Shown here in pieces: positions 1 to 64,000 of a DNA stretch of 64,000 bases; within the stretch, counting starts at the first letter, position 1, and every line of letters begins with the position of its first letter. The DNA is from a virus. Its lineage: Duplodnaviria; Heunggongvirae; Uroviricota; Caudoviricetes. Location of the stretch: the IMG/VR virus record IMGVR_UViG_3300035498_001143; one strand, written 5' to 3'. The notes beneath the pieces were generated by a model. That model worked only from the letters and a program-made list of their open reading frames with translations. It was not told where the DNA came from and ran no database searches. The position numbers were made by a program, and so were the translations under genes.

Positions 1-2063
1 ATGACTTAATAAACAATGAATGTGATTTCTTTGAAATTACATTAGAGTTTGTTATGGATAATAATGATTATAAAATTATTAGGAAGAAAACAAGAGGTGG
101 AAAACACGAATTAGAGTTTTTCATCAATAATATATCCCAGACAGAAAAGATAAACGATACGCAGGATAAAATAAATAAGGTTATTAAAATGAACTACGAT
201 ACATTCTTAGATACAGTTTGTATTGGGCAAGGTAAATCTGATAACTTTATGAAGAAAAAGCCTAATGAGAGAAAAGATGTGTTTGTTGAAATTCTTAATT
301 TAAATCAATTTGAGGTATTAGAAAAACATACTAAGGATTTAAAGAAAGAATTATCCACTCAGCTCATTGAAAAAGAAAACACTTTATATTTATTGCAAGA
401 TAGTGTTAATAAAGAAGATGAATATAATTCTTTAATTACTCAATATTCTTCCTATGCTAAAGATTTTAATAACAAAATATTAGATAAGGAAATAGAGTTA
501 AAGAAAGTAAGGGAAGAAAAAGCTCAGTATGATTTAATTATTAAGCAGAACGAACAGCTTTTAAATCATAAAAAGAATATTTATTCTTCTATCAATAACA
601 CAAAGAATAAAATATCTGCTACTGAAAATAAAGTTAATTCTTTTAATGCTAAGATAAATAATTTAAAAGTTAAGTTTGTTAATAATAAGAAGAATATTGT
701 TAGTTGCCAAGAGAGTATAAAAGAATATGAGGAAGAATTAAATGGTATTGTTATTGAAGAAATAAATGATGATAAGACTTCAATCAATAATCAGATAGAA
801 GAAATATTACAGCAGAAGAATGATTTAGAAACAGAAAAGACACAGAACTTAACTAATATTAAATCATTTAAGAACCAAATTGCTGAATATAAAATTCAGT
901 ATAATAATTTGAATGAATATAATAAGGGTGAATGTGAATTTTGTGGTAATGAAATCACTGCCGAGCATAAAGAAAAACATTTAAATGATTTAACTAAGAA
1001 GATAAATACTCTTACAGAGAATATTGAAGAAAATAATAAGCTTTGTGAAGAAATTGTTGATAAGGTTAATGAATTAAAGACCAAATATGTTTCTTGTAAA
1101 AACGCTTTAAATGATATTGATGAAAAAGTAAAAGAAATAAATAAATTAAAAATACGACAGGAGAAATTAAATTCTGCTATTTCTAATTATACAGATAAGA
1201 TAAGTTCTTTAAAAGAAGAAATGGCTGAGATTAAAGAACAAAAGACTGAGTATGACAATGAAATTATTTCTTTAAATAAAGAAATAGAAGATTTAAAGAA
1301 CGAGTTATCTGACTTCAATAAGCAATATGAAGAATGTAGTGTTGATGAAATTGAAACTAAAACATTTAATGATGGTGAGTTAGAGTTTGATATTTCTACT
1401 TTAAGAGATAAATTAGTAAAAGCTGAATCTAATAAGGCTGTTTATGAAGAAAAGATAGTAGAAATAAATAATAACAAACAGAAGTTAAATGAAGTGGTAA
1501 AAGAGATTGAAGATATAACTACACAAATATCTGACTATGAATCTTTAATAGAAGCTTTTGGTAAGAAAGGTATACAAGCTAATATTATTGCTAATGTATT
1601 ACCTGATGTAGAGAATGAAATAAATGAGGTATTAGATGCTTTATTTAATAATTCCACCACAATAGAATTTATCACTCAGAAAGACGATAAGAAAACAAAG
1701 GCTAAGAAAGAAATATCTTTAGAAACATTGGATATAGTTATCCACGATAAGGATAGAGATAGAAATTATGAAACTTATAGTGGTGGAGAAAAGTTTAGAA
1801 TAGACTTTGCCTGCCATATAGGTATGGCTAAATTCTTAGCTAAGAGAGCTAAAGCTAATATAGAGTTCTTTATGATTGACGAGGGATTGGGTAGTCAAGA
1901 TGATGAAGGTAGAGAAAACTTTATATTAACTGTAAATAAGTTAAGTGATATGTTTAAACAAATATTTATAATTACTCATATAGATGAAGTAAAAGATGCT
2001 TTTGATAAGAAGATAATTATAAATAAGGATAATATTAAAGGTTCAAAAATTGAGGTTCTTTAA
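1..2063 (+). CDS. sbcC: SbcC/Rad50-like recombination ATPase, C-terminal ~670 aa (5' end cut by window edge)
   Basis: The frame is open back to nt 1 with no stop. It shows a Q-loop-like IGQG, a long coiled coil with a CxxC zinc hook (CEFCG), the ABC signature YSGGEKFRIDFA and a D-loop FFMIDEG near the C-terminus. No Walker A is present, so the N-terminus lies upstream. Confidence 0.8.
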   Translation, partial: DLINNECDFFEITLEFVMDNNDYKIIRKKTRGGKHELEFFINNISQTEKINDTQDKINKVIKMNYDTFLDTVCIGQGKSDNFMKKKPNERKDVFVEILNLNQFEVLEKHTKDLKKELSTQLIEKENTLYLLQDSVNKEDEYNSLITQYSSYAKDFNNKILDKEIELKKVREEKAQYDLIIKQNEQLLNHKKNIYSSINNTKNKISATENKVNSFNAKINNLKVKFVNNKKNIVSCQESIKEYEEELNGIVIEEINDDKTSINNQIEEILQQKNDLETEKTQNLTNIKSFKNQIAEYKIQYNNLNEYNKGECEFCGNEITAEHKEKHLNDLTKKINTLTENIEENNKLCEEIVDKVNELKTKYVSCKNALNDIDEKVKEINKLKIRQEKLNSAISNYTDKISSLKEEMAEIKEQKTEYDNEIISLNKEIEDLKNELSDFNKQYEECSVDEIETKTFNDGELEFDISTLRDKLVKAESNKAVYEEKIVEINNNKQKLNEVVKEIEDITTQISDYESLIEAFGKKGIQANIIANVLPDVENEINEVLDALFNNSTTIEFITQKDDKKTKAKKEISLETLDIVIHDKDRDRNYETYSGGEKFRIDFACHIGMAKFLAKRAKANIEFFMIDEGLGSQDDEGRENFILTVNKLSDMFKQIFIITHIDEVKDAFDKKIIINKDNIKGSKIEVL

Positions 2064-2143
2064 TGTATTTTTAAAATAATCTTTAAATAAAAATATTTTT
2101 AAAAGAAAATCACTAATTTTTTTAATATTTTCGTTAAAAACAC

Positions 2144-2172
2144 TTGACAAAAACACTATATTATAGTACAAT
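2144..2172 (+). promoter_or_regulatory. sigma70-type promoter (TTGACA-17-TACAAT) upstream of the HU gene
   Basis: Exact -35 hexamer at 2144-2149 and -10 at 2167-2172. Confidence 0.55.
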
Positions 2173-2262
2173 GAGTGTGTCGAAAGAATTGTTACTAATT
2201 CGGCAGATACACAAAAATAATTCTTATGTTAAAAAAATAAAATTAGAAAGGAAACTAAAAAA

Positions 2263-2550
2263 ATGACAAAGAAAGAATTTGCACAGAAATTAGCAGAAAG
2301 ACTTGATACAACAAATGCAAATGCTTCAAGAAGTATTGATGCAGTATTTGATATTCTTGAAGAAACATTGGAAGCAAATGACACATATAGTCATCAGGGC
2401 TTTGGTACATTTAAGACTAAGAAGCAGGATGCAGCAACAAGAAGAAATCCTGCAACAGGTGAAACTATGGAGTGTCCTGCAAAGTATGTTCCTAAGTTCT
2501 CATACTCACCAAAGGTTAAGACAGCAGTAGCTAATATTACTGTTGAGTAA
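2263..2550 (+). CDS. hup: HU/IHF-family histone-like DNA-binding protein
   Basis: 95 aa with the GFGTF...RRNPATGE...PKF arm motifs typical of HU. A strong RBS (aaaggaaac) precedes it. Confidence 0.85.
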   Translation: MTKKEFAQKLAERLDTTNANASRSIDAVFDILEETLEANDTYSHQGFGTFKTKKQDAATRRNPATGETMECPAKYVPKFSYSPKVKTAVANITVE

Positions 2551-2638
2551 TTAATAAAAGCCATACAAAAACCTTCTTTTAGACCTTGTAGGTGATTAAT
2601 TTCATCTGCAAGGTTTTTGTAAATAATAAGAGGAAAAT

Positions 2639-3391
2639 ATGAAAGTTTTAAAAAGATTATTACCAATTATATTTATTTTAATATTATGGGGTATAGGTAG
2701 TTTATTTACAAAACCTTTATTCTTACCATCGCCAATAAAAGTATTTAATACATTTATCTCTTTATTACAAAATGGTATGTTAGTAAAAGGATTTGTATAT
2801 TCATTTATGAGAATATCTATTGCAACATTATTATCAATGTCTATAAGTGTTATTTTATCTATTTTAATTATGAATAGTAAGGTAATTGATGATTTAATGA
2901 CACCTATAACGAATTTTTTAAGATATTTACCTATTACAGCATTTTATCCGTTGTTGATGATGTGGTGTGGAATAAACGAAAGAATGAAAATAAGTTTTTT
3001 ATTCTTAGCAACTTTTGTTTATTTTTTACCTACATTAGTTTTAACAATGAAAGATATAGACCAAAATCTAATAGATACGGCATTAACAATAGGAGTTAAG
3101 AAATATCAATTAGTATACAGAATAATCCTACCTTATTGCTTACCTGTTATTTGTAAAACCTATTTAATGATGTATGGAATTGGTTGGACTTATATAGTAA
3201 TTGCCGAAACGGTAAATGCTAAATTCGGGTTGGGGCATTTAATAAATGTTGCAACATCAAGAGGTAGAACAGACCAAGTATTTGTTGTATTGATAATAAT
3301 TATTTTATTTAGTTATTTGTTTGATACATTATGTTCTTATATAATTGAAAGAATATTTAAGTGGAAATATACAGGAAAGGAAGTAAAATAA
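2639..3391 (+). CDS. ABC transporter permease, NitT/TauT (SsuC/TauC-like) family
   Basis: Six predicted TM segments and an EAA-like loop (ALTIGVKKYQLVYRIILPYCLP) typical of binding-protein-dependent permeases. Confidence 0.8.
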   Translation: MKVLKRLLPIIFILILWGIGSLFTKPLFLPSPIKVFNTFISLLQNGMLVKGFVYSFMRISIATLLSMSISVILSILIMNSKVIDDLMTPITNFLRYLPITAFYPLLMMWCGINERMKISFLFLATFVYFLPTLVLTMKDIDQNLIDTALTIGVKKYQLVYRIILPYCLPVICKTYLMMYGIGWTYIVIAETVNAKFGLGHLINVATSRGRTDQVFVVLIIIILFSYLFDTLCSYIIERIFKWKYTGKEVK

Positions 3392-4188
3392 TGGATAAAG
3401 ATAAAAAGAATTTTTTAAAGTTTGCAATTATTATAGGAGCTATCTTTTTAATTTTAATTATATTATTGTTTTGTTCAATAAGAGTAGTTCCTGGCGGTTC
3501 AACAGGTGTAGTAGTTAGATTAGGTGCAATTCAAGAAAATACTTTAAATGAGGGTTCAAGTTTTGTTGCACCATTTATTACAAAGGTAGTTAAAATAAAT
3601 AATAAAGTAGTAAGAACGGATGTAACAGGTACTTCTGCTTCTAAGGACTTACAAACAGTAACATTTACTGTATCTGTTAATTATCAAGTAATACCTGAAA
3701 AGTCTGCATACATATATAGAACATTAGGCGAAGATTATGAAAATGTAGCTTTAAGACCTGCCGTACAAGAATGTGTTAAATCTGTTGTATCTAAATATAC
3801 AGCAGAAGAATGTATTACTAATAGACAAGAATTAAGTACTCAAATGAAAGAGGAATTAAATCATAAAGTTTATGAGTATGGTATGGTTATTGCAGATATA
3901 AATGTAATAAATTTCGATTTTTCAGAAGAATTTAATGCTGCTATTGAACAAAAGACTACTGCACAGCAAAATGCTTTAAAGGCTGAACAAGATTTAGCAA
4001 GAATTAAGATAGAGGGCGAACAAAAGATTGCAGAAGCAGAAGCAGAGGCAAAGGCTAATGAAATTAAGAACGCTCAAATTACTGATGATACTTTAAAAAT
4101 GAAATTTATTGAAAAATGGAATGGTGAACTTCCTGCTGTTGTTGGTTCAGAAGATAATTTATTTAATGTAGATGATTTCATAAAATGA
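3391..4188 (+). CDS. SPFH/band-7 (prohibitin/flotillin-like) membrane protein
   Basis: N-terminal TM segment followed by RVVPGGSTGVVVRLG...PFITKVVKINNKV, the SPFH fold signature. The C-terminal half is an A/E-rich coiled coil. The start is moved from the ORF-track position to ATG 3391, which overlaps the upstream TAA and has an RBS. Confidence 0.7.
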   Translation: MDKDKKNFLKFAIIIGAIFLILIILLFCSIRVVPGGSTGVVVRLGAIQENTLNEGSSFVAPFITKVVKINNKVVRTDVTGTSASKDLQTVTFTVSVNYQVIPEKSAYIYRTLGEDYENVALRPAVQECVKSVVSKYTAEECITNRQELSTQMKEELNHKVYEYGMVIADINVINFDFSEEFNAAIEQKTTAQQNALKAEQDLARIKIEGEQKIAEAEAEAKANEIKNAQITDDTLKMKFIEKWNGELPAVVGSEDNLFNVDDFIK

Positions 4189-4209
4189 TTTTTATTCAAG
4201 AGGGCTTTT

Positions 4210-4245
4210 AGTAAGTCCTCTTATTTTTATGCTTTAAAAATTTAT
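4210..4245 (+). terminator. rho-independent terminator
   Basis: Hairpin aagagggc...gtcctctt followed by a T run. Confidence 0.5.
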
Positions 4246-4277
4246 TTTTTTAATAAAAATGTAAGGAGATTTTGTTT

Positions 4278-5387
4278 ATGAAGAATAGAATTTTAAAAAG
4301 AATATCTGCTATCAATTTAACAGATGAGGAAGAAAATTTTTTAATCCTTCTTGAAGATAATTTAGGTTTTGATGAAAAAACCGTTAAGGATATAAAGAAA
4401 GAATTATTGAGAGGTACAAAAACAATTCACGATATTGTAAAGGAATATCGTGAATTAGAAGATTTTGATTTAGATGAAGAAGAAAAGGACGATAAAGATA
4501 GATTTAATGCTTCTACAACAAAGATACTTACTAACTTTATTAAGGAAGATAAGTTTTCCAAGGAAGAAATAAAAGAAATTGGTGATGCAGTAAATAGTAG
4601 TAATGCTGACTTCTTTAAGGCTTTTGCTAAAGCTGACGAGAGAGGTGAATTTACTGCTAATATGTATATCGAAGCATTAAAATTAAATGATGAATATAGT
4701 TCAGATAAGATGGATAAGTTCTTGGTATATATGAGTAATATTAAGAGAAAACCAAATATGAGTACTATTGAATACTTTAAGAATATATTTTTACCTGCTG
4801 ATATTGAAAAGCTTTCTGATGATAGGTTTAAATATACTTTTGTTGCAAGTGGTACATTTAATGCTGTTGCTTCTTTAGCAAAAGTTCCTAAGTCATCAGA
4901 ATTAGTAAATGATATTATTACTGTAATGGTTGATTTTGACGTACATCACGCAATTGCTAATATGGTTTATTGTTATTTGAAGAATAAGAATAATATGGAC
5001 TTAATGGAAGAATTTTGCGAGGAAGTTCCAAGAGCAGACAAGGGTACAGAAGATGATGCTGCTTGGAAAGTAATTAGAAGAATCCTTGCTGAAAATGATA
5101 GAAGTTTCGCAGAGTTTGTTTTGGATGATTTAGGTATTGTAAAGAAATTCTTAAATGATGATGAAGCAATGAAAGATATGGAAGATTTGTATGAGGAATA
5201 CAAGGGCAATGCAACAAAGTTTAAGATTTTTAAAGATTGTCTTGCAGATGGTATAATTGATGAAGAAGAAATTTCAAAAATAATGTTTCAGAATGATACT
5301 GATAGAGAACATTTTGAGGATGAAGAAGAATATATCAATACATATAGTAAGAGAAATAAAATTCGTATGAGAATGGGTAAAAGATAA
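4278..5387 (+). CDS. hypothetical acidic protein
   Basis: ATG with an aaggaga RBS; no recognisable motifs; D/E-rich. Confidence 0.45.
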   Translation: MKNRILKRISAINLTDEEENFLILLEDNLGFDEKTVKDIKKELLRGTKTIHDIVKEYRELEDFDLDEEEKDDKDRFNASTTKILTNFIKEDKFSKEEIKEIGDAVNSSNADFFKAFAKADERGEFTANMYIEALKLNDEYSSDKMDKFLVYMSNIKRKPNMSTIEYFKNIFLPADIEKLSDDRFKYTFVASGTFNAVASLAKVPKSSELVNDIITVMVDFDVHHAIANMVYCYLKNKNNMDLMEEFCEEVPRADKGTEDDAAWKVIRRILAENDRSFAEFVLDDLGIVKKFLNDDEAMKDMEDLYEEYKGNATKFKIFKDCLADGIIDEEEISKIMFQNDTDREHFEDEEEYINTYSKRNKIRMRMGKR

Positions 5388-5403
5388 TTATATAATATGT
5401 ATA

Positions 5404-5437
5404 AGGAGTGGCTTAAAAAAGCTACTCCTTTTTTTTA
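5404..5437 (+). terminator. rho-independent terminator
   Basis: Hairpin aggagtggc...gctactcct plus T8. Confidence 0.55.
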
Positions 5438-5464
5438 TATTTTAGAAAAAGGTAGGTGATATAA

Positions 5465-5731
5465 ATGAACGAAAGTTTAACAGTAGAAATTTCTTCATAT
5501 ACAAAGGAAGATAAGTTAATTACAAGCGAAAAGTTTGAAATACCACTTAAATTATTTAGTGACCAAATGTTTATTCCTATTTTCTATAACGGACTTAAAA
5601 AAACATATTATGATAATTCTGTTATTGAAGATTATGAGGAGAAACATAATGGTTTTTGTGAAGTTACAATTAAAGCATTTAATAAAAAGTTAAATGCTAA
5701 AGTAGTAACAGATATAAAGAGAAATTTTTAA
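5465..5731 (+). CDS. hypothetical protein
   Basis: ORF with an aaaggtaggtga RBS. Confidence 0.35.
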   Translation: MNESLTVEISSYTKEDKLITSEKFEIPLKLFSDQMFIPIFYNGLKKTYYDNSVIEDYEEKHNGFCEVTIKAFNKKLNAKVVTDIKRNF

Positions 5732-5759
5732 AAGAATTTTTTATTTATCCTTAAAAATA

Positions 5760-5788
5760 TTGACAATGTTTAAAATTTGTTGTATAAT
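5760..5788 (+). promoter_or_regulatory. sigma70 promoter TTGACA-17-TGnTATAAT
   Basis: Exact consensus with an extended -10. Confidence 0.6.
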
Positions 5789-5829
5789 AAATTTGTTTAA
5801 AACCCTGTTTTTTAGGAGGTTACAACAAA

Positions 5830-6426
5830 ATGAATATTAAAAATTTACATTTTCAATATGAAAATAATATTGTTTTTGATAAATTAAATTTAAAATTTGA
5901 GGATAATCAAATAAATTGTATTGTTGGTAAATCAGGTATAGGTAAATCTACATTATTGAAATGTATTGCAGGTTTGTTAAAATATAAAGGAGATATTTTA
6001 ATAAATGATGAAAAAGTAAATATTGATGATGTTTTTATGATGCACCAAAGTTATACTAACTTTCCTTGGCTTACTTGTTTAGATAATGTTTTATTCCCTA
6101 TAAAGATAAAAAGAAAAATAAATAGTGAGGATAAACAACAAGCTATTGATTTACTAAATAAAGTGGGACTTAAAAATAATTTAAATGATTATCCTAATCA
6201 ATTATCAGGTGGTATGCAACAAAGACTTGCATTAGCAAGAACATTACTAATACAACCAAAGATATTACTTATGGATGAACCGTTATCTGCATTGGATAAT
6301 AATACAAGAACTCAAATGCAAAACCTAATATTAGACTTACATAATTCTATACATAACACAATTATTCTTGTTACGCATAGTGAACATGAAGCTAAATTAT
6401 TAGGTGATAAAATAATTAAATTATAA
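5830..6426 (+). CDS. ABC transporter ATP-binding protein (SsuB/TauB-like)
   Basis: Walker A GKSGIGKST, signature LSGGMQQR, Walker B LLLMDEP, H-loop VTHS. Confidence 0.85.
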   Translation: MNIKNLHFQYENNIVFDKLNLKFEDNQINCIVGKSGIGKSTLLKCIAGLLKYKGDILINDEKVNIDDVFMMHQSYTNFPWLTCLDNVLFPIKIKRKINSEDKQQAIDLLNKVGLKNNLNDYPNQLSGGMQQRLALARTLLIQPKILLMDEPLSALDNNTRTQMQNLILDLHNSIHNTIILVTHSEHEAKLLGDKIIKL

Positions 6427-6446
6427 AAAGAAAGGAAGTTTTGAGT

Positions 6447-6998
6447 ATGGCAAAAAGCTTATTTGAAAAATTAGGATTGGTAGAAAGTGAACCAATACAA
6501 CCTGTTTCTTATGATATTGAAGATATATCGTTTGACGATACATCAGAAGAAAAAATAGAAACAACAGATTTTAACGAGGAATTAATTTATCCTGATGAAA
6601 TTTATAAAAATGCTAAGTATGAAAACGAAAATAGCATTTATAAAATTCAGGAATTTAAAGAAGCATTACCTAAAACAATGTCAACAGAAATGATGAAACA
6701 ATCAGTTTTGGGTATATTAAAGCCTACTAATTTAGATGTTAATGATTTAATTGAAGATGGTAATGCAAGAATAAATATTTTAAATCAAAACATAGCAGCT
6801 CTTAATGATGAAAAAAATGATTATGTAAGTATTCTTTCAAAAGAAATTGCTGAATTACAGGCTAAGATAGAAAAGAATAAAGTTGATATAAACAATAAAG
6901 AAGTTTTTTCCGCAAAGCAATTAAGTGTAATTGAAGATGAAATTAATAAGATAAACAATATAATTAATTTCATTAGTAGTCCTACGGAAGGAGAATAA
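6447..6998 (+). CDS. hypothetical coiled-coil protein
   Basis: ORF with RBS; heptad-rich C-terminus. Confidence 0.4.
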   Translation: MAKSLFEKLGLVESEPIQPVSYDIEDISFDDTSEEKIETTDFNEELIYPDEIYKNAKYENENSIYKIQEFKEALPKTMSTEMMKQSVLGILKPTNLDVNDLIEDGNARINILNQNIAALNDEKNDYVSILSKEIAELQAKIEKNKVDINNKEVFSAKQLSVIEDEINKINNIINFISSPTEGE

Positions 6999-7000
6999 TT

Positions 7001-7804
7001 ATGATAAACGGTACATTGTTTGGAATAGGTGCAGTATTAGCAATATTGGCAACAACCAAAGTTTTATTTCCTAATGCTAAATTGTTTATTCTTATTGAAG
7101 GTTTCTTTAGTGGTTGGGTGGAAGATAAAACTAAAACTCCTGATGGAGCTAAAGCTGTATATAATAAAAAAATTCAAGAATTACAAGAATCATATAATAA
7201 GGCAAATGATACTTTACAAAAAGTAACAGGTAGAAAAATGACAATTCAAAAAGAATTAGATATTTATACAGAAGAATTAGCTACTATAGAAAAGAATTGT
7301 GAAGCATTAGCAAAGAAACAAATGTTTGATAAGATAGAACCTTTATCAGAACGTAGGGAAGATGTTCTTTTAGAAATAGAACAAAGGAAACATATTCTTG
7401 AAGAATTAATTCCGCAGGTTGAAGAAGCAAAAATGATAAATACTAAACTTCAAGAAAACCTTTCTAATATGAAAAAGGAAAAAGAGAGAATATTAAGAGA
7501 ATTAGAAACTAAGAAGCAAATGAAAGAAATTTATGATGAAATGGATGAACTTAAAAATGTTTCAACAACAAATCAGATGATAAATACAGTTCGTGAAGGA
7601 GTTAAGGAGCTTTCAGAACAGGCTGAGGGTGCTAAAGAGATTTATAATAATAAAAAGTCTACTAAGTATGAAAGAGCCAAAGAAGAAGCTCAAAAAGCCA
7701 TATCTTCTAATTATGTAGAAGAATTAAAAAAGAAATACGGTAATAGTGCTACTAAAGTAAATGGTACTGAGGTGGAGAAACAAAAAGTAACTGTTAAAGC
7801 TTAA
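7001..7804 (+). CDS. membrane-anchored coiled-coil protein (PspA/IM30-like at best)
   Basis: N-terminal TM helix then ~230 aa of charged coiled coil; the family call is weak. Confidence 0.4.
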   Translation: MINGTLFGIGAVLAILATTKVLFPNAKLFILIEGFFSGWVEDKTKTPDGAKAVYNKKIQELQESYNKANDTLQKVTGRKMTIQKELDIYTEELATIEKNCEALAKKQMFDKIEPLSERREDVLLEIEQRKHILEELIPQVEEAKMINTKLQENLSNMKKEKERILRELETKKQMKEIYDEMDELKNVSTTNQMINTVREGVKELSEQAEGAKEIYNNKKSTKYERAKEEAQKAISSNYVEELKKKYGNSATKVNGTEVEKQKVTVKA

Positions 7805-7882
7805 TTTGTTGTTTAGAGAAAAATTCTCTTTACATATATATACTAATTATAATACTTTTTCAAAGAAGGGAGTAACAAAACA

Positions 7883-8149
7883 ATGTTGAGATTAACAACA
7901 AAAGGGAAAATTGCCATTTTAATTTTGCTTTTAATTATTATTGGCGTAGCAGGATTTTTTGGTGTAAAAAAAGGTTGGATAAAGACAGGTAATATTAAAG
8001 AAAAGATTGAAAATATTACTTCTTCTGTTGGTTCAACAAGTAAGGCAAGTAAGAGTAAAACAACGCAAGAAAAGACCAATGTAATCAATTTATCTTATGA
8101 TGAATGGGTTGAATCTACGTCAGTCAGCCCCCTCTTTGTAGTAATACAG
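7883..8149 (+). CDS. exon 1 of a membrane-anchored SsuA/NMT1-like substrate-binding protein fused to an OmpA C-terminal domain
   Basis: N-terminal TM anchor, then a Ser/Thr linker, then ...NLSYDEW...PLFVVIQ. The frame stops 2 codons later inside the inserted element. Confidence 0.6.
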
Positions 8150-9944
8150 AGTTGAACAAGTTTTTTACGTGCTGAAAAATCTTAAAGTCAATCAAACTAC
8201 AACATAATTAGAAATAATAAGTGTGAATGTTACGAAAGTAGAAAAAATTGATTGAATGGAATATGGTGAAATAAAAGCTAATATATAAACATTTATATAT
8301 TAGTCCTAAGTTCTTTTAATAATAGGTAATCAGCAATTAAATATCTAAATAAAATCAATTATTTTATATGATATGGATTCAACGACTATTCTTGAAAAAG
8401 ACAATGGAAATTTGTCAATAGAAGTAGGACCTAAGTAGGTAGGTGAAATCCCTTTAAATCGAAATGGAAAGATAGTATTTTTACTATGATGATATAGTCT
8501 GTTCTTATATGAGAGTATAAGATTTATAATAAAACATTATAAAAACTAAATATATATTTAACTTTTTCACCTTTTTTCTATATAAGAAATATAGGAGGTG
8601 AAAAATAATGATATATATGGGATTTAAAACCAAAATATATCCCACAAAAGAACAAATTGAATATTTTAATAAATGTTTTGGAATAGATAGATTTGTTTTT
8701 AATTGGTATCTTTACAATGATAAAAAGTATTATGCTCAAGGAAATCGACAATCTTATTATGATTTAAGAGAAAAATTAATTCAATTAAAGCATACTCCAA
8801 AATTTAATTGGTTAATGACAGCAAATGATAGAATTTTGAATTGTTCGATGAAAAATGCTAAAATGGGACTTGACAAGTTCTTTAAAAAGCTTAATAGATA
8901 TCCAAATTATAAAACAAAGAAATCGAAAAATAAAAGTTTCTCTTGTGAAAGATGTTTAATAGATTCAAATTCTACTAAATTGAAAAGATTTAAGCATTTG
9001 TTTAATGGATTTCATTTTTATATTGCAGGAGAACAAGAAGAAGGAAAACGTAGTGCTAATGGATATTTTATAAAAACAGCGGAAGATATTACTTTTTTAA
9101 AAAATAAAACTATTAAAAAAATTACAATATCTTACGATGGAATAGATTATTATGTAAGTTTTTCTTATGAAAATAGCATTATTGACTATAATGGTCATAT
9201 TGTTGATGTTGTAGGTATAGATTTAGGGCTGAAAAAATATTCAGTTCAATCTGATAACCGAATAACAGTATTTCCCAAACAAAGGGTTTTTAAGTTAGAG
9301 AAAAGAATTAAAAGATTAAGAAGTATATTAAATAAAAAGGAAAAGGGAAGTAATAACTATAATAAAGTGAAAACCAAACTTAGAAAAAGTTATAGAAAGA
9401 TTACGAATATAGTTTTGGACTTTTTACATAAATATACTACTTATATATGTAAAACCTATAAAACAATTAAAATAGAAGATTTGACGATTAAAAAAATGCT
9501 AAAAAATCACAATCTTGCAAAAGCAATTCATCGTAGTTGTTGGAGAAAATTTAGAAATATGCTTCAATATAAATCGTTGTTATATAATAATAATTTGATT
9601 ATAGTTGATAGCTATTTTCCATCAAGTAAAACGTGTTATTATTGTAGAAATAAAAAGCAAGATTTAAAATTATCGGATAGAATTTACCATTGTAATGTAT
9701 GTGGTTATGAAAACGATAGAGATTTAAACGCAGCATATAATTTAAGAGAGTGGATATAATAAATAACTTATACTAAGAAAAGTTATTATTACCTTGGTTA
9801 AAGGAATTAAGAATTTGTTTTAATTATAAAGAGTAATTATTAAATTAATTATTACTTATATATTAGTTAAATGAATTTAGTTAATTTTTTATTTTGTTTT
9901 TATATGAAAATTATTAAATAACGAATAATAATTAACAAGACAGG
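8150..9944 (+). mobile_element. IStron: group I ribozyme module (5') fused to an IS605/IS1341-family TnpB element (3'); boundaries +/- 3 nt
   Basis: Group I core elements Q (AATCAGCAA, 8328-8336), R (TTCAACGACTAT) and S (GATATAGTCTG) lie in the 450-nt ORF-less 5' part. The tnpB ORF follows, and subterminal RE-like hairpins (agtaattatt...aattattact) sit near the 3' end, which ends in G. The host reading frame resumes in phase at 9945. Confidence 0.65.
8608..9759 (+). CDS. tnpB: TnpB (IS605 OrfB / IS1341-type RuvC-like RNA-guided nuclease)
   Basis: 383 aa. N-terminal MxxGFKxKxYPTKEQ typical of OrfB. C-terminal C4 zinc finger CYYC...CNVCG and a terminal RuvC-III-like DRDLNAAYNL. Confidence 0.85.
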   Translation: MIYMGFKTKIYPTKEQIEYFNKCFGIDRFVFNWYLYNDKKYYAQGNRQSYYDLREKLIQLKHTPKFNWLMTANDRILNCSMKNAKMGLDKFFKKLNRYPNYKTKKSKNKSFSCERCLIDSNSTKLKRFKHLFNGFHFYIAGEQEEGKRSANGYFIKTAEDITFLKNKTIKKITISYDGIDYYVSFSYENSIIDYNGHIVDVVGIDLGLKKYSVQSDNRITVFPKQRVFKLEKRIKRLRSILNKKEKGSNNYNKVKTKLRKSYRKITNIVLDFLHKYTTYICKTYKTIKIEDLTIKKMLKNHNLAKAIHRSCWRKFRNMLQYKSLLYNNNLIIVDSYFPSSKTCYYCRNKKQDLKLSDRIYHCNVCGYENDRDLNAAYNLREWI

Positions 9945-11270
9945 GGCTGGCGTGAAATTGTTGAAGCTCAAACAAGAGGTTATTATGATGAAGAAGGTAT
10001 TACTGTTAATATCAGTGTAATGAATGATGCTACTGATAGTTCTAATGCTTTAATTAGTGGAGATTTAGATGCAGCAGGTTATACTGTTAATAGATATGCT
10101 TTTTTAATGGATAAATTCAAGCAGAACAATGTTGATGTTGCAATGCCTATTATTATTAATAGAAGTAGTGGTGGTGATGGCATTATTGCTGATGCTGATA
10201 TCAATTCTATTAAAGATTTAGTAGGTAAAAAAGTTGGTGTTCCAAGATTTAGTGAAGCACAAACTTTAGTTGAATGGTTTGTTTCTAAGTCTGATTTAAC
10301 AGACGATGAAAAGAGTAAAATAGAATATGTATATTTTGATACACCTGACGAAGCTGCAAGTGCTTATTTCGCAGGTGAAATAAATGCTGCTGCTACTTGG
10401 CAACCATATTTAGCACAAGCACAAGAAAGTACAGATAGTCATATTCTTATTGATACAAGCAATGCTACAAGCCTTGTATTGGACGGTATTGTGTTTAGAC
10501 AGGATTATCTTGATGTAAATGCTGATACAGTTGAGAAGTTCATTAGAGCTACTTTAAAGGCTTATGATGATTACAACGATACTGATTATACAGCATTAAG
10601 AAATAATATGTCTATGTTTTCAAGTATGAGTGATGAAGAAATTGCTGATACATTACCTGATGCAACATTGTTAAATTGGAATGAAAATATGGAAGTATTA
10701 GCCGATGAAGCTGTTATTCTTTATAGAGATATGTCTAATATCTGGAATGATTTAGGAGAAACAGCTTATCCTGATATGGCAGAACAAGCATTTACTACTA
10801 CATATATGAGTGCTTGTGAAGATTTAAAAACTGCTGATATAAAAACTGTTTCAGTTACAGCAGAACAAAAGGAAGAAGTTAAGAATAACTCAGATAATTA
10901 TGATGCTTTAATAAATGCACAAGCAACAATTAACTTTAAGCCTAATTCAGCAGTATTTGCAGACCAAGAAGAAGCTGCTAAAGCATTAGACGAATTTGTT
11001 GATACGGCAAAAATGCTTGATGGTGCAATTATTATGATTGAGGGTAACTCAGCTAATACAAATGGTGCTACTGAAAATAGTGAGTTTGATATTAAGCTTA
11101 CCGAACAAAGAGCTAAGACTGTTGCTAATTATTTCATCAGTAAAGGTATTGATAATTCAAGATTTATTACAGTTGGTAATGGTATTGGTAATCAGATAGC
11201 TGATAACTCTACAGAAGAAGGTAGAGCTAAGAACAGAAGAACTGATATTAAATTTATTATAGCTGAATAA
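9945..11270 (+). CDS. exon 2 of the SBP-OmpA fusion: SsuA/NMT1-like periplasmic binding domain plus OmpA/MotB peptidoglycan-binding domain
   Basis: GWREIVEAQTRGYYDEEGITVNI matches the conserved N-terminal strand of the NMT1/SsuA fold. The C-terminal 110 aa carry the OmpA_C pattern NFKPNSAVF...LTEQRAKTV..Y...GI...R....G.G......EGRAKNRR. The reading frame is open from 9936. Confidence 0.65.
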   Translation, partial: GWREIVEAQTRGYYDEEGITVNISVMNDATDSSNALISGDLDAAGYTVNRYAFLMDKFKQNNVDVAMPIIINRSSGGDGIIADADINSIKDLVGKKVGVPRFSEAQTLVEWFVSKSDLTDDEKSKIEYVYFDTPDEAASAYFAGEINAAATWQPYLAQAQESTDSHILIDTSNATSLVLDGIVFRQDYLDVNADTVEKFIRATLKAYDDYNDTDYTALRNNMSMFSSMSDEEIADTLPDATLLNWNENMEVLADEAVILYRDMSNIWNDLGETAYPDMAEQAFTTTYMSACEDLKTADIKTVSVTAEQKEEVKNNSDNYDALINAQATINFKPNSAVFADQEEAAKALDEFVDTAKMLDGAIIMIEGNSANTNGATENSEFDIKLTEQRAKTVANYFISKGIDNSRFITVGNGIGNQIADNSTEEGRAKNRRTDIKFIIAE

Positions 11271-11278
11271 TTACTTTA

Positions 11279-11308
11279 AAGACCTGATAATATTTCAGGT
11301 CTTTTTTA
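11279..11308 (+). terminator. rho-independent terminator
   Basis: aagacctga...tcaggtctt plus T6. Confidence 0.6.
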
Positions 11309-11348
11309 TTTTCCTTAAAAGGAGCTAATTAAGTAGGTGAACAAATAA

Positions 11349-11933
11349 ATGTTTGATAAAAAAGCTTTACTCTATACAAAAACAACGATAGTTAATTTTT
11401 TAAGAGGTTATATTTATAATTCTGAAAACTATGCACATTTATTACCTGATAAAATTACTGTTGAAGATATACAAGCAATTAAAGTATATGATGGTACACC
11501 TGATGTACTAACAGACTTTCCTATGGTCGTTATTTCAGGTACAACAGGTAATGTACAGCAATTGGGCTTGGCTGATTTTAAACAAGAGCAGTATAATAAA
11601 TTTGGAGATATAATAGGTTATTTATATGGTGGTAATTATACATTTAGTTTAACAATGGAATGTGCATCTTTAAGTTCTTATATGAATGAATTTTTAGCAG
11701 ATTTCTTAGTTTCTGCGTTAAGAATATATTTATATAGGAAGTTAGAACAAAAGGGTATACTCATTACTCAAATCAATTATAACGGTGATTCCACTGTTAT
11801 GGATAAGAATAATGTAATATATATATCAAATATAGGGTTTTCAACATTTAACCAATGGTCAGAATATATTGATTTACTTGATATTAAAAATGTTACTATT
11901 GATATGGATGTTGAAGATAAGACAAAAAAATAA
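11349..11933 (+). CDS. hypothetical protein
   Basis: ORF with RBS. Confidence 0.4.
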   Translation: MFDKKALLYTKTTIVNFLRGYIYNSENYAHLLPDKITVEDIQAIKVYDGTPDVLTDFPMVVISGTTGNVQQLGLADFKQEQYNKFGDIIGYLYGGNYTFSLTMECASLSSYMNEFLADFLVSALRIYLYRKLEQKGILITQINYNGDSTVMDKNNVIYISNIGFSTFNQWSEYIDLLDIKNVTIDMDVEDKTKK

Positions 11934-11942
11934 ATATTATCA

Positions 11943-11973
11943 GAGAGGAAATTGATTTTTCCTCTCATTTTTT
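11943..11973 (+). terminator. rho-independent terminator
   Basis: gagaggaaa...tttcctctc plus T6. Confidence 0.6.
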
Positions 11974-11999
11974 ATATATTAAAATATAATGAAACAATG

Positions 12000-12028
12000 T
12001 TGACAAACAATAAAAAATATGGTATAAT
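12000..12028 (+). promoter_or_regulatory. sigma70 promoter TTGACA-17-TATAAT
   Basis: Exact consensus. Confidence 0.6.
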
Positions 12029-12052
12029 AAAACATAAATAAGGAAATAGAAA

Positions 12053-13141
12053 ATGAAAATATTGATAAATTTTTTAAATCAAAACAGTAAAGATAAAATT
12101 ATCTCACCTTTTGTTAATTATAAAGATTGTACGGCTACTGATGATAATTTAATTATCCCAGGAATTTTAAAGGTAGATTATTCATCAACAGGTATTAAAT
12201 GTTATTGTTATTCTTTATATATTGCTGAAATTATTATTTCTTCTGTATGTACGGTAAGCGTTTCAGAAGATAATAATAATGGAAATGTTGTATTTCCTAA
12301 TAATTTAGATTCAATTATGTTGGAATGTAATATATTTAGTTTTAATAAAATATTAGAGCTTGCTGTTAATGGTACAACTAATTACATAAATACAGAGAAA
12401 GAACAAATAAAAGCTAATATGTCATTGTCTCAATGGCTTTCTGCTGATATAAATGTTAATAATGGTAAAGCCCTTATTAAACTACAATGTAATAATTATA
12501 ATGTTTCTGTTAGTGATAAATCAGCAAAGGTATTTTGTGATAGAATAAAAGAACATCCTTTAATATTTGCGGATAATTTAAAAAAGTATTTTGATTTTGG
12601 TTCTGAAATAAAGATAGAGCCTAAGATTGAATATGTTTATTTTTATAAAATGCTTAAATCAGATACAGGATATAAAAAGTATTCTAATTTTATTAACGAT
12701 AATAAGGATTTAAATTTTAAATACAATGCAGGTAAAGAATACACTTGTAATTTATCTGATACGGGTAAGATTGAATTTAAACTTGTTGATATAGGAGATA
12801 AATACCCTAAAAGAATTATTTTCCAAACGGGTGAATATGATGATTTGAGTATTTTAAATAAATTAAAAAAATATTTTAATATAAATAATATTTCAATCAT
12901 TGCAAAGGTTAGTAATTTAAAATTATCTTTAGATAGTCTTTTAAATAAATTAAATTTTTATAAGGACGAAGATTTCTTTGTTTTTGCTAATGTAAAGGAT
13001 AATTTAAAAGCTACATATAATATTTATAATAATATTATGAATATTAGACAGGATATAAAAATTGATGAAATAGATACAATAGATAATGAAAAAAATAAAG
13101 TTGAGGAATTAATAGAGGAGTTTGTAAGTTATAATGAATAA
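12053..13141 (+). CDS. hypothetical protein
   Basis: 362-aa ORF, Cys/Asn-rich, no motif recognised. Confidence 0.4.
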   Translation: MKILINFLNQNSKDKIISPFVNYKDCTATDDNLIIPGILKVDYSSTGIKCYCYSLYIAEIIISSVCTVSVSEDNNNGNVVFPNNLDSIMLECNIFSFNKILELAVNGTTNYINTEKEQIKANMSLSQWLSADINVNNGKALIKLQCNNYNVSVSDKSAKVFCDRIKEHPLIFADNLKKYFDFGSEIKIEPKIEYVYFYKMLKSDTGYKKYSNFINDNKDLNFKYNAGKEYTCNLSDTGKIEFKLVDIGDKYPKRIIFQTGEYDDLSILNKLKKYFNINNISIIAKVSNLKLSLDSLLNKLNFYKDEDFFVFANVKDNLKATYNIYNNIMNIRQDIKIDEIDTIDNEKNKVEELIEEFVSYNE

Positions 13142-13161
13142 AATATAAGGAGCTGATATTC

Positions 13162-13674
13162 GTGAAACAATATGTTTATTTTGTAAAAGCAGGTTTTTTA
13201 GGTAAACTTAGTGACGAAATACATTGCGAGTATGATAATTTAAGTTTTGTAATAAATAATGGTAATATATATAAGACAGAATTATTACATCTTAAATTAA
13301 ATAAAAACTTTAATGGAATGACTTTTCATTTAAGTAGAAAATTAAAAGAAAAATTGTTTTTCTTAACTCCAAGAGGTATATCGTTATGTATAGAAAAGAT
13401 TTATATTAAAATAGATAAAAAACATATTAAGAACGAATATCACATTATATTAAAGTATCATAACATTGCATATACACCTATGACAGCTTATCTTGATGAA
13501 AAAATAAGTTTTGCAGAAATGAGAAAAATATATTCTGTATTTAATAAATATGCTAAGAAAGAAAAGTATGTAATATTTAAAACAAGGAGAGAAGCTGTTA
13601 AATATTGTAAAAACTTTAAATTAAAGTTTATTCAAAATATATTGTTAAATACAATAAAAAGAATTGAAATATAA
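13162..13674 (+). CDS. hypothetical protein
   Basis: GTG-start ORF with RBS aaggagctg; a terminator hairpin follows (ccctctctaagg...agaggg). Confidence 0.4.
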   Translation: MKQYVYFVKAGFLGKLSDEIHCEYDNLSFVINNGNIYKTELLHLKLNKNFNGMTFHLSRKLKEKLFFLTPRGISLCIEKIYIKIDKKHIKNEYHIILKYHNIAYTPMTAYLDEKISFAEMRKIYSVFNKYAKKEKYVIFKTRREAVKYCKNFKLKFIQNILLNTIKRIEI

Positions 13675-13808
13675 AAAGTACCCTCTCTAAGGCTCTAAAA
13701 CGCTTTAGAGGGTGTATTTATTTAACAACGAAGAATTACACCTATAAATATTTAAAATGCCATACAGGGCATTTTAAAAACAAATAAAGAGTAAAGGAAG
13801 ATAATAGA

Positions 13809-14147
13809 GTGAAGATTTTAAAAGTAGATGCAAAACCAATAAAGAATTATGAAAATCTATTTGTTTGTCATATAAATCAATTGGATAGCAATTTTACAGA
13901 AACAAATAAATGGTTAAATTGTTTTCTTATTATTCCTAATATAACTACATTAGTAAAGACTAAGAAGAAACATTCAGACCAATATTATTATATAATGATA
14001 CACGATATAGTTAAGTTTAATACATTATGGGCAGGGCTTTTGAATTTAGCAAAACAACCTGTTGTAGTAGATAAGATAGTAAGTAATAAATTAGTAGTAT
14101 GGATTTATAAAAAACTTTACTTTACAAAGGAGGTAACTATTGAATGA
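13809..14147 (+). CDS. hypothetical protein
   Basis: GTG-start ORF. Confidence 0.3.
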   Translation: MKILKVDAKPIKNYENLFVCHINQLDSNFTETNKWLNCFLIIPNITTLVKTKKKHSDQYYYIMIHDIVKFNTLWAGLLNLAKQPVVVDKIVSNKLVVWIYKKLYFTKEVTIE

Positions 14148-14869
14148 TTTATTTAACAGGAGATACACACGGTGATTTTAGAAGAATAATAAAGTATGAT
14201 TTAACTGATAAGGACTATATAATTGTATGTGGTGATTTTGGTATTTGGTATAAAGGTCAAAATTCTACATTTGATTATTTATCAAAATTACCATATAAAA
14301 TATTGTTTGTTGACGGTAATCATTCTAATTTCGATTGGTTAAATGAATTTCCTATTGAAGATTGGAATGGTGGTAAGGTTCAGTTTATAAGAAAAAATAT
14401 TATTCATTTAATGCGTGGTTATGTTTTTACTATTGAGGGTAAAACAATATTTACTTTCGGTGGTGCAAGGTCGGTAGATGTACAGGGTGGTATATTAGAT
14501 AAAAATGACCCTAACTTTAAAAATAAAAAGTTATTTGCAGAGAATACAGGTAGACCTTATAGAATAGACCACGAATCTTGGTGGAAAGAAGAAATGCCTA
14601 ACGAAGAAGAAATGAAACGTGGTATTGATAATCTTAATAAAGTAAATAATAAAGTAGATTATGTAATTACTCACGCTACTTCTGATTGTATATTAAAACA
14701 AATATCGGATTTCTTTACTGATGATTTAATTACTAATTACTTTGCTTTAATAAGAAATAAAATAACTTTTGATAAGTGGTATTTCGGACACTATCATATT
14801 GATGAAAATATTACTGATAAAGATATTTGTTTATATTATAGGATAATAGAATTAGGCGAAAAGCTCTAA
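14144..14869 (+). CDS. calcineurin-like metallophosphoesterase (phage Ser/Thr phosphatase-like)
   Basis: GDTHGD, CGDFG and DGNHSN metal-binding motifs in canonical order. Confidence 0.75.
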   Translation: MIYLTGDTHGDFRRIIKYDLTDKDYIIVCGDFGIWYKGQNSTFDYLSKLPYKILFVDGNHSNFDWLNEFPIEDWNGGKVQFIRKNIIHLMRGYVFTIEGKTIFTFGGARSVDVQGGILDKNDPNFKNKKLFAENTGRPYRIDHESWWKEEMPNEEEMKRGIDNLNKVNNKVDYVITHATSDCILKQISDFFTDDLITNYFALIRNKITFDKWYFGHYHIDENITDKDICLYYRIIELGEKL

Positions 14870-14904
14870 GACTATAATTTTAGAAATATAACTTTTAAAA
14901 AACA

Positions 14905-14933
14905 TTGACAAACTTTGAATAGTGTGATATAAT
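14905..14933 (+). promoter_or_regulatory. sigma70 promoter TTGACA-17-TGnTATAAT
   Basis: Exact consensus. Confidence 0.6.
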
Positions 14934-14970
14934 GCAATGGTAAACAAAATTCAAAAGGAGTGGTGGAAAG

Positions 14971-15399
14971 TTGTATTATATTTTCTATTCAAAGAATTAT
15001 TCGAGAAAGGGTGTCAATGAAGATTTAATTAAACAATCAATGAATGAATTTGTTCTAAGTATTAATGGTTCTATACCTATATATCATTTTTATTCGGATA
15101 ATAAAGATGAAAGTTTAGAGTTTTTACTTAAATTAAATGGATATGATATATCGTACCAAAAACAAGAACCTAATGAACCGTATGAAATTTTTATAAGAAA
15201 AGATTCAAAAATTGTAACTAATCTGCAAGTGACTTGTGAAGATTATTTTTATATTGATGAAATATTATCTAAAAACGATACAATTACAAAAAGTAATTTT
15301 CCAAAAGGATTTCTTGTAAAAGGTTTTAGCGATATAGTTAAGATAGAGAATAAATTTAACAAAGATTGTAATATAGGCTATATGTATGTAGAACAATAA
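14971..15399 (+). CDS. hypothetical protein (TTG start)
   Basis: ORF downstream of the promoter. Confidence 0.35.
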   Translation: MYYIFYSKNYSRKGVNEDLIKQSMNEFVLSINGSIPIYHFYSDNKDESLEFLLKLNGYDISYQKQEPNEPYEIFIRKDSKIVTNLQVTCEDYFYIDEILSKNDTITKSNFPKGFLVKGFSDIVKIENKFNKDCNIGYMYVEQ

Positions 15400-15420
15400 T
15401 AAAAGGTAGGAAAAAATATT

Positions 15421-15792
15421 ATGAGAGAATTAATAGCAGGTATATTAAGTGTTTTATTTTGTGTTGCCGTAGAAGATTTTGCATTTACCTTAATATTTGA
15501 AGTTATAAGAAGAAAGATAAATGTTAAGCGTAAACATACAGTAGTTTTTACTTGTTGTGCTTTATGTGCTTTACTTTATGCTATATGTATGCTTTTTATA
15601 ACTAATGTATATGTGAAATTATTTATATCAGGTATTTTGCTTGCGATTGTAAATATTGTGCATTTAGAGTTTCAGGATATATATATTGAATATAATTGTA
15701 AATTGTCAATAAAGATTTTAACTCAATTAGTAACTTGGGCTATTTTATTTTTATTAACATTATTATTTTTTGCAACACCTATAATTGCATAA
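15421..15792 (+). CDS. small integral membrane protein
   Basis: Four hydrophobic segments. Confidence 0.4.
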   Translation: MRELIAGILSVLFCVAVEDFAFTLIFEVIRRKINVKRKHTVVFTCCALCALLYAICMLFITNVYVKLFISGILLAIVNIVHLEFQDIYIEYNCKLSIKILTQLVTWAILFLLTLLFFATPIIA

Positions 15793-15802
15793 AAAATGTT
15801 TT

Positions 15803-15832
15803 ACCCACGGTGTTTTATCGTGGGTATTTTTA
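15803..15832 (+). terminator. rho-independent terminator
   Basis: acccacgg...cgtgggt plus T run; it overlaps the ORF-track start of the next ORF, whose start is therefore moved to 15856. Confidence 0.5.
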
Positions 15833-15855
15833 TATTTAAAAATAAGGTGATTAAA

Positions 15856-16071
15856 ATGGCAAAAATAATAAAAATGAATAAACGGCAAATAAATATACAA
15901 GATATATTTGAAAAACATCAAGAGCTTTTAGAATTGACTAACAAATTATTTACAGAAGAAAACTTAGAAGATATAAGTATCGAGGTAGAAGAATATTACG
16001 AACAATTAAATATTCTATACGATAAATTATTTAATCTTGGAATAAATGTAGAGATTTATAATAAAAAATAA
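15856..16071 (+). CDS. hypothetical protein
   Basis: ATG with RBS aaggtga. Confidence 0.35.
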   Translation: MAKIIKMNKRQINIQDIFEKHQELLELTNKLFTEENLEDISIEVEEYYEQLNILYDKLFNLGINVEIYNKK

Positions 16072-16141
16072 AATTAGTGTTTAATTTTTCAAAAATTCCT
16101 TTTATATTATAAAAAACCATAAATGAAAGGAAGTTTTAAAA

Positions 16142-16657
16142 ATGGATGAAAATTATAAAATAAAAAACGAAGAAGTATGTAAATGCAATTGTGGTGAAAA
16201 ATTTTCTATAGAAGATATGAATAGTTGGTGGAGAGTGGATAAGAACGACTATTTTGGAGAATGTTGCAAGGAAGTATATAACGCTAATGATATTATTAAT
16301 GTGGAAATTCCTTGTGAGAATAAGGTTGTTATCGTTACATTCGCAGATGGTACTAAGATTAAGACAGTATGTGACGAGCAAGATACATTTACATTAGAGA
16401 TGGCTATTTCTATTGCTATTACTAAAAAGTTACTTGGTGGTACAGGTGCTTATAATAAAGCTATCAAGCAGGGTATAAATGCTTATAAAGATAAAATTAA
16501 AGCAGAAGAAAAACAGGCTGAAAACGATAGAGCTTATTATGCAAGAAAGGCTAAGAAAGAAGCTAAGAGAAAGTTAAAGGAAGAAAAGAAGAGAGAACAG
16601 TTTAAGAATGATTTGAAAGAAGCATTTATTGAAGCATTAAAGACTGTGGAAAAATAA
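16142..16657 (+). CDS. hypothetical Cys-rich protein with Lys-rich tail
   Basis: CKCNCG...ECCK cluster, basic C-terminus. Confidence 0.4.
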   Translation: MDENYKIKNEEVCKCNCGEKFSIEDMNSWWRVDKNDYFGECCKEVYNANDIINVEIPCENKVVIVTFADGTKIKTVCDEQDTFTLEMAISIAITKKLLGGTGAYNKAIKQGINAYKDKIKAEEKQAENDRAYYARKAKKEAKRKLKEEKKREQFKNDLKEAFIEALKTVEK

Positions 16658-16663
16658 TTAGGG

Positions 16664-16939
16664 GTGAATGTAGTGGAAAAAAGAGATGAAGTAATCAATT
16701 ACTACTATAAGAAATTAAAGCAATTACATAAAAGAGCTTTTCCTGAATTGACAGTAGGTCAAGTTATTAGTAAGGCTATTGAATATAATAATTCTTTCTA
16801 TAAGGAAGAACTTACAGATATTGCTGATATGACAGAAGAAGAATTACTTAAATTGTTTGAAACTTTTGCTGATGATTATATTGAAAAAAAGAATACACAA
16901 GTAGAAGAAGTCGAAGATGAGGAAAAGGTGGAAGAATAA
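16664..16939 (+). CDS. hypothetical acidic protein
   Basis: ORF. Confidence 0.35.
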   Translation: MNVVEKRDEVINYYYKKLKQLHKRAFPELTVGQVISKAIEYNNSFYKEELTDIADMTEEELLKLFETFADDYIEKKNTQVEEVEDEEKVEE

Positions 16940-17220
16940 TGAAAGATTCAAAAGAGCAGGTATTTTTTTGTAAGTGCGGTTGCCATAATGGTATATGCTT
17001 TAAGTTTGATTATGATGAAGAATATACTCCTACTTTGAATATTTCTTTGGTAAATGATTTGTTTTATATAAATCAATTAGGATTTTTTAAAAGATTTGTT
17101 GAAAAATTAAAAAAAATATATTGTATTATTTTTAATAAAGAATATTATTACTTTGATATAGTTATCGAAGATGAAGAAATCAATCGTCTAAAGGAAGTAA
17201 TTAAAAGTATAGGAGAATAA
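16939..17220 (+). CDS. hypothetical Cys-rich protein
   Basis: CKCGCHNGIC motif. Confidence 0.35.
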   Translation: MKDSKEQVFFCKCGCHNGICFKFDYDEEYTPTLNISLVNDLFYINQLGFFKRFVEKLKKIYCIIFNKEYYYFDIVIEDEEINRLKEVIKSIGE

Positions 17221-17225
17221 AAGAG

Positions 17226-17453
17226 ATGTCTTTTGATGAATTAAGTTATGAGGAATTAACGGAAAAGTCTATTGAAAAGTCAGATAGATTTGGCAGGTGC
17301 TTTATATGCAGAGGCACAACTAAGTATAAGGATTTTTGTTCTGATTTATATGTTTGTTGTGAAGCTTGTTTAAAAGAAGAACTTAAATGGTTAGAACAAA
17401 ATGAAGATGTTGAAGAAGAAAGCTTTGTAGGAAAAATGAGAAGTTATTATTAA
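17226..17453 (+). CDS. hypothetical zinc-ribbon protein
   Basis: CFICRG...CCEAC. Confidence 0.35.
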   Translation: MSFDELSYEELTEKSIEKSDRFGRCFICRGTTKYKDFCSDLYVCCEACLKEELKWLEQNEDVEEESFVGKMRSYY

Positions 17454-17458
17454 TATTA

Positions 17459-17488
17459 AAGAGGAAGATTAAATTCTTCCTCTTTTTC
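17459..17488 (+). terminator. rho-independent terminator
   Basis: gaggaag...cttcctc plus T5. Confidence 0.6.
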
Positions 17489-17490
17489 TA

Positions 17491-17519
17491 TTGACAAACA
17501 ACAGAAAGTGTGGTATAAT
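17491..17519 (+). promoter_or_regulatory. sigma70 promoter TTGACA-17-TGnTATAAT
   Basis: Exact consensus. Confidence 0.6.
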
Positions 17520-17549
17520 ATACACAAATGAAAAAGGGGTGATTTTGTC

Positions 17550-18011
17550 TTGGCTTTAGAATTATACGATATACGTATGACTATATACAATGAAAAAGAA
17601 AAAGAACAAGTATTTAAAATTATTGATAATTACAATGGAGCTAATTTTAGAAATATTTGTATTGATAAAAATAAACCTGATGAAATCATTAATGAAATAA
17701 ATAACGAATCAGATATAGCGTTTTTATTAAAAATGTTAAGGATAAATATTACTTATCTTTATCAGCTATTCTGTGATTATGAAATATATTATGAATTTGA
17801 TAAAACAAAAATGAAAACATTAAGAGGTGCAGTAGACGATGATTTAATTAGCTTCTCAATGGCTAAAATATTATCTTTTAAGTTACAAAAATATAATAAG
17901 AATAATGATTTTTGCTTTTGTTTTGAAAACATAAAAGATAGAGATAATGCTTTAAGAATTATAGATACATTGGAAAAAAGGAGAAAGAACAATGAAAGAA
18001 AATATAAGTAG
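17550..18011 (+). CDS. hypothetical protein
   Basis: ORF. Confidence 0.35.
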   Translation: MALELYDIRMTIYNEKEKEQVFKIIDNYNGANFRNICIDKNKPDEIINEINNESDIAFLLKMLRINITYLYQLFCDYEIYYEFDKTKMKTLRGAVDDDLISFSMAKILSFKLQKYNKNNDFCFCFENIKDRDNALRIIDTLEKRRKNNERKYK

Positions 18012-18288
18012 ATTTTTAATGAGTAAAGAAATTATAAGATATGAAATACAAGAAATATTAGATGATGAAAAAAACAACTTACCAACTCATATCTTTTTTC
18101 TTCTTAAATATCATTTTGATGAGTGCTATCCTACTTTTGCAATGGAAGCAATAATAAATAATAATGAAGAACGTAAAAGTGAATACTATAACAGCTTTAG
18201 TTCATACAGACAGGTAATTGAAATTTTTAAACGACAACTAAAAACAATGGATATTGAAATCAAAAAAGAACAAAAAGAGGAGGAATGA
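17992..18288 (+). CDS. hypothetical protein
   Basis: ORF. Confidence 0.35.
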   Translation: MKENISRFLMSKEIIRYEIQEILDDEKNNLPTHIFFLLKYHFDECYPTFAMEAIINNNEERKSEYYNSFSSYRQVIEIFKRQLKTMDIEIKKEQKEEE

Positions 18289-18291
18289 AAT

Positions 18292-18462
18292 ATGTCAACA
18301 TATGTAATAATCGGTATATTCTTAATAATTATTGTACATTTTGTAGTGGTATTGATAAATGATATTGTTACTCGCAGATTATCACTAATAAGTATAGGGT
18401 GGCTCTTTTTAATTGTTATGGCTATTGTACTTTATAAAGTAAATCCATTGGGATTATAATAT
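18292..18462 (+). CDS. small two-TM membrane protein (56 aa, below ORF-track cutoff)
   Basis: ATG after RBS aggagg; two hydrophobic helices. Confidence 0.3.
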
Positions 18463-18477
18463 GTGAGGTAAAATAGT

Positions 18478-19038
18478 ATGAATGAAAAAGAAGTATTTGA
18501 GTATTATGAAATTCCATATAGATATCCTTATTTAAATAACGGCTATATTTTTGTAAATTTATATAGCGAAAGAGTTGAAAAAGAATTAGTACAAAAATAT
18601 ATAGACCAACCTCATTATTTAAGAGTTTTAAATAGTAATTTATCTTGTGAAAATAAGATTGATATAATAAAACAAATAACTATGTTATGGAAATTACTTA
18701 ATTTAGATATTAATGATGAATTAGTATTTTTCCAATCTATGTTTTTCTTATTAAAAGTAAATAAAGATTTATATTTTCAAGGTTTTGACGAATACTGTGA
18801 TATAGAACTTTTTATAAAACATTTACCAAGTATTTTGGAAAGCACAAGAAAAAGACGAGAAGAATATATAAACGACTATCAATTTTATACGCTTGATTAT
18901 TCTAAAGACTATGAGTTAAATATAAAATATCAGGTTAATTCAATATTTACTGAATTTTCTAAAATAATAGGTAAAGAACATATAATGATGTATTATAATT
19001 TAACAAAAACTAAATATGATGATATAACGCTTGTTTGA
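18478..19038 (+). CDS. hypothetical protein
   Basis: ORF. Confidence 0.4.
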   Translation: MNEKEVFEYYEIPYRYPYLNNGYIFVNLYSERVEKELVQKYIDQPHYLRVLNSNLSCENKIDIIKQITMLWKLLNLDINDELVFFQSMFFLLKVNKDLYFQGFDEYCDIELFIKHLPSILESTRKRREEYINDYQFYTLDYSKDYELNIKYQVNSIFTEFSKIIGKEHIMMYYNLTKTKYDDITLV

Positions 19039-19086
19039 TTTAAGAAAAATAATTTCATTTTAAAAAAATAAATATATTTTTATATA

Positions 19087-19122
19087 AGTAGGTAAATAAA
19101 ATGTTTACCTACTTATTTTTTT
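19087..19122 (+). terminator. rho-independent terminator
   Basis: aagtaggtaaa...tttacctactt plus T7. Confidence 0.6.
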
Positions 19123-19167
19123 GTGCGTAAATATATTATTAAATTGTTTTATAAGGAGGAAATAATA

Positions 19168-19425
19168 ATGGATATGGACTTACATATTAAAACTTTTAAT
19201 AAATCTCAAATGAACGAGATATTAAAATTATTAGCTTGGATGGAGCTGTGCGGTAACATTGGTCATTGTTCAGATTTTACAGTAAGATTTGATGGCGATG
19301 GTCAAGCTAATTTAAAAGTTAGTTTTGATAATGAAGCTATCCAAAATTCTTATGACGAAATGAGAAGAAAGTTACTTAGACAATATGATGAAAATGGTAA
19401 AGAAACAAAGTTTATTATTGAGTAA
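19168..19425 (+). CDS. hypothetical protein
   Basis: ATG with RBS aaggagga; the ORF-track start at 19123 lies inside the terminator. Confidence 0.4.
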   Translation: MDMDLHIKTFNKSQMNEILKLLAWMELCGNIGHCSDFTVRFDGDGQANLKVSFDNEAIQNSYDEMRRKLLRQYDENGKETKFIIE

Positions 19426-19440
19426 AGGAGGAACAAAGTT

Positions 19441-20397
19441 TTGATTTTAGAAAATCAAACAGTTGTTATTCAATGGACGGGTCGTAATAGAAAAAAATAT
19501 GAAGAATTAGGCTATGTTTTTACTAAATTTGGAAACCCGTTAGAAATTAAAGTAGAACATTTACATAAAGGTTCTCACGAAGAAGTTTGGTATGAATGTG
19601 ACAATTGTCATAAAAAAGATAAAAGAGAATATAGAAAACTTTTTAAACAAGATATACATTATTGTAAAAAATGTTGTACTATTAGACGAGAAGAAACTTG
19701 TATGAAATTATACGGAGTAAAAAACACATTTCAGAGTGAAGAAAAAAAAGAAAAAATAAAACAAACTTGTATAAAAAAATATGGAGTAGACAGTCCTTTA
19801 AAAAACAAAGAAATACACGACAAAGTAGAAGCAACTTGTATGAAAAAATATGGCGTAAGAAATACTTTTCAAGTAAAAGAGTTTCAAGAAAAAAGTAGAC
19901 AAACAATACTTGAACGATATGGAGAAGATTATTATAAAGAAAAAGCACTTACAATGATAAGAACTTTAAATAATAAAAATAGCTCAACAAGAACATCTAA
20001 TAATCAAGCAAATATTTGTGAATGGACGAATGGTACATTAAACTATAAAATAAGTAGGTATTCTTTGGATATTAGAATAAATGATAAATTATATATTGAA
20101 TACGATGGTTCAGGACATACATTACCTGTCATTTTAAAACAAGTTTCTAAAAAAGTTTTTAAGAAAAAAGAATTATATAGAAATAAATATATGGAAAATT
20201 TAGGATATAAACTTATAAGGGTTATTAATCGTCAAGATATTGATTTAGATAAGGATGAATTTTTAAAGTTATATAATTTCTGCACCGATTATCTTAAAAA
20301 TACAGATTATAAGTGGATAAAGATATATTATGATAAACGACTTGTTATAAGTAATATTTTTAAAAAAACTTTTGATGAGGTGATAAATAATGAGTAA
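19441..20397 (+). CDS. free-standing homing-endonuclease-like protein: zinc ribbon, three ~30-aa KKYGV-N-FQ repeats, C-terminal Vsr/DUF559-like PD-(D/E)XK nuclease domain
   Basis: N-terminal CDNCH...CKKCC. Three repeats of the pattern TC[IM]KKYGV[DRK][NS][PT][FL][QK]. C-terminal LYIEYDGSGH...YMENLGYKLIRV resembles the DUF559/Vsr endonuclease core. The TTG start overlaps the gyrB start. Confidence 0.45.
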   Translation: MILENQTVVIQWTGRNRKKYEELGYVFTKFGNPLEIKVEHLHKGSHEEVWYECDNCHKKDKREYRKLFKQDIHYCKKCCTIRREETCMKLYGVKNTFQSEEKKEKIKQTCIKKYGVDSPLKNKEIHDKVEATCMKKYGVRNTFQVKEFQEKSRQTILERYGEDYYKEKALTMIRTLNNKNSSTRTSNNQANICEWTNGTLNYKISRYSLDIRINDKLYIEYDGSGHTLPVILKQVSKKVFKKKELYRNKYMENLGYKLIRVINRQDIDLDKDEFLKLYNFCTDYLKNTDYKWIKIYYDKRLVISNIFKKTFDEVINNE

Positions 20398-21706
20398 TAA
20401 TTATGATGTTGGGCAAATATCTTCCCTCGAAGGATTAACTTCAATCCGTCTTAAACCATCTATGTATATAGGTTCTACGTCACAAGAAGGTGTAAATCAA
20501 TTAGTTTATGAAGTATGGGATAATGCTCTTGATGAATATGTTGCAGGTTATGGTAATGAAGTAAACGTAGTTATTGATAAAGAAAATTATATATCTATTG
20601 AAGACCACGGTAGAGGTATTCCTGTTGGACCTCATCCAACTTGGAAAAATCCTGATGGTACTCCACAAGATACATTGACAGGTGTCCTGACTCGCATCCA
20701 TGCAGGAAGCAAATTCACCCACGATGGAAATTCAGGGTATTTTTCAGGAATTTCTGGTACGTTCGGGGTTGGAACAAAGTGTAATGTTGCTTTATCTGAT
20801 GATTTTATAGTTAGAGTGAAAAGAAATGGCAACATATATCAACAAACATTTAGTAAAGGTAAACCTACTTCAGAAGTTGAAATTGTTGGGAATGTTGAAA
20901 AAAATGATACAGGTACAACGATTAAATTTCATCCTGACCCTACGATATTTAAAACAACAATTCAGCCAAATGATAGAAAATTACAAAACAGACTTGATGA
21001 AATAACTTCTTTAAATACAGAGTTGAAAATTAATTATAAAAATGAATTGGCTAACGTAGATACAACATTTTATTATCCTAATGGTATAGCTGATTATATA
21101 AATAAAAAGTTATTAAAAGATAAAAAACTTTTATTCGAAGAACCAATTTATTATGCAGGTGAATATACTGATAATGATGAAATTATTAAAGTTGAATTTT
21201 CTTTTATGTATGTTGATGATGTGGAAAGTAATGAAATTATTAAAACATTTGCTAATAATGTATCAACAAAAGAACACGGTACACATTTAGTAGGTTTTAA
21301 AGAGGGTTATAAAGAAGCTATTAATCAATATGCAATAAGTAAAAAATGGATAACCGAACCAATTGAGATTAAATATTTAATGGATAACATTTGTTTAATT
21401 GTATCTGTTAAGTTAAGAGAATGTGAGCTTGACGGACAAACAAAAAATAAATTAGGTAATTTAATAGCTAAAGATGGTGTTGCTAATGTTGTTAAAGAAT
21501 ACTTTAATAAGTTAAGTAAAGAACAACAAGTAGTAATACAAACAATAGTTGAAAGAGCTAATAAAGTAAAAGAAGCAGAAGAAGCTGCAAGGAGAGCAAG
21601 AATAAATACAAGGACTGCTAATAAAATAAAGAAGATAGCATTACCTGGCAAACTTGCTGATTGTAGTAGTAATAAAGGATATAGTGAATTATTCTTAGTT
21701 GAAGGA
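20390..21706 (+). CDS. gyrB: DNA gyrase/topo II subunit B, exon 1 (GHKL ATPase, transducer, start of toprim up to ELFLVEG)
   Basis: GHKL ATPase motifs (EVWDNALDE, DHGRGIP, GTFGVGTK) then LADCSSNKGYSELFLVEG; the frame stops 2 codons later. Confidence 0.85.
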
Positions 21707-22091
21707 GTAGCCTAAAGGCAGAAACTCCCTATTAAGTAGTAATATTTAATAGAAAATTTCTTTAATTGCTGGAAGTTCCTAAAATTAATTATACTATTAA
21801 AATGTTTAATAGTTGCGAAAGTAGAAAAAAATAATTAAACGATATATGGTGATAGTAAACCTAAGTATTATAAGAAATAATAATTTCTAAAAATGGATAA
21901 TCAGCAACAAAATATATAAATAAAAAATATATATGTTCAACGACTATGCTTTAAAAGCAGTAGGATAAAAGTTTATCCGAAATGGGAAAATACTTAATGT
22001 TTAAGTATATGATATAGTCTATGCACTAATGAAAGTTAGTGAAAAACTAAATGTTTTTATTATAGTTTAACAAACTATGGTTAATGTAATT
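21707..22091 (+). ncRNA. ORF-less group I intron (subgroup IA-like) in gyrB
   Basis: P AATTGCTGGAAG (21763-21774) and Q AATCAGCAAC (21900-21909) form a 7-bp P4. R GTTCAACGACTATGC and S ATGATATAGTCTATGC form P7. A CTCC internal guide 18-21 nt into the intron pairs with exon GGAG. The intron ends in G. Excision restores EG|DSAGG in frame. Confidence 0.7.
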
Positions 22092-22160
22092 AGATTCTGC
22101 TGGTGGTTCTGCAAAGAACGCAAGATATAGAGAATTTCAAGCTATATTGCCATTAAGAGG
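22092..22160 (+). CDS. gyrB: gyrB exon 2 (24-aa micro-exon with toprim DSAGGSAK...LPLRGK)
   Basis: Encodes [23 protein letters not shown](K), the universally conserved toprim DxD/acidic segment of GyrB. Confidence 0.75.
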
Positions 22161-22471
22161 TAAAGGATTTGCCTCTACATTTCTAACTGTTTAATATAAC
22201 AGGGTATGCTTAAAAACGATTTAAATGCGTTTTGAAGCTTGCTAACGAGGAAAGCTTAACATTATACATATAAGTCAAAATATGTTCAGGTGAAGTCAAT
22301 CTCGTGCGAAATATAGCGATTTAATAATTGCTGTTCGTGTATCGACTATCCTAAGTTAGATTAGGAGTACAGGTTTTATAAAACTTGGAAATGGAATGAC
22401 CGTTTTAAAAAGTTTGACAAACTTATAGGTTAAGAAATAGTCAGTGCTATTAGAAATAATAGATTATAATG
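22161..22471 (+). ncRNA. second intervening sequence in gyrB, probably a self-splicing intron of uncertain class
   Basis: 311 nt with stops in all frames. The upstream exon ends in U and the element ends in G, as expected for group I. GACTA (22349-22353) and TAGTC (22436-22440) could form P7, but no clear P/Q. Excision joins RGK|ILNTEKA in frame. Confidence 0.45.
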
Positions 22472-23026
22472 AAAATCCTTAATACTGAAAAAGCCAGTTT
22501 TGAAAAAGCATTAAATTCAGATGTTATTAAATCATTTATTGCTGCAATAGGAACAGGTATAGGTAAGAATTTTAATATAGATAAATGTAGATATGATAAA
22601 ATAATTATGATGACTGATGCGGACGTTGACGGTTATCATATCTCAAACTTAATTTTAACTTTTATATATAATTATATGAGACCTTTAATTGAAAATGGTT
22701 ATATATATTTAACAGTACCACCTCTTTATAAGGTTATTACCAAAAAGGAAAGTCTTTATATAAGAGATGATATTGAATTAAAAGAATATAAAAAGAAACA
22801 CCCAAGAGAAAATTTAGAAGTACAAAGATTTAAGGGATTAGGAGAAATGGATTACGAAGAACTCAAAGTCACTACAATGGACCCAGCAACAAGAGTGTTA
22901 GAAAAGATTGCTATTGATGATGTTGAAGAAATGGTAGAAGCATTTAATGTATGTATGGGAAGTAATGTAGAGATAAGAAGAAAATTCATTGAAGAAAACG
23001 CTCAGTCAGTAAATTTAGATAATTAA
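22472..23026 (+). CDS. gyrB: gyrB exon 3 (rest of toprim and C-terminal tail)
   Basis: ILNTEKA...IGTGIGKNFN...IIMMTDADVDGYHI...PPLYKV are canonical GyrB toprim motifs. Confidence 0.85.
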   Translation, partial: KILNTEKASFEKALNSDVIKSFIAAIGTGIGKNFNIDKCRYDKIIMMTDADVDGYHISNLILTFIYNYMRPLIENGYIYLTVPPLYKVITKKESLYIRDDIELKEYKKKHPRENLEVQRFKGLGEMDYEELKVTTMDPATRVLEKIAIDDVEEMVEAFNVCMGSNVEIRRKFIEENAQSVNLDN

Positions 23027-23295
23027 AAATTCACTTTATCTTATTTTAAACAACAAAATAAGGAGTGTTAATATGAATAAGATAAAGAACAGATAAAATA
23101 AAACAGCTTCTGATGAAAAAATAACTTTTGATGAAGCTTGGAAAAAATTAGTAGAGATGGGTATGAGTGATGAAACATTACTTGTTGTTTCAAAGATATT
23201 AGGTAATACAGTAAAAACACTTGAAAAAGTTCTTTATGTAATGTATGGTTATCGTCACTTTGACCAACTTGATGATGAAGAATAATGTTTTAGAT

Positions 23296-23330
23296 AAAGT
23301 CTTACTTTTTAGTAAGGCTTTATTTTTTTA
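23296..23330 (+). terminator. rho-independent terminator
   Basis: aaagtcttact...agtaaggcttt plus T8. Confidence 0.55.
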
Positions 23331-23379
23331 TTTAAAAATAATATATTAAATTAAATAATTTAAAAAGGAGATAATTTTT

Positions 23380-23751
23380 ATGAGCTTGGCAAATATTTTA
23401 ACAGAAGCAGTAGACATTAATGTTATACCTAATGATAAAAAGCTTTATGTTGTTTATGATACAGAAGAAATTAAGTCTGATAAGAAATTGTTTGATGAAT
23501 TATTAGATTGGTTAAATGAAGATTGTTATAAAAATTATGATTATATTGCATTTTCTATTTATTTCTTTGATATAAAGGGTAATAATTATAACCCTGTTAT
23601 ACTTACAAATGGAAGTTTACAAATGGTAAATTATTCAGCGGTAGGTATGTATTCTTATAATGATTTTTATAATGCTAAGATTTTTAATAATAAAAATATT
23701 TTTGTTAATAACGGTGTTAATATTATTAATAGAGGCATTGACAAAGAATAA
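23380..23751 (+). CDS. hypothetical protein
   Basis: ORF with RBS aaaggag. Confidence 0.4.
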   Translation: MSLANILTEAVDINVIPNDKKLYVVYDTEEIKSDKKLFDELLDWLNEDCYKNYDYIAFSIYFFDIKGNNYNPVILTNGSLQMVNYSAVGMYSYNDFYNAKIFNNKNIFVNNGVNIINRGIDKE

Positions 23752-23788
23752 AAAATATGATATAATAAAAGTAAGGTGATAAAGATTT

Positions 23789-23953
23789 ATGGATAAAATA
23801 ATAGAGATAATTGTTTCAATGGTTTACTTATTTTCATTATTAATAGTGGCTATTTTTTATGGTATATTAGAATTTATAATACTTATCGTCTTACTTTTTT
23901 GTTTTGTAATTTATTTAATATATAATTATATAAAAAAGAAAGGTGGGAAATAA
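23789..23953 (+). CDS. small two-TM membrane protein (54 aa)
   Basis: ATG after RBS aaggtga; hydrophobic; its stop abuts the RNase H start. Confidence 0.3.
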   Translation: MDKIIEIIVSMVYLFSLLIVAIFYGILEFIILIVLLFCFVIYLIYNYIKKKGGK

Positions 23954-24418
23954 TTGAGAAAAGTTGTTGTTTATACAGATGGAGCTTGTTCAGGAAATCC
24001 TGGTAAAGGTGGATATGCTTTTATTCTAAGAACAAAGATTGAGGATAAAATACACGAAAAATCTTTTAGTAAAGGCTATCAAATGACAACTAATAATAGA
24101 ATGGAATTGTTGGGAGTTATAGATGCCTTATCAAGATTAAAATATCCTTGTGAAGTAACTGTTTATTGTGACAGTCAGTATGTAGTAAATGCAATAAATA
24201 AAAATTGGTTGCAAGGTTGGATAAATAATAATTGGAAAAATGGTTCTGTAAAGAATGTTGATTTATGGAAAAAACTTTTACCTCTCTTAGGAGAACATAC
24301 AGTAAAGTTTGTGTGGGTAAAAGGTCATAGTGACAATATTTTTAATAATAGATGTGACGAATTAGCTGTACAGGCTATGAGTGGTGAATTATTTGTTGAC
24401 GAGGGATATAATAAATAG
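23954..24418 (+). CDS. rnhA: ribonuclease HI
   Basis: TDGAC(S)GNPG, ...ELLGVIDAL..., ...GH..N.FNNRCDELA: the four RNase H catalytic carboxylate motifs. TTG start after RBS aaaggtgg. Confidence 0.85.
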   Translation: MRKVVVYTDGACSGNPGKGGYAFILRTKIEDKIHEKSFSKGYQMTTNNRMELLGVIDALSRLKYPCEVTVYCDSQYVVNAINKNWLQGWINNNWKNGSVKNVDLWKKLLPLLGEHTVKFVWVKGHSDNIFNNRCDELAVQAMSGELFVDEGYNK

Positions 24419-24433
24419 AAAGGAGTAATATTT

Positions 24434-24616
24434 ATGCAAGCACCTGAATTAGAAATTCAATATAAGCAAGTTGTTCATAAAGAAACAGGAAAATTATTTA
24501 CTGTATATAACGTAAGAGATAAAAATGGTTTTCCATTTTTCTTAATATTTGATAATAATGAATGGAAATATGTTTCTGCTAAATATTTTACTCCTATGGT
24601 ATGGAGAAATATATAA
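24434..24616 (+). CDS. hypothetical protein
   Basis: ORF. Confidence 0.3.
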   Translation: MQAPELEIQYKQVVHKETGKLFTVYNVRDKNGFPFFLIFDNNEWKYVSAKYFTPMVWRNI

Positions 24617-24631
24617 GGAATTGATAAATGT

Positions 24632-25114
24632 ATGCAGATAAATAAACAAAATAAAATATGTTTCTTTTGTGATAATTGTTTTAATACTTACTTTATTGAT
24701 TTGGACGTAAAAAATCATAATTTAGAATATCCTTATATATTTGTTTCTATGTATTGTACTAATTGTGAATCAGAAGGTAATGTTTTTGAAGTTGACGAAA
24801 ATATTATTGATAGTATCGCCTTACTTAATAAAAAAGGGTATACTACAAGATATTCTTGTAGTGGTCACGAATATGAGGACGATTCGGCAGGATATATTCA
24901 ATTCGAAAGTAGTATGAAGAATAAAGAAATATTTAAAACATTACCTGATAGTTGGGTATTAGAAGATTTAACAAATAAAAAGGATATTTATAAATCTTAT
25001 ATAATACGACAAAAAGATAAATTAGGTAAGCATTTTACTAATGAACAATTATTAAAGGTAAATAATGAATTATATAATTGGGTAGTAAGTTTACCAAATA
25101 TAAGAAAGGAATAA
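24632..25114 (+). CDS. hypothetical Cys-rich protein
   Basis: CFFCDNC...CTNC. Confidence 0.4.
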   Translation: MQINKQNKICFFCDNCFNTYFIDLDVKNHNLEYPYIFVSMYCTNCESEGNVFEVDENIIDSIALLNKKGYTTRYSCSGHEYEDDSAGYIQFESSMKNKEIFKTLPDSWVLEDLTNKKDIYKSYIIRQKDKLGKHFTNEQLLKVNNELYNWVVSLPNIRKE

Positions 25115-25116
25115 AA

Positions 25117-25341
25117 ATGAGAGATAAAAATAGATTGTATGACTTTTATGATGAATTAAGAGATATACATATAAAATATTTTCCTGATTTAAGATTTACT
25201 CAACTTGTTGAAGTTGTTAATAATTATATAACTAAATATCATTATGTAGATTCTTTTTATGTGGAAGAAAAAGCTTTCATTGGATATTTAAAAGAATATA
25301 CTAAACAAATTGTTGGTGATAAATACGAAGAAAGAGGGTAG
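25117..25341 (+). CDS. hypothetical protein
   Basis: ATG after RBS aaggaat. Confidence 0.35.
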   Translation: MRDKNRLYDFYDELRDIHIKYFPDLRFTQLVEVVNNYITKYHYVDSFYVEEKAFIGYLKEYTKQIVGDKYEERG

Positions 25342-25365
25342 AAAAAACTACCCTCTATTTTTTAT
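25332..25365 (+). terminator. rho-independent terminator
   Basis: agagggtag...ctaccctct plus T7. Confidence 0.6.
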
Positions 25366-25439
25366 TCTCCTAAAAGTTTATTTATTTCTTCCAATCTTGC
25401 AAGTAACTTGTTCTTTTCTTCGATAAGTTTATCTCTATC

Positions 25440-25599
25440 ATTTACTTTCCAATATATTAGTATTAATACGAACTATGAGAAATTTTATGTTGAGGGTACA
25501 GCGACATTTACTTTCCAATATATTAGTATTAATACCCTTTAATGATATATTGATTTGATTATCATTTGTATTTACTTTCCAATATATTAGTATTAATAC
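25440..25599 (-). CRISPR. mini CRISPR-like array A: 3 identical 30-nt repeats, spacers of 36 and 34 nt; transcribed leftward from the leader at 25600-26034
   Basis: Repeat ATTTACTTTCCAATATATTAGTATTAATAC at 25440-25469, 25506-25535 and 25570-25599. The minus-strand form GTATTAATACTAATATATTGGAAAGTAAAT ends in ...GTAAAT like clostridial type I-B repeats. The spacers are unique. Confidence 0.55.
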
Positions 25600-26034
25600 A
25601 CGTTCAGTATACAGCAGTATTTTTTATCGATATTTCAAATACCAATATTGTCGAACCTATTGAAAAGTTGATTTCAAACATTATTCTTTATTCATCATTT
25701 ACTTTATTCTCACAAAAACATAAGTAAACAAAGTGTTTTCAAACTTTCTGTCTATCTCTTAGTAATTTTACATTACTATACATCGACAGAATTGAAAAAC
25801 TAAAAAAATAAAAAGTATTCATACCATATATTGAATTTGGTGAGTGGTGGGCTACTACTCGTCATTTTTGGTGTAGTCTTAAAATTCTACAGCGGTGTTG
25901 AACTGTATGTGATATGAGTTACCCTCACCCTACGGACGGCAAATCGCCCGAAGTCACCAATTAAGGTGCTTATAAAAAAATGATTTTAAAAACTTACAAT
26001 ATTATAATATCACAACTACTTTTATTTGTCAAGT
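25600..26034 (-). promoter_or_regulatory. conserved ~430-bp CRISPR leader with distal consensus promoter (TTGACA 26032-26027, TATTAT 26009-26004, minus strand) and a proximal TTGAAA/TATACT-like promoter next to the first repeat
   Basis: About 90 percent identical to 42549-42990, which follows array B. Contains a 9-bp inverted repeat (aattctgtc/gacagaatt) and a GC-rich segment. Confidence 0.5.
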
Positions 26035-26100
26035 GTTTTTTAGTAATTTTATGGTTTAATTTGTTTATTATTTAAATAAAAAATATAAGGAGTAATTGAA

Positions 26101-26880
26101 ATGAAAAGATTGGTTAGAAAGTCTGCTAATGTTAATATACACGAAGCTATTGGTAATGCAATAAAGAAAATTGGTGATATTGATAGTGCAAAAACTATTG
26201 TTAATAATTTTATCGAAGATATCTTAACCGCCTATGATGAAGAATTAATTAACGATGATTATGCTTTATATTTATTAGGTGAATTTGAGAAGAATCCTAA
26301 TGTTGATATTTTTTCTATTATTGATAGTGAGGAAGAAGAATTAGTTGCTGCTTCTGTAAAAACAGCGGATGATGAAAAAGATAAAACTGAATTAGAGAAA
26401 TTTAGAGACCGTTTAGATAAGAAAGACAAAAAGGAAAAAGAAGATTATGACAATTTGCCTTTCAAGGGTAAGGTTAAACATCATTTTGATAAGGCTAAAG
26501 CATTATATAAAGAGTTCTTTGCTGAAAAATTAGATGATATGGTTGTAATAAAAGTTCCCAGCATTACTCATAATCGTGATGAAAATGGTAAGTTAATTCC
26601 TCTTACGGATGCAGAAAGACAGAAGTATATAAATTTAACAATAGAACTGTTAAATGCTGCTTTCTTTGGTAGTTCAAGTAGAGAAGAATCAGGTACTTGG
26701 CTTGATGACAAGACAAAGGAGAATGTAGTAGAAGTATCAGAAACTATTTATTCTTATTGTTCAAAGAAAAACTTAAAAGCTCACGAACACGAAATTGTTG
26801 AGTTATGTAAGGAAATGAAAGAGAATTTAAGTCAGGATAGTATTTGTTTAACAATGCACGGTAGAACACAATTTATTTAA
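26101..26880 (+). CDS. hypothetical protein
   Basis: ORF with RBS aaggag. Confidence 0.4.
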   Translation: MKRLVRKSANVNIHEAIGNAIKKIGDIDSAKTIVNNFIEDILTAYDEELINDDYALYLLGEFEKNPNVDIFSIIDSEEEELVAASVKTADDEKDKTELEKFRDRLDKKDKKEKEDYDNLPFKGKVKHHFDKAKALYKEFFAEKLDDMVVIKVPSITHNRDENGKLIPLTDAERQKYINLTIELLNAAFFGSSSREESGTWLDDKTKENVVEVSETIYSYCSKKNLKAHEHEIVELCKEMKENLSQDSICLTMHGRTQFI

Positions 26881-26903
26881 AAAGAATTTTTTAAATATTA
26901 AAA

Positions 26904-26938
26904 TAAAGGGTGGAAATAATATCCACCCTTTTATTTTT
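26904..26938. terminator. bidirectional rho-independent terminator
   Basis: aagggtgga...tccaccctt flanked by A and T runs; lies between convergent genes. Confidence 0.6.
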
Positions 26939-27533
26939 AAAGCTTTGTTTCAGTATAACTTGCAAAGTATGGTGCTACCATATTTTCATACAACATAATA
27001 TGTTCTTTCTTTTCAAAACTTGCAAGCCAATTTAAAACACAATTTTCAATATAAAAATCTCTTGAAGTTGACTTAGAAGTTCCACCATTTTCTTTTACAT
27101 TAAGTATATCCTTTTTGTTTTCTTCGATAAAGTTCATAAAATCATCAAAATATATATAAGGACTCATTCCTAAGTCTTGAAGCTTTGTATTACATTCAAC
27201 TACTCTTTGAATGAGTGAAACAAATAGAGAGTCTTTACCATAAGTATCTATAATGTTTAAAAATTTATTGATAGTTTCTTCATTTTGGTAAATAAGATTA
27301 TTGATTTTTAAATATCTAAGACTTCGCCAATATTTAAAATCATACTTTTTATATATTTCAAAATGTTCAGGCTGATTTCCGTAGAGGATAAGACAATCTA
27401 CACCTGCGTTTTCAATATCTTTTATTTGCTTTTCATTCAACATAGGCTTAATAAGTTCAAATATTTCATTTTCTTTATTTAGTAGTTCTTTTGTTGATGA
27501 TTGATTTGCTTTCATAATTTTTAAATTTCTCAT
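26937..27533 (-). CDS. hypothetical protein
   Basis: Minus-strand ORF with RBS aaaggagg, preceded by a minus-strand promoter. Confidence 0.45.
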   Translation of the reverse strand: MRNLKIMKANQSSTKELLNKENEIFELIKPMLNEKQIKDIENAGVDCLILYGNQPEHFEIYKKYDFKYWRSLRYLKINNLIYQNEETINKFLNIIDTYGKDSLFVSLIQRVVECNTKLQDLGMSPYIYFDDFMNFIEENKKDILNVKENGGTSKSTSRDFYIENCVLNWLASFEKKEHIMLYENMVAPYFASYTETKL

Positions 27534-27579
27534 ATATAAATTCCTCCTTTATAATTACCTGTTTATTTATTGTAAACAC

Positions 27580-27608
27580 ATTATATCACTTTTATTAAAG
27601 TTTGTCAA
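27580..27608 (-). promoter_or_regulatory. sigma70 promoter TTGACA-17-TATAAT on minus strand
   Basis: Reverse complement of 27580-27608 reads TTGACAaactttaataaaagtgaTATAAT. Confidence 0.55.
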
Positions 27609-27681
27609 GTATTTTTTAAATATTTTTTATTAAAAAAAATAAATATTTCAATTATATAAGAAAAAAGCGAGGTGAAAAAGA

Positions 27682-28155
27682 ATGAGTAAATATAGTGGAA
27701 AATGTGATTTCTATGATATAATTGAAATTCACGGTATAGATAAAATATTAAATAGTAGGGTTTTTGTTGGCGATGAAGAAGTATTTTTAAAATCAGAAAA
27801 AGATTGTATTAAATATTATCCTTATGTTGTTTCTACTTCTCATACAGATAAGGACGGTGGTACATTTCATTTAACAGATAGGTCTTGGGTAGATATTGAA
27901 GAAGAAGGAATGTTGAAAATTTATTTAAATATATTTATTAGATACTTTAATAAATGCAAAAGAAATAATATAGAATATAAGATAGAAGATGCTGTTAAGC
28001 AAACATTAAGTAATGATGAAAAAGCCGTTTTAGAATTAGCTAATAGAGTAAAAGATAATGGTAAAACCGCTACTTATGAAGGCGTACATTTAAAATTGTA
28101 TGATTATTATAGGAATCTTTTAAATGATAAATTAAAGGAGGTTGATAATCTTTGA
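27682..28155 (+). CDS. hypothetical protein
   Basis: ORF with RBS. Confidence 0.4.
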   Translation: MSKYSGKCDFYDIIEIHGIDKILNSRVFVGDEEVFLKSEKDCIKYYPYVVSTSHTDKDGGTFHLTDRSWVDIEEEGMLKIYLNIFIRYFNKCKRNNIEYKIEDAVKQTLSNDEKAVLELANRVKDNGKTATYEGVHLKLYDYYRNLLNDKLKEVDNL

Positions 28156-29003
28156 GTGATTATATTAAATCTCCAATTAATTATATTGGTGGTAAATTTA
28201 AATTATTAAAACATATAATTCCTGAGTTTCCAAATGATATAAATACATTTGTAGATTTATTCGGTGGAGCTTTTAATGTTGGTATTAATGTAAATGCTAA
28301 TAAAGTTATATATAATGATATAATCAATTATTTATCTGAATTATTTATATATTGGAAAAGTACAGAGCTTAAAGAAATAAATAATTATATTGATGAAAAA
28401 ATAAACGAGTATGATTTATCTTCAACTAATTTAGATGGATTTCTTAATTTTAGAAAAAATTATAATACAGTAAAAGATATTAGAGATTTATTTATATTAC
28501 TATGTTATTCTTTTAACTATCAAATAAGATTTAATAATAAACAAGAGTATAATAGTAGCTTTGGTAAAAAGAAAAGTACAATGAATCCTAACATACGAAG
28601 AAATTTAAATGTTTTTGTTGATAGATTACATAGTGGTAATTATGAGTTTGTAAATAAAAACTTTGTAAATTTTGATTTTTCTATATTAAATAAAAATGAT
28701 TTTGTTTATTGTGATTGTCCTTATACAATTAGTACAGGCGTTTATCAAGATGGTAAAAGAGGCTTTAATGGTTGGTCTAAAGAAGATGATACTAAATTGT
28801 TTAATATTCTTGATGAATTAAATAATAGAAATATTAGATTTGCTTTAAGCAATGTTTTTGAGAATAAGGACTTGAAGAATGAAGAGCTGATTGAATGGGC
28901 TAATAAGTATAACGTAATACATATAAACACAACATATAATGGAAGTAATTATCAAAGAAAATCAACAAGTAAAACCGATGAGGTTTTAATAAAAAATTAC
29001 TAA
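28152..29003 (+). CDS. Dam-like (D12-class) N6-adenine DNA methyltransferase
   Basis: N-terminal YIGGKFKLL...FVDLFGGAF (SAM-binding) and DCPY catalytic motif (a DPPY variant). Confidence 0.7.
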   Translation: MSDYIKSPINYIGGKFKLLKHIIPEFPNDINTFVDLFGGAFNVGINVNANKVIYNDIINYLSELFIYWKSTELKEINNYIDEKINEYDLSSTNLDGFLNFRKNYNTVKDIRDLFILLCYSFNYQIRFNNKQEYNSSFGKKKSTMNPNIRRNLNVFVDRLHSGNYEFVNKNFVNFDFSILNKNDFVYCDCPYTISTGVYQDGKRGFNGWSKEDDTKLFNILDELNNRNIRFALSNVFENKDLKNEELIEWANKYNVIHINTTYNGSNYQRKSTSKTDEVLIKNY

Positions 29004-29046
29004 GTAAAAGATTATTAAGTAAAGAAATATTAAGGAGGAAATAAAA

Positions 29047-29244
29047 ATGTACATTAATGTAACTAATTTTTTAAAGAAGAACCATATCAAGGACGTAGAA
29101 TTGGCTAATATCTTAGATATTTCATTTTATTCAGTAAAGAACAAATTAACAGGTAAACAACCATTCAAGACTTGTGAATTGAAAGTATTTAAGCAGCATT
29201 TCAATTTATCTGATGAGGAGTTCTGTAATATATTCTTTAACTAA
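29047..29244 (+). CDS. hypothetical protein
   Basis: ORF. Confidence 0.3.
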   Translation: MYINVTNFLKKNHIKDVELANILDISFYSVKNKLTGKQPFKTCELKVFKQHFNLSDEEFCNIFFN

Positions 29245-29261
29245 TTTATGGGGGAATAATA

Positions 29262-29543
29262 ATGGAAAATAAAAAGAGTAGTATTTTCACAAAGATAGTT
29301 CCTTATGTTATTGTCTTTCTAATTGGTGGTGCGATTGCTTGTGCTGCTACTGTTTATGTATATAGTTCAAAAACTTTTGCTATTGAAGTATTTGACGAAG
29401 ATAATAATTATTTATCCACAATAACAGAAAGATGGAGAAGTTGTCAGATAAAGAATAATTCTATTGTTGCTATTAAGTCAGATAATAGTACAGAAGAAAT
29501 TGGTTTTGGAGAAGGTAGTGTAATAATACGACCTATTAAATAA
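29262..29543 (+). CDS. hypothetical membrane-anchored protein
   Basis: N-terminal TM. Confidence 0.35.
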   Translation: MENKKSSIFTKIVPYVIVFLIGGAIACAATVYVYSSKTFAIEVFDEDNNYLSTITERWRSCQIKNNSIVAIKSDNSTEEIGFGEGSVIIRPIK

Positions 29544-29545
29544 TT

Positions 29546-29578
29546 AAAAGAGAGGATAATCTCCTCTCTTTTTTTATT
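29546..29578. terminator. bidirectional terminator
   Basis: aagagaggataatctcctctctt between convergent genes. Confidence 0.55.
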
Positions 29579-30020
29579 TTCTTAAATATTCATTGGCTAA
29601 TAATAAAAACTCCATAGGGTCAGAAATGATTTTCCTCTTATTATCATTAATTACTTTTACAGATTTATTTTCAGGTAAACTTAAAAAATGATGTAAACAA
29701 ACAGTTATATCTTTATTATTTGTTATTTCAAAAAGTAAAGGAATACAATTATCTCCACAATTAGAAATATTAAAAATCATTTTAGGGTTAGAGTAAATAA
29801 GTATTAATGTTTTTACTCCCGTAGAAAGATTTATAGGAGAAAATGTACCTAAAATATCGTTTTTTATAATATTATTATCTATAACTTCTGAATTATCTAT
29901 TTCTTTAATCATTCTTTTTACAAAATTATCAGAAAACCATTTATCTTTATAAGAATTATTAAAATATAAATCCGTATTATATATTTCGTCTTTATGACTT
30001 CCAAAATATATTTTAAGCAT
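29574..30020 (-). CDS. hypothetical protein
   Basis: Minus-strand ORF. Confidence 0.4.
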   Translation of the reverse strand: MLKIYFGSHKDEIYNTDLYFNNSYKDKWFSDNFVKRMIKEIDNSEVIDNNIIKNDILGTFSPINLSTGVKTLILIYSNPKMIFNISNCGDNCIPLLFEITNNKDITVCLHHFLSLPENKSVKVINDNKRKIISDPMEFLLLANEYLRK

Positions 30021-30114
30021 TTAAAAACACTTCCTTTCTTTTAATAATATTTATTTTAATAAATTTTCTTAATATATATTTATATATAGATTTTAATAAT
30101 TGAGGTGTAAGATA

Positions 30115-31071
30115 ATGAGCGATAAACAAAATTTAGATATATTTAGCTCTCCTAAAAGATTGTATGAGAAGTTAAATGAAAATGGATATATATGTACAAA
30201 AGAATTAGCTTTAATTGTTTATTTGGCATATAAGTTAGATAGACCTATAAATCTTGCAGGTTTACCTGGTTGTGGTAAAACAGAGATAGCCAAACAGGTA
30301 GCATTTTTAATGAATGGTACAGACCCCATTAGATTACAATGTTATGATGGACTTAGTGCAGAAGAAGCATTATATTCTTGGAATTATCAAAAGCAATTAT
30401 TGTATATTGAAGCTAATAAGAATAATCAAGATTGGGAAGCTATGGAGAATGATTTATATTCAGAAAAATTTATTTCTCCACGTCCATTATATAAAGCAAT
30501 TACATCTGATAAGAAAGAAGTATTATTAATTGATGAAATAGATAAAGCGGATGAGGATTTTGAATCTTTCTTGTTAGAGTTCCTTGCAGAACAACAAATA
30601 TCAATAGCTGAGAATAAAACAATAAAAGCTAAAAATAAACCATTAGTTTTTATTACTTGTAATGATAAAAGAGAACTTTCAGAAGCATTTAAAAGAAGAT
30701 GTTTGTTTTTATATATTGATTATCCATCTGTTGAAGAAGAAATAAAAATAGTATTATCTCACGTACCTAATATAAACAATTTATTAGTGTCACAGGTAGT
30801 TACATTCGTAGATAAAATAAGAAATGATAAATTGAAAAAAGCTCCATCTATTTCAGAAACTATTGACTGGGCAAAAACATTAGTTACTTTAAATGTAAAA
30901 GAATTATCTCCATCTGTTATTAAACAGACAATGAATGTATTATTAAAAACTCAATCTGATATTGAAATAGGCAATAGAAAGACTAATCAATATTACAAAG
31001 AATTACCTAAGGAATCTATTGTTAAGATAGATACAGTAGAAGATATTAGTGATGATGAATGGAATTTTTAA
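30115..31071 (+). CDS. MoxR-like AAA+ ATPase
   Basis: Walker A GLPGCGKT, Walker B LLIDEIDKAD, sensor motifs; the size and order of the motifs are typical of MoxR/RavA. Confidence 0.7.
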   Translation: MSDKQNLDIFSSPKRLYEKLNENGYICTKELALIVYLAYKLDRPINLAGLPGCGKTEIAKQVAFLMNGTDPIRLQCYDGLSAEEALYSWNYQKQLLYIEANKNNQDWEAMENDLYSEKFISPRPLYKAITSDKKEVLLIDEIDKADEDFESFLLEFLAEQQISIAENKTIKAKNKPLVFITCNDKRELSEAFKRRCLFLYIDYPSVEEEIKIVLSHVPNINNLLVSQVVTFVDKIRNDKLKKAPSISETIDWAKTLVTLNVKELSPSVIKQTMNVLLKTQSDIEIGNRKTNQYYKELPKESIVKIDTVEDISDDEWNF

Positions 31072-31087
31072 TTTTTTAAAAAAGCAC

Positions 31088-31116
31088 TTGACAAATCACA
31101 GAATTTGTAGTATAAT
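31088..31116 (+). promoter_or_regulatory. sigma70 promoter TTGACA-17-TATAAT
   Basis: Exact consensus. Confidence 0.6.
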
Positions 31117-31203
31117 ATACTTGTAAACAGAAAACAAGATATGAATAATAAATGAAAATGTATTATTCAATCTAATCTATCAAAGAAAAAGGAGATAATT
31201 AAA

Positions 31204-31701
31204 ATGAAAAGATTAGCAGGCAATGAAGAAAGTTCTTGGTTAAATATAATTGAGAACAACGAGGAAGAAATTATTAATGGTATAAAAGAAGCTTATGGTA
31301 TTACAATAAGACGTTCAGACCTTAAAGCGACTGTTAGTATTGATGATGAAGGTAATGTAGATGTATGGACACAACCACAGGGCAGTACTTCTTTTAATAA
31401 CAGCGAAGATGTAATAGACTTGTGTAGCGTTGAAAATGTCAACTATGAACCTGAAATCAGCGATGAAGAATTAAAAGATGATTTAAAGAATAACTTATCA
31501 GCAGAAGATTTTGCAGAAATTGAGGAATACATAAAAGAAAATGGTGGCTCTTATATAAGTGCGGTTGAATGTGATTTTGACCAATATATCGGTTTTCTTC
31601 ATGCATTGGAAGAAAAAGAAATTGAGTGGGAAGCAACAGAGGGTGCAGAAGATTACGCAAGAGTAAAATATGACGATATTGTTGCTGAATGGACAGACTA
31701 A
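31204..31701 (+). CDS. hypothetical acidic protein
   Basis: ORF; D/E-rich. Confidence 0.4.
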   Translation: MKRLAGNEESSWLNIIENNEEEIINGIKEAYGITIRRSDLKATVSIDDEGNVDVWTQPQGSTSFNNSEDVIDLCSVENVNYEPEISDEELKDDLKNNLSAEDFAEIEEYIKENGGSYISAVECDFDQYIGFLHALEEKEIEWEATEGAEDYARVKYDDIVAEWTD

Positions 31702-31712
31702 AAAAATTTTTA

Positions 31713-31743
31713 AAAGGTATGTTTTATACATACCTTTTTTTAT
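31713..31743 (+). terminator. rho-independent terminator
   Basis: aaaggtatg...catacctttt plus T8. Confidence 0.6.
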
Positions 31744-31815
31744 TGCAAAAAATTAACAAAAAGTAAGATTCTTAATATTAAATAATAAGATATTTTTATA
31801 AAAGGAAGTGAAAAA

Positions 31816-32115
31816 ATGACAGCTGAAACAAAACAAGGTATTATTTTCGATAGAATGACAAAGGAATTTGATACTTTTAAAAATACGGTATTTTGTAAAA
31901 GCAAGAAAACTATTGAAAATAATAGTTATGAATATTTTGTAAAAAGGTGTATGGTTGATTGTTTTGATTTATTTTCCTTTGATGTTGAAATATTAAACAA
32001 TTTAATAGATAAAGAAGCACCATTACAATATTTGTATGATAAATACCTTGCTGATTGTAAAGTCAATGTTCTTTTTTTCTTTAGAGATTATTTAAGTAAA
32101 AACGGGAGCAAATAA
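31816..32115 (+). CDS. hypothetical protein
   Basis: ORF. Confidence 0.35.
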   Translation: MTAETKQGIIFDRMTKEFDTFKNTVFCKSKKTIENNSYEYFVKRCMVDCFDLFSFDVEILNNLIDKEAPLQYLYDKYLADCKVNVLFFFRDYLSKNGSK

Positions 32116-32117
32116 AA

Positions 32118-33215
32118 ATGATTAATTTAATAAATGGTGATTGTCTTGAAAAAATGAAAGATATACAAGATAAGTCAATAGATTTAATTCTGTGCGATTT
32201 GCCTTATGGTACTCAAAAAAGTAATGGTTGTAAATGGGATATAATTATTCCTTTTGACAAACTATGGGAGCAATATAATAGAATCATAAAAGATGATGGT
32301 GCTATTGTTTTATTCGGAAAAGAACCTTTTAGTTCTTTATTAAGAGCGAGTAATTTAAATATGTATAAATATGATTGGATATGGAGTAAAGATACCAAGA
32401 GTAATTTTATGCAGTGTAATTATCAACCATTAAATAATTTGGAATGTATATCTGTGTTTTCAAAGGCTTACGCAAGAGAAATAAAAGATAAAGTAAAAAT
32501 GAAATACAATCCTCAATTTTCAGAGGGAGATAGTTATAAACTCCCAAAAGAAAGTAGTACGACAGAAATATTTAGTTCTAATCATAAAAACGGTAAATAC
32601 ATACATAAAGATAGAGATACATCAAAAAGATACCCATATAATACATTATTCTTTAATTCTGTAAAAGGAAAAGAAAAAATACATCCTACACAAAAACCAA
32701 TTGATTTATTAGAGTATTTAATAAAAACATATACAGATGAAAATGATTTAGTATTAGATAACTGTATGGGAAGTGGAAGTACAGGTATTGCTTGTATTAA
32801 TACTAATAGAAATTTTATAGGAATAGAAAAAGATATTGATTTTTATATAAAGGCGAGTAATAGAATAGAAGACCATAAAAATAGCATTTTATTAACTCAA
32901 GCAGTAAATGTAACTATTGATTGTATTAACGAAGATTATGAAGAATATGATGAAAATTACAATGAAGAAAATATTCAAGATTTTGAAATAAATTGTTTTG
33001 AATTGCCTAAACGTGATATTGATGATATTGCAGGAAATGAAATACAATTAGGAAATAATTATTTTTTTCGAGAACCTGAACAATTAGATAAAGTAGAATT
33101 TATTTCGTTTAAAAAACCTGATGATGAATATTTAGAACCACTTAATTCTGAAAGATTTGAAAATATTTTTGTAAAAGAAAGGTTTTATGAAGAAAAACCT
33201 TTAGAAAGGAAATAA
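32118..33215 (+). CDS. N4/N6 DNA methyltransferase, beta class, with acidic C-terminal extension
   Basis: N-terminal DLILCDLPYGT (catalytic) and C-terminal HPTQKP...DNCMGSGSTGIAC (SAM binding), the circularly permuted beta order. Confidence 0.75.
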   Translation: MINLINGDCLEKMKDIQDKSIDLILCDLPYGTQKSNGCKWDIIIPFDKLWEQYNRIIKDDGAIVLFGKEPFSSLLRASNLNMYKYDWIWSKDTKSNFMQCNYQPLNNLECISVFSKAYAREIKDKVKMKYNPQFSEGDSYKLPKESSTTEIFSSNHKNGKYIHKDRDTSKRYPYNTLFFNSVKGKEKIHPTQKPIDLLEYLIKTYTDENDLVLDNCMGSGSTGIACINTNRNFIGIEKDIDFYIKASNRIEDHKNSILLTQAVNVTIDCINEDYEEYDENYNEENIQDFEINCFELPKRDIDDIAGNEIQLGNNYFFREPEQLDKVEFISFKKPDDEYLEPLNSERFENIFVKERFYEEKPLERK

Positions 33216-33233
33216 TTAGAAAGGAAACAAAGA

Positions 33234-33917
33234 ATGAAATTATATAATAAAGATTGTTTAGAAGTTTTAAATAGATTAGAAGATAATTCAATTGACTTAT
33301 TGATTACTGACCCACCATATCCTGTAACATCAAGAGGCTCTGCAGGTAATAGCGGTGGTATGATGCAGAAAGATGTAAATAAAAAAGGTAAGGTTTTTCA
33401 ATTTAATGATATTAAATGTGAAGATTATGCACCTGAATTTTTTAGAATATTAAAAGACGGTAGCCATTGTTATGTAATGACTAATCACGTTAATTTAATT
33501 AATATGCTTAATACTTTTACTAATTGTGGTTTTCATTTTATTAAATGCTTAATTTGGAATAAAGGCAATAAGATTATGGGTCAGTATTATATGTCACAAT
33601 TTGAATACATACTCTTTTTTAGAAAAGGCAAAGGCGTAAAAATAAATAATTGTGGTACATCTGATATTTTATCTATTCCTAATAAAAAGAAAAAAGATGA
33701 GAATGGAAAGAACTTGCACGATACAGAAAAACCAGTTGAGCTTATGGAAATATTAGTTGGTAATTCAAGTAAAGAAAATGATACAGTTATTGACCCATTT
33801 ATGGGGATTGGTGCAACAGGAGTTGCTTGCAAAAATTTAAATAGAGATTTTATAGGCGTTGAATTAGATGAACATTATTTTAATATTGCCAAAGATAGGA
33901 TAAATAAAGGGGAGTAA
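33234..33917 (+). CDS. N4/N6 DNA methyltransferase, beta class
   Basis: DLLITDPPY then HDTEKP...DPFMGIGATGVAC. Confidence 0.75.
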   Translation: MKLYNKDCLEVLNRLEDNSIDLLITDPPYPVTSRGSAGNSGGMMQKDVNKKGKVFQFNDIKCEDYAPEFFRILKDGSHCYVMTNHVNLINMLNTFTNCGFHFIKCLIWNKGNKIMGQYYMSQFEYILFFRKGKGVKINNCGTSDILSIPNKKKKDENGKNLHDTEKPVELMEILVGNSSKENDTVIDPFMGIGATGVACKNLNRDFIGVELDEHYFNIAKDRINKGE

Positions 33918-33918
33918 T

Positions 33919-35129
33919 ATGAAAAAAATTAAATTAACTGCAAATATTCTTTTTAGTGGTATTGGCTGTCAAGAATATGGATGGAGAAAGAGTAATTTAT
34001 TTGATATAGAAGTATTAAATACTTCTGATATATACAAAGAAGCTGTATTATCTTATGCTGCTATACATTGTGATATGACTAATGAAATGGTAGATAGTTA
34101 TGATTATCCAACAAAAGAAGAAATGATTGAACATTTAACTAAAATAAATTTAGGATATGATGCAGATAAAAATAAACCATTTAATTGGAATAAGGTAAAA
34201 GATAATGATTTAAAGAAATATTACCTTGCTTGTAAATTAACAAATAATTTAGGTGATATTTCAAAAATTGAAGATTTACCTTATGCTGATTTTTGGACTA
34301 TTTCTTTTCCTTGTCAATCAATTTCAATATGTGGAAAATTAAAAGGTTTTACAGAGGGTTCTAATACAAGAAGTAGTTTATTATGGGAAAATATAAGATT
34401 ATTAAAAATTGCTAAAGAAAAGAATAAAACACCTAAGTATCTTATGTTCGAAAACGTAAAAAATTTACTTAGTAAAAGGTTTGAAAATGATTTTAAAGAT
34501 TTAGTTGATATATTAGACGATTTAGGTTTTAATATTTATTATAACGTATTAAATTCTAAATGTTGTGGAGTACCACAAAATAGAGAAAGAGTTTTTGTTA
34601 TTTGTATTAGAAAAGATACTGATACTAATTTATTTACTTTTCCAAAACCATTTGATAATGGAATGAGATTAAAAGATATTTTGGAAGATGAAGTTGATGA
34701 AAAATATTACATAAGTGAAGCAGCACAGAAAAAATTAAAATTTATAACTACTAATAGTAAAAACGATACTTTCCAATTAAAACAAATTGCTCAAATGTAT
34801 GGTACAGATAAAGAACCTAATCCTCAGGCAGGTAGAGTTTATAGTGAAGATTATATTTGCCCTACTTTAGATACTTGTAGCGGGGGAATAGAATGCCAAA
34901 AGTGTATAGAGAACCAAGAGTAAGAAAACTTACACCAAGAGAATGCTTTGCATTACAAGGTTTTACTTTTGAAGATTGTAATAAAGCAATAGATATAGGT
35001 GTTGCTGATTCTCATTTATACAAACAAGCAGGTAATGGTATTACGACTAATTGTTGTGCATTGTTAGCAGAACATTTATATAAAGCTCAATATAATAACT
35101 TTTACATTTGTAGTGATGAAAAATATTAA
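33919..35129 (+). CDS. C5-cytosine DNA methyltransferase interrupted by a frameshift at a G5 run (34882-34886)
   Basis: Motif I FSGIGC, IV FPCQ, VI ENV in the frame ending at 34923. Motif IX RKLTPRECFALQGF and X GNG are in the frame opening at 34881. One extra G would fuse them. Confidence 0.6.
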
Positions 35130-35141
35130 GAAGGTGAAAAT

Positions 35142-35858
35142 TTGGAATATAATGAATGTAAAATATTATGTACATTAGAAAAAGAAAAAACTCCTTTAAA
35201 AACAGTTGTACCTGTTGATGAATTTACTAAAAAATTAGAGTTAAATTTTGATTATGATTTTAATGGAGAAAATATTGTTTATCCTTATAAATATCCTGAG
35301 ATATTAGATAATATAGATTATAAAATATTATGTATTGTTGGTGCAAGTGGTAGTGGCAAGTCAACATTAATTAAAAAGTTCCCTTTCTATAAAGAGAATA
35401 ATAAACAATTTAATAATGAAAAAGCCATTGTTTCTAATTTTAATAATTTTGAAGAGGCAAGTGAGAAATTAATTGCAGTAGGTTTATCTTCTTTGCCTAT
35501 TTGGAGTAGACCAAGAAATGTTTTATCTATTGGTGAAGCTTTTAGAGCTGATTTAGCTTTAAATTTAGATAGTTATTCTGTATTTGATGAATTTACAAGT
35601 ACAGTAGATAGAAATGTAGCTAAATCTACTTGTTGTTCTATTTCTAAGTATATAAATAATAAAGAACTTACTCATATTGTTTTTTCAAGTTGTCATAAAG
35701 ATTTTATTTCTTATTTAAATCCTGATATTGTTATTGATTTAGATGATGAAAAAATATATGACTGTCGAGGTATTGACTTAAAAAAAGAATTACTCTCCAA
35801 GTATACGAATCAACAGACAAAGATATTTGGAGAGTATTTAGGAAACATCACTATTTAA
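35142..35858 (+). CDS. compact ABC-type ATPase domain protein
   Basis: Walker A GASGSGKST, signature-like LSIGEAFRADLA, Walker B VFDEFTSTVD, H-loop HIVFSSCH. Confidence 0.55.
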   Translation: MEYNECKILCTLEKEKTPLKTVVPVDEFTKKLELNFDYDFNGENIVYPYKYPEILDNIDYKILCIVGASGSGKSTLIKKFPFYKENNKQFNNEKAIVSNFNNFEEASEKLIAVGLSSLPIWSRPRNVLSIGEAFRADLALNLDSYSVFDEFTSTVDRNVAKSTCCSISKYINNKELTHIVFSSCHKDFISYLNPDIVIDLDDEKIYDCRGIDLKKELLSKYTNQQTKIFGEYLGNITI

Positions 35859-36487
35859 GTGCTGATTTTAATAAAGCAGCAAGATTATTCTTGGTATATT
35901 GGGATAATGTTTTAGTTGCATTATGTTCTATGTTACCTAATCCAAGTGGTACAGTAAAACACGGTTTTAGATGCCATAGATTGGTTGTCTTACCTGATTA
36001 TCAAGGTTTAGGTTTTGGTACTAAAATAACAGAATATATTGCTGATATTTATTTAAAAGAGGGTAAAAGGTTTTATTTTAGAACAACTCATAAGAAATTA
36101 CTTAATCATATGGATAGTAGCGATTTATGGGTTGGTACAAGTCATAATAATAAACCACAAACTACTGATATTCAAGGTAGAGAATTAAAAACTAAGAAAA
36201 GAATTTGTGGTAGTTATGAATATGTAGGTAATGATTATATTTCTAAACCACACAAAGAAATTGTTATTGACGAAATAAATGATTTAAATAAATTAAAAAA
36301 TTATTTAATAAGTTTACAAAAACAATATTATGTAATTATTATTCACGGTAAGTCTGAATGTGATGATGAAATCGATATACTTTGTCAAAAATTAGCTATA
36401 AGAACAAAAACTTTATATATAAAGAAAAAAGATACATACACTAAGAAAAAAATTCCTAAGAATGTAGAAATTTATAAGGAGAATTGA
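35789..36487 (+). CDS. GNAT-like acetyltransferase domain in the -1 frame relative to the ABC ATPase; probably its C-terminal extension via frameshift
   Basis: GNAT motif A RLVVLPDYQGLGFGTKI. The -1 frame is open from just after the A7 run at 35780-35786, with no independent RBS. Confidence 0.4.
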   Translation: MTLQVYESTDKDIWRVFRKHHYLSADFNKAARLFLVYWDNVLVALCSMLPNPSGTVKHGFRCHRLVVLPDYQGLGFGTKITEYIADIYLKEGKRFYFRTTHKKLLNHMDSSDLWVGTSHNNKPQTTDIQGRELKTKKRICGSYEYVGNDYISKPHKEIVIDEINDLNKLKNYLISLQKQYYVIIIHGKSECDDEIDILCQKLAIRTKTLYIKKKDTYTKKKIPKNVEIYKEN

Positions 36488-37317
36488 TTATGTATGAACC
36501 TGTTATAAAATGGTCGGGTAGTAAAAGAAGTCAAGCAGAAGAAATACTAAAGTATTTTCCTAAAGAAATAGATACATATTATGAACCATTCTGCGGTGGA
36601 GCTTCTATGTTGAGAAGATTATTAGATGCAGATATAAAGGTAAATAAATATGTTTGTAGTGATTTAAATAAAGATTTAATAGATTTATTTAATTTAATAA
36701 AAACTCAACCATATCAAGTATCTGAACATTATAGAGAGTTATGGAATAAATTAAATATTGACGATGATAAGAAAAGAAAAAAGAATTTCTTTAATGAAAT
36801 AAGAGATAAATTAAATAAAGAACACAATCCATTAGATTTTATGTTTATTATGAGAACTACAACAAATGGTATGCCAAGATATAATGCAAAGGGTGAATTT
36901 AATAATTCTTTTCATATAACAAGAGATGGTATAAATCCTGATACATTAAAAAATATTATTTATGAGTGGAGTAATTTATTAAATGATAATAATGTTGAAT
37001 TTATAAATTGTTCTTATGAAAAAGTAAAACCTAATAAAAATGATTTTCTTTATTTAGACCCACCATATTATAATACTAAAGGTATGTATTATGGAAGAAT
37101 TGATTATGATGAATTTTTTGATTATTTAAGAAATATACCTTGTAATTATATATTAAGTTTTGATGGTATAAGCGGAGATAAAAACAATACAGCAAATATA
37201 CCTAACGATATATATACTAAACACGAATATATAAAAAGCGGTAATTCTTCATTTAAAAGAATTATTGGTAATTCAAAAGATAGTATTGTTTATGAGAGTA
37301 TTTACATAAAGGAATGA
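36484..37317 (+). CDS. Dam-like (D12-class) N6-adenine DNA methyltransferase
   Basis: WSGSKRS...YYEPFCGGAS and DPPY. Confidence 0.75.
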   Translation: MIMYEPVIKWSGSKRSQAEEILKYFPKEIDTYYEPFCGGASMLRRLLDADIKVNKYVCSDLNKDLIDLFNLIKTQPYQVSEHYRELWNKLNIDDDKKRKKNFFNEIRDKLNKEHNPLDFMFIMRTTTNGMPRYNAKGEFNNSFHITRDGINPDTLKNIIYEWSNLLNDNNVEFINCSYEKVKPNKNDFLYLDPPYYNTKGMYYGRIDYDEFFDYLRNIPCNYILSFDGISGDKNNTANIPNDIYTKHEYIKSGNSSFKRIIGNSKDSIVYESIYIKE

Positions 37318-37511
37318 TGATTATTTTGAATAGAAATTTTGAAACTATAGATTATAGTATCTTTTCGTTAGAACACAATTCTATGTTTGAAAATGATAAA
37401 ACATTTAATTTTTATGGAATTGGTATTTCTGATGAAAATAATAATTATGGAAATATAAAAATAAATGATATTATTTTAAATAATGCGGAAGAAGATAATT
37501 ACTTATTTTAA
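37314..37511 (+). CDS. hypothetical protein
   Basis: ORF. Confidence 0.3.
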   Translation: MMIILNRNFETIDYSIFSLEHNSMFENDKTFNFYGIGISDENNNYGNIKINDIILNNAEEDNYLF

Positions 37512-37536
37512 GCACCTTTTAATAGGTGCTTTTTTA
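37511..37536 (+). terminator. rho-independent terminator
   Basis: aagcaccttttaataggtgctt plus T6. Confidence 0.6.
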
Positions 37537-37565
37537 TTGACGAATAATAAAAATTGTGGTATAAT
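37537..37565 (+). promoter_or_regulatory. sigma70 promoter TTGACG-17-TGnTATAAT
   Basis: Near consensus. Confidence 0.55.
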
Positions 37566-37598
37566 ATAAACAAAAAATATTTAAAAGGAGGAGAAAAG

Positions 37599-38156
37599 TT
37601 GAAAGATTTTACATTTGATTATTGGAGAGATAGTCTTGATAGTAATAAATTGTTTCTTGATGAGGGATATTGCATTTCAAATAATTGGGAAGATTATACT
37701 TATATTCCTTATTCTTTGAGAGAATTATCAGGTGAAGTTTTTAATGAAAAATTATATAATGCAAAAAAGAATAATTCTAAGAAAACTTCTAAGAATAAAA
37801 TAATAGATAACGACTTAAAGAAAAATCTTATTACAAAATTAGTATGTACTAATGAAAAAAGAGTAAGAAATATTATCGGTGGATTAACAATCGGACAAGA
37901 TGTTAATTTTGAATATACTAAAAAAGGAGTAAGTTGTTTTGTTGATAAATTAGAGTACCATAAATCAAAAAGAAATATTATTGTAGATAAAAAACATTTC
38001 ATAGGTCATATTCCTTTTTCAAAAACTTCTTTAATAAAAAATAACAAAAGTAATATTAGAAGTATAGAGATTTTTGATATAAAAGAAAAGTATAAAAATC
38101 AAAAAGCAATAATAATTAAAATAGAATTTTTAGAAGGAGTAAAAATAGATGGCTAA
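37599..38156 (+). CDS. hypothetical basic protein
   Basis: TTG after RBS aaaggagg. Confidence 0.4.
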   Translation: MKDFTFDYWRDSLDSNKLFLDEGYCISNNWEDYTYIPYSLRELSGEVFNEKLYNAKKNNSKKTSKNKIIDNDLKKNLITKLVCTNEKRVRNIIGGLTIGQDVNFEYTKKGVSCFVDKLEYHKSKRNIIVDKKHFIGHIPFSKTSLIKNNKSNIRSIEIFDIKEKYKNQKAIIIKIEFLEGVKIDG

Positions 38157-38504
38157 GAAGAAAGAAAAAAAAGTCGATATTGATAAGATGTTAGCCAATG
38201 AGGTAGTTTATGACGTACCTATAGCAAAAACAATAAGAAACTCAACATTGAATTATGCTATGTCAGTTATTACAGATAGAGCCTTACCTGATGTAAGAGA
38301 TGGTTGTAAACCAATACAAAGAAAAGTCTTGTATGCAACTTATGTAAAAAAAATATTTCCTAATTCAAAGTTTACAAAAAATGCTGAAATCGTAGGTGAA
38401 GTAATAGGTAAATACAGTCCTCACGGTGATACGAGTACTTATGGAGCTTTAGTAAATTTGGCTCAACCTTGGAACACAAAATATCCATTAATTGATTTTC
38501 ACGG
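38149..38504 (+). CDS. gyrA: DNA gyrase/topo II subunit A, exon 1 (through the HPHGD-region up to LIDFHG)
   Basis: ...GCKPIQRKVLYA...KYSPHGDTSTYGALVNLAQPW..., the GyrA N-terminal motifs. The frame stops 3 codons after the junction. Confidence 0.8.
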
Positions 38505-38890
38505 TAGACAATGATTTTTAATAAAAGATATAATTATATCTTGAAAAATTTGACTTAGTTAAAAATTATGCCGTTCTAAGTGAAACTGTCAGGTAGCTTA
38601 GAACTATGAGTGCGAAATGAAGCTGGGAGGGTTTAGTCATCCTAATCAGAAATTTTGAAGGCTATATTTAAAAGTATAGTCAAAGGCAACGCATAGAGAA
38701 TGAACCTTAAATGCGAGTTTAAGAATATAATTTCTCCAAGAGGTCGCACTAACGGACAGTACAATAACAGAGCTTATTCGTGTTAAAAAGTTATGCTATA
38801 CTGAATATGAATTGACATATTGATGAAAATGAGAGAAATCTCCAGAGATATAGATAAAAAACTATATGATAAAAACAATTAGAACTCAGG
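38505..38890 (+). ncRNA. intervening sequence in gyrA, probably a self-splicing intron (boundary +/- 1 nt)
   Basis: 386 nt with stops in all frames. Contains group-I-like pieces (AATCAGAAA, TATAGTC, GGCTATA) but in a non-canonical order. It ends in G, and excision restores ...LIDFHG|NFDGDQYAAYRYTEGRL in frame. Confidence 0.45.
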
Positions 38891-40925
38891 AAATTTTGAT
38901 GGAGACCAATATGCTGCTTATAGATATACAGAAGGCAGATTACATAAAAATGCAATGGAATTATTAAGTGGTCTTGAAGAAAAATGTGTTCCATTTCACC
39001 CCAATTTTAGTGAAACAACAGAAGAACCAGAAGTATTACCTGGTTTATTGCCTAATTTGCTTGTAAACGGCTCATACGGCATTGCAGTTGGCTATACAAC
39101 CAATTTCCCCTCACACAACCTTTCAGAGGTTATAGACGGTATTATAAAGGTTATACAGAACCCTGATGCTACATTAAAAGATATAATGAAATATATAAAA
39201 GCACCTGATTTTCCTTTAGGTAGTCTTTTGGTAGATGATGGTAATATTGAAAAATTATATACAGAAGGTAAAGCAAGTTTAACATTCTTATCTAAGTATA
39301 CTATTGAGGAAAATTCTGAAAATAAGAATCCTCAAATAATTTTTCACGAAATACCACCTACTGTTAATAAACCTAAACTTGTTGAAAAAATATACGAAGT
39401 CTGTATAGATAAAAAACAAGTACCAAGGGTTGTTGATATAAGGGATGAATCAAATGGTGAAGCAGGTATTAGAATTGTAGTTGAATTACATAAAACAGCA
39501 ATAGTAGATATTGTTTTATCTGAATTGTTTAAAAGAACAGATTTAAAGAAATCTAATTCATATATTTTAAGATGTATTGATGATAAAATTCCAAAGGTTT
39601 TATCTTTAAAAGAAATAATTGAAAAGTACATTGAATTTCATAAGGAAGTATATATTAGTAAATATACTAATATGTTAGCCAAAGTAAATAAAAAACTTCA
39701 TATTCAAGAGGGCTATAAAAAGATTTTAACTAATATTGATAAAGCAATTGATATTATTAGAAAATCTGATGATGATAAGGTTGCTAAAGCTAAATTAAAA
39801 GACGAATTTGATTTAACAGATGAGCAGGCAGAAGTAATTCTTGATATGAAATTAAGAAATATTACTAAGTTAGCTTCTAAAGATATTGATACGACTATTC
39901 AAGAGTATAAAGATAAAATTGCTACTTATACAGATATTATTTCAAATGATGATTCTTTAAATAATGTTTTAATAAACGATTTGAAAGATTTGAAAAAACG
40001 TCTTGGCGATAGTAGAAAAACTGAAATAGTCCATGATGTTGCTACTCAAATAGTTCAGAGTGTTGAAAAAGATGTAATGTTAGTCTTAACTAATAAGAAT
40101 AATATCAAACATTATGAAGTAGATACTTATGAAGAAATGATAGCGAAAGGCTATAAGGAGAAATCTGAAATATTCTTACAGTCTGTTAAAATAAATACTA
40201 ATGATAAAGTATTATTGATTTTAAATAATTGTAAATATATTTGTTTAGAATTTAATGATTTATTAGGTAATATAAGTTCATTAATAGATAAGCAGGCAAT
40301 TAAAACTATTATTCCTTTAACAGAAAACAATATGAAGAAAGTTATCTTTGTTATGACGAAAAAAGGGTTAATTAAAAAATGCTTTGTTGAAAAGATTAAA
40401 TATAAGAAGAAATTAGCTCCTCTTATGGAAATTGATGAAGAAGATAATGTAATAAAGGTTGATTTAATAGATAATAATGAAAATAATGTTATTACTGTTG
40501 CTTCACAAGATGGTTTAATACATAGATTCTTTGTTAATTCATTTAAAGAAACATCAGCAGGCGGTAAAGGATTAAGTAGTATGTCATTACAAGATAGTAA
40601 TATAGTTGATTTTATTATTTCTGATAAAAGTAATGATGAGAATAATCAATTAATTATTTATGCTATAAATGAAAATAATTATATGATTAAGAAAATACCT
40701 TTAAAGGAATTTTTAGTCAAGGGTAGAATAGCAAAAGGTGTTAAATCTATAAACTTTACTACAAAAAGTCCTGGCGAGATATATAAAATATTTATTACTG
40801 ATAAAGATTTTTCAATTATAAACAACAAGGGCATATTACAAGAAATAAAATTAGATAGTATAAAAGAAAGCACTAAAGCAACCAAGGGTGAAAATATAGA
40901 TTACGATGTTTTATATATAAAATAA
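38891..40925 (+). CDS. gyrA: gyrA exon 2 (active-site Tyr region, tower, C-terminal domain)
   Basis: NFDGD...RYTE..L...PNLLVNGSYGIAVGYTTNFPSHNL matches the GyrA/ParC breakage-reunion domain. The frame is open from 38892. Confidence 0.8.
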
Positions 40926-40931
40926 TTATTA

Positions 40932-40967
40932 AAGGCTCACAAATTAAGATTTTGTGAGTCTTTTTTT
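40932..40967 (+). terminator. rho-independent terminator
   Basis: aaaggctcacaaa...tttgtgagtcttt plus T7. Confidence 0.6.
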
Positions 40968-41004
40968 ATATATAAAATATAAAAAGAAAGGACTGTATAT
41001 AAAA

Positions 41005-41505
41005 ATGATTATAAATAGAGTATGGTCAATGCCTAACAGTAACACTTTTTCAATAAAGCCTATCAAAGAAATTATAAATAAATACGCTTTTGGTAAAATT
41101 ATAGACCCTTTTGCTAATGATAGTAAAATTGCAACTATTACTAATGATTTAGATATATCTCACGATACTGATTATCATTTAGATGCTACTGATTTTTTAA
41201 AGATGTTTGAAGACAATTCTATTGATACTGTTTTATATGACCCACCTTATTCTCCACGTCAAGTTTCTGAATGTTATAAGAAGTTAGGACAAACAGTAAA
41301 TATGCAAACAACACAAGCTTCTTACTGGTCACTTCAAAAAGAGCAAATAGGAAGAATTGTAAAACAAAATGGTATAGTGATAACTTGTTGTTGGAACTCA
41401 GGCGGTATTGGTAAAAAATATGGTTTTGAAATAGAAGAAATATTGTTAGTACCACATGGCGGTTGGCATAATGATACTATTGTAACAGTAGAAAGAAAAA
41501 AGTAG
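41005..41505 (+). CDS. small DPPY-motif DNA (adenine) methyltransferase
   Basis: LYDPPYSPRQ catalytic motif in a 166-aa protein; the ORF-track start is moved to the ATG with RBS after the terminator. Confidence 0.55.
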   Translation: MIINRVWSMPNSNTFSIKPIKEIINKYAFGKIIDPFANDSKIATITNDLDISHDTDYHLDATDFLKMFEDNSIDTVLYDPPYSPRQVSECYKKLGQTVNMQTTQASYWSLQKEQIGRIVKQNGIVITCCWNSGGIGKKYGFEIEEILLVPHGGWHNDTIVTVERKK

Positions 41506-41514
41506 GTGTAATAT

Positions 41515-42099
41515 GTGGCTAAGATAGAAAATGATAAGTATTATACACCTGATGATTTAGCAAAATACTGTGTAGAAAAAGCAAATGAAATAATAGGTGT
41601 TGATAATATAATTAGTTATATAGAACCATCAGCAGGAGCAGGGGCGTTTATTAAATATTTTAATAAAGATTATTTAGCAATAGATATTCTTCCTGAACAC
41701 GAAAGAGTCATTGAACAAGATTTTTTGACTTTAAATCTTTCTTACAAGAAAGGTAGAATGATAATAGGCAATCCACCGTATGGTAGAAATATGTCTTTAG
41801 CTCAAAAATTCTATAAGAAATCAATAGAGCTTGCAGATTATATAGCTTTTATATTGCCTATTTCACAATTAAATAATACTAATTCTTTATATGAATTTGA
41901 TTTAATATATAGTGAGGACTTGGGAATAAGAACATATTCAAATATTGATTTACATTGTTGCTTTAATATTTACAAAAGACCTGAAAACGGGTTAAATAAA
42001 AAGGAAAGTATTAAATTAAAAGATATAACTATTTATAGACAAGATAAAAAAGGTTATGATAATTTAGATTTTGATATAAGAATGTGCTACTGGGGGTAA
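41515..42099 (+). CDS. N6-adenine DNA methyltransferase, gamma-like (NPPY)
   Basis: YYTP...EPSAGAGAF (SAM) then IIGNPPYGR (catalytic). Confidence 0.7.
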   Translation: MAKIENDKYYTPDDLAKYCVEKANEIIGVDNIISYIEPSAGAGAFIKYFNKDYLAIDILPEHERVIEQDFLTLNLSYKKGRMIIGNPPYGRNMSLAQKFYKKSIELADYIAFILPISQLNNTNSLYEFDLIYSEDLGIRTYSNIDLHCCFNIYKRPENGLNKKESIKLKDITIYRQDKKGYDNLDFDIRMCYWG

Positions 42100-42118
42100 T
42101 GGTTGTGCAGGTAAAATA

Positions 42119-42307
42119 TTGAAAGATAACGAACACTATTCTGCTGAATATAAAATAAAAATAAACAATGATGAACTAAAAGAAGAAATAATAAATGTTT
42201 TAAGTAGTTTCGATTGGAAAAGTTATTTAAATTGTATTGCAGCAAGAAAGATACAGCAGTTTCATATTATTGATGTTTTAAAAAATAATATACCCAAAAT
42301 AAAGTAA
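42119..42307 (+). CDS. hypothetical protein
   Basis: ORF. Confidence 0.3.
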   Translation: MKDNEHYSAEYKIKINNDELKEEIINVLSSFDWKSYLNCIAARKIQQFHIIDVLKNNIPKIK

Positions 42308-42330
42308 GAGGCTTAAATGCCTCTTTTTAT
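42306..42330 (+). terminator. rho-independent terminator
   Basis: aagaggcttaaatgcctctt plus T run. Confidence 0.55.
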
Positions 42331-42400
42331 ATGTAAGTTTTTATCTATAAATATTAATATTTTTTGTATACTAATATTTAAAAAACAATCTGTCAAATTG

Positions 42401-42548
42401 ATTTACTTTCCAATATTTCAATATTAATACCTTAAAAACAACTTAAAAAAACAGATTACCTCGAATTTACTTTTCAATATAGTAGCATTAATACTTTGGT
42501 GATTACACAAACAGTACATTTACTTTCCAACATATTAGTATCAATACC
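42401..42548 (-). CRISPR. mini CRISPR-like array B: 3 diverged copies of the same 30-31-nt repeat, spacers of 34 and 23 nt
   Basis: Repeats at 42401-42431, 42466-42495 and 42519-42548 match array A at 24-27 of 30 positions. It is followed by the same conserved leader (42549-42990). Confidence 0.4.
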
Positions 42549-42978
42549 CGTTTAGTATGCAGTAGTACATTTTATTAGTATTTCAAATACTAAATCTGTC
42601 GAACTCATTGAAAAAGTTAATTTCGAATATTATTTTTTATCCATTATTTACTTTATTCTCACAAGAACATAAGTAAATAAAGTGTTTTCAAAATTCTGTC
42701 TATCTCTTAGCAATTTTACACTACTATACATCGACAGAATTTAAAAACTAAAAAAATAAAAAGTATTTATACTATATATTGAATTTGGTGAGTGGTTGGC
42801 TTCTTCCGTCAAAGCGGTGCAAGTCTTAAAATTCTACAGCAGTGTTGAACTGTATGTGATATGAATTACCCTCACCCTACGGACGGCAAATCGCCCGAAG
42901 TCACCAATTAAAGTGCTTATAAAAATAGTTCTTAAAAACTTACAATATTATAATAACATATTATTTTCTGTTTGTCAA
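42549..42978 (-). promoter_or_regulatory. second copy of the conserved CRISPR leader with distal minus-strand promoter (TTGACA 42978-42973, TATTAT 42955-42950)
   Basis: About 90 percent identity to 25600-26034, including the inverted repeat and the GC-rich segment. Confidence 0.5.
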
Positions 42979-43024
42979 GTATTTTTTATTAGAAAAATAA
43001 ATTTTAAGAGATGAGTGTGATTTA

Positions 43025-43879
43025 ATGAATAATTTAATTCCACCTTGTTCTTATCAAGGCGGCAAACAAAGACTTGCAAAACAAATTGTAGATATTATAT
43101 ATAAAGAAAATAATATTGATGAAAATACAAAATTTTTTGATATTTGTTGTGGTAGCGGAGCTGTTAGTTTAGAGTTAATAAATAATAACTTTAATTCTAA
43201 TAACATTACAATGATTGATATAAATATTTTTGGACTTTTCTATGAATATGTTTCTAAAAATAAATTTGATTTAAATATTTTTAAAGAAGAAATAGATAAA
43301 TTACCTGATAAAGAATACATACAACTTTATTTAAAACAATTAAGTGATTTACCTATTGATGAAGAAAAATTAGTATATCAATATTTATTGTTGCAGGCAG
43401 GTAGTTTTGGAAGTAAACAAATTTATATAAAAGATAATAAATGGAAGAATAACACGTTTAGAAATTATTGGCAACCTACTAAGAGTAGTAATAGAAAAAG
43501 TCCTGTCAATCCCATGATGCCGATGCCTGATACGTTATTTGAAAGAGTAGAAAATATTGTAAATAAATTAAGTGGTAAGATTGTTGCATACAATGATGAT
43601 ATTTTTAATATATTAAATATTTTTTCCAATTTAGATAATAATGTTATTATTTACATTGACCCACCGTACTCAAACACGACAAAATATAAAGATAGTTTTG
43701 ATGTTTATGAATTGATTGATAAGTTAAAAAACATAAATGATTTTACTATTTATATATCAGAAGGCGTTGAATTGAACAATGCTAAAAACACATATTTACT
43801 TTCAAGAGGTAGAACTAAAGGTAATATTAGTGGTAATGTAACTAAAAAGCCTGTTGAAGAATGGTTAAATAAATTCTGA
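43025..43879 (+). CDS. Dam-like (D12-class) N6-adenine DNA methyltransferase
   Basis: YQGGKQRLAK...CCGSGAV and IYIDPPY. Confidence 0.7.
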   Translation: MNNLIPPCSYQGGKQRLAKQIVDIIYKENNIDENTKFFDICCGSGAVSLELINNNFNSNNITMIDINIFGLFYEYVSKNKFDLNIFKEEIDKLPDKEYIQLYLKQLSDLPIDEEKLVYQYLLLQAGSFGSKQIYIKDNKWKNNTFRNYWQPTKSSNRKSPVNPMMPMPDTLFERVENIVNKLSGKIVAYNDDIFNILNIFSNLDNNVIIYIDPPYSNTTKYKDSFDVYELIDKLKNINDFTIYISEGVELNNAKNTYLLSRGRTKGNISGNVTKKPVEEWLNKF

Positions 43880-43906
43880 AAGTAAATTCTGAAAGGAATA
43901 TAAATA

Positions 43907-44239
43907 ATGAAATACAAACCAACAATTAAAGAATACTTAACTTGGATAAAAGAAGATATAAAAAGATTATATTATTTAATACGTTATTTTACAAAGGCAT
44001 TATTTAATGTAGATAAAAATATTTTATTAAGTAAAGATTTTAAAGTGGATAGTTATATTATTACTTTTCATTCTGACGATTATAGCGGAGCTTGTTATGA
44101 TGAAAGAAGATTTGATAATTTTAAAGACGCTTATGAACTTTACGAATTAAGTAAAAATCAAAAATGTAGAGAAGATTTTGTAAGATTGCATATTTCGATT
44201 GAATATATTGGAAATATAGAAATAGCAAGATATAAATAA
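43907..44239 (+). CDS. hypothetical protein
   Basis: ORF. Confidence 0.35.
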   Translation: MKYKPTIKEYLTWIKEDIKRLYYLIRYFTKALFNVDKNILLSKDFKVDSYIITFHSDDYSGACYDERRFDNFKDAYELYELSKNQKCREDFVRLHISIEYIGNIEIARYK

Positions 44240-44251
44240 GAGGTTTAATAT

Positions 44252-44641
44252 ATGAGAGAAATTATTTTTTTAATAAGTATTTTATTTTTTCACGTAATAG
44301 AAGATTTTTATTTTCAAGGGTGGTTAGCTTCTGCCAAACAAAAAACTTGGTGGATAAAAAACAATCCTAATGAAATGTATAAATATGATTATGTTGTAAT
44401 ATTACTTGTACATTCGTTTTCATGGACTGTTATGATACATATACCAATTTTAATTTATATGTATTTATTTAATATTTCAGTAGATGTTTCTGATTTTTCG
44501 TTTATGTTTATATTAACGATAATTATACATTGTCTTACTGATAATGCAAAAGCTAATTTATATAAAATAAATCTTATTCAAGACCAATTAATTCATTTAT
44601 TGCAAATTATTGTATTATGGGTTACTTACATAAATTTATAA
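44252..44641 (+). CDS. small membrane protein
   Basis: Three hydrophobic helices. Confidence 0.35.
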   Translation: MREIIFLISILFFHVIEDFYFQGWLASAKQKTWWIKNNPNEMYKYDYVVILLVHSFSWTVMIHIPILIYMYLFNISVDVSDFSFMFILTIIIHCLTDNAKANLYKINLIQDQLIHLLQIIVLWVTYINL

Positions 44642-44659
44642 ATTAAAGAAAGGAAATGA

Positions 44660-45097
44660 ATGATGAAAAAAATAAAATTGTGGATTTATAATTTTATTGT
44701 TAATGCTATCGCTGCTGATGACGATTTAAATTTAACAGGTAAGCAAAGAAGTCAATTATTTAGTCTAACTAATAAATTTAAAGTTAGAAATTGTAAAAAG
44801 AATTTAATTTATATAAGTCATCCTTATCAAGATAAAAAAGAAAATATTGAGGATATAGAAAAAATCATCAATAACTTGGTGAAGAAATATGATGAATATA
44901 CATTTGTTTCTCCTGTTCATTGTTTTGGATTTATGTATACAACTGTTTCTTATGATAGAGGGTTAGATTTTTGTCTTGATTTATTAGATTGCTGTGAACA
45001 AATGTGGGTGTTTGGTACTTATACAAATAGTATAGGTTGTACTAAAGAGATTGAATATTGTATTACAAATAATATTAAATATAAAATTTTTAGTTGA
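44660..45097 (+). CDS. hypothetical protein (nucleoside 2-deoxyribosyltransferase-like fold is a weak guess)
   Basis: YISHPY...VFGTY...G pattern only. Confidence 0.3.
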   Translation: MMKKIKLWIYNFIVNAIAADDDLNLTGKQRSQLFSLTNKFKVRNCKKNLIYISHPYQDKKENIEDIEKIINNLVKKYDEYTFVSPVHCFGFMYTTVSYDRGLDFCLDLLDCCEQMWVFGTYTNSIGCTKEIEYCITNNIKYKIFS

Positions 45098-45099
45098 TG

Positions 45100-45140
45100 A
45101 AAAAAAAGAGGGTAGAAAAACTACTCTCTTTTTTTAATTA
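45100..45140 (+). terminator. rho-independent terminator
   Basis: aagagggtagaaaaactactctctt plus T7. Confidence 0.55.
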
Positions 45141-45439
45141 TTATAACATTAAAGTTATTTGCTTAATAATATGTATACTATCTATCTTATTTTGCGTTTA
45201 TTTGCCTTTTTAATGGTTTGTAACTTTTTAGGTGAACGAATTATCGTCAGTCATCTTAAAATTCAAAATAAGGGCATTTCTGAGCGTTTTAGAGCCATAT
45301 ATTAAATCATTCAATAGTCCGTCATTCATTTTTTGTTATATAAGTCTTAATTTTTATAATTTTGAACTAATGAAATTGAGAGTGAATCTTAGAGTTAATT
45401 TTTATCCCTATATAAAAATTCATCAAATAGAGATTTACT

Positions 45440-45907
45440 TAGGTGTTTAATTATTATTAATTATTTTAATATATTATTTAAAAGCTTAATATATTTCTTA
45501 GTATATCTTAAAGCTTTAGTATATAATTAATTATTAATATATATAATATAAAAAGAATAATCATGCATGGATGTATATTAATTATTTTATATATTAATTT
45601 AAATATTAATTTAAATATATATAGATATACTAAGATGAATCTATATAGTATAATTAATATATATATACATGATTATTAATAATTAATATATAGTAGTAGT
45701 AGGGGACACCCAAAAATGTTGATAAGTGCCTCAAATGAGTACTATGTACTCGAATAAGTATGTTAATAACGTGTTGATAAGTATGTTAGTTATAAACATT
45801 GTCAACATCAATTAACATAGTTTGAAAAATAAAACGATTTCTTGTGTTGATAAAAAAGGACTTATTAACACCTATCAACATACAATGTTGATAACTATGT
45901 TGATAAT
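45440..45907. repeat. origin-like region: ~260-bp extreme AT tract followed by seven DnaA-box-like 9-mers (TGTTGATAA / TTATCAACA)
   Basis: Direct copies at 45717, 45772, 45845, 45886 and 45898; inverted copies at 45799 and 45872. Each differs from TGTGGATAA by one base. 45440-45700 is almost pure A+T with many short palindromes. Confidence 0.5.
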
Positions 45908-45932
45908 GTGAATAACTTTCTAAGGGAAAAAA

Positions 45933-46693
45933 TGATGAATGAGTATGAATTGTATAATGATGATTGTTTAGAACAAATGAAAAATATTGATGATAAATCT
46001 ATTGATTTGATATTAACTGATTTGCCATACGGTACTACTAATTGTAAGTGGGATTCAATTATACCATTAGATTTATTATGGGAACAATATAATAGAATTA
46101 TTAAAGATAATGGAGCGATTCTTTTGTTTGCACAAACACCATTTGATAAGATATTGGGTTGTTCTAATTTAAAAATGCTGAGATATGAATGGATATGGGA
46201 AAAGACACAAGCAACAGGACATTTCAATGCTAAGAAAATGCCTATGAAAGCCCACGAAAACATATTAGTATTTTATAAAAAATTGCCTACATACAATCCT
46301 CAAAAAATCCAAGGGTGTAAGCCTGCACACGGAGCTGTAAGAAAAGCAGAAGTTGGTAACAAAACACAAATATATGGAAAAGTAAAAGAAGATTCTGTTT
46401 ATGAAGGTGGTAATACAGATAGATACCCTCGTTCTGTAATAATATTTGCTTCCGATAAACAAACTTGTTGTTTACACCCTACACAAAAGCCTGTTGCTTT
46501 ATGTGAATATTTAATTAAAACATATTCTAATGAAAATGATATAGTCTTGGATAGCTGTATGGGGAGTGGAACTACAGGAATAGCTTGTTTAAATACTAAT
46601 AGAAAATTCATAGGAATTGAAAAAGAAAAACAATATTTTGATATAGCTAAAAAAAGAATTGATGATTTTTTAAAGGAGAAAAACATTGAGTAA
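45933..46693 (+). CDS. N4/N6 DNA methyltransferase, beta class (paralog 1)
   Basis: DLILTDLPYGTT then HPTQKPVALCEYLI...DSCMGSGTTGIAC. Confidence 0.75.
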
Positions 46694-47438
46694 TTATGAA
46701 ATTTACAATGATGATTGTTTAGAAAAAATGAAAGATATTTCTGATGAAAGTATAGATATGATTCTTTGTGATTTGCCTTATGGAACAACAGCTTGTAAAT
46801 GGGATATAATTATCCCTTTCAATAAGTTATGGGAACAGTATGAAAGAATAATAACGAATACAGGTGTAATTTGTTTATTCGGACAAGAACCATTTTCAAG
46901 TATGTGTAGAATGAGTAATTTAAATTTATATAGATATGATTATGTATGGCAAAAACAAAAACCAAGTAATTTTCAATTGATGAATTATCAATGTGGTAGA
47001 GTTCACGAAAATATAATGATTTTTAGTAAAGCAAAGGCTTGTTATACTAAAAATGGTGCTAAAATAAATTATTTTCCAATAATGGAAAAAAGAGAAAAAG
47101 TAAGAAAAGCTAATGCTAAAATTTATAATAATGGTAAAGCAGACTTATTACATAATTACAAAACAGAAGATAATTTCAAAACCTATGAAGAAAAACACCC
47201 TATTTCTATTTTAAAATTTAACGCAGTAGAGCATAGAGTTCATCCAACTCAAAAGCCTATTGATTTATTAGAATATCTAATTAAAACATTTACTAAAGAG
47301 AATATGACTGTATTAGATAATTGTATGGGTAGTGGTAGTACGGGTGTTGCTTGTTTAAATATAAATAGGAATTTCATAGGGATAGAGAAAGAGAAGAAAT
47401 ATTTTGATATCGCAAAGGACAGATTAAAAGATGTTTGA
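46686..47438 (+). CDS. N4/N6 DNA methyltransferase, beta class (paralog 2)
   Basis: DMILCDLPYGTT then HPTQKPIDLLEYLI...DNCMGSGSTGVAC. Confidence 0.75.
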   Translation: MSNYEIYNDDCLEKMKDISDESIDMILCDLPYGTTACKWDIIIPFNKLWEQYERIITNTGVICLFGQEPFSSMCRMSNLNLYRYDYVWQKQKPSNFQLMNYQCGRVHENIMIFSKAKACYTKNGAKINYFPIMEKREKVRKANAKIYNNGKADLLHNYKTEDNFKTYEEKHPISILKFNAVEHRVHPTQKPIDLLEYLIKTFTKENMTVLDNCMGSGSTGVACLNINRNFIGIEKEKKYFDIAKDRLKDV

Positions 47439-48183
47439 AAATTGTAATTATGAATTATTTCACGGTGATTGTTTAGAGGTAATGAATAATTTAATAAATA
47501 ATAATATAAAAGTTGATTTAATTTTAACAGATTTACCTTATGAAACAACAAAATGTAAATGGGACATTTTAATTCCTTTTGAAGATTTATGGGATAGATA
47601 TAATAAATTAACAGAAGATAATACACCTATTGTTTTATTTGGGCAAGAACCTTTTAGCTCTTTATTAAGAACAAGTAATTTAGAAAATTACAAGTATGAT
47701 ATTTATTGGGAAAAAGAAAGATTAACTAATATAAATCAAGTTAAAAAAAGAGTAGGAAAAACTGTTGAAACTATTTCTATCTTTTATAAAAAACAATGTA
47801 TTTACAATCCTCAAATGATTAAATATGATGGTAAACCGAGAAGTAATAAAGTAAAGAATGGTAAATTAGGAAAATTAACTGATGATAATGAAAAGAAAGT
47901 ATTTGAATATAAAGATACAGGGTGGAGATATCCTACACAAGTTTGGAAATATCAAAGAGATTGTCTAACTTCTAATTTACATCCTACTCAGAAACCAATT
48001 AAGTTATTAGAAGATTTAATAAAAACTTTCTCTAACGAAAATGCAATCGTATTAGATTCTTGTATGGGTTCAGGTAGCACAGGAGTTGCCTGTTTAAATA
48101 CTAATAGAAAATTTATAGGCATAGAGAAAAATGATGAATATTTTGATATAGCAAAGAAAAGAATTGAGGAGCTTGTTTTATGA
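47431..48183 (+). CDS. N4/N6 DNA methyltransferase, beta class (paralog 3)
   Basis: DLILTDLPYETT then HPTQKPIKLLEDLI...DSCMGSGSTGVAC. Confidence 0.75.
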   Translation: MFENCNYELFHGDCLEVMNNLINNNIKVDLILTDLPYETTKCKWDILIPFEDLWDRYNKLTEDNTPIVLFGQEPFSSLLRTSNLENYKYDIYWEKERLTNINQVKKRVGKTVETISIFYKKQCIYNPQMIKYDGKPRSNKVKNGKLGKLTDDNEKKVFEYKDTGWRYPTQVWKYQRDCLTSNLHPTQKPIKLLEDLIKTFSNENAIVLDSCMGSGSTGVACLNTNRKFIGIEKNDEYFDIAKKRIEELVL

Positions 48184-48929
48184 AATATTTTGGTAGTAAA
48201 AGTAGAATAGCAAAACAAATAATACCCATAATTCAGGAGTACATTGATAAGGGTAATTTTGATACATATATTGAGCCTTTTTGTGGCGGTGCAAATGTAA
48301 TAGATAAAATAGATTGTAAAAATAAAATTGGTTATGATTTAAACAAATATTTAATTGCATTATTAAATTATGTAAAAGACGGTGGAGAATTATATTCATC
48401 AGTAGATAAAGATTTATATGATAAAGCAAGAACAGCTTTTTATAATGATGACAATTCCACATTTACTGATTGGCAAATTGGTAATATTGGTTTTCTTGCT
48501 TCTTATAATGGTCGTTTTTATGATGGTGGTTATGCAAAGCCCGTATATGAAAAAACTAAAAAGGGCACAAGATATCGTGATTATTACAAAGAGGGTAAAG
48601 ATAATTTACTTAATCAAGCCCCTGATTTGAAAGATGTTAAATTTATAAATAAAGATTATAAAGATATAATTCTTCCTGATGATTGTTTAGTATATTGTGA
48701 CCCACCGTATAAGAATACTAAAAAGTTTTACATAGATAAGAATTTTGATTATGATGCTTTTTGGAATAAAATAAGAGAATGGAGTAAAGACCATATTGTT
48801 TTAGTTAGTGAACAAGAAGCACCTAATGATTTTGTTTCTATATGGGAAAAAGATGTAAATAGAAGTATTAATGTTAATAACAAATTTAGTGCAACTGAAA
48901 ATATGTTCATACATAAAAGTTTAACGTGA
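48180..48929 (+). CDS. Dam-like (D12-class) N6-adenine DNA methyltransferase
   Basis: YFGSKSRIAK...YIEPFCGGANV and VYCDPPY. Confidence 0.75.
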   Translation: MKYFGSKSRIAKQIIPIIQEYIDKGNFDTYIEPFCGGANVIDKIDCKNKIGYDLNKYLIALLNYVKDGGELYSSVDKDLYDKARTAFYNDDNSTFTDWQIGNIGFLASYNGRFYDGGYAKPVYEKTKKGTRYRDYYKEGKDNLLNQAPDLKDVKFINKDYKDIILPDDCLVYCDPPYKNTKKFYIDKNFDYDAFWNKIREWSKDHIVLVSEQEAPNDFVSIWEKDVNRSINVNNKFSATENMFIHKSLT

Positions 48930-48938
48930 GGAAAAATA

Positions 48939-49715
48939 ATGGAAATAAATAAAGTTTATAATATGGATTGTTTAGAGTTATTAAAAACAATAGATAAAAA
49001 TTCAATAGATTTAATTCTTATAGACCCACCATATTTAATTAGTCGTGATAGTCATTTTACCCAAGGTGCTAAAAATGATGAAATGAAAAGTAAATATGGA
49101 AAACATAAAATAGATTTTGGTGATTGGGATAAAGGAGAATTAAATCTTCAAAACATATTATCTGAAAGTTATAGAATATTAAAAGACAATGGTACTTTAA
49201 TAATGTTTTATGATTTTTGGAAAATGCAAGAAGTAAAAGAAACTGCTGAACAAATAAAATTTAAGCAACCAAGGTTAGGTATATTTAATAAAACTAATCC
49301 TGTACCTGTAAATGCTAAAATTAATTATTTATCTAATGCGAAAGAATTTTTTGTTACTTTTGTAAAGAAGTCAAAACCAACTTTTAATTCTTATTACGAT
49401 AATGCAGAATATTATTTATCTGAAAATTCAGAAGAAGCAGATACATATTATTTTCCAATAGTACACGGTAAAGAAAGAACTAAACACCCTACTCAAAAAC
49501 CATTATCTTTAATAAAAGATTTAATAAAGAAACATAGTAATGAAGATGATATAGTATTAGATTTCTTTGCAGGTAGTGGTACAACAGGAGTAGCTGCTTC
49601 TGAATTAAATAGAAATTATATATTATGTGAAATAAATAAAGAATATTATGAAATAATCAAAGAAAGATTATCTAAAGAAGAATTATCCAAAAAACCTTCT
49701 AAAGATATAAATTAA
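48939..49715 (+). CDS. N4/N6 DNA methyltransferase, beta class
   Basis: DLILIDPPY then HPTQKPLSLIKDLI...DFFAGSGTTGVAA. Confidence 0.75.
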   Translation: MEINKVYNMDCLELLKTIDKNSIDLILIDPPYLISRDSHFTQGAKNDEMKSKYGKHKIDFGDWDKGELNLQNILSESYRILKDNGTLIMFYDFWKMQEVKETAEQIKFKQPRLGIFNKTNPVPVNAKINYLSNAKEFFVTFVKKSKPTFNSYYDNAEYYLSENSEEADTYYFPIVHGKERTKHPTQKPLSLIKDLIKKHSNEDDIVLDFFAGSGTTGVAASELNRNYILCEINKEYYEIIKERLSKEELSKKPSKDIN

Positions 49716-49774
49716 GGAGAGCTTAACAAACTCTCTTTTTTTGTATATAAAGAAATAAGAAAGGAGAGTTGTAA

Positions 49775-50887
49775 ATGGAATATAAAAAATTTAACCCATT
49801 GCAAGTAAGTAGCAAATTTGCTATTTGTGGTTTACCAATTCGAGTAGACACTTATAGAACTTGTTCTTTCGGTTGTGAATATTGTTTTTCTAATTGTCGT
49901 AGTATTATGAAAACTTCTGATGTATTACAAATTGGTAATATTGATTCGGTTGAAAGAAAATTAGATAAGATATTTAATAAAAAGAAAATTATTAAAGATA
50001 ATTTTTTAGAAGTTTTAATTAGTAATAATTATACTTGGCATTGCGGTGGTATGAGTGACCCTTTTCAGCCTATTGAACAAGAATTAAATATTACTAAAGA
50101 TTTAATTGATGTTACTGCTAAATATAATATACATATTTTATTCAGTACAAAGTCTGATAATCTATATAATTGTAATTTAAATCCCGAATTACATACTTTT
50201 CAATTATCTGTAACTAATATAGAAAATAGAAAAGATTTTGAACCCAATGTTGCCGATATTGATAGTAGATATAAATTATATAGATATTTGAAAGATAATG
50301 GTTTTAAAGTTGGAATAAGAATACAACCTTTTATACCTAATGTAACTAATTTAAATATTATAGATAAGTTTATTGATGCAGATAACTTTACAATAGAGGG
50401 ATTAAAATTATTACCATCAAATAAAGAATATCTTTTAGAAAAAACAAACTTAAAATCATCAGATTTCACGCAAATGGGATTGTTAAATTTAAAACCTGAA
50501 ATAAGGCTTGAATTATATAAACCATTTATTAAAAAATTAGAAGAAAATAATATCCAATATAGTATAGCAGATAACGATTTACACCAATATGGAACAAATA
50601 AATGTTGTTGTGGGGATAGTCTGATAAATAAAAGTACAGAATTTAATAATACATATATGTTACATAAATTCGGTATGGATTATACAAAAGAACAAGTTTT
50701 TGATGAATTATCTAATTGTAATATTGCTAATTGTAAGTGTTATAATTTATTTAATTCAAATAGACGAGAGGGTTGCAAAACAGTAAAAGAGTTTTTTGAT
50801 AAAAGATTTGATAGAAAAAGTAGTCCTTTTAGTCCTGAATTTCTTTTCAAAGATATTTCTAATAATTCATCAGAAGATAATATTTAA
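49775..50887 (+). CDS. radical SAM enzyme (spore-photoproduct-lyase/DNA-photolyase-like family is a guess)
   Basis: CSFGCEYCF = CxxxCxxC cluster near the N-terminus; 370 aa. Confidence 0.55.
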   Translation: MEYKKFNPLQVSSKFAICGLPIRVDTYRTCSFGCEYCFSNCRSIMKTSDVLQIGNIDSVERKLDKIFNKKKIIKDNFLEVLISNNYTWHCGGMSDPFQPIEQELNITKDLIDVTAKYNIHILFSTKSDNLYNCNLNPELHTFQLSVTNIENRKDFEPNVADIDSRYKLYRYLKDNGFKVGIRIQPFIPNVTNLNIIDKFIDADNFTIEGLKLLPSNKEYLLEKTNLKSSDFTQMGLLNLKPEIRLELYKPFIKKLEENNIQYSIADNDLHQYGTNKCCCGDSLINKSTEFNNTYMLHKFGMDYTKEQVFDELSNCNIANCKCYNLFNSNRREGCKTVKEFFDKRFDRKSSPFSPEFLFKDISNNSSEDNI

Positions 50888-50895
50888 AAAATATA

Positions 50896-50924
50896 TTGAC
50901 AAACCATAAAACTTATGGTATAAT
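50896..50924 (+). promoter_or_regulatory. sigma70 promoter TTGACA-17-TGnTATAAT
   Basis: Exact consensus upstream of clpP. Confidence 0.6.
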
Positions 50925-50965
50925 AAGTCGTTGGTAAAAATAAAAACAAAGGAGGACTAAATTTT

Positions 50966-51544
50966 ATGTTAGTACCTATTGTAGTTGAAAAAGAGGGTGC
51001 AGGAGAAAGGTCTTACGATATTTATAGTAGACTTTTAAAAGATAGAATTATACTGATAACAGAAGAAATTACTGATAGTTTAGCTTCTGTTGTAGTTGCA
51101 CAGTTGTTATTCTTACAATCCGAAGACCCAAATAAAGACATAAATGTATATATTATGTCACCAGGTGGTTCAGTAACAGCAGGGTTAGCTATATTTGATA
51201 CAATGAAAACATTATCTTGTGATGTTTCCACTATTTGTATGGGTATGGCAGCAAGTATGGGTGCATTTTTGCTTGCAGGTGGCACAAAGGGTAAGAGATA
51301 TGCTTTATCCAATGCTGAAATTATGATACATCAACCTTTGGGTGGTGCTCAAGGTCAAGCAACAGATATCTTAATTAGAGCTGATAATATAAAGAAATGT
51401 AGAGATAGATTAGAAAGACACTTAGCTAACTTTACAGGACAGACACTTAATAAAGTACATAAAGATTGCGAAAGAGATAACTTTATGACAGCAGAAGAAG
51501 CTAAAGCATATGGTTTGATTGATGAAATCATTGAACCTAAATAA
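50966..51544 (+). CDS. clpP: ATP-dependent Clp protease proteolytic subunit
   Basis: [14 protein letters not shown]...[14 protein letters not shown] with catalytic Ser in GxSxG-like context, His in IMIHQP. Confidence 0.9.
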
Positions 51545-51561
51545 TAAGGGGGTAGATAATA

Positions 51562-52824
51562 ATGGCGAAGAAAACTGAAAGTACAGAAAAGTCACCAAAG
51601 TGTGTATTTTGTGGAAGAACAAGTGAACAAATTGGTGACAGTATTTTTATCCAAAGTCCTTTAAATGAACACGATTGTATTTGTTCTGATTGTTTGAACG
51701 AAGCACATCAACTTTTGATGAATGAAAATCAAATTGATTTGGGTACAGATGAGGTTAAGGCTAAAGAAGCTATTAAGATTGCAATGCAATTACCAAAGCC
51801 TATTGAAATTAAAGATTTTCTTGACGATTATATTGTAGGTCAGGATAAGGCTAAGAAAACGATATCTGTTGCTACATATAATCATTATAAGAGAATTACA
51901 AGTAAAATCTTGGGTGATGAAATCCAAAAGAGTAATGTATTATTGCTTGGTCCAACTGGTAGCGGAAAAACATTAATAGCTAAAACAATAGCTAAGATGT
52001 TAGATTTACCTTTTGCAATTGCTGATGCAACTTCATTAACAGAAGCAGGTTATGTTGGTGAGGACGTAGAAAATATATTATTAAAACTTATTCAGGCAGC
52101 TGATGGTAATATTGAGCTTGCTGAAAGAGGTATAATATTTATTGATGAAATTGATAAGCTTGCAAGAAAAACTCAAAATGTATCTATTACAAGAGATGTA
52201 AGTGGTGAGGGTGTTCAGAACGCTTTACTTAAAATTATTGAGGGTACAGTAGCAAATGTTCCACCTCAGGGCGGTAGAAAACATCCCAATCAGGAGTTTA
52301 TAAAAATTGATACAAGTAATATCTTATTTATCTGCGGTGGTGCTTTCCAAGGTATTGAAAAGATTATCAAGCAGAGATTAGGTAAAAAGACTATTGGCTT
52401 TAATAAAGAAAGTATTATTACTACTGATGAAGAATACTTAAAGTTCTTACAGCCTGAGGATTTAATTCAGTATGGTTTAATTCCTGAATTTATCGGTAGA
52501 CTTCCTGTTATTAGTACACTTGATAAGTTGACAGAAGATGCACTTGTTAAGATTTTAACAGAACCTAAAGATTCACTTGTATCTCAGTATCAAAAGTTGT
52601 TTGCTATTGATGATATTGAACTTACTTTTACAGACGAAGCACTTAAACTTATTGCTAACATTGCAATTAAGCGTGATTTAGGTGCAAGAGGTCTTAGAAG
52701 TATTATGGAAGAAATTATGGAAGATGTAATGTTTACTTCTCCATCAGATGACCTTGAATTTATTGAAATTACAGAAGATTTTGTTAGAGAAAATTTAGTA
52801 AATGATATTAAAGAAGAAGCTTAA
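51562..52824 (+). CDS. clpX: ATP-dependent Clp protease ATP-binding subunit ClpX
   Basis: N-terminal C4 zinc domain (CVFCGR...CSDC), Walker A GPTGSGKT, Walker [14 protein letters not shown] pore loop, sensor motifs. Confidence 0.9.
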
Positions 52825-52848
52825 TTGTAGAAAAAGGAGTGTTTGTTT

Positions 52849-53163
52849 ATGAAACCACCTGTTAAAGTACCATTGCCACCAGAAGAAATCAATAAAAACA
52901 AGAGAGATAAAAGAGTTAAGAAAAATAGAGCAGCTCAAAGAAGATTTGCTAAGAAGCTTGACTTTTTTGAAATCCTTGGTGGTATTTTCTGTATTATTGC
53001 TTTTTGGGGAACAAGATTTTTAGAGTTAGATATAAACGGTCAGGTTTTTTGTTTTGCAATAGCAGCTTTAGTGATTTTACTTATTGTTGTAATCTTAGAA
53101 TGGATGAAACACATTTTGAATTTACTTATTGATATAAGACAAAAGCTTTATGAAAATAAGTAA
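52849..53163 (+). CDS. small membrane protein with basic N-terminus
   Basis: ATG after RBS aaaaggag; two TM helices. Confidence 0.4.
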   Translation: MKPPVKVPLPPEEINKNKRDKRVKKNRAAQRRFAKKLDFFEILGGIFCIIAFWGTRFLELDINGQVFCFAIAALVILLIVVILEWMKHILNLLIDIRQKLYENK

Positions 53164-53286
53164 TATTTAACAATTATTAAGGGAGATATTTATGATAATA
53201 TCTTCCTTATTTTTTAGCAAAATAACTATATAAATTATATCAATATATGTATTGTTAAAATAAATAAAGCAAGATGGGAGGTATTT

Positions 53287-53757
53287 ATGTATATATATGT
53301 GTTGTTTTTTATTGGATTTATTATAGTATTAAATGTTTTTCTTTACCGAATGGTACAATATAATAAGAAGAGAGCTAAAGAATATGAGAAAGTTAAAAAT
53401 AGTATAAAAAATACCTTGAAGAAATATGATGAAATAAAAGATAAAATGCCTGATTATACATATTTGAGAAAAAACTTAATAAGTAATATTTCTATTTTGC
53501 AAGATGTAATAGAATATAATGTACCAATTACTCTTATTGAGGTTGAACAATTCAGTGTTCATCAAATGAAACAAATACAATATGAATTAGCATATAACGA
53601 ATTTCCCAAAGAACTGATAAACTTTTTGGATAAATTGGAATACTTATTTATATTGTTAGATATAACAAATCATCCATATAGGACATTATTAAAATCTATT
53701 TTTAAAACTGATAAAAAATCAAATATAGTTTTTCATTATATCTACATTAAAAATTAA
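53287..53757 (+). CDS. hypothetical membrane-anchored protein
   Basis: ORF with N-terminal TM. Confidence 0.4.
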   Translation: MYIYVLFFIGFIIVLNVFLYRMVQYNKKRAKEYEKVKNSIKNTLKKYDEIKDKMPDYTYLRKNLISNISILQDVIEYNVPITLIEVEQFSVHQMKQIQYELAYNEFPKELINFLDKLEYLFILLDITNHPYRTLLKSIFKTDKKSNIVFHYIYIKN

Positions 53758-53894
53758 GATTATAAATATCTAATTATTAAATAATATTATTTATTAAGCA
53801 TAGGTAATTAACCCTATGCTTTTTTCATTATTTTAATGTTTTAAAAACATATTTATTATATAAATAATTTAATAAAGGAGATAATCAAGAATGT

Positions 53895-54890
53895 ATGTAT
53901 AGCGGAAGTATGTGTAAAAACACTAAGGATATGGAAGAAATTATAAATATCATTTTAGACAATAATAGTTTCTTATTGATGGCTCACAACAGCCCTGATG
54001 GTGATGCTTTAGGTTCTTTAGTTGCGTTAGAAGAAGTTTTAAAAAAGCTTGATAAAGAAGTATTAGTAGTTTTTCAAAATAAAGTTCCAAATCATTATGC
54101 GAGTATTATAGGCAAGAAAAGAGTAAATAAAATTATAACTCCCAAAAAGTATTATGATGTTTTAATTGTTTTAGATTGTTCGGATATAGATAGAATTTAT
54201 GAAGAAGCATTAGATTATGCTGATAGAAAAATAGTAATAGACCATCATATTTCAAATTATGTTATGCAAAATATTTTTGATATAATATATATAGATGATG
54301 TAAGTTCCACTGGTATGATTTTATATGAAGTAATAAAAACGATAGAAAACAAAACGGATAAAGGATTAATTGATTCATTCATCGCTACTTGTTTATACTT
54401 AACAATAAGAAGCGATACAGGTAATTTTCAAAATAATAGCACAAATGTTATGGCACATTATATTTCAAGCAAGTTATTAGAGTATAATGCTGATATTACG
54501 ATAGTAAATCAAATCTATAAGAATAGGGACTTCTCATTGTTAAAACTTATGGGAATCTGTTTTCAATCAATTTATGTTGACTATAATAATAAATTGTTAT
54601 ATTTAATAGTAAAAAGAGAAGATATAAAGAAAGCAGGTTCTACTTATGAAGAAGCAAGCAGTTTAATAGATTACATAAGAAATATTAATGGTATTGATAC
54701 ATATTTGTTGTTTCTTGAAGATACTAATAACGTAAAAATAAAGGCAAGGTCAGAAACTAAAGACGTAGCCAAATTGATGAATACTTTCAATGGGGGTGGT
54801 CATATAGGTGCAGCTGGTGCTGTTATCTATGGTAACAACGTGTACAATATCTCTAACAAGGTAATTAATGAATTTAAAAAGAATAATTAA
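53895..54890 (+). CDS. DHH-family phosphoesterase (NrnA-like oligoribonuclease/pAp phosphatase)
   Basis: HNSPDGDALGS (motif I-II), VLDCSD, DHH (IDHH), and a C-terminal DHHA1 GGGH motif. Confidence 0.75.
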   Translation: MYSGSMCKNTKDMEEIINIILDNNSFLLMAHNSPDGDALGSLVALEEVLKKLDKEVLVVFQNKVPNHYASIIGKKRVNKIITPKKYYDVLIVLDCSDIDRIYEEALDYADRKIVIDHHISNYVMQNIFDIIYIDDVSSTGMILYEVIKTIENKTDKGLIDSFIATCLYLTIRSDTGNFQNNSTNVMAHYISSKLLEYNADITIVNQIYKNRDFSLLKLMGICFQSIYVDYNNKLLYLIVKREDIKKAGSTYEEASSLIDYIRNINGIDTYLLFLEDTNNVKIKARSETKDVAKLMNTFNGGGHIGAAGAVIYGNNVYNISNKVINEFKKNN

Positions 54891-54918
54891 GAAAATTTTA
54901 AAAAATTATAAATTTGTA

Positions 54919-54947
54919 GTTGACAGAAATTTTTTCCTGTGTTATAA
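54919..54947 (+). promoter_or_regulatory. sigma70 promoter TTGACA-17-TGnTATAAT
   Basis: Exact consensus, followed by an ~290-nt untranslated leader. Confidence 0.6.
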
Positions 54948-55239
54948 TACCCTTGTAGTCCGATAAATTTTTAAAAGTTTACCTGAACTATAAAAAACAC
55001 TTTATTAAATGATTTATTTAATGTTTTTAGAGTAATTATATTGAACGGAAACTATATACTACAATTAAGAAAAAATACTTTTAAAAACATTTTTATAAAG
55101 AATTACATTGATGTATTAACTTATTTCGTTCCTCAACCATGGTACGGGAAGTATTTAAGTAAATTACTATATATGCTTTAATTTTTAATAAAAATGAATT
55201 AGAAGTATTTTTTTGTCTCAAGAAAGGAAAATAAGAACT

Positions 55240-55479
55240 ATGAAGATGGAAACTATTGAAAAATTAGATATAAAAAACTTTGAACCTGAAACAGAAAAAG
55301 CTGAAAATGCTTTAAATATTATTAAATCAAATGATTTAGTAGATAAGTTTAATATGTATGCAAAAAAGATTTTAGGATATCCTGATAATTTCGATATCTT
55401 AATAACAAATAATATAGTAAACAAGATTATGGAAAGTAATGCTGATGATTTCTTAAAAATTCATCAAATTATTGCTTAA
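55240..55479 (+). CDS. hypothetical protein
   Basis: ATG after RBS aaaggaaa. Confidence 0.35.
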   Translation: MKMETIEKLDIKNFEPETEKAENALNIIKSNDLVDKFNMYAKKILGYPDNFDILITNNIVNKIMESNADDFLKIHQIIA

Positions 55480-55609
55480 TTTTTTTTGCTTAAAAAATAA
55501 GAAATATTGTTAAAAATGATTTAATTTTTAGCAATAAACATATAAAATAATCTTTTATTTATTTTTATAAAAATGGTATATTAATGTTTTTATATATAGG
55601 AGAAAAAGT

Positions 55610-56284
55610 ATGAAAAGATTGATAAAGAAAATTAAAAATAATAAAAGATTGCAATATAATAAAAAAAAGATATTCAAACAATCAAGTCTTACAAAAACCG
55701 CTGATTGGAAAGATGTTGATGTAAGAACTAATGATATAACAATTATATTAACAGATGCAATGATACAAAACTCTGTTGTTAAAATAAATTATGAGAATAG
55801 TGGATGGAGAAATATATTGCCTTATGGTTGGTATGTTTCTAAGGAAGATAATATATTAGTATATTGTTATAAAGAAAACTCTGCAATCCGCTCATATCGA
55901 TTAGATAGAATAATTGATTTATATATTGATGATGCTTTAGATACGGCAATAAATGAGAAAGTAGAAGAAACAAATCCTATGGATTTTGAGATAATGGAAT
56001 TGCCTGAAAATAATGAAGAAATATTAGAATTATCTGAAAGTGAAGAGGGTGACGAAACACCATTTGAATCTCCTGTTGATGAATCATTACAAATGCTCAG
56101 TGATGCTATGAATGATGAGCAGACAATTGATAATCAAGAAGATTTACAGAATAATGACTTAGCAGATAATTCAGAAGAAATAGATAACAACGATTTACAG
56201 CAGAGCATTGAAGAATTAGAGAACAATCAAGAAGAACAGCAAGAAATAAATGAAGATATTGCAGAAGAAATATCAAATATGTAA
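55610..56284 (+). CDS. hypothetical protein with acidic C-terminal tail (WYL-like N-terminal segment is a weak guess)
   Basis: ...SYRLDRII... then a 100-aa D/E/Q-rich tail. Confidence 0.35.
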   Translation: MKRLIKKIKNNKRLQYNKKKIFKQSSLTKTADWKDVDVRTNDITIILTDAMIQNSVVKINYENSGWRNILPYGWYVSKEDNILVYCYKENSAIRSYRLDRIIDLYIDDALDTAINEKVEETNPMDFEIMELPENNEEILELSESEEGDETPFESPVDESLQMLSDAMNDEQTIDNQEDLQNNDLADNSEEIDNNDLQQSIEELENNQEEQQEINEDIAEEISNM

Positions 56285-56301
56285 GTAGGTGAAACATAAT
56301 A

Positions 56302-56460
56302 ATGGATAAGAATTATGGTTTGACTAAGGACTATAACGAGGGAGTAAAAGATAAATCTCCTGATTGGATGGATGACTTCTTTAAAAATGCAAATAAAGAA
56401 GAAAAGAAAGAAAATCCATTCAAAGATGTAGATAATTTTTTGAACATAGGGTTAAAGTAA
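56302..56460 (+). CDS. small hypothetical protein (52 aa)
   Basis: ATG after RBS; below ORF-track cutoff. Confidence 0.25.
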   Translation: MDKNYGLTKDYNEGVKDKSPDWMDDFFKNANKEEKKENPFKDVDNFLNIGLK

Positions 56461-56482
56461 AAGGAAGAAGGAAACGAGCAAA

Positions 56483-57202
56483 ATGATTAGTATTGGTTTT
56501 AGTGGATTAAGAATTGTAAATAATAAGAAGAAGAAAGTAAAATTGATTGATATTTTTAAGAAGATATTTAATAGTAAAGAGAATAAATCAAAAGATGATA
56601 AATTAAATGGTTTAATTAAGGAATATCAGAAAACAAGAAATGAAGATGTATTTGCTCAGATTTATAAGATTTATGAACCAATTATTTTAAATATGTCAAA
56701 AGGTAAGGACGAAGTAAATATAAATTATGAATCGGAACTAAACCTTGCACTATTTAATGCGGTTTTGAATTATGACACAGAAAATAGAACCAATGCCACA
56801 TTTAAGACTTATTTTATTAAATGTGCTAAGAATCAAGTTAATGTAATTAATTTAGGATTAAATGCTCAAAAAAGAAAAAGTATGAAAGGTTGCTTATCTA
56901 TGCAATCTAATAATAAGATAAACGAAAAAGGTGAAGAATTAACATTGGAGAATGTTATTGAAGATGTTTCAGCGGCTAATAGTTTTCAAGAAATTGAACG
57001 TAATGCTGTTTTAGATACTGTTATGAGTTTATTAAGGGAAGATGAGAAAAAGGCTGTAACTTTGATTATGCAAGGCTATACTCTTAAAGAAATTGGAGAG
57101 AAATTAGGTAATATTTCTGCCCCTGCTATTCATTCTAAACTTAAAAGATTAGCTAATAATAGCGTTATAGCTGCTAATATTGCTTCACTAAGATATTGTT
57201 AG
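56483..57202 (+). CDS. sigma-70-family-like factor (phage sigma)
   Basis: Region-2-like ...YKIYEPIILNM... and region-4 HTH LKEIGEKLGNISAPAIHSKLKRL. Confidence 0.5.
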   Translation: MISIGFSGLRIVNNKKKKVKLIDIFKKIFNSKENKSKDDKLNGLIKEYQKTRNEDVFAQIYKIYEPIILNMSKGKDEVNINYESELNLALFNAVLNYDTENRTNATFKTYFIKCAKNQVNVINLGLNAQKRKSMKGCLSMQSNNKINEKGEELTLENVIEDVSAANSFQEIERNAVLDTVMSLLREDEKKAVTLIMQGYTLKEIGEKLGNISAPAIHSKLKRLANNSVIAANIASLRYC

Positions 57203-57236
57203 GAAAGTATTTTAAAATATTTGATAAGGACTGATA

Positions 57237-57440
57237 TTGATGATTCCAAAGTTTAACCGTATGGAATATAATAAAATTATAAATAACTCTATGTATGAAG
57301 AAGATGTATTATCTGAATTAAAATATAAAGATTTATGTATGTCAGATAAAGGCAGAAATGTAAGTTATGATGATTTAAAAATAGTTGATTTTGAAGTATC
57401 AGAAGCCGAAGAAGATAAATATTTATTTGAGGAAAAATGA
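57237..57440 (+). CDS. hypothetical protein
   Basis: ORF. Confidence 0.3.
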   Translation: MMIPKFNRMEYNKIINNSMYEEDVLSELKYKDLCMSDKGRNVSYDDLKIVDFEVSEAEEDKYLFEEK

Positions 57441-57459
57441 ATATAAATATAAGCCTATG

Positions 57460-57490
57460 TATTAATTTACATAGGCTTTTTTTATTGAAA
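57460..57490. terminator. bidirectional terminator between convergent blocks
   Basis: aagcctatgta...tacataggctt plus T7. Confidence 0.6.
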
Positions 57491-57496
57491 AATATA

Positions 57497-57751
57497 TCAT
57501 ATAGCAACTCTTTCCTTGCTTAATATATCATTAATATATTTATGTTCTGCTTTTAAAGCCTCAGAACGCTTTGTAAATGGTCCTAATACTGGTCCGCCTA
57601 TTGGTGATAAATCAGCACTCCAACCGCCATCACAAGGCTCTACGTGGCTTGCACGTTTGATTGTGCTATCTCCTAATTCTTCAAGTTCAAGTTCTTCATT
57701 GTAAATGCTCTGTACTTCACCATTATCGTTAAATGATAATACTAATTCCAT
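57497..57751 (-). CDS. hypothetical protein
   Basis: Minus ORF; locally higher GC. Confidence 0.4.
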   Translation of the reverse strand: MELVLSFNDNGEVQSIYNEELELEELGDSTIKRASHVEPCDGGWSADLSPIGGPVLGPFTKRSEALKAEHKYINDILSKERVAI

Positions 57752-57765
57752 AGTTATTCTCCTTT

Positions 57766-58200
57766 CTATATTTCTTTTAATGTTTGTAAAGAGATAATAG
57801 TTCTTCTTCTCTTTTTCTTTTTGATGAATATATTACTTTCAGTTTCTTTATTGTTTATTTTCTTAACTACTTTTTCTTTCTTTACTTTTTCTTGAACCTG
57901 CATTTCTTGAATATTATTCATACGTTTTACTTGTATATTTGTAATATTTATTGCATTAAATTTATATTCCAAATAACATATATTTTGAAATATATCATCG
58001 AGTTTATAATTAGGATATCTATTTAAAATAAACTCAATAGCTATTAAACCATCCTGCGTAGGTATTGTATTAACATCTACAATTTCATATATCTGTAAAC
58101 GAGAAATGATACATTCAATTATATCATTTATACTAAAATTACCACCATTATGTTTTGTATTAGAACAATAAAAAAATTCAATAATTGCTTTTTTCATCAA
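57766..58200 (-). CDS. paralog family member 4 (ferredoxin-like N-domain plus KKKKRRRTIISLQT tail)
   Basis: Shares its N-terminal pattern and C-terminal basic motif with the next three genes. Confidence 0.45.
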   Translation of the reverse strand: MMKKAIIEFFYCSNTKHNGGNFSINDIIECIISRLQIYEIVDVNTIPTQDGLIAIEFILNRYPNYKLDDIFQNICYLEYKFNAINITNIQVKRMNNIQEMQVQEKVKKEKVVKKINNKETESNIFIKKKKRRRTIISLQTLKEI

Positions 58201-58221
58201 ATTTCTTCCTTTCTACAATTT

Positions 58222-58653
58222 TCATAAATCCTGTATTGTACTTAAAGAAACTATTGTTCTTCTTTTGTTTTTCTTTGTTGCTTCTTTTGAAATAGTGCTT
58301 TTTGAAGAAATATCTTCTGAATAATTATCCTCTATAATATCTTTTTCGTTACTATTTTCATTTTCATCAGGAGTTAATGCAATATCTATTATACTTATTA
58401 ACATATATTTGTTTGGCTTGAAATCTTGAAAACTATCTATTATATCGTTAAGAGTACAATTAGAATGTACGTCTAACATAAATTCCAATGTAATTATATT
58501 ATTTCTAAAGTCTTGCTCTCCTATGTTATGCCTTACTATTTTAAAGTTTTGTAATATACGGATAAATTCATCTATAGTTTCCAATACACAAAAAGAATAT
58601 CTGCTTTCTATTTTTAAACTATAAAAGAACTTAATAGTTAGTGTCTTAAACAT
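58222..58653 (-). CDS. paralog family member 3 (KKNKRRTIVSLST tail)
   Basis: As above. Confidence 0.45.
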   Translation of the reverse strand: MFKTLTIKFFYSLKIESRYSFCVLETIDEFIRILQNFKIVRHNIGEQDFRNNIITLEFMLDVHSNCTLNDIIDSFQDFKPNKYMLISIIDIALTPDENENSNEKDIIEDNYSEDISSKSTISKEATKKNKRRTIVSLSTIQDL

Positions 58654-58657
58654 TTAA

Positions 58658-58948
58658 TCATTCCCTTCTATATGGTACTATTTTTCTTCTTTTATTTAAT
58701 TTAGGTTCTTTTGATTCAATTTCATTATATGCTACAACTTCAATATTGGGTATTTCGTTTAATTCTTTAGCAACGCTCTCCATATTACATTCATATTTTA
58801 AAACAATATTTAATGTAAATATTTTATCTTTCATATTATGATTTGTTTGTACAATGTTCTGAACAGAGAATCTTTTTAATTTATCTTCAATTATGAATAA
58901 AACTCTCCTATCAATTCTCTTATATTTAAACTCCACTTCCACTATCAT
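58658..58948 (-). CDS. paralog family member 2 (LNKRRKIVPY tail)
   Basis: As above; the start is trimmed to an internal Met to limit overlap. Confidence 0.4.
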   Translation of the reverse strand: MIVEVEFKYKRIDRRVLFIIEDKLKRFSVQNIVQTNHNMKDKIFTLNIVLKYECNMESVAKELNEIPNIEVVAYNEIESKEPKLNKRRKIVPYRRE

Positions 58949-59432
58949 TTTCATCACCATCTTTTTTTAATATTACTATTTTTCTTTTTCTTTTATTTAA
59001 AACCCTAAGAACTTCATCGTTTTCATTTTCTACATTAAAAATATCTTTTTCAATGGAATTATTTATAGGAGCTTGTTCTGTATTACGTTTAACTACTTCA
59101 TATTTTAAAACAGTAATTAAATCAATATCATTATTATCTTCAATGAATTTTGTTGTTTGATTTATAAATTCATCAATAAAGTTATCATTTACTTCATATA
59201 TATCTATTACAACATCTACCCAAAAACCATAAATTATATCCCCGTAAATTGTTTTTCCATCGGCTGTAAGATTTAATACATTAGGTATAGTTTCAGCTAA
59301 GATAAATGTTGCCTCTATATTTATATTTTGAAACTTTTTTTCAAGTTTTTTAATCGAATCTTCCACAAGGCTGCGAGTACAATAAAAACTACTTACTTGC
59401 ATTTTTATTTTCAATATTATCAGTCCTTTCAT
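58926..59432 (-). CDS. paralog family member 1 (KRKRKIVILKK tail)
   Basis: As above. Confidence 0.4.
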   Translation of the reverse strand: MKGLIILKIKMQVSSFYCTRSLVEDSIKKLEKKFQNINIEATFILAETIPNVLNLTADGKTIYGDIIYGFWVDVVIDIYEVNDNFIDEFINQTTKFIEDNNDIDLITVLKYEVVKRNTEQAPINNSIEKDIFNVENENDEVLRVLNKRKRKIVILKKDGDENDSGSGV

Positions 59433-59529
59433 ATTTTATTTTTATGTATATATTATACCATATTTTTTATTGTTTGTCAATATTTTTATTAAAAAAGAGA
59501 GTAGTATAAAAACCACTCTCTTAGTATAT

Positions 59530-59715
59530 TTAGTATTTCGTTACAGTAGCAACATTGTCATTCTTATAAAATTCAGGTGTAACTTTTGAGCTTGTAATAA
59601 CACCTAAGTTTTTTTCAAATGGCTTAGTCAGGTCTTTACAAGACATACCTGCTACTTCTTTTACTTCCATATTAGTGTTGCCTTCTTCATCAAAAGTAAA
59701 AACGATTTGGCTCAT
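59530..59715 (-). CDS. DUF2997-like small protein
   Basis: 61 aa, ...EVKEVAGMSCKDLTKPFEKNLGVI... resembles the DUF2997 pattern (kG..C...T.....LG). Confidence 0.45.
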   Translation of the reverse strand: MSQIVFTFDEEGNTNMEVKEVAGMSCKDLTKPFEKNLGVITSSKVTPEFYKNDNVATVTKY

Positions 59716-59879
59716 GCTATATCAATCCTTTCAAACCAATTTCCTTGGCTATCTAACATTATTTCTCTCTTACAATATTTACAAATAGAATGAACATTTA
59801 CTTCGTCCATATAAGTTTTAGTATTGTCGGGTTTATGCCAACCAAAGAAGCCACATAAGATTTTTGTACTAAGTTTCAT
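59712..59879 (-). CDS. small zinc-ribbon protein (55 aa, below ORF-track cutoff)
   Basis: C...C...CKYC; ATGA start/stop overlap with the downstream gene. Confidence 0.3.
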   Translation of the reverse strand: MKLSTKILCGFFGWHKPDNTKTYMDEVNVHSICKYCKREIMLDSQGNWFERIDIA

Positions 59880-59897
59880 ATTGTAATATTCACCTCT

Positions 59898-60251
59898 TTA
59901 GACGTTTACAAACAGCTTAATATCATTACCTACTTTCTTTTCAGTAAAAGTATATCCATTCTTCTTAGCAACAAGTTTTGTTTTTTCAACAGCATATCTT
60001 TGTTTAAGAGTGTTCAACTCTTTTATATCTCCCCAGTTACCTTCGTAATTATCAAAAATAATTTCACCATTACTTTTTACGCATACAGGATATCTCCAAT
60101 TAGGGAGTTTAATTTTTGTACCGTGTTCTCTTTTACCGTCAAAGAAATCAACATTAGTATTTTCAACACAATCAATACCAAGTTCTTTACAAGCATTTTT
60201 AAGTACCGTTATATCTTTCATTTTTACATCAATAGTAGTACAATGTGACAT
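59898..60251 (-). CDS. DUF1257 (Ycf35-like) protein
   Basis: 117 aa, N-terminal MSHCTTIDVKMKD..VLKNACKELG... and length typical of DUF1257, which co-occurs with DUF2997. Confidence 0.45.
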   Translation of the reverse strand: MSHCTTIDVKMKDITVLKNACKELGIDCVENTNVDFFDGKREHGTKIKLPNWRYPVCVKSNGEIIFDNYEGNWGDIKELNTLKQRYAVEKTKLVAKKNGYTFTEKKVGNDIKLFVNV

Positions 60252-60263
60252 AATTTAACCACC

Positions 60264-60485
60264 TCACTTTTCTTTCTTTAAATAAGTATAAGTAACAGTA
60301 TCTCCATTATCCATATGAACTGATATCTCAGTAGGATAACCCGTTGGTTCGCTCTTTTGTGATAAATAATTTTTAGCAAAAACTGTTTTAGGTGTTTTAT
60401 GGTTCTTTTCACAAGCAATAGCCTTATCTCTTTCTTTATATACAGTTTTGCAAAACTCACACTGATATTGTTTCATTTCTAACAT
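60264..60485 (-). CDS. zinc-ribbon protein
   Basis: CEFC...CEKNH. Confidence 0.35.
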   Translation of the reverse strand: MLEMKQYQCEFCKTVYKERDKAIACEKNHKTPKTVFAKNYLSQKSEPTGYPTEISVHMDNGDTVTYTYLKKEK

Positions 60486-61910
60486 TTAACTCACCTCTTG
60501 TGTTTTTACAATAGTTCTTTTAACGCTTTTTGGTGTGGTAGAAACCTTATTAGAAGCATAGATTGTTCTATCTTTAGCCCATTCTCTAAGCATTTCTATC
60601 TTTTCTTTCATAGTTTTATAGATAGGTGTTACATATTCACTTGCTTCTAATAAAGAAGTATTAAGACAAGAAGCAAGGCGATACATCGTTTTTATTTCTG
60701 CACCTGTCCAATTTTCAATGTTAGGTAACTGTGTATCTTCAACTTTGTATTCTTTTTTGTAAATTTCACAAATACCTTTTCTTTCTTCCTCATTAGGTAA
60801 GTCAACGAAAAAGATAGCATCCCATCTTTCCGCTCTCAAATATTCAGGTGGAAGTTTAGATATATCATTACTTGTAGCAATAACATATACATCACTATCG
60901 TGGTCAGATAACCATTTAAGAAATTGTCCACCTTGTCTTTGTGAAGTACCACTATCACCATTATATCCACTTACTCCTGCTAATCCTTTTTCGATTTCGT
61001 CAATAAACAAAATGCAAGGGTTCATAGCATCAACAGTTTTTAAAGCATCTCTTGTTTTCTGCTCTGTTTCGCCAACAAGCTTACCCATCATAGCACCAAA
61101 ATCCATATTGATTGTTACTCTATTGGTTTCAGTACCTAATGTGTTTGCAAAGTGAGATTTACCACCGCCTGGAACGCCAACAAGAAGAATACCTTTACCT
61201 TTACCAACCATTCTTTTTGCAAAATATTTAAGCTTATCTAACCCGTACAATGTATTAAAATCAAGTTTCTTAGTGTTGATTGTTAAAGAACCCTGTGTTT
61301 TAATCAACTGTTTTTTCTGTTCGTTTATAAACTCAGGCAAAAGCTTATCTTCAAGACTAAGACTCAAACTTAAAGCGTTATCAAGTTCAAATGTTGTCAA
61401 TCCCAATCCTGCTTGAATAATTGCTTCTTTTTCTTTTTTAGAAATTTTGTATTCAAAATCATCACAAAATTCAGTTATAAAATCATCAATTTCTTCTTTA
61501 GTAGGCAAGTTGAAATCAAGTATAGTCATATACCTTGAAACTTCACTTGGCAGTTCTACTGTTGGAGATATGATTGTAAATGTACAACAGTTCCTTTTGT
61601 AATTTTCCATATTGTTAATCAAAGCTCTCCAAGCAACATTGTTTTTAATGTAATTATCATAATCTAATACAAAGATAATCATATTGTTTTCTTTTTCTAA
61701 AGTTTCAATTGGTTGAAGTGCATCCATTGTGCTTTCTTCGTGAACTTCATCAAGAGTATAAACCCCTTTATTTATATCCCAAATACGATACTGTCTTTTT
61801 AATTTTTTACAATCATTTATACATTGATTGATACACCTTTCGTATTCAAAAGTATTCAACCAAAGCAAAGGATAGCCTGCTGAAATGTGTTTTAAAAACG
61901 GACTTTTCAT
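60486..61910 (-). CDS. AAA+ ATPase (classic AAA/CbbX-like) with large N-terminal domain
   Basis: Walker A GVPGGGKS, Walker B ILFIDEIEK, SRH-like region. Confidence 0.7.
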   Translation of the reverse strand: MKSPFLKHISAGYPLLWLNTFEYERCINQCINDCKKLKRQYRIWDINKGVYTLDEVHEESTMDALQPIETLEKENNMIIFVLDYDNYIKNNVAWRALINNMENYKRNCCTFTIISPTVELPSEVSRYMTILDFNLPTKEEIDDFITEFCDDFEYKISKKEKEAIIQAGLGLTTFELDNALSLSLSLEDKLLPEFINEQKKQLIKTQGSLTINTKKLDFNTLYGLDKLKYFAKRMVGKGKGILLVGVPGGGKSHFANTLGTETNRVTINMDFGAMMGKLVGETEQKTRDALKTVDAMNPCILFIDEIEKGLAGVSGYNGDSGTSQRQGGQFLKWLSDHDSDVYVIATSNDISKLPPEYLRAERWDAIFFVDLPNEEERKGICEIYKKEYKVEDTQLPNIENWTGAEIKTMYRLASCLNTSLLEASEYVTPIYKTMKEKIEMLREWAKDRTIYASNKVSTTPKSVKRTIVKTQEVS

Positions 61911-61956
61911 TTTTTATAATCTCCTTTCAACTTAATTTTTGATTTTTACAATTATG

Positions 61957-61985
61957 ATTATACCACACTTTTTAAAGTTTGTCAA
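61957..61985 (-). promoter_or_regulatory. sigma70 promoter TTGACA-17-TGnTATAAT on minus strand
   Basis: Reverse complement reads cTTGACAaactttaaaaagtgtggTATAAT. Confidence 0.6.
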
Positions 61986-62045
61986 GGTTTTTTATAAAAA
62001 ATATAAACAAACTTATTTATTAAAAAAAGAGAAAGAGGTAATATA

Positions 62046-62951
62046 ATGTCAACATTTTTAATAATAGATGGTAATAGTATGGCTTGCAGAGCTTGTTATG
62101 CTGTAAGTGATTATCAAAAAGAATTAAAAAATTCATCAGGTAAAATAACAGGTAGTACATATAGATTTTTAAATATATTTACAAAATTATTAAAAGAATT
62201 TAAACCAACACATATCGTAGTTGTTTGGGATAGTCATACAAAAACTTTTAGAAAAGAAATATATTCAGACTATAAAGGTAATAGAAATAATGTGGATGAT
62301 ATAAATGATGAAAATACTGCAATAATGTTTCAGGATATAAAAGAAATATTGAATTTAATTGGTGTTTTAAACGTAGAATACTTAGGCTATGAGGGCGATG
62401 ATTTATGTGGTACTTTTGCTAATATATCTACTGCTGATAAAAACTTGATTGTTTCAGGAGATAGAGATATATTTCAATTAATAGATAGTTATACAAATGT
62501 TGTTTACTTGAAAACAGGCGATAAGAAATTTAATGTTATTGATGAAGAAATATTAAAAGAAAAATACGATTTAGATAATGTAAGACAATTTATATATTTA
62601 AAAGCAATGACAGGTGATGTATCAGATAACATACAAGGAATAGAAAGTTGTGGTGAAAAAACAGCTTCTAAATTGTTAAGAAAATACGGTAATTTACAAA
62701 ATATATTAAATGCTGAAAATATTGAATGTAAAGGCGTAAGTAAAACTGTAATAGAAAATATTAAAAAATGGAAAGATAAGGCAAGTACAATATTAAAGTT
62801 GGTAACAATATATAAAAAAGTTCCAATAGAATTAGAATTTGAAGATTGCGAATTAAATATAAATTGGTATAATGCGATATCTAAATTTAATGAATTAGAA
62901 TTTAACTCATATATAAATAATATAGATAAACTTTACAGTGGTGGTGAGTAA
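62046..62951 (+). CDS. 5'-3' exonuclease / flap endonuclease (T4 RNase H, T5 D15 type)
   Basis: N-terminal LIIDGNSMACRA..., acidic metal-binding clusters (WDSH, GYEGDDL, SGDRD), H3TH region GIESCGEKTA. Confidence 0.8.
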   Translation: MSTFLIIDGNSMACRACYAVSDYQKELKNSSGKITGSTYRFLNIFTKLLKEFKPTHIVVVWDSHTKTFRKEIYSDYKGNRNNVDDINDENTAIMFQDIKEILNLIGVLNVEYLGYEGDDLCGTFANISTADKNLIVSGDRDIFQLIDSYTNVVYLKTGDKKFNVIDEEILKEKYDLDNVRQFIYLKAMTGDVSDNIQGIESCGEKTASKLLRKYGNLQNILNAENIECKGVSKTVIENIKKWKDKASTILKLVTIYKKVPIELEFEDCELNINWYNAISKFNELEFNSYINNIDKLYSGGE

Positions 62952-62953
62952 GT

Positions 62954-63382
62954 ATGACAGAGGAAGAATATTTTAAATTGTTAGGTGGTATAGAAACAGT
63001 TGAAGAAAAAAAAGAAGAAGAAAAATCTAAACCACTTAAAAAACCCGTATATGTTTTTGATAGAAATACTGCAACAGGTAAAATAGAAATAAATACACCT
63101 ACTATGTTGGGAGTAAAACAAGAGAAAAAAGAAAAATCAATAACAGAGCAAAATAATGAAATAATAAATAATTCAATGAGAAATAAAAAAAATATAGTAA
63201 GTGGTATGCTAAGAAATTATAATAATGAATTAGCAAAAATACAAATAGAAATAGAGTTAGAAGAAAGATTATATTCAAAAACTAATGATGAAAAATATAA
63301 AACTAATTTAAATGATTTAAATAATCAAAAAATTGAGTTAATCGAAAAAATAAAAGGTTTAAATTTAATTAATGAGGAGTAA
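62954..63382 (+). CDS. hypothetical coiled-coil protein
   Basis: ORF with RBS. Confidence 0.4.
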   Translation: MTEEEYFKLLGGIETVEEKKEEEKSKPLKKPVYVFDRNTATGKIEINTPTMLGVKQEKKEKSITEQNNEIINNSMRNKKNIVSGMLRNYNNELAKIQIEIELEERLYSKTNDEKYKTNLNDLNNQKIELIEKIKGLNLINEE

Positions 63383-63384
63383 AT

Positions 63385-64000
63385 AATGGCAGAAGGAATA
63401 GTACATAAACATTTAAAACAACAGGGTATGAAATGGATAAAAACCAAAGTTACTGATATTGTAGCAACAGAAATAAAATATCGTAATATGTATTCTATTG
63501 CTGATGTTGGTGGTATAAATTTAAAAAGAAAAGAAGTTAGAATTATTGAATGTAAAGCAAGTAGACAGGATTTTTTAAGAGATAAAAAATTGATGGATAT
63601 AGATAAATCTTACTATAAGCATTGTCATTATTTTTACATATTAAGTCCTGCCAACATAATAACAGTTAATGACATACCTAAAGAATATGGCTTATTGTGG
63701 CTTAATAATAAAGATGAAATAGAACTAATACAAAAGCCTGTAAAGTATACAGGGAGATTAAAAACAATGTTTAATACTTCTTTAAAAAATATGGTTCGAG
63801 CTGAAACAAATACTTTAATATATTATTTTGACAACCAAGAAAATAAAGACGAAACGAATGGTAAATTTAGTAGACAAGCGGATATAATATATGCTGCCAT
63901 TAGATGCCCCAAATGTAAACACGTAACAAAAGATTTAATACATAAAAATAATACTTCTTTAATTAAATGTAGTAATTGTAAAGAACAAATAATTATAAAA
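63385..64000 (+). CDS. MmcB-like PD-(D/E)XK nuclease with C-terminal zinc ribbon (3' end beyond window)
   Basis: ...IADVGGINLKRKEVRIIECKASRQDF... (the D...E.K core), later CPKC...CSNC. No stop before the window end. Confidence 0.5.

Follow-up and report, generated by a model that had tools for sequence, protein, structure and literature searches.

What interrupts the gene for an NMT1/SsuA-like binding protein in the 64-kb stretch of Caudoviricetes DNA analysed here (64,000 nucleotides, the window), and where exactly does the interruption begin and end? A preliminary description of the sequence had proposed an IStron. IStrons join self-splicing, transposition and RNA-guided cutting, and they have been used to study the competition between guide RNA and intron. 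In our judgement positions 8110-9943 probably are an IStron-type element, that is, a group IA2-like intron with tnpB and a structured tail in its 3' peripheral region. From the preliminary reading the group I ribozyme, TnpB, the structured tail and the in-frame exons were retained, while its splice sites, its G-ending exon and its IS605 label had to be given up. The IStron reading draws support from independent covariance models, from homology with IStrons already annotated, CbISt4 in Clostridium phages c-st and D-1873 among them, and from the uninterrupted homologues of the host gene.

The interrupted gene and its predicted splice junction

An insert of about 1.8 kb does split an NMT1/SsuA-like plus OmpA gene, as had been suggested: Pfam recognises NMT1 and OmpA on the downstream piece, and the homologues are unbroken. 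Bacillus phage G gp249 and P0002-P0004 cross the break as a single piece, the closest homologues (67-68% identity) are uninterrupted, and both exons have kept an open frame with 67% identity to full-length homologues. Two separate genes had been named as the alternative; in every homologue a single gene corresponds to the host gene. As judged from its sequence, the product is a membrane-anchored NMT1/SsuA-like plus OmpA phage protein. Gene callers split the gene, and the public databases have only a fragment of 416 aa; recognising the element restores a host protein of 517 aa.

Deletion of 8150-9944, as initially put forward, keeps the frame but retains 13 residues (ESTSVSPLFVVIQ) that are absent from about 115 homologues. 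The boundaries 8149/9945 were rejected on homologue spacing, and 8109/8110 and 9943/9944 are better supported; the true candidate for the 5' splice site lies 40 nt upstream of the site first assigned and the 3' site 1 nt upstream. In the alignment all of the approximately 115 uninterrupted homologues read DEW-x-GW, so that exon 1 must end within the codon after the Trp and the 13 residues once taken as exon are intron RNA. The 39 nt concerned (8111-8149) are accordingly read from the sequence as guide sequence, P1 and P2 hairpin. Exon 1 (7883..8109, + strand, ORF start 7883) encodes an N-terminal membrane helix and a linker and ends in ...INLSYDEW plus the bases GU; in unspliced RNA its frame continues into the intron and meets a stop at 8153-8155. 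Exon 2 (9944..11270, + strand) begins with G followed by GGC UGG (GWREIVEAQ...) and encodes the NMT1 domain and then the OmpA domain, both found by Pfam. Its alignment to the homologues across the junction is gap-free.

The intron's 3' end was set by relatives at other insertion sites, which share a conserved terminus and diverge directly after it. Counting that of the window, six distinct elements share TTAACAnnACAG (...ACAG) as their terminus and lose their similarity immediately past it; a seventh has ACGG there. The final intron base is G9943, at the omega-G position. The 5' end was set by the U8109-G8127 wobble and by the TGGGT/ junction (slashes mark junctions) common to a related terminase intron, for which an empty allele is known (ATGGGT/GGTGCG). 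Judged on sequence, splicing after U8109 and after G9943 is the only junction satisfying all the evidence, namely the DEW-x-GW spacing, the U-G wobble and the conserved terminus. Removal of the whole element (8110..9943, + strand, 1834 nt) restores the frame and with it the host gene, the ligated message reading DEWVGW, and the comparative evidence of DEWVGW and the divergence point indicates that the ends of the element coincide with its predicted splice sites. The predicted ligated junction is GAUGAAUGGGU/GGGCUGGCG, in longer form GAUGAAUGGGU/GGGCUGGCGUG, with the cDNA sequence GGGUGGGC.

The mechanistic features expected of a group I intron (U8109-G8127, G9943, P1 and P10) can be read directly in the sequence. 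P1 (8106..8130, + strand) contains the 5' splice site and has 7 bp in the pair list, with G8106-C8130, G8107-C8129, G8108-C8128 and U8109-G8127 on the exon side and U8110-A8126, G8111-C8125 and A8112-U8124 on the intron side. The internal guide sequence (8116-8130, + strand) pairs with both exons, through the 7 bp of P1 and 10 bp of P10, and in relatives it co-varies with the 5' flank (GGGU/GCCC, GGUU/GACC, GGAU/GUCC, GAGGU/GCCUC). Its P10 strand (8116..8125, + strand) pairs with the start of exon 2 (9945-9954) at all ten positions, by 7 Watson-Crick and 3 G-U pairs, beginning one base past the 3' splice site in the canonical register and with the same geometry as in T1, another intron of the window. 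On the + strand of the whole 64-kb window, full pairing with 8116-8125 is possible for no 10-mer other than 9945-9954. A 5' exon ending in G and pairing with a CUG about 23 nt into the insert had been postulated; this was wrong, since the 5' exon ends in U8109, in wobble with G8127, and the CUG is part of the P4 strand GUGCUG. A G-ending 5' exon does fit another intron of the same window, at 21708.

We also weighed the same element in a different register, which we regard as unlikely. By the rule of group B IStrons the 5' exon would end in G8108, the intron would extend from U8109 to G9945 and the product would read DEWGW; in a second variant the cuts would follow U8110 and G9944. U8109 is preceded by TGGG in the manner of IS607-type IStron targets, and both group B IStrons and intron T1 splice 5' of the U, but DEWGW is without a residue found in all of the approximately 115 homologues. 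A group-B-type junction between G8108 and the conserved ACAG as 3' site is out of frame and was rejected. The second variant has an uninterrupted P1-P10 helix, its guide being complementary to the ligated exons over 15 pairs; however, it places U-A and not U-G at the cleavage site and ends one base beyond the terminus conserved in relatives. Its product, DEWVGW with GUU, is the same protein as in the main model. The predicted cDNA junctions are GGGUUGGC for the second variant and GGGGCUGG for the group-B-like one.

The ribozyme core and the TnpB gene

For the element at 8110-9943, three motifs previously ascribed to a group I core were located at 8328, 8378 and 8491 and are its classical Q, R and S elements. 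The proposed ribozyme at the 5' end of the insert was matched by two covariance models, both made without window sequence, which together cover P4 to P9. Model R2, built from 7 relatives, matched over its full length at 8155-8340 (62.4 bits, E 5.4e-10). This 5' core domain (8155..8340, + strand) comprises P4 and the nested P5/P6; in it lie GUGCUG, the P strand, and AAUCAGCA, the Q element. Model R1, for which 11 relatives were used, matched over its full length at 8373-8532 (54.3 bits, E 4.2e-9) with insertions in P7.1 and P7.2; the 3' core domain (8373..8532, + strand) comprises R element/P7, P7.1, P7.2, P8, S element/P7' and P9. The window element has both of the hairpins, P7.1 and P7.2, that typify IA2. 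Upstream of the core lies the P2 hairpin (8134..8151, + strand, 7 bp in the pair list, GUAA tetraloop), to which homologous hairpins with compensatory changes occur in the introns L014b, L007b and T1.

The check with Rfam RF00028 that had been recommended did not reach the gathering score. With gathering thresholds Rfam gave no match in the whole window, and with E-value thresholds over 2.4 kb it gave noise only; a 501-nt search yielded a partial RF00028 match at 8464-8519 with 19.2 bits (E 0.014), where 50 are required. With this model 51-74 bits are reached by relatives that share the 5' module. Among the introns that align throughout with the window core, L014b (69.8 bits), L007a (51.3) and L014c (51.1) pass and L007b reaches 49.7 against the cut-off of 50. 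The group I intron that GenBank annotates in CbISt4 likewise aligns throughout with the window core. We assign the ribozyme to the group IA2-like introns and predict that it self-splices.

The low RF00028 score, well under threshold, and the large AU-rich insertions in P6, P7.1 and P7.2 would be in keeping with an element whose splicing has been lost and which has left the binding-protein gene a pseudogene split by a dead mobile element. We consider this highly improbable. Both custom models show every conserved core element and helix intact, the complementarity of P1 and P10 to the site is exact, both exons are open with the 67% identity given above and TnpB is intact; moreover, four other samples contain the locus with 99-100% conservation.

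Identification of the ORF at 8608-9759 as TnpB proved correct. The intact gene (8608..9759, + strand, 383 aa) has the three Pfam domains HTH_OrfB_IS605, OrfB_IS605 and Cas12f1-like_TNB and scores 231 bits with NCBIfam guided_TnpB, against a cut-off of 100. It starts 76 nt past the end of the R1 match (8532), i.e. downstream of P9. The protein aligns over its full length with TnpB-type PDB chains (ISDra2 TnpB 8bf8/8exa, E 1.5e-38), the best PDB match being 9yyg, an RNA-guided nuclease designed by AI. In the alignment with 9yyg, its GVDLG, VEDL and DRDENAA correspond to GIDLG, IEDL and DRDLNAA of the window protein, and both CxxC pairs are conserved; by this alignment TnpB retains the catalytic residues (RuvC D-E-D) and the zinc-binding residues. 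An inverted-repeat search found a hairpin (8563..8605, + strand, 8563-8572 pairing with 8596-8605) which may sequester the tnpB ribosome-binding site.

The family label IS605 given to the element could not be upheld. The element contains no TnpA, the termini match neither published IStron group, and NCBIfam cannot separate IS200/IS605- from IS607-type proteins here because the TnpB of the known IS607-type element CbISt4 gives the same score pattern as that of the window. TnpB is the only ORF of at least 60 aa on the + strand within 8110-9943. The element without TnpA is therefore non-autonomous and cannot transpose alone. A promoter and terminator scan gave matches no more frequent than expected by chance.

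The 3' tail, relatives and a possible route of spread

The RE-like subterminal hairpins of the preliminary description have a counterpart in a hairpin at 9910-9916/9926-9932, which lies 11 nt from the 3' end. Together with hairpins at 9763-9769/9780-9786 and 9792-9795/9801-9804 it belongs to a structured 3' tail with conserved hairpins (9760..9943, + strand), presumably the scaffold of the omega RNA together with the right end. The tail closes with the dodecamer TTAACAAGACAG (9932-9943), whose last base is omega-G. The tail hairpins recur with differing sequences in L005, L007, L008, L011, L013 and L014, and the terminal motif is invariant in six aligned elements; when six of the 3' tails were folded jointly with RNAalifold, one hairpin only was recovered. 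Rfam RAGATH-18 matches the tail of CbISt4 and not that of the window, and no omega-type family of Rfam matches the window element. ORF-less introns in related contigs have the same 3' tail, which is thus not specific to TnpB-bearing copies.

The ORF region may further be enclosed by a long AU-rich inverted repeat. A repeat search gave a candidate 5' arm (8517..8563, + strand) with a partner at 9879-9914, the arms matching over 26 nt with 85% complementarity. In the window alone this repeat is at chance level in an ungapped-helix test (30/200 shuffles), and its RNAduplex energy (-30.2) is no better than that of shuffles (-25.2 +/- 4.3). Arms at equivalent positions in CbISt4 and L013 are significant (0/200 shuffles).

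Does the TnpB part belong to the intron, or was it added later? An ordinary phage group I intron could carry a separate TnpB cassette in the P9 periphery, with its right end at about 9905, ahead of the terminal hairpin. In that case the conserved intron tail (AUUAUUAAAUAACGAAUAAUAA...), and not exon 2, would serve as the TnpB guide, and TnpB would spread or retain the cassette among the cassette-less introns of the family, with no homing of the whole intron to intron-less genes. The ORF-less introns L008a and L056-L059 indeed have the window tail ...AACGAATAATAATTAACAAGACAG, joined to P9 by a short sequence, and similar short direct repeats flank the cassette (ATTTATAA at about 8521, TTTTATATGAA at about 9896). 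In front of the cassette stands a TTTATAA-like motif that recalls the target motifs of IS605, and for the element as a whole no recombination dinucleotide is common to 5' flank and 3' end. It is known, however, that deletions between repeats of this kind turn IStrons into ORF-less copies (PMC4227781), and in the IStrons studied by experiment the transposon ends fall together with the splice sites and with the point at which the omega RNA scaffold stops. In addition, many cassette-less introns with near-identical tails in contigs of related intron-rich phages remain empty; if one genome had them together with the cassette, they would be targets for self-cleavage or conversion. We rate a nested cassette as quite unlikely and continue with the single IStron-type element of 8110-9943.

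TnpB relatives with 47-60% identity lie in other phage genes, such as those for terminase and ribonucleotide reductase, and all those examined are located behind a group I core inside phage genes. No TnpB relatives were found in representative bacterial and archaeal genomes, nor in viral contigs by a single-protein query. Related phages are intron-rich, with up to ten introns of the family within 5 kb of the terminase region. The window holds one copy of the element and a second copy of the same element was not found; the same phage's element is present in four further metagenome contigs with 99.3-100% identity. No intron-less allele was found in viral contigs or in metagenome contigs; the metagenome scan also missed a control pattern known in JGI contigs, and its negative result is accordingly weak. 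The 5' flank GGGT and the 3' end ACAG have no common dinucleotide and the flank is not the T-rich motif of IS605-type IStrons; hence no DNA transposition by either known TnpA type is evident at the site.

A mechanism can be outlined by analogy with characterised IStrons (Tourasse 2014, PMC4227781; Zedaveinyte 2023, 10.1101/2023.11.20.567912). The whole 1834 nt would be spliced from the mRNA, so that the insertion would cost the phage little. Unspliced transcripts would be the source of tnpB mRNA and of omega RNA, with the 3' tail as scaffold and the first ~16-20 nt of exon 2 (GGGCUGGCGUGAAAUU...) as guide. Since splicing cuts the scaffold off from the guide, it would compete with guide formation. 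TnpB would then cut intron-less alleles (TGGGT + GGGCTGGCGTGAAATTGTTG), for example those brought by a co-infecting phage, and the repair of the cut would insert a copy of the element. The window copy would be a phage example that has kept predicted splicing and TnpB only; its 5' site is a canonical U-G beside a G-rich flank, and its long P10 and the presumed guide target overlap. If its TnpB is active, a natural RNA-guided nuclease would act as an intron homing enzyme in competition between phages.

Comparison with known IStrons and phage introns

Many catalogued IStrons are without ORF A, and its absence is compatible with membership; IStrons further have an AU-rich inverted repeat around the ORF region, followed by a terminal hairpin (PMC4227781). 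Group A (IS200/IS605-type) is inserted after TTGAT, ATTAT or TTTAT, has a 5' exon ending in U and ends in TCAG, whereas group B (IS607-type) follows a GG-ending site, has an exon ending in G, ends in CGG and carries a long AU-rich inverted repeat (PMC4227781). The termini TGGGT/...ACAG/ fit neither published group: with group A only U(-1) and CAG agree, and group B does not fit an exon that stops at U8109 and a terminus ACAG, while of its inverted repeat the window has a candidate.

Group B elements (BcISt1, CboIStron, CbISt4) resemble the window element in having a group IA2 intron at the 5' end, tnpB after P9, a TGGG... flank, a long AU-rich inverted repeat around the ORFs with a direct repeat beside its 3' arm, and ORF-less derivatives. 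They too are found in phages, and the window intron core has direct nucleotide similarity to CbISt4. In contrast to group B, where the exon ends in G and the U-G is shifted by one, the window exon ends in U with a canonical U-G flanked by pairs. The window element furthermore ends in ACAG and not CGG, shares no GG between flank and end, and is without TnpA or a TnpA remnant. Its TnpB is 31% identical to that of CbISt4, and RAGATH-18 separates the two tails as described. Group A elements (CdISt1, FnISt1 and many IMG/VR phage copies) also have an exon ending in U within a continuous P1, a 3' end in ...CAG and a subterminal hairpin near the right end, and the window TnpB scores best with the NCBIfam model of the IS200/IS605 type. 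The target TGGGT, however, is not TTGAT, ATTAT or TTTAT, the candidate inverted repeat is long and AU-rich instead of short and balanced, and TnpB identity is 30-38%. The right end GGAACC...GAGGATGTCAG, conserved in the group A copies of IMG/VR, is absent from the window element. CsISt1 of Clostridium sporogenes, a deviant group B member inserted after AG and ending in CAG, has like the window element ORF B only and a CAG terminus; it was compared by description. Its pattern recurs in the relatives L007b and L014c, which follow GGAG and end in ACAG, whereas the window copy follows GGGT.

A tentative reading, which we put forward as a possibility clearly below even chance, would unite the window element with L005, L007b, L008b, L011b and L014c in a third, phage-restricted IStron lineage that has abandoned DNA transposition. 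The lineage has no TnpA, the termini TTAACAnnACAG and G-rich 5' flanks with compensatory guide changes, all of which would fit, as would the 10-bp P10 helix tailored to the exon at the window site. If this reading is true, TnpB replaces a protein homing endonuclease in intron-rich jumbo phages, with a target set by the adjoining exon.

The phage group IA2 introns of Twort and T4 td offer the remaining parallel. The ribozyme class is the same, and there is nucleotide similarity to introns of Staphylococcus Twort-like phages; an ORF lies in the peripheral 3' region with its ribosome-binding site in a hairpin, and spread by the cutting of intron-less alleles in co-infection is likely by analogy. 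Unlike in those introns, the nuclease of the window element is the RNA-guided TnpB and not a protein-only GIY-YIG, HNH or LAGLIDADG enzyme, and the flanking exon would by itself set what it cuts.

The interrupted gene

The window, a phage genome segment rich in AT, has recurring TTGACA...TATAAT promoter-like boxes and shows distant synteny with gp245-249 of Bacillus phage G. On the + strand, an ORF of 90 aa (7883-8155) is followed by an ORF-free stretch of 450 nt, the tnpB ORF (8608-9759, 383 aa), an AT-rich tail of ~185 nt and, from 9921, an open frame with matches to an NMT1/THI5-like domain and an OmpA domain. The preliminary description regarded the outer frames as one gene split by an insert, and homology bears this out. 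The joined protein is matched in one piece across the break by phage G gp249 and a human-gut phage contig, and the closest three of 734 relatives found by database search (P0002-P0004, 510-515 aa, 67-68% identity) are uninterrupted. Judged by these homologues, the NMT1/OmpA locus is one gene. The left side reads ...INLSYDEW V/ESTSVSPLFVVIQ, ending in a stop, and the right side GWREIVEAQ.... All region-covering homologues (best 120 of 734) read DEW-x-G-[W/Y/F] or DEF-x-GW, where x is always a single residue, namely I, V, A or S. The last 13 residues before 8149, previously taken as exon, have no counterpart in any homologue, and the true 5' junction should therefore be the codon after the Trp.

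Elsewhere in the window, paralogous ORFs of ~250 aa each are arrayed at 32118-33917 and 45908-49715 (60-80% nucleotide similarity) and by eye look like DNA methyltransferase genes. A non-coding block of ~600 nt is present in two copies (25422-26045 and 42383-42991, 82-92% identity), the first with three and the second with two copies of the 30-nt motif ATTTACTTTCCAATATATTAGTATTAATAC, spaced 64-66 nt apart.

Ribozyme core and predicted splice sites

The three core motifs originally quoted for the insert are present and correspond to the Q, R and S elements classically recognised in group I introns. The Rfam group I model RF00028 found no match in the window at its own threshold, and the proposed check of the insert with this model yielded, in a short search, only a partial match to P8-P7'-P9 of 19 bits where 50 are required. 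The model fails on this element because of large AU-rich insertions in P6, P7.1 and P7.2. At the nucleotide level, the insert core resembles introns of Staphylococcus Twort-like phages as well as CbISt4 (Clostridium phages c-st and D-1873), which GenBank annotates as "Group I catalytic intron", then "transposase". It aligns over the entire core with related introns retrieved via TnpB homologues, four of which score 51-74 bits with RF00028 and a fifth 49.7 (threshold 50). Two covariance models, R1 for the 3' and R2 for the 5' core, were built from relatives only, with compensatory changes (RNAalifold) at 20 of 27 pairs in one and 17 of 35 in the other, and were searched against the 64-kb window. 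Both matched at full length on the + strand: R2, comprising P4 and the helices nested in it, at 8155-8340 (62.4 bits, E 5e-10), and R1, comprising P7, P7.1, P7.2, P8 and P9, at 8373-8532 (54.3 bits, E 4e-9). Several lines of evidence thus support assignment of the 5' part of the insert to the group I introns.

The boundaries had been placed at 8149/9945 with a 5' exon ending in ACAG. Four independent constraints, namely homologue spacing, the 3' terminus, P1 and the empty allele of a related intron, agree instead on predicted junctions at 8109/8110 and 9943/9944. Only the joins U8109/G9944 and U8110/G9945 give DEWVGW; the join G8108/G9946 yields DEWGW, seen in no homologue. The U8110/G9945 register, with the intron ending at G9944, codes for the identical protein and may be used instead of U8109/G9944. 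Other phage genes that host TnpB relatives are terminases, at three different sites, and a ribonucleotide reductase. Six distinct elements, the window's included, share the 3' terminus ...TTAACAnnACAG, and all similarity between them stops there; the bases that follow are GGGCTGG in the window and TACCCTA, AACGTTT, TGGGCAA, TTCCATA and GCCAGGG in the others. A seventh relative, at locus L013, ends in ACGG. In P1, exon bases G8106-G8108 pair with C8128-C8130 and U8109 forms a U-G wobble with G8127; on the intron side, U8110 pairs with A8126, G8111 with C8125 and A8112 with U8124. The guide sequence covaries with the 5' flank among relatives. The CUG formerly proposed as guide lies within GUGCUG, a strand of P4, and the ACAG thought to pair with it forms the 3' side of P2, a hairpin at 8134-8151 with a GUAA loop.

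A terminase intron at loci L007 and L014 has a P1-P2 module homologous to that of the window element (...AGCCCCTCTTTATAGTAATATAAAGA vs ...AGCCCCCTCTTTGTAGTAATACAGAG). It follows ATGGGT, and L005 has the empty allele, ATGGGT/GGTGCG; the U therefore belongs to the exon. P10 is formed by 8116-8125 and 9945-9954, paired at 10/10 positions and beginning one base past the 3' site; no other + strand 10-mer of the window pairs with 8116-8125 at every position.

The reconstructed target site GAATGGGT/GGGCTGG (8099-8109 plus 9944-9952) and the terminase site CCAATGGGT/GGTGCG (L005 ~1852-1866), which the related intron occupies in L007 and L014, have AATGGGT/GG in common. Like the P1-P2 module common to the two introns, this resemblance of their sites is a hint of ectopic movement.

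TnpB, the 3' tail and a proposed mechanism

The identification of the ORF at 8608-9759 as TnpB holds: it has HTH, OrfB_IS605 and Cas12f-like TNB domains, scores above the NCBIfam TnpB subfamily cut-off and aligns end to end with TnpB-type PDB chains, including ISDra2 TnpB (E 1.5e-38). GIDLG, IEDL and DRDLNAA align with the equivalent motifs in 9yyg, the best PDB match, and both CxxC pairs are kept. It is 31% identical to CbISt4 TnpB; the closest relatives (47-60% identity) are all metagenomic, and in every one examined a group I core precedes tnpB within a phage gene. Two hairpins lie directly past the tnpB stop, followed by the terminal hairpin, in line with the earlier report of hairpins near the 3' end, and a conserved dodecamer; tail hairpins and terminal features recur in relatives with differing sequences. 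A long AU-rich inverted repeat flanks the ORF region (8517-8563 with 9879-9914), like that published for IS607-type (group B) IStrons (PMC4227781). In the AT-rich window it is not significant alone; the repeats in CbISt4 and L013 are.

The tnpB Shine-Dalgarno sequence GGAGGT (8594-8599) lies partly inside a 10-bp hairpin (8563-8572 with 8596-8605), similar to the burial of ribosome sites at homing-endonuclease ORFs of phage introns. Between intron core and tnpB, relatives carry a ribbon-helix-helix ORF of 47-48 aa (L007 2822-2965, L005 155-301, L014 2322-2465; weak Pfam matches to RHH_3, RHH_1 and CopG_antitoxin), which the window element lacks. In the tnpB 3' untranslated tail of CbISt4 (L003 3301-3370, Clostridium phage D-1873), Rfam RAGATH-18 matches above threshold (61.7 bits); from this position it is probably part of the CbISt4 omega RNA. 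RAGATH-18 had no match in the window.

The initial reading of an IStron in a binding-protein gene, rejoined in frame, stands as regards ribozyme, TnpB and the single gene, not as regards its junctions and G-ending 5' exon. Sequence features and homology suggest that splicing of the element out of the host mRNA would restore a protein of 517 aa. By analogy to the C. botulinum IStron, unspliced RNA would provide tnpB mRNA and omega RNA, with the start of exon 2 as guide. TnpB could then cut intron-less alleles flanked by TGGGT, into which recombination would copy the element. Splicing would preclude guide formation and vice versa; a switch between the two could plausibly have the terminal hairpin (local) and the inverted repeat (long-range) as its alternative folds.

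Related introns and known IStrons

A second group I intron without ORF, T1 (21708-22093, 386 nt), interrupts a GyrB/ParE-like gene. It scores 117 bits with R1 and 115 with R2, and after splicing in silico the Toprim region aligns gap-free to GyrB (PDB 4z2c). The exon upstream of it ends in G21707 and T1 itself begins with U (LVEG/DSAGG); a 5' splice site not preceded by U is rare and has otherwise been described for group B IStrons. T1 has the junction geometry of the window element: intron base +1 paired, exon-2 base +1 unpaired, then P10. A third, T2 (22162-22471, 310 nt; R1 33.6 bits, E 8e-5), lies 68 nt downstream in the same gene with canonical ends (U22161, omega-G22471; LPLRGK/ILNTEKA). 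In the related phage contig L011 (1-4216), a ribonucleotide-reductase gene in at least five pieces is broken by inteins and group I introns, one carrying the TnpB relative P0129.

R1 matches ten times (47-116 bits) within ~5 kb at a jumbo-phage terminase region (L059 1428-6378 and L058; contigs of 151 and 379 kb in IMG/VR, from samples 3300043105 and 3300043080). Group I introns of this family are unusually dense there, and one without an ORF has a tail exactly as in the window, AACGAATAATAATTAACAAGACAG. Such introns would also fit a TnpB cassette nested in an intron, with its guide from the intron tail and not the exon. That reading, the main alternative, is less likely, because IStrons are known to give rise to ORF-less copies by deletion (PMC4227781) and because many ORF-less introns have stayed empty in contigs from related phages rich in introns.

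Among 37 IMG/VR viral loci with TnpB at 30-38% identity (L019-L054), 19 have tnpB preceded, at a distance of 150-300 nt, by a group I 3' domain. All 18 of these with a listed right end show the ...GGATGTCAG-like type of IS200/IS605-type (group A) IStrons, and all 16 with a listed upstream flank have TGAT or TTAT-type 5' flanks. It follows that group A IStrons occur commonly in phage contigs. IStrons have been known since 2000. A survey of 2014 listed 294 copies, two of them in Clostridium phages (PMC4227781), and mechanistic dissection followed from 2023 on (bioRxiv 10.1101/2023.11.20.567912). The window element is without TnpA, and its IS family is therefore not assignable. As judged from its sequence, it is of an already-known IStron kind, with termini that match neither group A nor group B.

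Follow-up and report, generated by a model that had tools for sequence, protein, structure and literature searches.

Group I introns of subtype IA2 are known from several phages, among them T4 (td, nrdB and nrdD, or sunY), Twort (orf142) and SPO1 (DNA polymerase). A related ribozyme is found in group B IStrons such as BcISt1 and CbISt, where it is combined with a TnpB of the IS607/IS605 type (Tourasse et al. 2014, PMC4227781). In these IStrons, as confirmed experimentally, the 5′ exon ends with G and the intron begins with U; published sites have a final GG (AG in CsISt1), and BcISt1 splicing is compatible with G at the last exon position (PMC4227781). In Jug phages, 37 of 76 predicted introns were confirmed as spliced by metatranscriptome reads (PMC12880540). 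Among the papers found by our literature search, none reports gyrB as an intron host.

Here we describe gyrB, the essential gene for a type IIA topoisomerase B subunit, in a viral genome stretch of 64,000 nt (hereafter the window). With a probability of roughly 0.9, the two inserts that interrupt it are ORF-less, self-splicing group I introns of the phage IA2 type.

Exon structure of gyrB

The gene, its inserts and its upstream neighbour are arranged as follows.

19441..20397, + strand: free-standing homing-endonuclease-like gene (PHROG 12131 'homing endonuclease', E 7e-38)
20390..21707, + strand: gyrB exon 1 (ORF list; Pfam HATPase_c and DNA_gyraseB on the joined protein; colinear with ParE 4juo_C)
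21708..22093, + strand: intron 1, 386 nt, ORF-less, group I IA2-like (RF00028, model R1, fold, L001 orthologue)
22094..22161, + strand: gyrB micro-exon, 68 nt, (D)+22 residues (translation, gap-free ParE alignment)
22162..22471, + strand: intron 2, 310 nt, ORF-less, group I IA2-like (RF00028, models R1 and R2, fold, L001 orthologue)
22472..23026, + strand: gyrB exon 3, stop codon 23024-23026 (ORF list, Pfam on the joined protein, ParE alignment)

The ATPase and transducer domains are encoded by exon 1, which also enters toprim as far as ...ELFLVEG and ends with the G of an Asp codon; its frame passes GGA (21704-21706) and then reads GTA GCC TAA. The micro-exon amounts to 22 2/3 codons with the motifs DSAGG...PLRG, and the frame from 22093 gives 24 residues before a stop. 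Exon 3 resumes with KILNTEKA... and contains the DxD motif (DADVDG, ~22616-22633), KGLGEM and the GyrB C-terminal domain. Given the terminal-G rule, the junctions fall at 21707/21708, 22093/22094, 22161/22162 and 22471/22472, and intron 1 divides the Asp codon as G/AT. Once joined, the three exons encode a protein of 646 aa in which Pfam recognizes HATPase_c, DNA_gyraseB, Toprim and GyrB_C. It aligns with S. pneumoniae ParE (4juo_C) with no gap at either junction (E 4.5e-134), and is 49% identical to gp252 of Bacillus phage G, encoded in one piece, again gap-free over both junctions.

A gyrB of three exons and two group I introns had been proposed in an initial annotation made from the letters of the DNA; every computational test that we ran supports it, the splicing itself being predicted. 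The layout of its inserts stands, but its coordinates 22092 and 22160 are each one base low, and the inserts measure 386 and 310 nt rather than 385 and 311. It had also placed the toprim DxD motif in the micro-exon and the introns on either side of the catalytic residues, which proved incorrect: the motifs of the micro-exon are DSAGG and PLRG, exon 1 contains the catalytic Glu (of EGDSAGG) two codons upstream of intron 1, and DADVDG lies ~48 codons into exon 3. The alignment with intron-less homologues, suggested there as a check, did give gap-free junctions, with the insertion sites not at DxD but at two other invariant motifs, EG/DSAGG (intron 1) and PLRG/K (intron 2). Such a placement is as expected of elements homing into conserved target sites.

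Both introns are present in a related phage, L001 (89% amino acid identity in exon 1). Over exons 2 and 3, the two phages differ by seven synonymous and no non-synonymous codon changes in 143 codons: two of them, the only differences there, are in the micro-exon and five in the compared stretches of exon 3. Judging by these codon changes, the toprim exons are under strong purifying selection. The gyrB of L001 has two further introns and a mini-intein (6550-6978, Intein_splicing E 5e-13, between MM and (T/C)DADVDG), i.e. four introns and one intein in total, all at conserved motifs; the window's gene lacks three of these five inserts, its exons being continuous there. Introns occupy the same conserved motifs in topoisomerase genes of unrelated phages, so that the arrangement, called striking in the initial annotation, is a less singular one. 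As a separate observation, one and the same motif can host an intron in one phage and an intein in another.

Neither the gyrB region nor its inserts have a nucleotide match in GenBank phages. Compared with 5.8 billion proteins, the exon-3 ORF has a best match of 63% identity, and many of its matches are C-terminal fragments of 181-191 aa; no intron-sized gap was seen upstream of the fragment in the three such loci inspected (L205-L207), where the upstream gene abuts or overlaps it in two and no upstream gyrB is called in the third. Metagenome contigs searched with the exon 2+3 protein yielded intron-less homologues and one intein case (L199, after EGNSAGG) but no further intron orthologues; intron-less cellular gyrB/parE dominated this search, the pattern MMTDADVD being universal.

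Structure of the two inserts

Neither insert has an ORF of at least 30 aa on the + strand, and no maturase or endonuclease is encoded within them. The proposed elements of intron 1 (+ strand) are:

21704-21707 with 21725-21728: P1, exon GGAG with CUCC
21717-21723: P10 strand, GGCAGAA
21729-21752: P2
21756-21762 with 21979-21989: P3, AUUUC/UUUCUU with GAAAU or GGGAAA
21766-21772 with 21901-21907: P4
21773-21900: large P5 extension, receptor-like CCUAAA...AAUGG
21912-21933: P6
21942-21947 with 22014-22019: P7, GACUAU with AUAGUC
21948-21958: P7.1
21963-21978: P7.2
21990-22008: P8
22025-22040: P9, GAAA loop
22043-22079: P9.1 and P9.2
22093: terminal G

Those of intron 2 (+ strand) are:

22156-22161 with 22171-22176: P1, exon AGAGGU with GCCUCU, U.G at the splice site
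22163-22170: P10 strand, AAGGAUUU
22178-22183 with 22388-22398: P3, CAUUUC with GAAAUG or GGAAUG
22187-22202: extra hairpin a
22203-22243: extra hairpin b
22245-22250 with 22300-22305: P4, ACGAGG with UCUCGU; J4/5 AAA, J5/4 CAA
22254-22296: P5
22306-22338: P6/P6a
22343-22349 with 22437-22444: P7, CGACUAU with AUAGUC(A)G
22350-22365: P7.1
22370-22387: P7.2
22410-22424: P8
22447-22462: P9, GAAA loop
22471: terminal G

Both inserts thus contain a P4-P6 domain with P/Q pairing and J4/5 adenines, a P7 with the R/S consensus nested with P3/P8, a guide sequence that pairs with the 5′ exon (P1) and the 3′ exon (P10), and the terminal omega G (G22093, G22471). The two hairpins P7.1 and P7.2, placed between the P7 5′ strand and P3′ as in subgroup IA2, are found in both as well. 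P3 has two alternative registers in each intron.

In intron 1, P4 (UUGCUGG/UCAGCAA) agrees with the RF00028 consensus AAUUGCGGGAAA...AAUCCGCAGCC, and the unconstrained centroid fold recovers P2, P4, P6, P7, P7.1, P7.2, P8 and P9-P9.2. For intron 2, the minimum free energy fold recovers hairpins a and b, P4, P5, P6, P7, P7.1, P7.2 and P8. Folding stability exceeds that of shuffled controls in both (z -3.63 and -4.33, respectively). Adjacent P1 and P10 pairing to the ligated exons extends over 4+7 = 11 bp in intron 1, a modest result (p ~0.03-0.04), and over 6+8 = 14 bp in intron 2 (p ~0.004).

The orthologues in L001 are 95% (intron 1) and 97.7% (intron 2) identical. Changes in intron 1 are in loops, turn G-C into G.U or replace one hairpin by another; all proposed helices of intron 2 survive its eight substitutions, two of which, in the P10 strand, move GG with retained pairing to the exon CC. 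Covariation within the two introns' own orthologues is thin, since they comprise one distinct sequence (L001-L004 are identical).

The initial annotation is confirmed in the P, Q, R and S strings that it quoted for insert 1, in the G that ends each insert, in the U preceding insert 2 and, in a slightly longer form, in the P7 of the latter. Its remark that insert 2 lacks a P/Q pair is superseded by the P4 listed above, which is hard to spot by eye because of the two extra hairpins in the 5′ half. We also considered other pairings for intron 2. An alternative P3/P8 (AAGCUU/AAGUUU; UUUUGAAGC/GUUUUAAAA) was rejected by family comparison, in which P3′ is GAAAUGG+N and P8 is AAGUUU/AAACUU; a P8 of AACU/GGUU was rejected in the same way, and U269C in L001 would break it.

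Membership in a phage intron family

The Rfam group I model RF00028, another check initially suggested, does match both inserts, in part and below its gathering threshold of 50 bits: 30.3 bits for intron 1 (local E 1.1e-5) and 18.9 bits for intron 2 (E 0.028). A sister intron in the gyrB of L001 scores above it (52.6 bits). The whole-window Rfam scan returned no matches at gathering thresholds, and at E<=1 it loses those to RF00028 because of E-value scaling. This model lacks P7.1/P7.2 and, at E<0.1, misses two further phage introns of this IA2 type in another contig (L039).

We turn next to two narrower covariance models. R1 covers P7-P7.1-P7.2-P8-P9 and was built from 42 IMG/VR introns, this phage excluded; R2 covers the 5′ half of a subfamily found in nrdD and topoisomerase genes and was built from 20 introns. 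Covariation in the R1 alignment is 0.629 versus 0.197 in shuffles (0/500), and in the R2 alignment 0.516 versus 0.179. On the 64-kb window, R1 matches intron 1 (21933-22051, 87.7 bits, E 8e-19), the 3′ half of intron 2 (22335-22473, 57.7 bits, E 1.1e-11) and, as third and last, an IStron (8375-8531), while the sole R2 match is intron 2 (22155-22312, 42.1 bits, E 7.2e-9), starting 7 nt upstream of its proposed 5′ splice site; these scores are partly circular, as the training sets were gathered by sequence motifs from introns 1 and 2, although P8, P9, J8/7 and hairpins a and b were absent from the search patterns. As models trained on introns of other phages match only the inserts and one IStron in 64 kb, and the folds beat shuffles, the inserts stand out beyond chance.

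The motif CGACUAU-P7.1-AGUA-P7.2-GAAAUGG is common to more than 120 IMG/VR stretches. P7 is invariant in the 42 family members, P7.1/P7.2 are 96-97% paired with two-sided changes at every pair, and P3 and P4 covary, the latter exchanging G-C for A-U and for U-A. By its R2 match and its architecture, intron 2 is a member of a widespread phage intron subfamily in nrdD and topoisomerase genes. No group II family appears among Rfam matches up to E 10 on 21650-22520, and the inserts are ORF-less and only 310-386 nt long.

Proposed splicing and alternative explanations

We now propose a splicing pathway for gyrB. The gene would be transcribed as a single pre-mRNA, each intron folding into a P3-P9 catalytic core and the 5′ exon end forming P1 with the internal guide sequence. 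Free guanosine would attack the 5′ splice site; P10 would then align the 3′ exon while the G-binding site in P7 takes up the terminal G, and exon ligation would give a continuous mRNA for the 646-aa GyrB. The toprim domain would be impossible without both splicing events, as the 23-codon micro-exon lacks a start codon. The argument is carried by the colinear exons, the sequence and structure of the cores, the family membership given by the covariance models and the conservation in a relative; from these we infer that the introns are actually spliced and that their ribozymes are self-sufficient.

Intron 2 is canonical, with U22161.G22171 at its 5′ splice site. Intron 1 has no such U.G pair: G21707 is opposite C21725, since only this junction retains EGDSAGG together with the terminal G. 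This G, whose pairing with the CUCC guide was pointed out in the initial annotation, is real and has a precedent in group B IStrons (PMC4227781), with which intron 1 shares the junction GGAG/UAGCC, i.e. G as the last exon base and U as the first intron base. U(+1) faces A, and the shifted G of group B IStrons is not evident. With U.G absent and U(+1) opposite A, the standard model fails to explain the chemistry of this splice site. Two further candidates for a non-U site, intron A of L001 and the L275 intron, were rejected, as repeated bases at their junctions (GGU/...G/GGU and U/UAG...G/UAG, respectively) make both canonical; L001 intron E is ambiguous, reading KGIGEM with G as the last exon base or KGLIGEM with U.

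The window contains an IStron of its own:

8109-9945: IStron, intron part and TnpB ORF (R1 match 8375-8531)

Tentatively, the ORF-less intron 1 could descend from a group B IStron or be related to one, and could have reached the GGAG site of gyrB through transposition and not endonuclease homing. This scenario, somewhat doubtful in our estimate, concerns origin and mobility and is compatible with a group I intron. Besides the G/U junction and the published sites ending in GG or AG (PMC4227781), it is favoured by the 66% identity over 270 nt between intron 1 and the intron part of the window's IStron, which is itself preceded by TGGG and begins with U, and by a P5-extension motif, CGAAAGUAGAAAAAA...AUAUGGUGA, common to both. 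Yet this motif is also present in 34 stretches of IMG/VR phage contigs, and the carrier that we checked (L426) has a conventional endonuclease ORF; genome contigs gave no match to the motif and no clue to a host. Neither insert has an embedded IS607/IS605-type ORF (TnpA/TnpB), as the 8109-9945 element does, and intron 1 lacks the IS part and the long AU-rich terminal inverted-repeat stem, its 3′ end being UUAG and not CGG. Moreover, a compact relative (L316) sits at the EG/D motif of an unrelated topoisomerase, one nucleotide off the intron 1 site and with a canonical U.G, which fits ordinary conservation of homing-type sites.

A homing-endonuclease-like gene also adjoins gyrB, against the same scenario. 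It lies directly upstream, its last 8 nt overlapping the gyrB start, and is 91% identical to its counterpart in L001 at the nucleotide level; the product matches Pfam DUF7487 and, weakly, treble-clef and DUF559 domains, with no detectable similarity to the intron-encoded endonuclease of L426. Possibly it drives the mobility of the gyrB region.

More speculatively, and in our view improbable as it stands, intron 1 and its orthologue might represent a class of ribozymes that splices at a Watson-Crick junction, G-C on the exon and U-A on the intron side, with no U.G at or beside the site. Its ribozymes would be common to, or descended from, TnpB-bearing IStrons that settled in conserved motifs of huge-phage enzymes. 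If true, 5′ splice-site recognition in this class would differ from the canonical wobble-receptor mechanism.

There is also a small chance that self-splicing has been lost in one of these group I introns, above all intron 1 with its G-C splice site, or in both, so that a protein cofactor is needed or the gene is a decaying pseudogene. The missing wobble, the scores under the Rfam threshold and the lack of an intron-encoded maturase or endonuclease would agree with this. Against it, the toprim exons changed at synonymous positions only (7/0, and 2/0 in the micro-exon), the introns are conserved as well as the exons with changes that preserve structure, every core helix is intact, and BcISt1 tolerates G as the last exon base (PMC4227781).

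That the gaps stay in the RNA, through translational bypassing as in T4 gene 60, separate assembling polypeptides or inteins, we regard as barely credible: a ribosomal hop over 50 nt and a split by mobA are indeed known in T4 topoisomerase genes (PMC2988022), and exon 1 ends in GGA with a stop soon after, but the gaps are of 386 and 310 nt rather than ~50, GAU at 22093 has no matching GGA before it as a landing codon, the micro-exon has neither a start codon nor a ribosome-binding site for its 23 residues, in-frame stops within 3-11 codons (after 2 codons in insert 1 and 10 in insert 2) argue against inteins, and complete group I cores occupy both inserts.

Comparison with known systems

Altogether, the two-intron gyrB is a well-supported example of an ordinary kind of phage selfish element, which leaves the known picture of phage introns unchanged; its unusual detail is the G before intron 1. 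That G-C site offers a compact, ORF-less natural substrate for studying splice-site choice by IStron-type ribozymes lacking U.G. The locus has a practical side too. Gene callers break the window's gyrB into fragments of 441 and 185 aa and lose the micro-exon, and the single Rfam group I model misses both introns at threshold; R1, R2 or subtype-specific models recover them, and in the genomes of huge phages would mend broken-up genes, those for topoisomerases and nrdD among them. Together with its relatives, the locus suggests that nearly every invariant motif of the type IIA topoisomerase B subunit (HAGGKF, EGDSAGG, PLRGK, DxD, KGLGEM) can host a self-splicing element.

Like the IA2 introns of T4, Twort and SPO1, both inserts have the R/S core GUUCAACGACUA...GAUAUAGUC, P7.1/P7.2 between P7 and P3′ and a GAAA loop in L9, with P9.1/P9.2 in intron 1. 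They likewise interrupt an essential gene of DNA metabolism at an invariant motif, several to a gene as in Twort. In contrast to those introns, neither contains an endonuclease ORF, intron 1 has G-C in place of U.G, and two conserved hairpins separate the P3 5′ strand from P4 in the intron 2 subfamily, which lacks P2. Group B IStrons resemble intron 1 in their IA2 ribozyme and in the bases flanking the 5′ splice site, but differ in their IS/TnpB part, AU-rich terminal stem, CGG end and one-base-shifted U.G pair.

Inteins of GyrB and other topoisomerases and the split of T4 genes 39/60 show selfish elements at the same toprim motifs, as do the inteins in L001 and L199. These act at the level of protein or translation, whereas the gyrB inserts have in-frame stops and ribozyme cores. 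Finally, Jug (PMC12880540) and crAss-like phages (PMC7886860) have large AT-rich genomes, as seems to be the case here (contigs of the relative reach 379 kb, and the window has 25.8% GC), and in them, too, short group I introns without ORFs interrupt essential genes in great number, as do inteins and free-standing homing endonucleases. For Jug phages, topoisomerase IV is counted among the single-copy core genes and not among the fragmented ones (PMC12880540); the nearest annotated GyrB to that of the window is from Bacillus phage G (49%), and the likeness to Jug phages drawn here is one of genome organization.

A gyrB gene in three exons

The ORF starting at 20390 covers the N-terminal two thirds of a protein of the GyrB/ParE type and reads to ...SELFLVEG (GGA, 21704-21706), followed by GTA GCC TAA. 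A second frame opens at 22093 and gives 24 residues before a stop; the third runs from 22472 as KILNTEKASF.... The gene is laid out as follows:

20390-21707, + strand, exon 1
21708-22093, + strand, insert 1 (386 nt)
22094-22161, + strand, micro-exon or exon 2 (68 nt)
22162-22471, + strand, insert 2 (310 nt)
22472-23026, + strand, exon 3 (stop codon 23024-23026)

Spliced in silico, the exons form a 1941-nt ORF for a protein of 646 aa carrying the HATPase_c, DNA_gyraseB, Toprim and DNA_gyraseB_C domains. It is collinear over its full length with solved ParE/GyrB chains, best with S. pneumoniae ParE (4juo_C, E 4.5e-134), to which a 38-aa segment gives a gapless match. The nearest annotated phage protein, gp252 of Bacillus phage G, aligns to residues 1-644 in a single piece at 49% identity. 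Given the joined ORF, its domains and these gapless alignments to ParE/GyrB and gp252, the three-piece gyrB with two inserts described in the initial annotation is real. The splits themselves stand, but 22092 and 22160, given there as micro-exon coordinates, are each one base low. The DxD motif had been assigned to the micro-exon; this exon in fact carries (E)G-DSAGG and PLRG(K), and DADVDG is located in exon 3. The insertion sites lie in the toprim domain, but not in its DxD segment.

For insert 1, we enumerated all in-frame 5' positions against all G-ending 3' positions. Only 21707(G)/22093(G) keeps the invariant EGDSAGG, so the exon ends in G, as first read, and the intron begins with U. 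The insert 2 junction with a terminal G is unique (...AGAGGU / AAAGGA...UAAUG / AAAAUCC) and fits the exon U and terminal G noted earlier.

Insert 1 is predicted to be an IA2 intron

In silico, insert 1 is well supported as a group I intron. The core strings quoted for it initially are present, and J3/4-P4 (AAUUGCGGGAAA), P4' (AAUCCGCAGCC), R and S all agree with the consensus of RF00028, the Rfam group I intron family. The search with this model that had been suggested does return both inserts, but below the gathering score of 50 bits: in insert 1 only the 3' part is aligned (30.3 bits, local E 1.1e-5), and insert 2 reaches only 18.9 bits. More than 120 IMG/VR stretches contain the motif GTTCAACGACTA...GATATAGTC, and the same holds for the longer CGACTAT-(hairpin)-AGTA-(hairpin)-GAAATGG.

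By hand and by folding we obtained P1, P2, P3, P4, P6, P7, P7.1, P7.2, P8, P9, P9.1 and P9.2, together with a P5 extension of 128 nt and a GAAA loop on P9 (P7.1/P7.2 and P9.x named after PMC4227781). The modelled layout is that of IA2, to which over half of the group I introns of viruses belong (PMC11835236). The guide GGCAGAAACUCC forms 11 bp with the exon sequences GGAG (exon 1) and UUCUGCU (exon 2), a value attained by 2.6% of shuffles. A near-receptor, CCUAAA...AAUGG, is seen at 21777-21783 and 21894-21898, and L9 is GAAA.

Insert 2 belongs to a recognisable phage subfamily

Insert 2 is likewise well supported, from its sequence, as a group I intron, one of a recognisable subfamily. Its 3' half, GUAUCGACUAU-CCUAA..UUAGG-AGUA-CAGGUUU..AAACUUG-GAAAUGG ... 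AAGAAAUAGUCAGUGC-UAUUAGAAAUAAUAG, is typical of one set of phage introns, most of which hold a P6 endonuclease ORF and lie in nrdD or topoisomerase genes. We defined the 5' half from ORF-less members and an additional scan. In order, it conserves the guide, the P3 5' strand, hairpin a, GGGU, hairpin b, GCUAACGNGG (J3/4 + P4), P5 (often with a CCUAAG...UAUGG receptor motif) and AAUCNCGUGGGAA (J5/4 + P4' + P6). The P/Q pair, reported as not obvious, exists between ACGAGG (22245-22250) and UCUCGU (22300-22305), masked by the two additional hairpins. Family members also show covariation in P3 (CACACC/GGUGUG, CAUUGC/GCAGUG, UAAUC/GGUUA, UAUCCC/GGGAUA and others).

The insert 2 guide, AAGGAUUU-GCCUCU, pairs with AGAGGU, the splice-site pair being U.G, and also with AAAUCCUU of exon 3; the total of 14 bp is attained by 0.4% of shuffles. 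Unconstrained minimum-free-energy folding (z -4.33) recovers hairpins a and b, P4, P5, P6/6a, P7, P7.1, P7.2 and P8. In many members of the nrdD/topoisomerase subfamily (loci L218-L421, alignment A3), P5 contains the classic 11-nt receptor for GAAA tetraloops (CCUAAG...UAUGG) and P9 is capped by a GAAA loop.

Covariance models find both inserts

Model R1 was built from alignment A1, which holds 42 intron 3' halves, all from other phages, with strong covariation in P7.1, P7.2, P8 and P9. Paired cells amount to 92.8% in A1, versus 69% in shuffles and 36-45% with partners slid; its covariation score is 0.629 versus 0.197 in shuffles (0/500). Model R2 comes from 20 subfamily 5' halves (A3), in which the hairpins, P4 and P5 covary (0.516 versus 0.179; 0/500 shuffles). 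On the 64-kb window R1 gives exactly three matches, to insert 1 (87.7 bits, E 8e-19), insert 2 (57.7 bits, E 1.1e-11) and 8375-8531 (53.2 bits, E 1.3e-10), and R2 a single one at 22155-22312 (42.1 bits, E 7.2e-9), with no further match to either; part of these scores is expected, since the training sets were collected by short motifs present in both introns, and the fit is also good outside those motifs, in P8, J8/7, P9, hairpins a and b, and P5. The R2 match starts 7 nt 5' of the proposed insert 2 5' splice site.

A related phage carries five inserts

Four IMG/VR contigs of a related phage (L001-L004, 54-379 kb) show no differences over the 9.6 kb retrieved, and their gyrB exon 1 is 89% identical to that of the window. 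The L001 gene (4001-7760, same in the others) holds four group I introns and one mini-intein.

Inserts in gyrB of the related phage
A, at the HAGGKF motif: RF00028 52.6 bits, above gathering
B, at EG/D: ortholog of insert 1 (95.4% identity)
C, at PLRG/K: ortholog of insert 2 (97.7% identity)
D, at MM/CDADVDG: in-frame 143-aa mini-intein, Pfam Intein_splicing, E 5e-13
E, at KGLGEM: R1 E 0.013, R2 E 3.6e-5

The DxD site is thus occupied there by an intein, not by an intron; the +1 residue at the intein site is changed from Thr to Cys. The junction of intron E is ambiguous: it can be read as KGIGEM, the exon then ending in G, or as KGLIGEM, the exon ending in U. A, D and E are absent from the window, where exon continuity is clean: the gyrB inserts are mobile elements with presence/absence polymorphism.

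Between orthologs, the introns differ by loop indels, by P7.2 G-C to G.U and P6a G.U to G-C changes, by an A.G to A-U change that lengthens hairpin b, by one P5-extension hairpin swapped for another, and by a P10 strand shifted two bases with exon pairing retained. The exons are under purifying selection, with 2 synonymous and 0 non-synonymous changes in the micro-exon, and 7 and 0 over the 143 toprim codons compared.

Around the intron A site, about 100 nt of exon (window 20686-20788, L001 4297-4728) lack nucleotide alignment between flanks of 91-95% identity, a pattern resembling a tract of co-conversion or target-site immunity. Immediately 5' of the RNase H gene, L001 contains some 600 nt more than the window does (8679-9297, versus window 23921-23943), perhaps a further mobile insert. 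Phage IA2 introns are missed or scored too low by RF00028 (L001 5880-5973 and 6216-6397; no match at E<0.1 in locus L039, which has two introns of this type), so gathering-threshold scans will under-count them.

Repeated insertion at toprim motifs

Comparison loci fetched for other reasons show intron and intein positions coinciding at toprim motifs across unrelated phage type II topoisomerase genes. The T4-like topoisomerase of L316 (- strand, ~217-3563), only 30-46% identical to the window protein, has inserts at residues ~108, 439/440 and 584/585, in the three motifs that A, B and E occupy in L001. Its EG/D intron is a compact (~215 nt) relative of insert 1, placed one nucleotide upstream with a canonical GGU/...G/GAU junction. 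DxD-motif introns of subfamily b, with endonuclease ORFs, occur in L241, L247, L297 and L237 (residues ~512-518 of the window protein), KGL/GEM introns in L275 and L316, and a gyrB intein after EGNSAGG in L199 (2980-3500). Among the loci examined, no second PLRG/K intron was seen. Altogether, selfish elements have targeted the toprim region repeatedly.

Neither window intron has an ORF (longest on the + strand, 22 aa). Directly 5' of gyrB, overlapping its start codon and kept in L001, lies:

19441-20397, + strand, free-standing homing-endonuclease-like gene (318 aa; PHROG 12131 'homing endonuclease', E 7e-38)

Its product also matches DUF7487 and, weakly, treble-clef and DUF559 domains. In Jug phages, essential genes are fragmented by short ORF-less group I introns, inteins and free-standing endonucleases, with a mean of 18.5 introns per genome and splicing confirmed by metatranscriptomes for 37 of 76 predicted introns; crAss-like phages are cited there for genes with multiple introns and inteins (PMC12880540). 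In a literature search outside most subscription journals, we did not find phage gyrB or topoisomerase genes described as hosts of group I introns.

The intron 1 junction and IStrons

The third R1 match looks, from its sequence, to belong to a group B-type IStron:

8109-9945, IStron; IA2 intron after TGGG at 8108, starting UUGAAUC (R1 match 8375-8531)
8608-9759, TnpB ORF, 383 aa (Pfam OrfB_IS605, Cas12f1-like TNB, HTH_OrfB_IS605)
~7883-8108 and 9946-11270, flanking exons of a split NMT1/OmpA-domain protein gene

The element probably ends at 9945 (...ACAGGG/GCUGG), and its removal with this end restores the NMT1/OmpA-domain ORF. Its intron part is 66% identical to insert 1 over 270 nt, and the two have a common P5-extension motif, also present in 34 IMG/VR stretches. 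This module, ...GUUAC GAAAGUAGAAAAAA (stem) AUAUGGUGAAAUAAAAG..CCUAAG.., is carried by L424-L457, many on contigs of 70-380 kb; the L425 junction is that of intron 1, GGAG/UA...CUCC.

In group B IStrons (IA2 ribozyme with an IS607-type element) the exon ends in G and the intron starts with U, a junction experimentally confirmed for BcISt1 (Tourasse et al. 2014, PMC4227781). Given this precedent, the related IStron in the window and the common P5-extension motif, the odd G/U junction of insert 1 would most simply be a lineage trait. The G before insert 1 remains the least ordinary feature: group B IStrons have a shifted U.G pair, whereas in insert 1 U(+1) stands opposite A and such a pair is not obvious.

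Follow-up and report, generated by a model that had tools for sequence, protein, structure and literature searches.

The question raised by this locus is whether three short identical repeats on a phage genome represent a CRISPR array that travels without cas genes, or repeats of some other kind. Throughout, the window is the whole 64 000-nt stretch of phage DNA that was analysed. A pattern search detected exactly three matches in the window to the plus-strand repeat ATTTACTTTCCAATATATTAGTATTAATAC (RNA sense, GUAUUAAUACUAAUAUAUUGGAAAGUAAAU), all intact and with no decayed terminal copy, and none in 100 dinucleotide shuffles of the sequence, which indicates that the repeats are non-random. The repeat signature was GTATTAATACTAATATATTGGAAAGTAAAT-like. 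Both spacers, GTCGCTGTACCCTCAACATAAAATTTCTCATAGTTC and ACAAATGATAATCAAATCAATATATCATTAAAGG, were single copy in the 64-kb window, and the locus, here called array A, has the organization that is characteristic of CRISPR, namely near-identical direct repeats of 23–47 nt alternating with unique spacers of similar length. An earlier note on this DNA had described three identical 30-nt repeats with unique spacers of 36 and 34 nt, and the search returned these at the exact positions given in Table 1. Judged from its sequence, array A is a genuine small CRISPR array, without nearby cas genes, on a mobile element.

Table 1. Coordinates of array A, its sibling units and associated features (window numbering unless stated otherwise).
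Feature	Position	Strand	Remarks
Bidirectional intrinsic terminator	25333–25356	both	closes upstream plus-strand gene; ∼85 nt beyond last array A repeat
3' remnant of 193-aa gene	25362–25439	−	25 codons + stop, ending ...DRDKLIEEKNKLLARLEEINKLLGE
Array A	25440–25599	−	three identical 30-nt repeats at 25440–25469, 25506–25535 and 25570–25599
Array A distal spacer	25470–25505	−	36 nt
Array A leader-proximal spacer	25536–25569	−	34 nt
Array A promoter and leader	25600–26033	−	434 nt
Leader hairpin/palindrome	25627–25647	−	28–48 nt upstream of first repeat
Leader hairpin ('degenerate repeat')	25696–25731	−	in 6/7 leaders
G+C-rich leader core	25834–25955	−	122 nt
Array A promoter	−35 TTGACA, 26032–26027; extended −10 TGnTATTAT, ending 26004	−	17-nt spacing
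Sibling array B	42401–42547	−	three decayed repeats (2–3 mismatches each); spacers of 34 nt and, truncated, 23 nt
Array B promoter and leader	42548–42979	−	87% identical to leader A
Protospacer	43922–43955	+	30/34 match to an older spacer of the relatives' B-locus array; CCA precedes
Window's own diverged copy of array B target	45033–45011	−	18/23; nucleoside 2-deoxyribosyltransferase-like gene
Third unit, array C	5128–5650 of 5.8-kb JGI contig (∼64075–64600 in window numbering)	+	just past window end

Some further details of the earlier description held only in part. The 10-bp element of the repeat, GTATTAATAC, is perfectly palindromic in array A but was not kept in the sibling arrays, in which many repeats read GTATTGATAC. 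The degenerate repeat copy placed at 25694 does have 9 nt (ATTTACTTT) in common with the repeat, but it actually occupies 25696–25713, 2 nt away. The locus, described as intergenic, is not so throughout: the minus-strand sequence that adjoins the array is the 3' remnant of a gene.

Array A was found to be one copy of a promoter–leader–array cassette, of which there are at least three in this phage and four in its relatives, these being IMG/VR viral contigs of 45–379 kb that are 82–98% identical to the window over long stretches. A 5.8-kb JGI contig, which runs 762 nt past the right end of the window, holds the third promoter–leader–array unit, and its array C consists of two repeats identical to those of array A and one 36-nt spacer. 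On the plus strand, the ∼430 bp located 3' of arrays A and B were 87% identical, and the outer flanks were unrelated. Leader A was equally 87% identical to the leader of array C, and at this degree of divergence it cannot have been copied very recently from either sibling. The fourth leader module of the relatives (3729–4184 of the relative sequence) bears a single degenerate repeat, GTATTATTACTAATATACTGGGAAGCAAAA; here the leader has persisted while the array behind it has decayed away.

The same repeat family was present in the IMG/VR viral contigs in arrays of three, eight and nine repeats, with spacers of 34–37 nt that were all different. At locus B not one spacer was common to the window and the relatives, though the flanks are 86–92% identical, and at locus C the phage of the window has two repeats and one spacer as against nine repeats in the relatives. 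Spacers have consequently turned over between related genomes at loci B and C with repeats and leader kept, as is expected of CRISPR adaptation. The promoter-distal repeats were degenerate in array B and in the arrays of the relatives, which agrees with the orientation set by the promoter.

Targets were sought for 22 spacers in 207 kb of window and related DNA by an ungapped Hamming scan, with shuffled spacers as controls. Two of the 22, both from sibling arrays, matched the other lineage at off-array sites and scored above every shuffled control. The protospacer in the window that corresponds to the older spacer of the relatives sits inside an ORF of 110 aa without a known function; in the relatives themselves this site matches at 28 of 34 positions and has CTA in place of CCA. 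The 23-nt spacer of array B matches the relatives at 21 of 23 positions, with CCT preceding the site. In both cases the carrier's own copy of the protospacer was more diverged than that of the other lineage. CCW occupies 1.55% of positions as background, giving P ∼ 2.4 × 10−4 for its presence at both of two matches, and 5'-CCW is the PAM of the type I-B system of C. difficile (PMC4556805). Both matches contain seed mismatches (at positions 3, 4 and 6 in one), which suggests that the sequenced genomes are escapers or non-targets. These data provide sequence evidence for targeting of sibling by sibling beside a type I-B PAM.

The two spacers of array A gave no target by BLAST against INPHARED, none in IMG/VR with seed and PAM-plus-seed patterns, and nothing above the controls in the 207-kb Hamming scan; the BLAST-type search that the earlier note had proposed for these spacers thus yielded no phage match. 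With neither spacer matches nor a host array nor crRNA-sized products, its author would have regarded the repeats as more likely to be protein-binding iterons, such as those of a locus for replication or partition. Array A on its own, with three copies only, a repeat that ends in a palindrome and neither a spacer match nor a host array, would fit this reading, and the iteron explanation fails nonetheless because of the spacer turnover and the PAM-flanked targets in the sibling arrays. Iterons do not swap the sequence between repeats or expand to nine units with unrelated inserts of 34–37 nt, and inserts in the sibling arrays correspond to PAM-flanked sites within phage genes. Additionally, no initiator family was found among the neighbouring genes, and the repeat palindrome lacks conservation in the siblings. 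An iteron function is considered extremely improbable.

Among CRISPR arrays, the closest known counterparts of array A are clostridial. Comparison of its repeat with that of C. difficile, printed in PMC7064742 as GTTTTAGATTAACTATATGGAATGTAAAT, gave ∼77% identity, and the two repeats agree at 11 of their last 12 nt; this bears out the minus-strand reading as a clostridial type I-B-like repeat. The features of such systems, a 29–30-nt repeat ending ...TGGAAnGTAAAT, spacers of 34–38 nt and 5'-CCW, were all found. The likeness to arrays of Clostridioides phages that had been proposed was also supported, by this repeat identity and by the CCW beside the protospacers of the sibling arrays. C. difficile phage arrays (phiCD630-1/2, phi027, phiCDKH02 and phiCD24-1; type I-B) are phage-borne with no adjacent cas genes, as here, and prophage arrays without cas genes have been described in this species (PMC4556805). 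They have in common with array A a related repeat with the 3' end TGGAAnGTAAAT, a sigma-A promoter with a transcribed leader and a 5'-CCW PAM, and they likewise have spacers against other phages (PMC4556805, PMC7064742).

Several features differ from those of the C. difficile arrays. The leader is ∼400 nt here and 170–200 nt in C. difficile (PMC4556805), and no similarity to C. difficile leaders was detected by nhmmer or with a covariance model. The carrier, of at least 180 kb, is probably a jumbo phage, whereas the C. difficile phages are temperate and of 40–56 kb. Unlike those phages, it has three or four cassettes per genome, and no host with a matching repeat was found. In the leaders of the C. 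difficile phages phiCDKH02, phiCD24-1 and phiCDKH01, a long-range helix, UGCAGUG...CACUGCA, was invariant; it lies ∼170 nt upstream of the repeats, is followed by AAUUUUAA and encloses a poorly conserved interior of ∼95 nt. Clostridial I-B arrays may commonly have a folded domain in their leaders, in a form not homologous to the leader described here.

The earlier note had stated that the window contains no cas gene. In agreement with this, no Cas1–Cas8 Pfam family was among the matches listed for the 91 ORFs of the window, searched whole and as two halves at E ≤ 1e-4, and none of the genes adjoining the arrays was a cas gene, either in the window or among the relatives. The sole Cas-related domain listed was that of an IS605-type TnpB at 8608–9759, 16 kb from array A, with OrfB_IS605, Cas12f1-like TNB and HTH domains and no associated repeat array. 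WYL regulators are frequent companions of CRISPR–Cas loci, and a weak WYL-domain match (E = 2.9e-5) was present among the ORFs of 31816–63379. Candidate cas genes beside the long array of the relatives were rejected: the seven large ORFs at this location had no Pfam or PHROG match except for one that was thymidylate synthase-like, and four of them are paralogous. Downstream of this array (2529–7664 of the relative sequence) there are four tandem paralogues of 407–443 aa, 23–38% mutually identical, and two large ORFs, all on the strand of the array and without a Pfam or PHROG family. The phage may itself encode Cas proteins elsewhere on its >180-kb genome.

Matching arrays in cellular genomes were sought by pattern scans, which need an exact match at fixed positions, such that a host repeat differing there would be missed; on this basis no repeat array was found in 185 579 species-representative genomes (one chance match, inside an Emticicia MAG gene) or in JGI metagenome contigs (two scans, with zero and then two chance matches). 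BLAST of the repeat against PLSDB plasmids and INPHARED phages gave chance matches only. A repeat that matches the arrays of the host is characteristic of viral mini-arrays, and for this one only chance single copies were recovered from genomes, metagenomes, plasmids and phages.

Short phage-borne arrays in several copies and without cas genes could also serve as decoys against host defence or as regulators. In that case their crRNA-like RNAs (Cracr, Racr or CreA-like) would load host Cas proteins and either sponge them or redirect them to the silencing of host cas or toxin genes, instead of killing competing phages. Regulators of this kind have repeat-like units with short or partial 'spacers' that match host cas or toxin promoters, and array-like crRNA-like regulators of phages have been reported (bioRxiv 10.1101/2024.10.29.618823). 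A handle-like hairpin in the leader (AAAGUAAAU) could mimic a crRNA 5' handle, and the spacers of array A are without a phage target. However, the spacers are full length (34–37 nt) and turn over between close relatives, the sibling arrays reach nine repeats, and the targets that were found all lie in phage genes, beside a canonical CCW, rather than in host cas promoters. Full-length spacers, spacer turnover and phage targets make crRNA-like regulators the weaker, though still live, alternative, and we regard this function as unlikely.

The leader was compared across seven variants, those of A, B and C and four from the relatives, with pairwise identities of 76–92%. That a leader of ∼430 bp begins with a promoter, of near-consensus sequence, was confirmed, as 434 bp extend from the last repeat to TTGACA-17-TGnTATTAT; this promoter was the best match of the region in a promoter scan and was kept in 7/7 variants. 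The predicted start of array A transcription lies near 25997, and the transcribed leader is ∼400 nt. A second, array-proximal TTGAAA/TATACT promoter suggested in the earlier note was discarded: its spacing is ∼21 nt, it was not listed by the scan and its hexamers were not kept in the other six leaders.

The leader contains a core with a G+C content of 45.9%, compared with 23.4% for the rest of the leader and 25.8% for the window. RNAalifold predicted in this core an invariant hairpin, UUCGGGCG/CGUCCGAA, with a G-U pair, and a junction closed by GGUGAGGGU/ACCACUCACC with two arms, P2 and P3. Compensatory changes were found in P2 (AAUUC/GAAUU, AGUUC/GAACU and AACUC/GAGUU), in P3 (ACAG/CUGU and AUCG/CGAU) and in the first hairpin, which precedes the core at 25956–25975 (CACC/GGUG, CACUU/AAGUG and CAUCUU/AAGAUG, with insertions in two copies). 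Over the seven related sequences, in which the covariation reflects perhaps three or four evolutionary events, 96.8% of cells were paired and eight pairs had double changes, with none of 500 shuffles as good; pairing fell to ∼40% in slid controls. The alignment fold was −65.7 kcal/mol in the array sense and −46.2 kcal/mol in the antisense. A plus-strand RNA reading of the core was rejected, the antisense fold being 19 kcal/mol worse and worse in all seven sequences, and the better fold in the array sense suggests that the RNA is the 5' part of the array transcript.

Additional hairpins were located between the core and the repeats. The 3' arm of the hairpin that includes the degenerate repeat, AAAGUAAAU, has the same sequence as the 3'-terminal 9 nt of the repeat, and the complementary arm with which it pairs is AUUUACUU. 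The hairpin closest to the array co-varies (UUGAUA/UAUCAA, UUAGUA/UACUAA and UUGGUA/UAUCGA, with G-U pairs), and a long hairpin at ∼25750–25790, in the 3' half of the leader, has co-variation or G-U pairs. No Rfam family matched the window at gathering score, and nothing relevant was found at E ≤ 10 in 25300–26150. A covariance model of the core recovered the known copies only (E ≤ 1e-28) and nothing in the leaders of C. difficile phages. Small proteins or type I toxins encoded in the leader were dismissed, the ORFs of 28 and 53 aa being frame-shifted in other copies. An intrinsic terminator after the core was also dismissed, the hairpin before the U-tract having only four to five weak pairs, and a simple attenuator is not evident.

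These data suggest that the leader is a structured RNA; the structure is well supported and its function is a prediction. Most likely the leader acts in cis, on processivity or antitermination, stability or processing of the transcript, rather than as a separate gene. A motif at 25733–25743 (minus-strand RNA UUUGAAAACAC) was conserved in five of seven copies and bears what we take to be a resemblance to the boxA of Firmicute rRNA operons; no useful literature on the motif was found. An sRNA that controls Rho termination at a CRISPR leader is a precedent for regulation at this point (PMC6700203). The nearest precedent is boxA with Nus factors in CRISPR leaders, a cis-acting RNA signal that protects the long untranslated array transcript against terminating early (PMC7665894). 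That signal is a short linear motif, described in Proteobacteria, Bacteroidetes and Cyanobacteria (PMC7665894), whereas the leader here has a folded domain of ∼120 nt and further hairpins.

The conservation of the leader also bears on the possibility that the arrays are inert relics, host CRISPR DNA captured by recombination, copied around the phage genome and no longer working. Array B has decayed, with mutated repeats and a 23-nt spacer, one module of the relatives retains a single degenerate repeat, and neither cas genes nor a host array were found. Against this, the promoter and the paired positions of the leader are kept in seven copies that have diverged by 8–24%, with compensatory changes, and the spacer sets differ between lineages. 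We consider that relics are very unlikely, somewhat more so than decoys or regulators.

The surroundings of array A indicate how the cassette came to its present position. Synteny with four relatives breaks at 25443 and resumes at 26017, the exact edges of the cassette unit, and array A is not present in the relatives. In its slot they have a complete 193-aa gene on the minus strand, assigned to PHROG 18108 (unknown function), and this gene has a TTGACA promoter of its own in the same place. Since only the last 25 codons of this gene survive in the window and synteny is broken at the cassette edges, the comparison indicates that the cassette overwrote most of the gene in the lineage of the window; the terminator of the replaced gene now stands behind array A. 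At the trailer-side junction, the beginning of the first repeat (25440–25456, ATTTACTTTCCAATATA) resembles the relative sequence that was replaced (GTTTTATCTTCAATAAC, 9363–9379 of the relative). The resemblance may represent recombination microhomology or chance.

Overall, array A is very likely a functional-looking cas-less array of type I-B-like character, within a self-contained jumbo-phage cassette composed of a sigma-70-type promoter, a structured leader of ∼400 nt and the repeats with their spacers. From these features we infer how the array would be transcribed and processed, where its Cas proteins would come from, how interference would proceed and what the leader would do. Minus-strand transcription would begin from the promoter at 26032–26004, continue across the leader and all three repeats, and stop at the terminator at 25333–25356. 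The repeats would be cut by an enzyme of the Cas6 type, provided in trans either from the host or from cas genes elsewhere on the phage genome, to yield two crRNAs with the 8-nt 5' handle AAGUAAAU. The crRNAs would load a Cascade-like complex to attack DNA with a 5'-CCW PAM, the most likely targets being competing phages, close relatives included. The folded leader would most likely act in cis on the array transcript. More speculatively, and with considerable doubt, the leader could be an undescribed cis-acting RNA for phage CRISPR expression (for example a processive antiterminator, or a sensor that ties pre-crRNA synthesis to the stage of infection), the cassette could be mobile and seed arrays by gene replacement, and the repeat could perhaps be served by phage-encoded cas genes and not by a host.

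This inferred biology is already covered, between them, by known arrays of phages and other viruses (PMC4556805, PMC8473940, PMC7162821, PMC6858448). The compact arrays of huge phages (PMC7162821) reside on very large genomes, are short (median six repeats), are usually without Cas1/2/4 and often without effectors; they have been proposed to use host Cas proteins, and some of their spacers target other phages. In contrast to those arrays, the cassettes here are dispersed and repeated promoter–leader–array units with a conserved structured leader. In the mini-arrays of Sulfolobales viruses (PMC6858448), a leader precedes one or two spacers, cas genes are absent and the spacers target close relatives of the carrier; a role in superinfection exclusion has been proposed for these arrays. 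Their setting differs, being archaeal viruses whose type I-A/III hosts have matching repeats, as opposed to a bacterial I-B-like array for which no matching host array was found. BoNT phages carry I-B loci that lack adaptation genes and have phage-against-phage spacers (PMC8473940).

Less ordinary are the dispersal of the cassettes, the gene replacement, the long covarying leader without a known family and a repeat for which no cellular genome was found. Phage-borne arrays without cas genes are instances of viruses borrowing adaptive immunity against one another, and the present locus adds to the known cases a low-G+C jumbo phage with several dispersed arrays. A whole cassette that overwrites a gene suggests a route by which new arrays arise. 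The leader, at twice the clostridial length and with a covarying core of no known family, is possibly a novel RNA; if it controls transcription of the array, it would constitute a new layer of CRISPR regulation and a compact part for the expression of guide arrays.

The DNA around the array gave no blastn match in INPHARED, and the carrier was characterized from its gene content. The window encodes topoisomerase II subunits, an SbcC-like protein, ClpP, RNase H, a 5'–3' exonuclease, HU and AAA ATPases, together with at least 12 DNA methyltransferases and the IS605-type TnpB; no virion genes were found within it. PHROG matches were present, and one protein was 53% identical to gp249 of Bacillus phage G (497 kb). 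On the basis of this gene content and the classification of the relatives, the element is probably a jumbo phage whose host is a low-G+C Firmicute, with Bacillus phage G as the closest characterized relative. Methyltransferase genes (N6/N4, D12 and C5) were dense at 28152–29003, 32118–33215, 40954–42099, 43025–43879 and 45908–49715, the last being a tandem run of paralogues of ∼250 aa, and the set presumably confers broad anti-restriction protection.

Follow-up and report, generated by a model that had tools for sequence, protein, structure and literature searches.

The GC-rich block at positions 25839-25970 of the 64 kb stretch of phage DNA analysed here (the window) is best read as the core of a structured RNA domain of ~135-165 nt, which would be encoded on the minus strand, in the leader of a small CRISPR array. 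The domain appears to be a new motif absent from Rfam, located in a CRISPR leader whose transcript would begin structured. As to its role, we hold with about even confidence that it is a cis-acting leader domain of the phage pre-crRNA, which would either stabilize this RNA or keep its transcription going. CRISPR leaders are usually treated as AT-rich DNA with a promoter and integration signals. Here, a conserved and apparently folded RNA domain is copied with every CRISPR unit of these giant phages, and is kept at a locus where the array has decayed.

The window has a GC content of 25.8%, and its genes have the look of those of a very large phage, with a split gyrase/topoisomerase, ClpP and ClpX-like proteins, and at least 11 DNA methyltransferases. 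It carries two mini CRISPR arrays, A and B, of three repeats each, both on the minus strand. Array A (25440-25599) consists of three 30-nt repeats GTATTAATACTAATATATTGGAAAGTAAAT, all of them perfect (25440-25469, 25506-25535 and 25570-25599), with spacers of 34 and 36 nt. Array B (42401-42547) consists of three degenerate repeats (42401-42430, 42465-42494 and 42518-42547, with 2-3 mismatches per repeat), with spacers of 34 and 23 nt. The repeat, in its minus-strand reading (GTATT...GTAAAT), is composed of two palindromes, GTATTAATAC and AATATATT. Aligned with type I-B repeats, it has 24 identical columns for that of C. difficile, GTTTTAGATTAACTATATGGAATGTAAAT (PMC7064742), and 22 for that of C. 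septicum (PMC8696124); in both comparisons, the score was reached by none of 2000 shuffles. The repeat sequence and the geometry of repeats (30 nt) and spacers (34-37 nt) fit subtype I-B, in a Clostridium-type, I-B-like form. No cas family was found among the 63 ORFs of the window or among the neighbours of the arrays, in a search that covered pieces of the phage genome (contigs of up to ~0.5 Mb). The neighbours of the loci are methyltransferases, a helicase with a LAGLIDADG insert, an amidase, a PhoH/PIN protein, and SMC-like ATPases. The arrays are identical across samples, and thus give no sign of ongoing spacer acquisition.

The preliminary description of this DNA had pointed to a GC-rich island in a genome of ~26% GC, located inside both CRISPR leaders and conserved between them. 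Its coordinates and sequence are as described in both copies (25839-25970 and 42787-42916), and the GC content is 0.47 in each, compared to 0.258 for the window and 0.15-0.24 for the flanks. The order of promoter, block, leader and repeat bears out that the block lies inside the leader of either array. The conservation has to be qualified, however. Both copies are present, but the block is not specially conserved, since the ~480-bp unit as a whole, which extends from the first repeat as far as the promoter (25570-26045 for A, 42518-42990 for B), is duplicated with ~88% identity. A perfect 9-bp inverted repeat, which had been reported next to the block in both leaders, is perfect over this length in copy B only; copy A has 7 bp (ttctgtc/gacagaa, 25746-25791). 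Across the 64 kb of the window, just two places match a covariance model of the block, domain B (42784-42900, minus strand) with 141 bits and domain A (25836-25953, minus strand) with 117 bits, and the next best place scores 12 bits. Rfam searches returned no match for the whole window at gathering thresholds, and chance-level matches only for the region 25550-26110 at E<=10. ARAGORN detected no tRNA or tmRNA gene in the window.

The predicted fold of the block on the minus strand comprises a hairpin P0, a hairpin H1, and a three-way junction formed by P1, P2/P2a and P3. P0 pairs AAGCACC with GGUGaCUU in unit A (25951-25971), and AAGCACU with GGUGaCUU, with a U-G pair, in unit B (42898-42918). 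In domain A, H1 (25931-25952) is built from CGGGCG and CGUCCG, and is extended by U-A pairs. It corresponds to the plus strand pairing CGGACGGC...GCCCG in the preliminary description, and the GGUGAG/CUCACC pairing noted there is found again as helix P1 (25921-25929 with 25839-25848, GGUGAGGGU/ACCaCUCACC). P2 (25916-25920 with 25883-25887, AAYUC/GARUU) is continued by P2a (25902-25907 with 25888-25893, UACAGU/GCUGUA), which stacks on it across an 8-nt bulge. The short P3 (25873-25877 with 25854-25858) belongs to the hairpin region at ~25854-25880 that accounts for the variable centre noticed in the comparison of the two copies. The joining strands of the three-way junction, UCACAUA and UUUAAGAC, are invariant. 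An independent RNAalifold run predicts the same structure for the sense strand, with an energy of -33.6 kcal/mol, and a different fold with -26.7 kcal/mol for the antisense strand. Folding z-scores range from -2.2 to -4.4 for the sense strand, and from -0.1 to -2.0 for the antisense strand. The folding of both strands, which had been proposed as a check, thus favours the sense strand by energy as well as by z-score.

In exact-pattern scans, the block turned up in no contigs other than those of a single phage clade in IMG/VR (379, 224, 180, 151, 96, 77, 54 and 45 kb; the JGI version of one of them, Ga0484759_000001, has 502,690 bp). One genome, IMGVR_UViG_3300043080_000590, has five loci (L008, L018, L021, L025 and L102). 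Including those of the window, there are six variants of the core, which are 80-93% alike. A lack of conservation beyond the two original copies had been named as an observation that would speak against the element, and four further variants are found in related phages. The order of promoter, P0, core, U-tract and leader is invariant across the loci. Downstream, arrays of 8-9 repeats follow in the L014 and L025 types, and mini arrays of 2-3 repeats in the two window units and in L022, whereas only decayed repeats are left in L008 (two) and L102 (one). At the latter locus (L100/L102), promoter, P0 and core are kept, with compensatory changes, next to a single decayed repeat and no array. Conversely, every array of this repeat family in IMG/VR is linked to the block, in the same order and orientation. 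Promoter, domain, leader and array form a repeated module in a small clade of phages, with contigs of up to ~0.5 Mb. More distant phage relatives, identified via the neighbouring methyltransferase (64-68% identity), are devoid of the block, and no homologues were found for a neighbouring protein of 259 aa. When the unit was searched by BLAST among the phages of INPHARED and the plasmids of PLSDB, the outcome was only a chance AT-rich match or nothing. Scans with 20-24-mers of the block in two metagenome scans and 185,579 species genomes gave only chance matches in high-GC genomes; the scan of the species genomes used the C variant of the H1 loop only, and would therefore miss copies with the T variant.

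The alignment of the six variants argues for the fold. For the 28 pairs considered (P3 was left out), 97.6% of the pair cells are paired, compared to 37-48%, with no double changes, in controls with the partners slid by 1-3 columns. Five pairs are doubly changed, one in H1 (C-G to U-A), two in P2 (A-U to G-C and U-A to C-G) and two in P2a (C-G to U-A and A-U to C-G), so that the covariation analysis that had been suggested for any homologues speaks in favour of the structure. The P0 stem covaries in L008 (AAGCAUC/GAUGaCUU, with GCACC/GGUG changed to GCAUC/GAUG), and it is kept while the loop goes from 6 nt to ~32 nt, with a hairpin insert of its own in L008, L025 and L102. The nucleotides that make up P3 differ from variant to variant: ACUAC/GUAGU in copy A, GUUAC/GUAAU in L102, and either GCUUU/GAAGC or CUUG/UAAG elsewhere. 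A hairpin is kept at this position, though in an uncertain register. Substitutions are concentrated in the loops and at compensating stem positions. The alignment has G-U pairs at columns 7/18 (in every variant), 27/114 and 52/62, and P0 of copy B has one as well. They would be A-C mismatches on the plus strand, and thus indicate an RNA that is read from the minus strand. Two cells point in the opposite direction: copy A has a C-A at 36/70, and L102 an A-C at 50/64. As the six variants come from one narrow clade and are 80-93% alike, the covariation rests on few independent events, and is good, but not yet statistically rigorous. Among the three options that had been considered for the block, an RNA element is nevertheless the best reading, in view of the compensatory changes and the strand-specific G-U pairs.

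The structured region is preceded, in both units, by a putative promoter that lies ~30 nt upstream and reads into the block. In unit A (26004-26032, minus strand), it consists of TTGACA, a 17-nt spacer and a TG-extended TATTAT(AAT), with 11/12 matches; in unit B (42950-42978, minus strand), it also has 11/12 matches and the TG extension. The hexamers and the 17-nt spacing are kept at all six loci, while the sequence of the promoter spacer varies, which is the pattern expected of a working promoter. A scan of the minus strand from the block to the first repeat identified no comparable promoter in either unit; the only other promoter-like site on this strand, with 9/12 matches, is inside the block. 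Promoter, block, leader and repeat are all on the minus strand, in the same orientation as the leader and repeat of C. difficile (PMC7064742), and this arrangement points to the minus strand of the window as the functional strand of the block. The near-consensus promoter, of the sigma-70 type, would start a single transcript near 25996, with the folded domain as its 5' part. From there, transcription would probably continue through the U-tract and ~235 nt of AU-rich leader into the I-B-like array. The earlier suggestion that the block is at the 5' part of a minus-strand leader transcript agrees with the predicted position and strand of the promoter.

The leader downstream of the domain contains further features, all on the minus strand. 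The U-tract UUUUUAUUUUUUUAGUUUUU (25795-25814) is nearly invariant in five variants. It is not preceded by a G+C hairpin, and is therefore not called as a terminator in the scan. It is followed by a long AU-rich hairpin (25746-25791), the inverted repeat of the preliminary description, which in L008 is less conserved than any other part of the leader. A leader-proximal hairpin (25628-25643) is located 30-45 nt upstream of repeat 1, and has undergone compensatory changes between variants (UUAGUAU/AUACUAA, UUGGUAU/AUAUCGA and UUGAUA/UAUCAA).

If the domain acts in cis, its stable 5' fold could shield the untranslated, AU-rich pre-crRNA from decay that depends on the 5'-end. In addition or alternatively, it could help the RNA polymerase to continue elongation across the U-rich leader. 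In both cases, the outcome would be abundant phage crRNAs for Cas proteins that are encoded elsewhere, presumably by the host. Two findings do not sit well with this explanation. The scan of both units found nothing terminator-like on the minus strand downstream of the block that an antiterminator would need to overcome, and a protector of the 5'-end would ideally lie closer to the inferred start site than P0, which begins ~25 nt away from it. The main observation that the cis explanation does not cover is the array-less locus L102, where retention of the domain hints at a role that is independent of crRNAs.

Such a role could be that of a trans-acting phage RNA of the tracrRNA-like or antisense kind, with the domain as a protein-binding scaffold. 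Directly 3' of P1 on the sense strand, and followed by UUUUUAUUUUUUU, there is a 21-nt tail, UUCAAUAUAUGGUAUGAAUAC (25815-25835, minus strand), that can pair with nt 1-22 of the repeat over 20 bp, interrupted by a single mismatch and a single bulge. In the tracrRNA-like variant, the paired part of the repeat would be the one that is left 3' of the spacer after Cas6 cleavage, and the RNA could serve crRNA maturation or loading without Cas6. In the antisense variant, the tail would mask the repeats of the host pre-crRNA, and the RNA would be an RNA anti-CRISPR. Either role would explain why domain and promoter have survived where the array has decayed. The tracrRNAs of type V systems have a 5' scaffold and a 3' anti-repeat, and the phage leader is similar in that a scaffold is followed by a repeat-pairing segment (and then by the U-tract), and in the crRNA orientation, with the repeat before the spacer. 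RNAduplex assigns the tail-repeat duplex an energy of -16.6 kcal/mol, compared to -6.2 +/- 2.2 kcal/mol for shuffles (reached by 1 of 500), and the energy is kept in L014 (-15.8 kcal/mol) and L008 (-17.2 kcal/mol). In the minimum-free-energy fold of the transcript, the tail is paired with a repeat. The complementarity ends at what we take to be the Cas6 site, based on the 8-nt 5' tag in I-B systems. An 8-nt 5' tag has also been proposed for C. difficile (PMC4556805). However, the duplex energy stands out less against real sequence than against shuffles, since ten other sites in 128 kb are as good (~1 per 13 kb, p ~0.03 per leader), and the same leader contains a second site of this kind. As the repeat is made up of two palindromes, any degenerate direct copy will be complementary to it automatically. 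The tail does not covary with the repeat variants of the individual arrays: it hardly changes, whereas the repeats differ at nt 6, 12, 14, 17 and 18 (the energies calculated with the repeats of the respective array lie between -11.9 and -16.9), and it is largely replaced in L102. The U-tract also lacks the hairpin that would make it a terminator for such an RNA. No class 2 effector (Cas9/Cas12) or cas gene was found near the six loci or in the window, and the only RuvC-type proteins are IS200/605 TnpB proteins, ordinary cargo with its own omega RNA. Unlike type V tracrRNAs, the phage element is thus found without a class 2 effector and with I-B-like repeats; it is present in one copy per array, with which it would be co-transcribed according to the promoter evidence, and its complementarity is marginally above background and without covariation. 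It is uncertain that the tail is part of the element, and a trans-acting RNA of either kind seems unlikely. For a tracrRNA-like RNA of a type I system, with a scaffold that binds a host or phage protein and a tail that pairs with I-B repeats, so as to load phage crRNAs without Cas6, or else to mask and destroy host pre-crRNA, the chances appear slim.

Other readings dispense with the tail. A ligand- or protein-sensing leader of the riboswitch or attenuator type, which would gate transcription of the array, could account for the position of the three-way junction, with its invariant joining strands, immediately behind a strong promoter, and for a conserved U-tract after the junction. It is rather improbable, as there is no Rfam match at E values up to 10, and as an expression platform is missing, with neither a terminator/antiterminator hairpin at the U-tract nor a downstream ORF; moreover, the invariance is indistinguishable from recent common descent in six close variants. 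The block could also be a DNA element in the leader, where Cas1-Cas2, an IHF-like protein or a regulator docks or bends the DNA. Its position in a CRISPR leader and the inverted repeats agree with this, and upstream leader motifs are known to serve the I-E and I-F integrases. Such a DNA element, including the docking site for IHF or Cas1-Cas2 envisaged in the preliminary description, is nevertheless highly improbable, because 235-365 bp separate the block from the leader-repeat junction, because its stems evolve by compensatory change instead of being conserved in sequence, and because the asymmetry between G-U pairs and A-C mismatches fits an RNA on one strand only; the identity of the arrays between samples also argues against it. 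Finally, the block may have no function, and may be the passenger of a 480-bp unit that has recently been duplicated within and between phages. The high similarity of all copies (80-93%), the conservation of the whole leader and not of the block alone, and the distribution in one clade are what this would predict. A mere passenger would, however, not be expected to collect its substitutions in loops and compensating stem positions, to keep the P0 stem while the loop goes from 6 to ~32 nt, to rebuild P3 from different nucleotides, or to maintain an island of 47% GC in a genome of 26% GC, and we regard this possibility as very unlikely.

The putative cis-acting leader domain has parallels in known systems, of which the transcribed leader of the C. 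difficile I-B arrays comes closest. The I-B arrays of C. difficile have transcribed leaders of 170-200 nt with a sigma-A promoter, and many of them are located in prophages without adjacent cas genes (PMC4556805, PMC3649979). The phage loci share with them a sigma-A-type promoter followed by a long leader that would be transcribed, repeats of the same family, and the presence of many arrays per genome without adjacent cas genes. Folding of the published leader of C. difficile 630, and its alignment with four C. difficile phage leaders, revealed a domain closed by a long-range stem of 8 bp that is invariant (UUGCAGUG/CACUGCAA), with variable interior hairpins and five doubly changed pairs among the five leaders. 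The order of promoter, stem-closed multi-hairpin domain, short AU-rich stretch and repeat is therefore analogous. In contrast, the phage leader has ~400 nt and its domain is G+C-rich, the distance from the domain to the first repeat is 235 nt in the phage and ~55 nt in C. difficile, and the C. difficile leader, unlike the phage leader, is without a repeat-complementary segment. The covariance model of the phage block (R1) scores at most 6 bits on the C. difficile leader domain, with no detectable sequence similarity, so that homology is not shown, and the likeness should be regarded as analogous. In the literature, we found no description of leader RNA structure for CRISPR leaders or phage arrays, those of C. 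difficile included.

With respect to antitermination, boxA is a 12-nt linear motif, and put of phage HK022, a cis-acting phage antiterminator RNA, consists of two stem-loops of ~70 nt in total. Antitermination by boxA and Nus factors in CRISPR leaders was reportedly described by Stringer et al. in eLife in 2020. Like these, the phage domain would be a phage-borne RNA element that acts in cis, shortly behind the promoter of a long transcript that is not translated. It differs from them in having no sequence or family match, and in the lack of an identifiable downstream terminator. Racr RNAs, finally, are CRISPR-like anti-CRISPR RNAs. Phage-borne mini CRISPR arrays and solitary repeat units have been reported (PMC6858448; bioRxiv 10.1101/2024.10.29.618823). 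The loci described here resemble them as orphan, short or degenerate arrays with host-type repeats in a phage, down to one locus that is reduced to a single decayed repeat. However, the known elements are the repeat-spacer units themselves, and we found no description in the literature of a structured domain upstream of phage repeat-spacer units.

The analogous stem-closed fold in the I-B leaders of C. difficile suggests that leader RNA structure may be general. Clostridia and their phages may thus have a layer of crRNA production that has been overlooked. Since C. difficile is amenable to genetics, the idea can be tested directly in this organism. Phage-delivered CRISPR arrays could also benefit from the domain, provided that it raises crRNA output.

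Several other explanations for the block were considered and rejected. It is neither a coding gene nor a type I toxin of the kind found adjacent to CRISPR arrays in C. difficile, since the small ORFs that overlap it have no conserved frame: frame and start differ between copies A and B, and the ORFs are interrupted in L014, judging from the sequence of this locus. Self-regulation as in CreTA is not indicated, as no spacer seed convincingly matches the promoters of the units or other sites in the window. A pseudoknot between the H1 loop and the 3' tail was dismissed on inspection, because a G-to-A change in the loop is uncompensated. The block is also not an omega RNA of IS200/605 elements, as it is unlike the 3' regions of the tnpB genes (8608-9759 in the window, 655-1755 in L008). 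The tnpB gene of the window is 16 kb from the block, and its product shares 30% identity with the TnpB of L008, which belongs to a complete IS200/605 element that also comprises TnpA and an omega RNA of its own.

The fifth leader locus of the related 379-kb phage genome (L102:6600-7000, minus strand; L100 is identical) is a leader unit without an array. It retains the promoter, the first hairpin of the leader RNA (P0) and the core, the folded domain made of H1 and a three-way junction. The core scores 107 bits against the covariance model and shows compensatory changes, and P0 carries a 27-nt hairpin insert. The CRISPR array is absent, and a single decayed repeat (GTATTTAATATATTAAAAAGCAAAAT) lies about 110 nt downstream. 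Judging from the sequence, the transcript of this locus would continue antisense into a short ORF that has a strong ribosome-binding site.

The I-B CRISPR leaders of C. difficile, from the 630 chromosome (PMC7064742) and from four phages (L103-L106), fold into a stem-closed domain. The closing stem (UUGCAGUG/CACUGCAA) is invariant, and encloses variable hairpins with five doubly changed pairs. The publications consulted give no description of the domain as an RNA structure.

Further structure is present within the leaders. On the minus strand, a second small hairpin precedes the first repeat by 30-45 nt (window 25628-25643 and 42575-42593). Its stem, which reads UUAGUAU/AUACUAA, UUGGUAU/AUAUCGA or UUGAUA/UAUCAA depending on the variant, changes in a compensatory manner. 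A copy of the repeat 3' end (AAUAAAGUAAAU) is present in the leader about 100 nt before repeat 1 (window 25697-25735, minus strand); in the minimum-free-energy fold, it pairs with an upstream GUUUACUUAU. The leader looks as if it were partly made up of degenerate repeat pieces in both orientations. In the 19-kb contig L092, the array that elsewhere borders the amidase and helicase genes directly adjoins the methyltransferase that elsewhere flanks another array (compare L019 and L018). Such an arrangement would be expected if the repeated 480-bp leader units recombined with one another.

The same spacers are found in arrays across samples (L014, L015, L017, L019, L021 and L025, L026, L028, L030), and acquisition therefore shows no sign of continuing. 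At about 40%, the GC content of several spacers clearly exceeds that of the phage (26%), and the targets of these spacers are therefore probably other elements; no spacer target was found among the sequences compared. In array B, all three repeats are mutated and one spacer is truncated to 23 nt (window 42495-42517). It may be an array in decay, or else a CRISPR-like regulatory mini array. In the related phage, just downstream of a decayed mini array and on the strand opposite to it, the motif AAATAGAAGTAAA, which is similar to the repeat 3' end (GGAAAGTAAAT), occurs in four copies, 100-124 nt apart (L008:3200-3560).

At the same locus, the decayed mini array is followed, 1.9 kb downstream, by a complete IS200/605 element that contains a TnpB gene (L008 655-1755). 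This gene differs from the TnpB (IS605 OrfB) gene of the window (8608-9759, plus strand, 383 aa), which has no adjacent tnpA; the two proteins share 30% identity. The gene adjoining unit A (26101-26880, plus strand) encodes a 259-aa protein, for which a search of 5.8 billion proteins identified no homologue at E <= 1e-5, except for identical copies on three contigs. Genes for DNA methyltransferases are densely clustered at positions 32118-49715 of the window, where Pfam assigns N6_N4_Mtase to six ORFs, the D12 class to four and C5 to one. The cluster suggests broad evasion of restriction systems. A 69-nt tandem repeat (19689-19877; 2.8 copies, 68% matches) lies inside an ORF (19441-20397) that has a DUF7487 domain.
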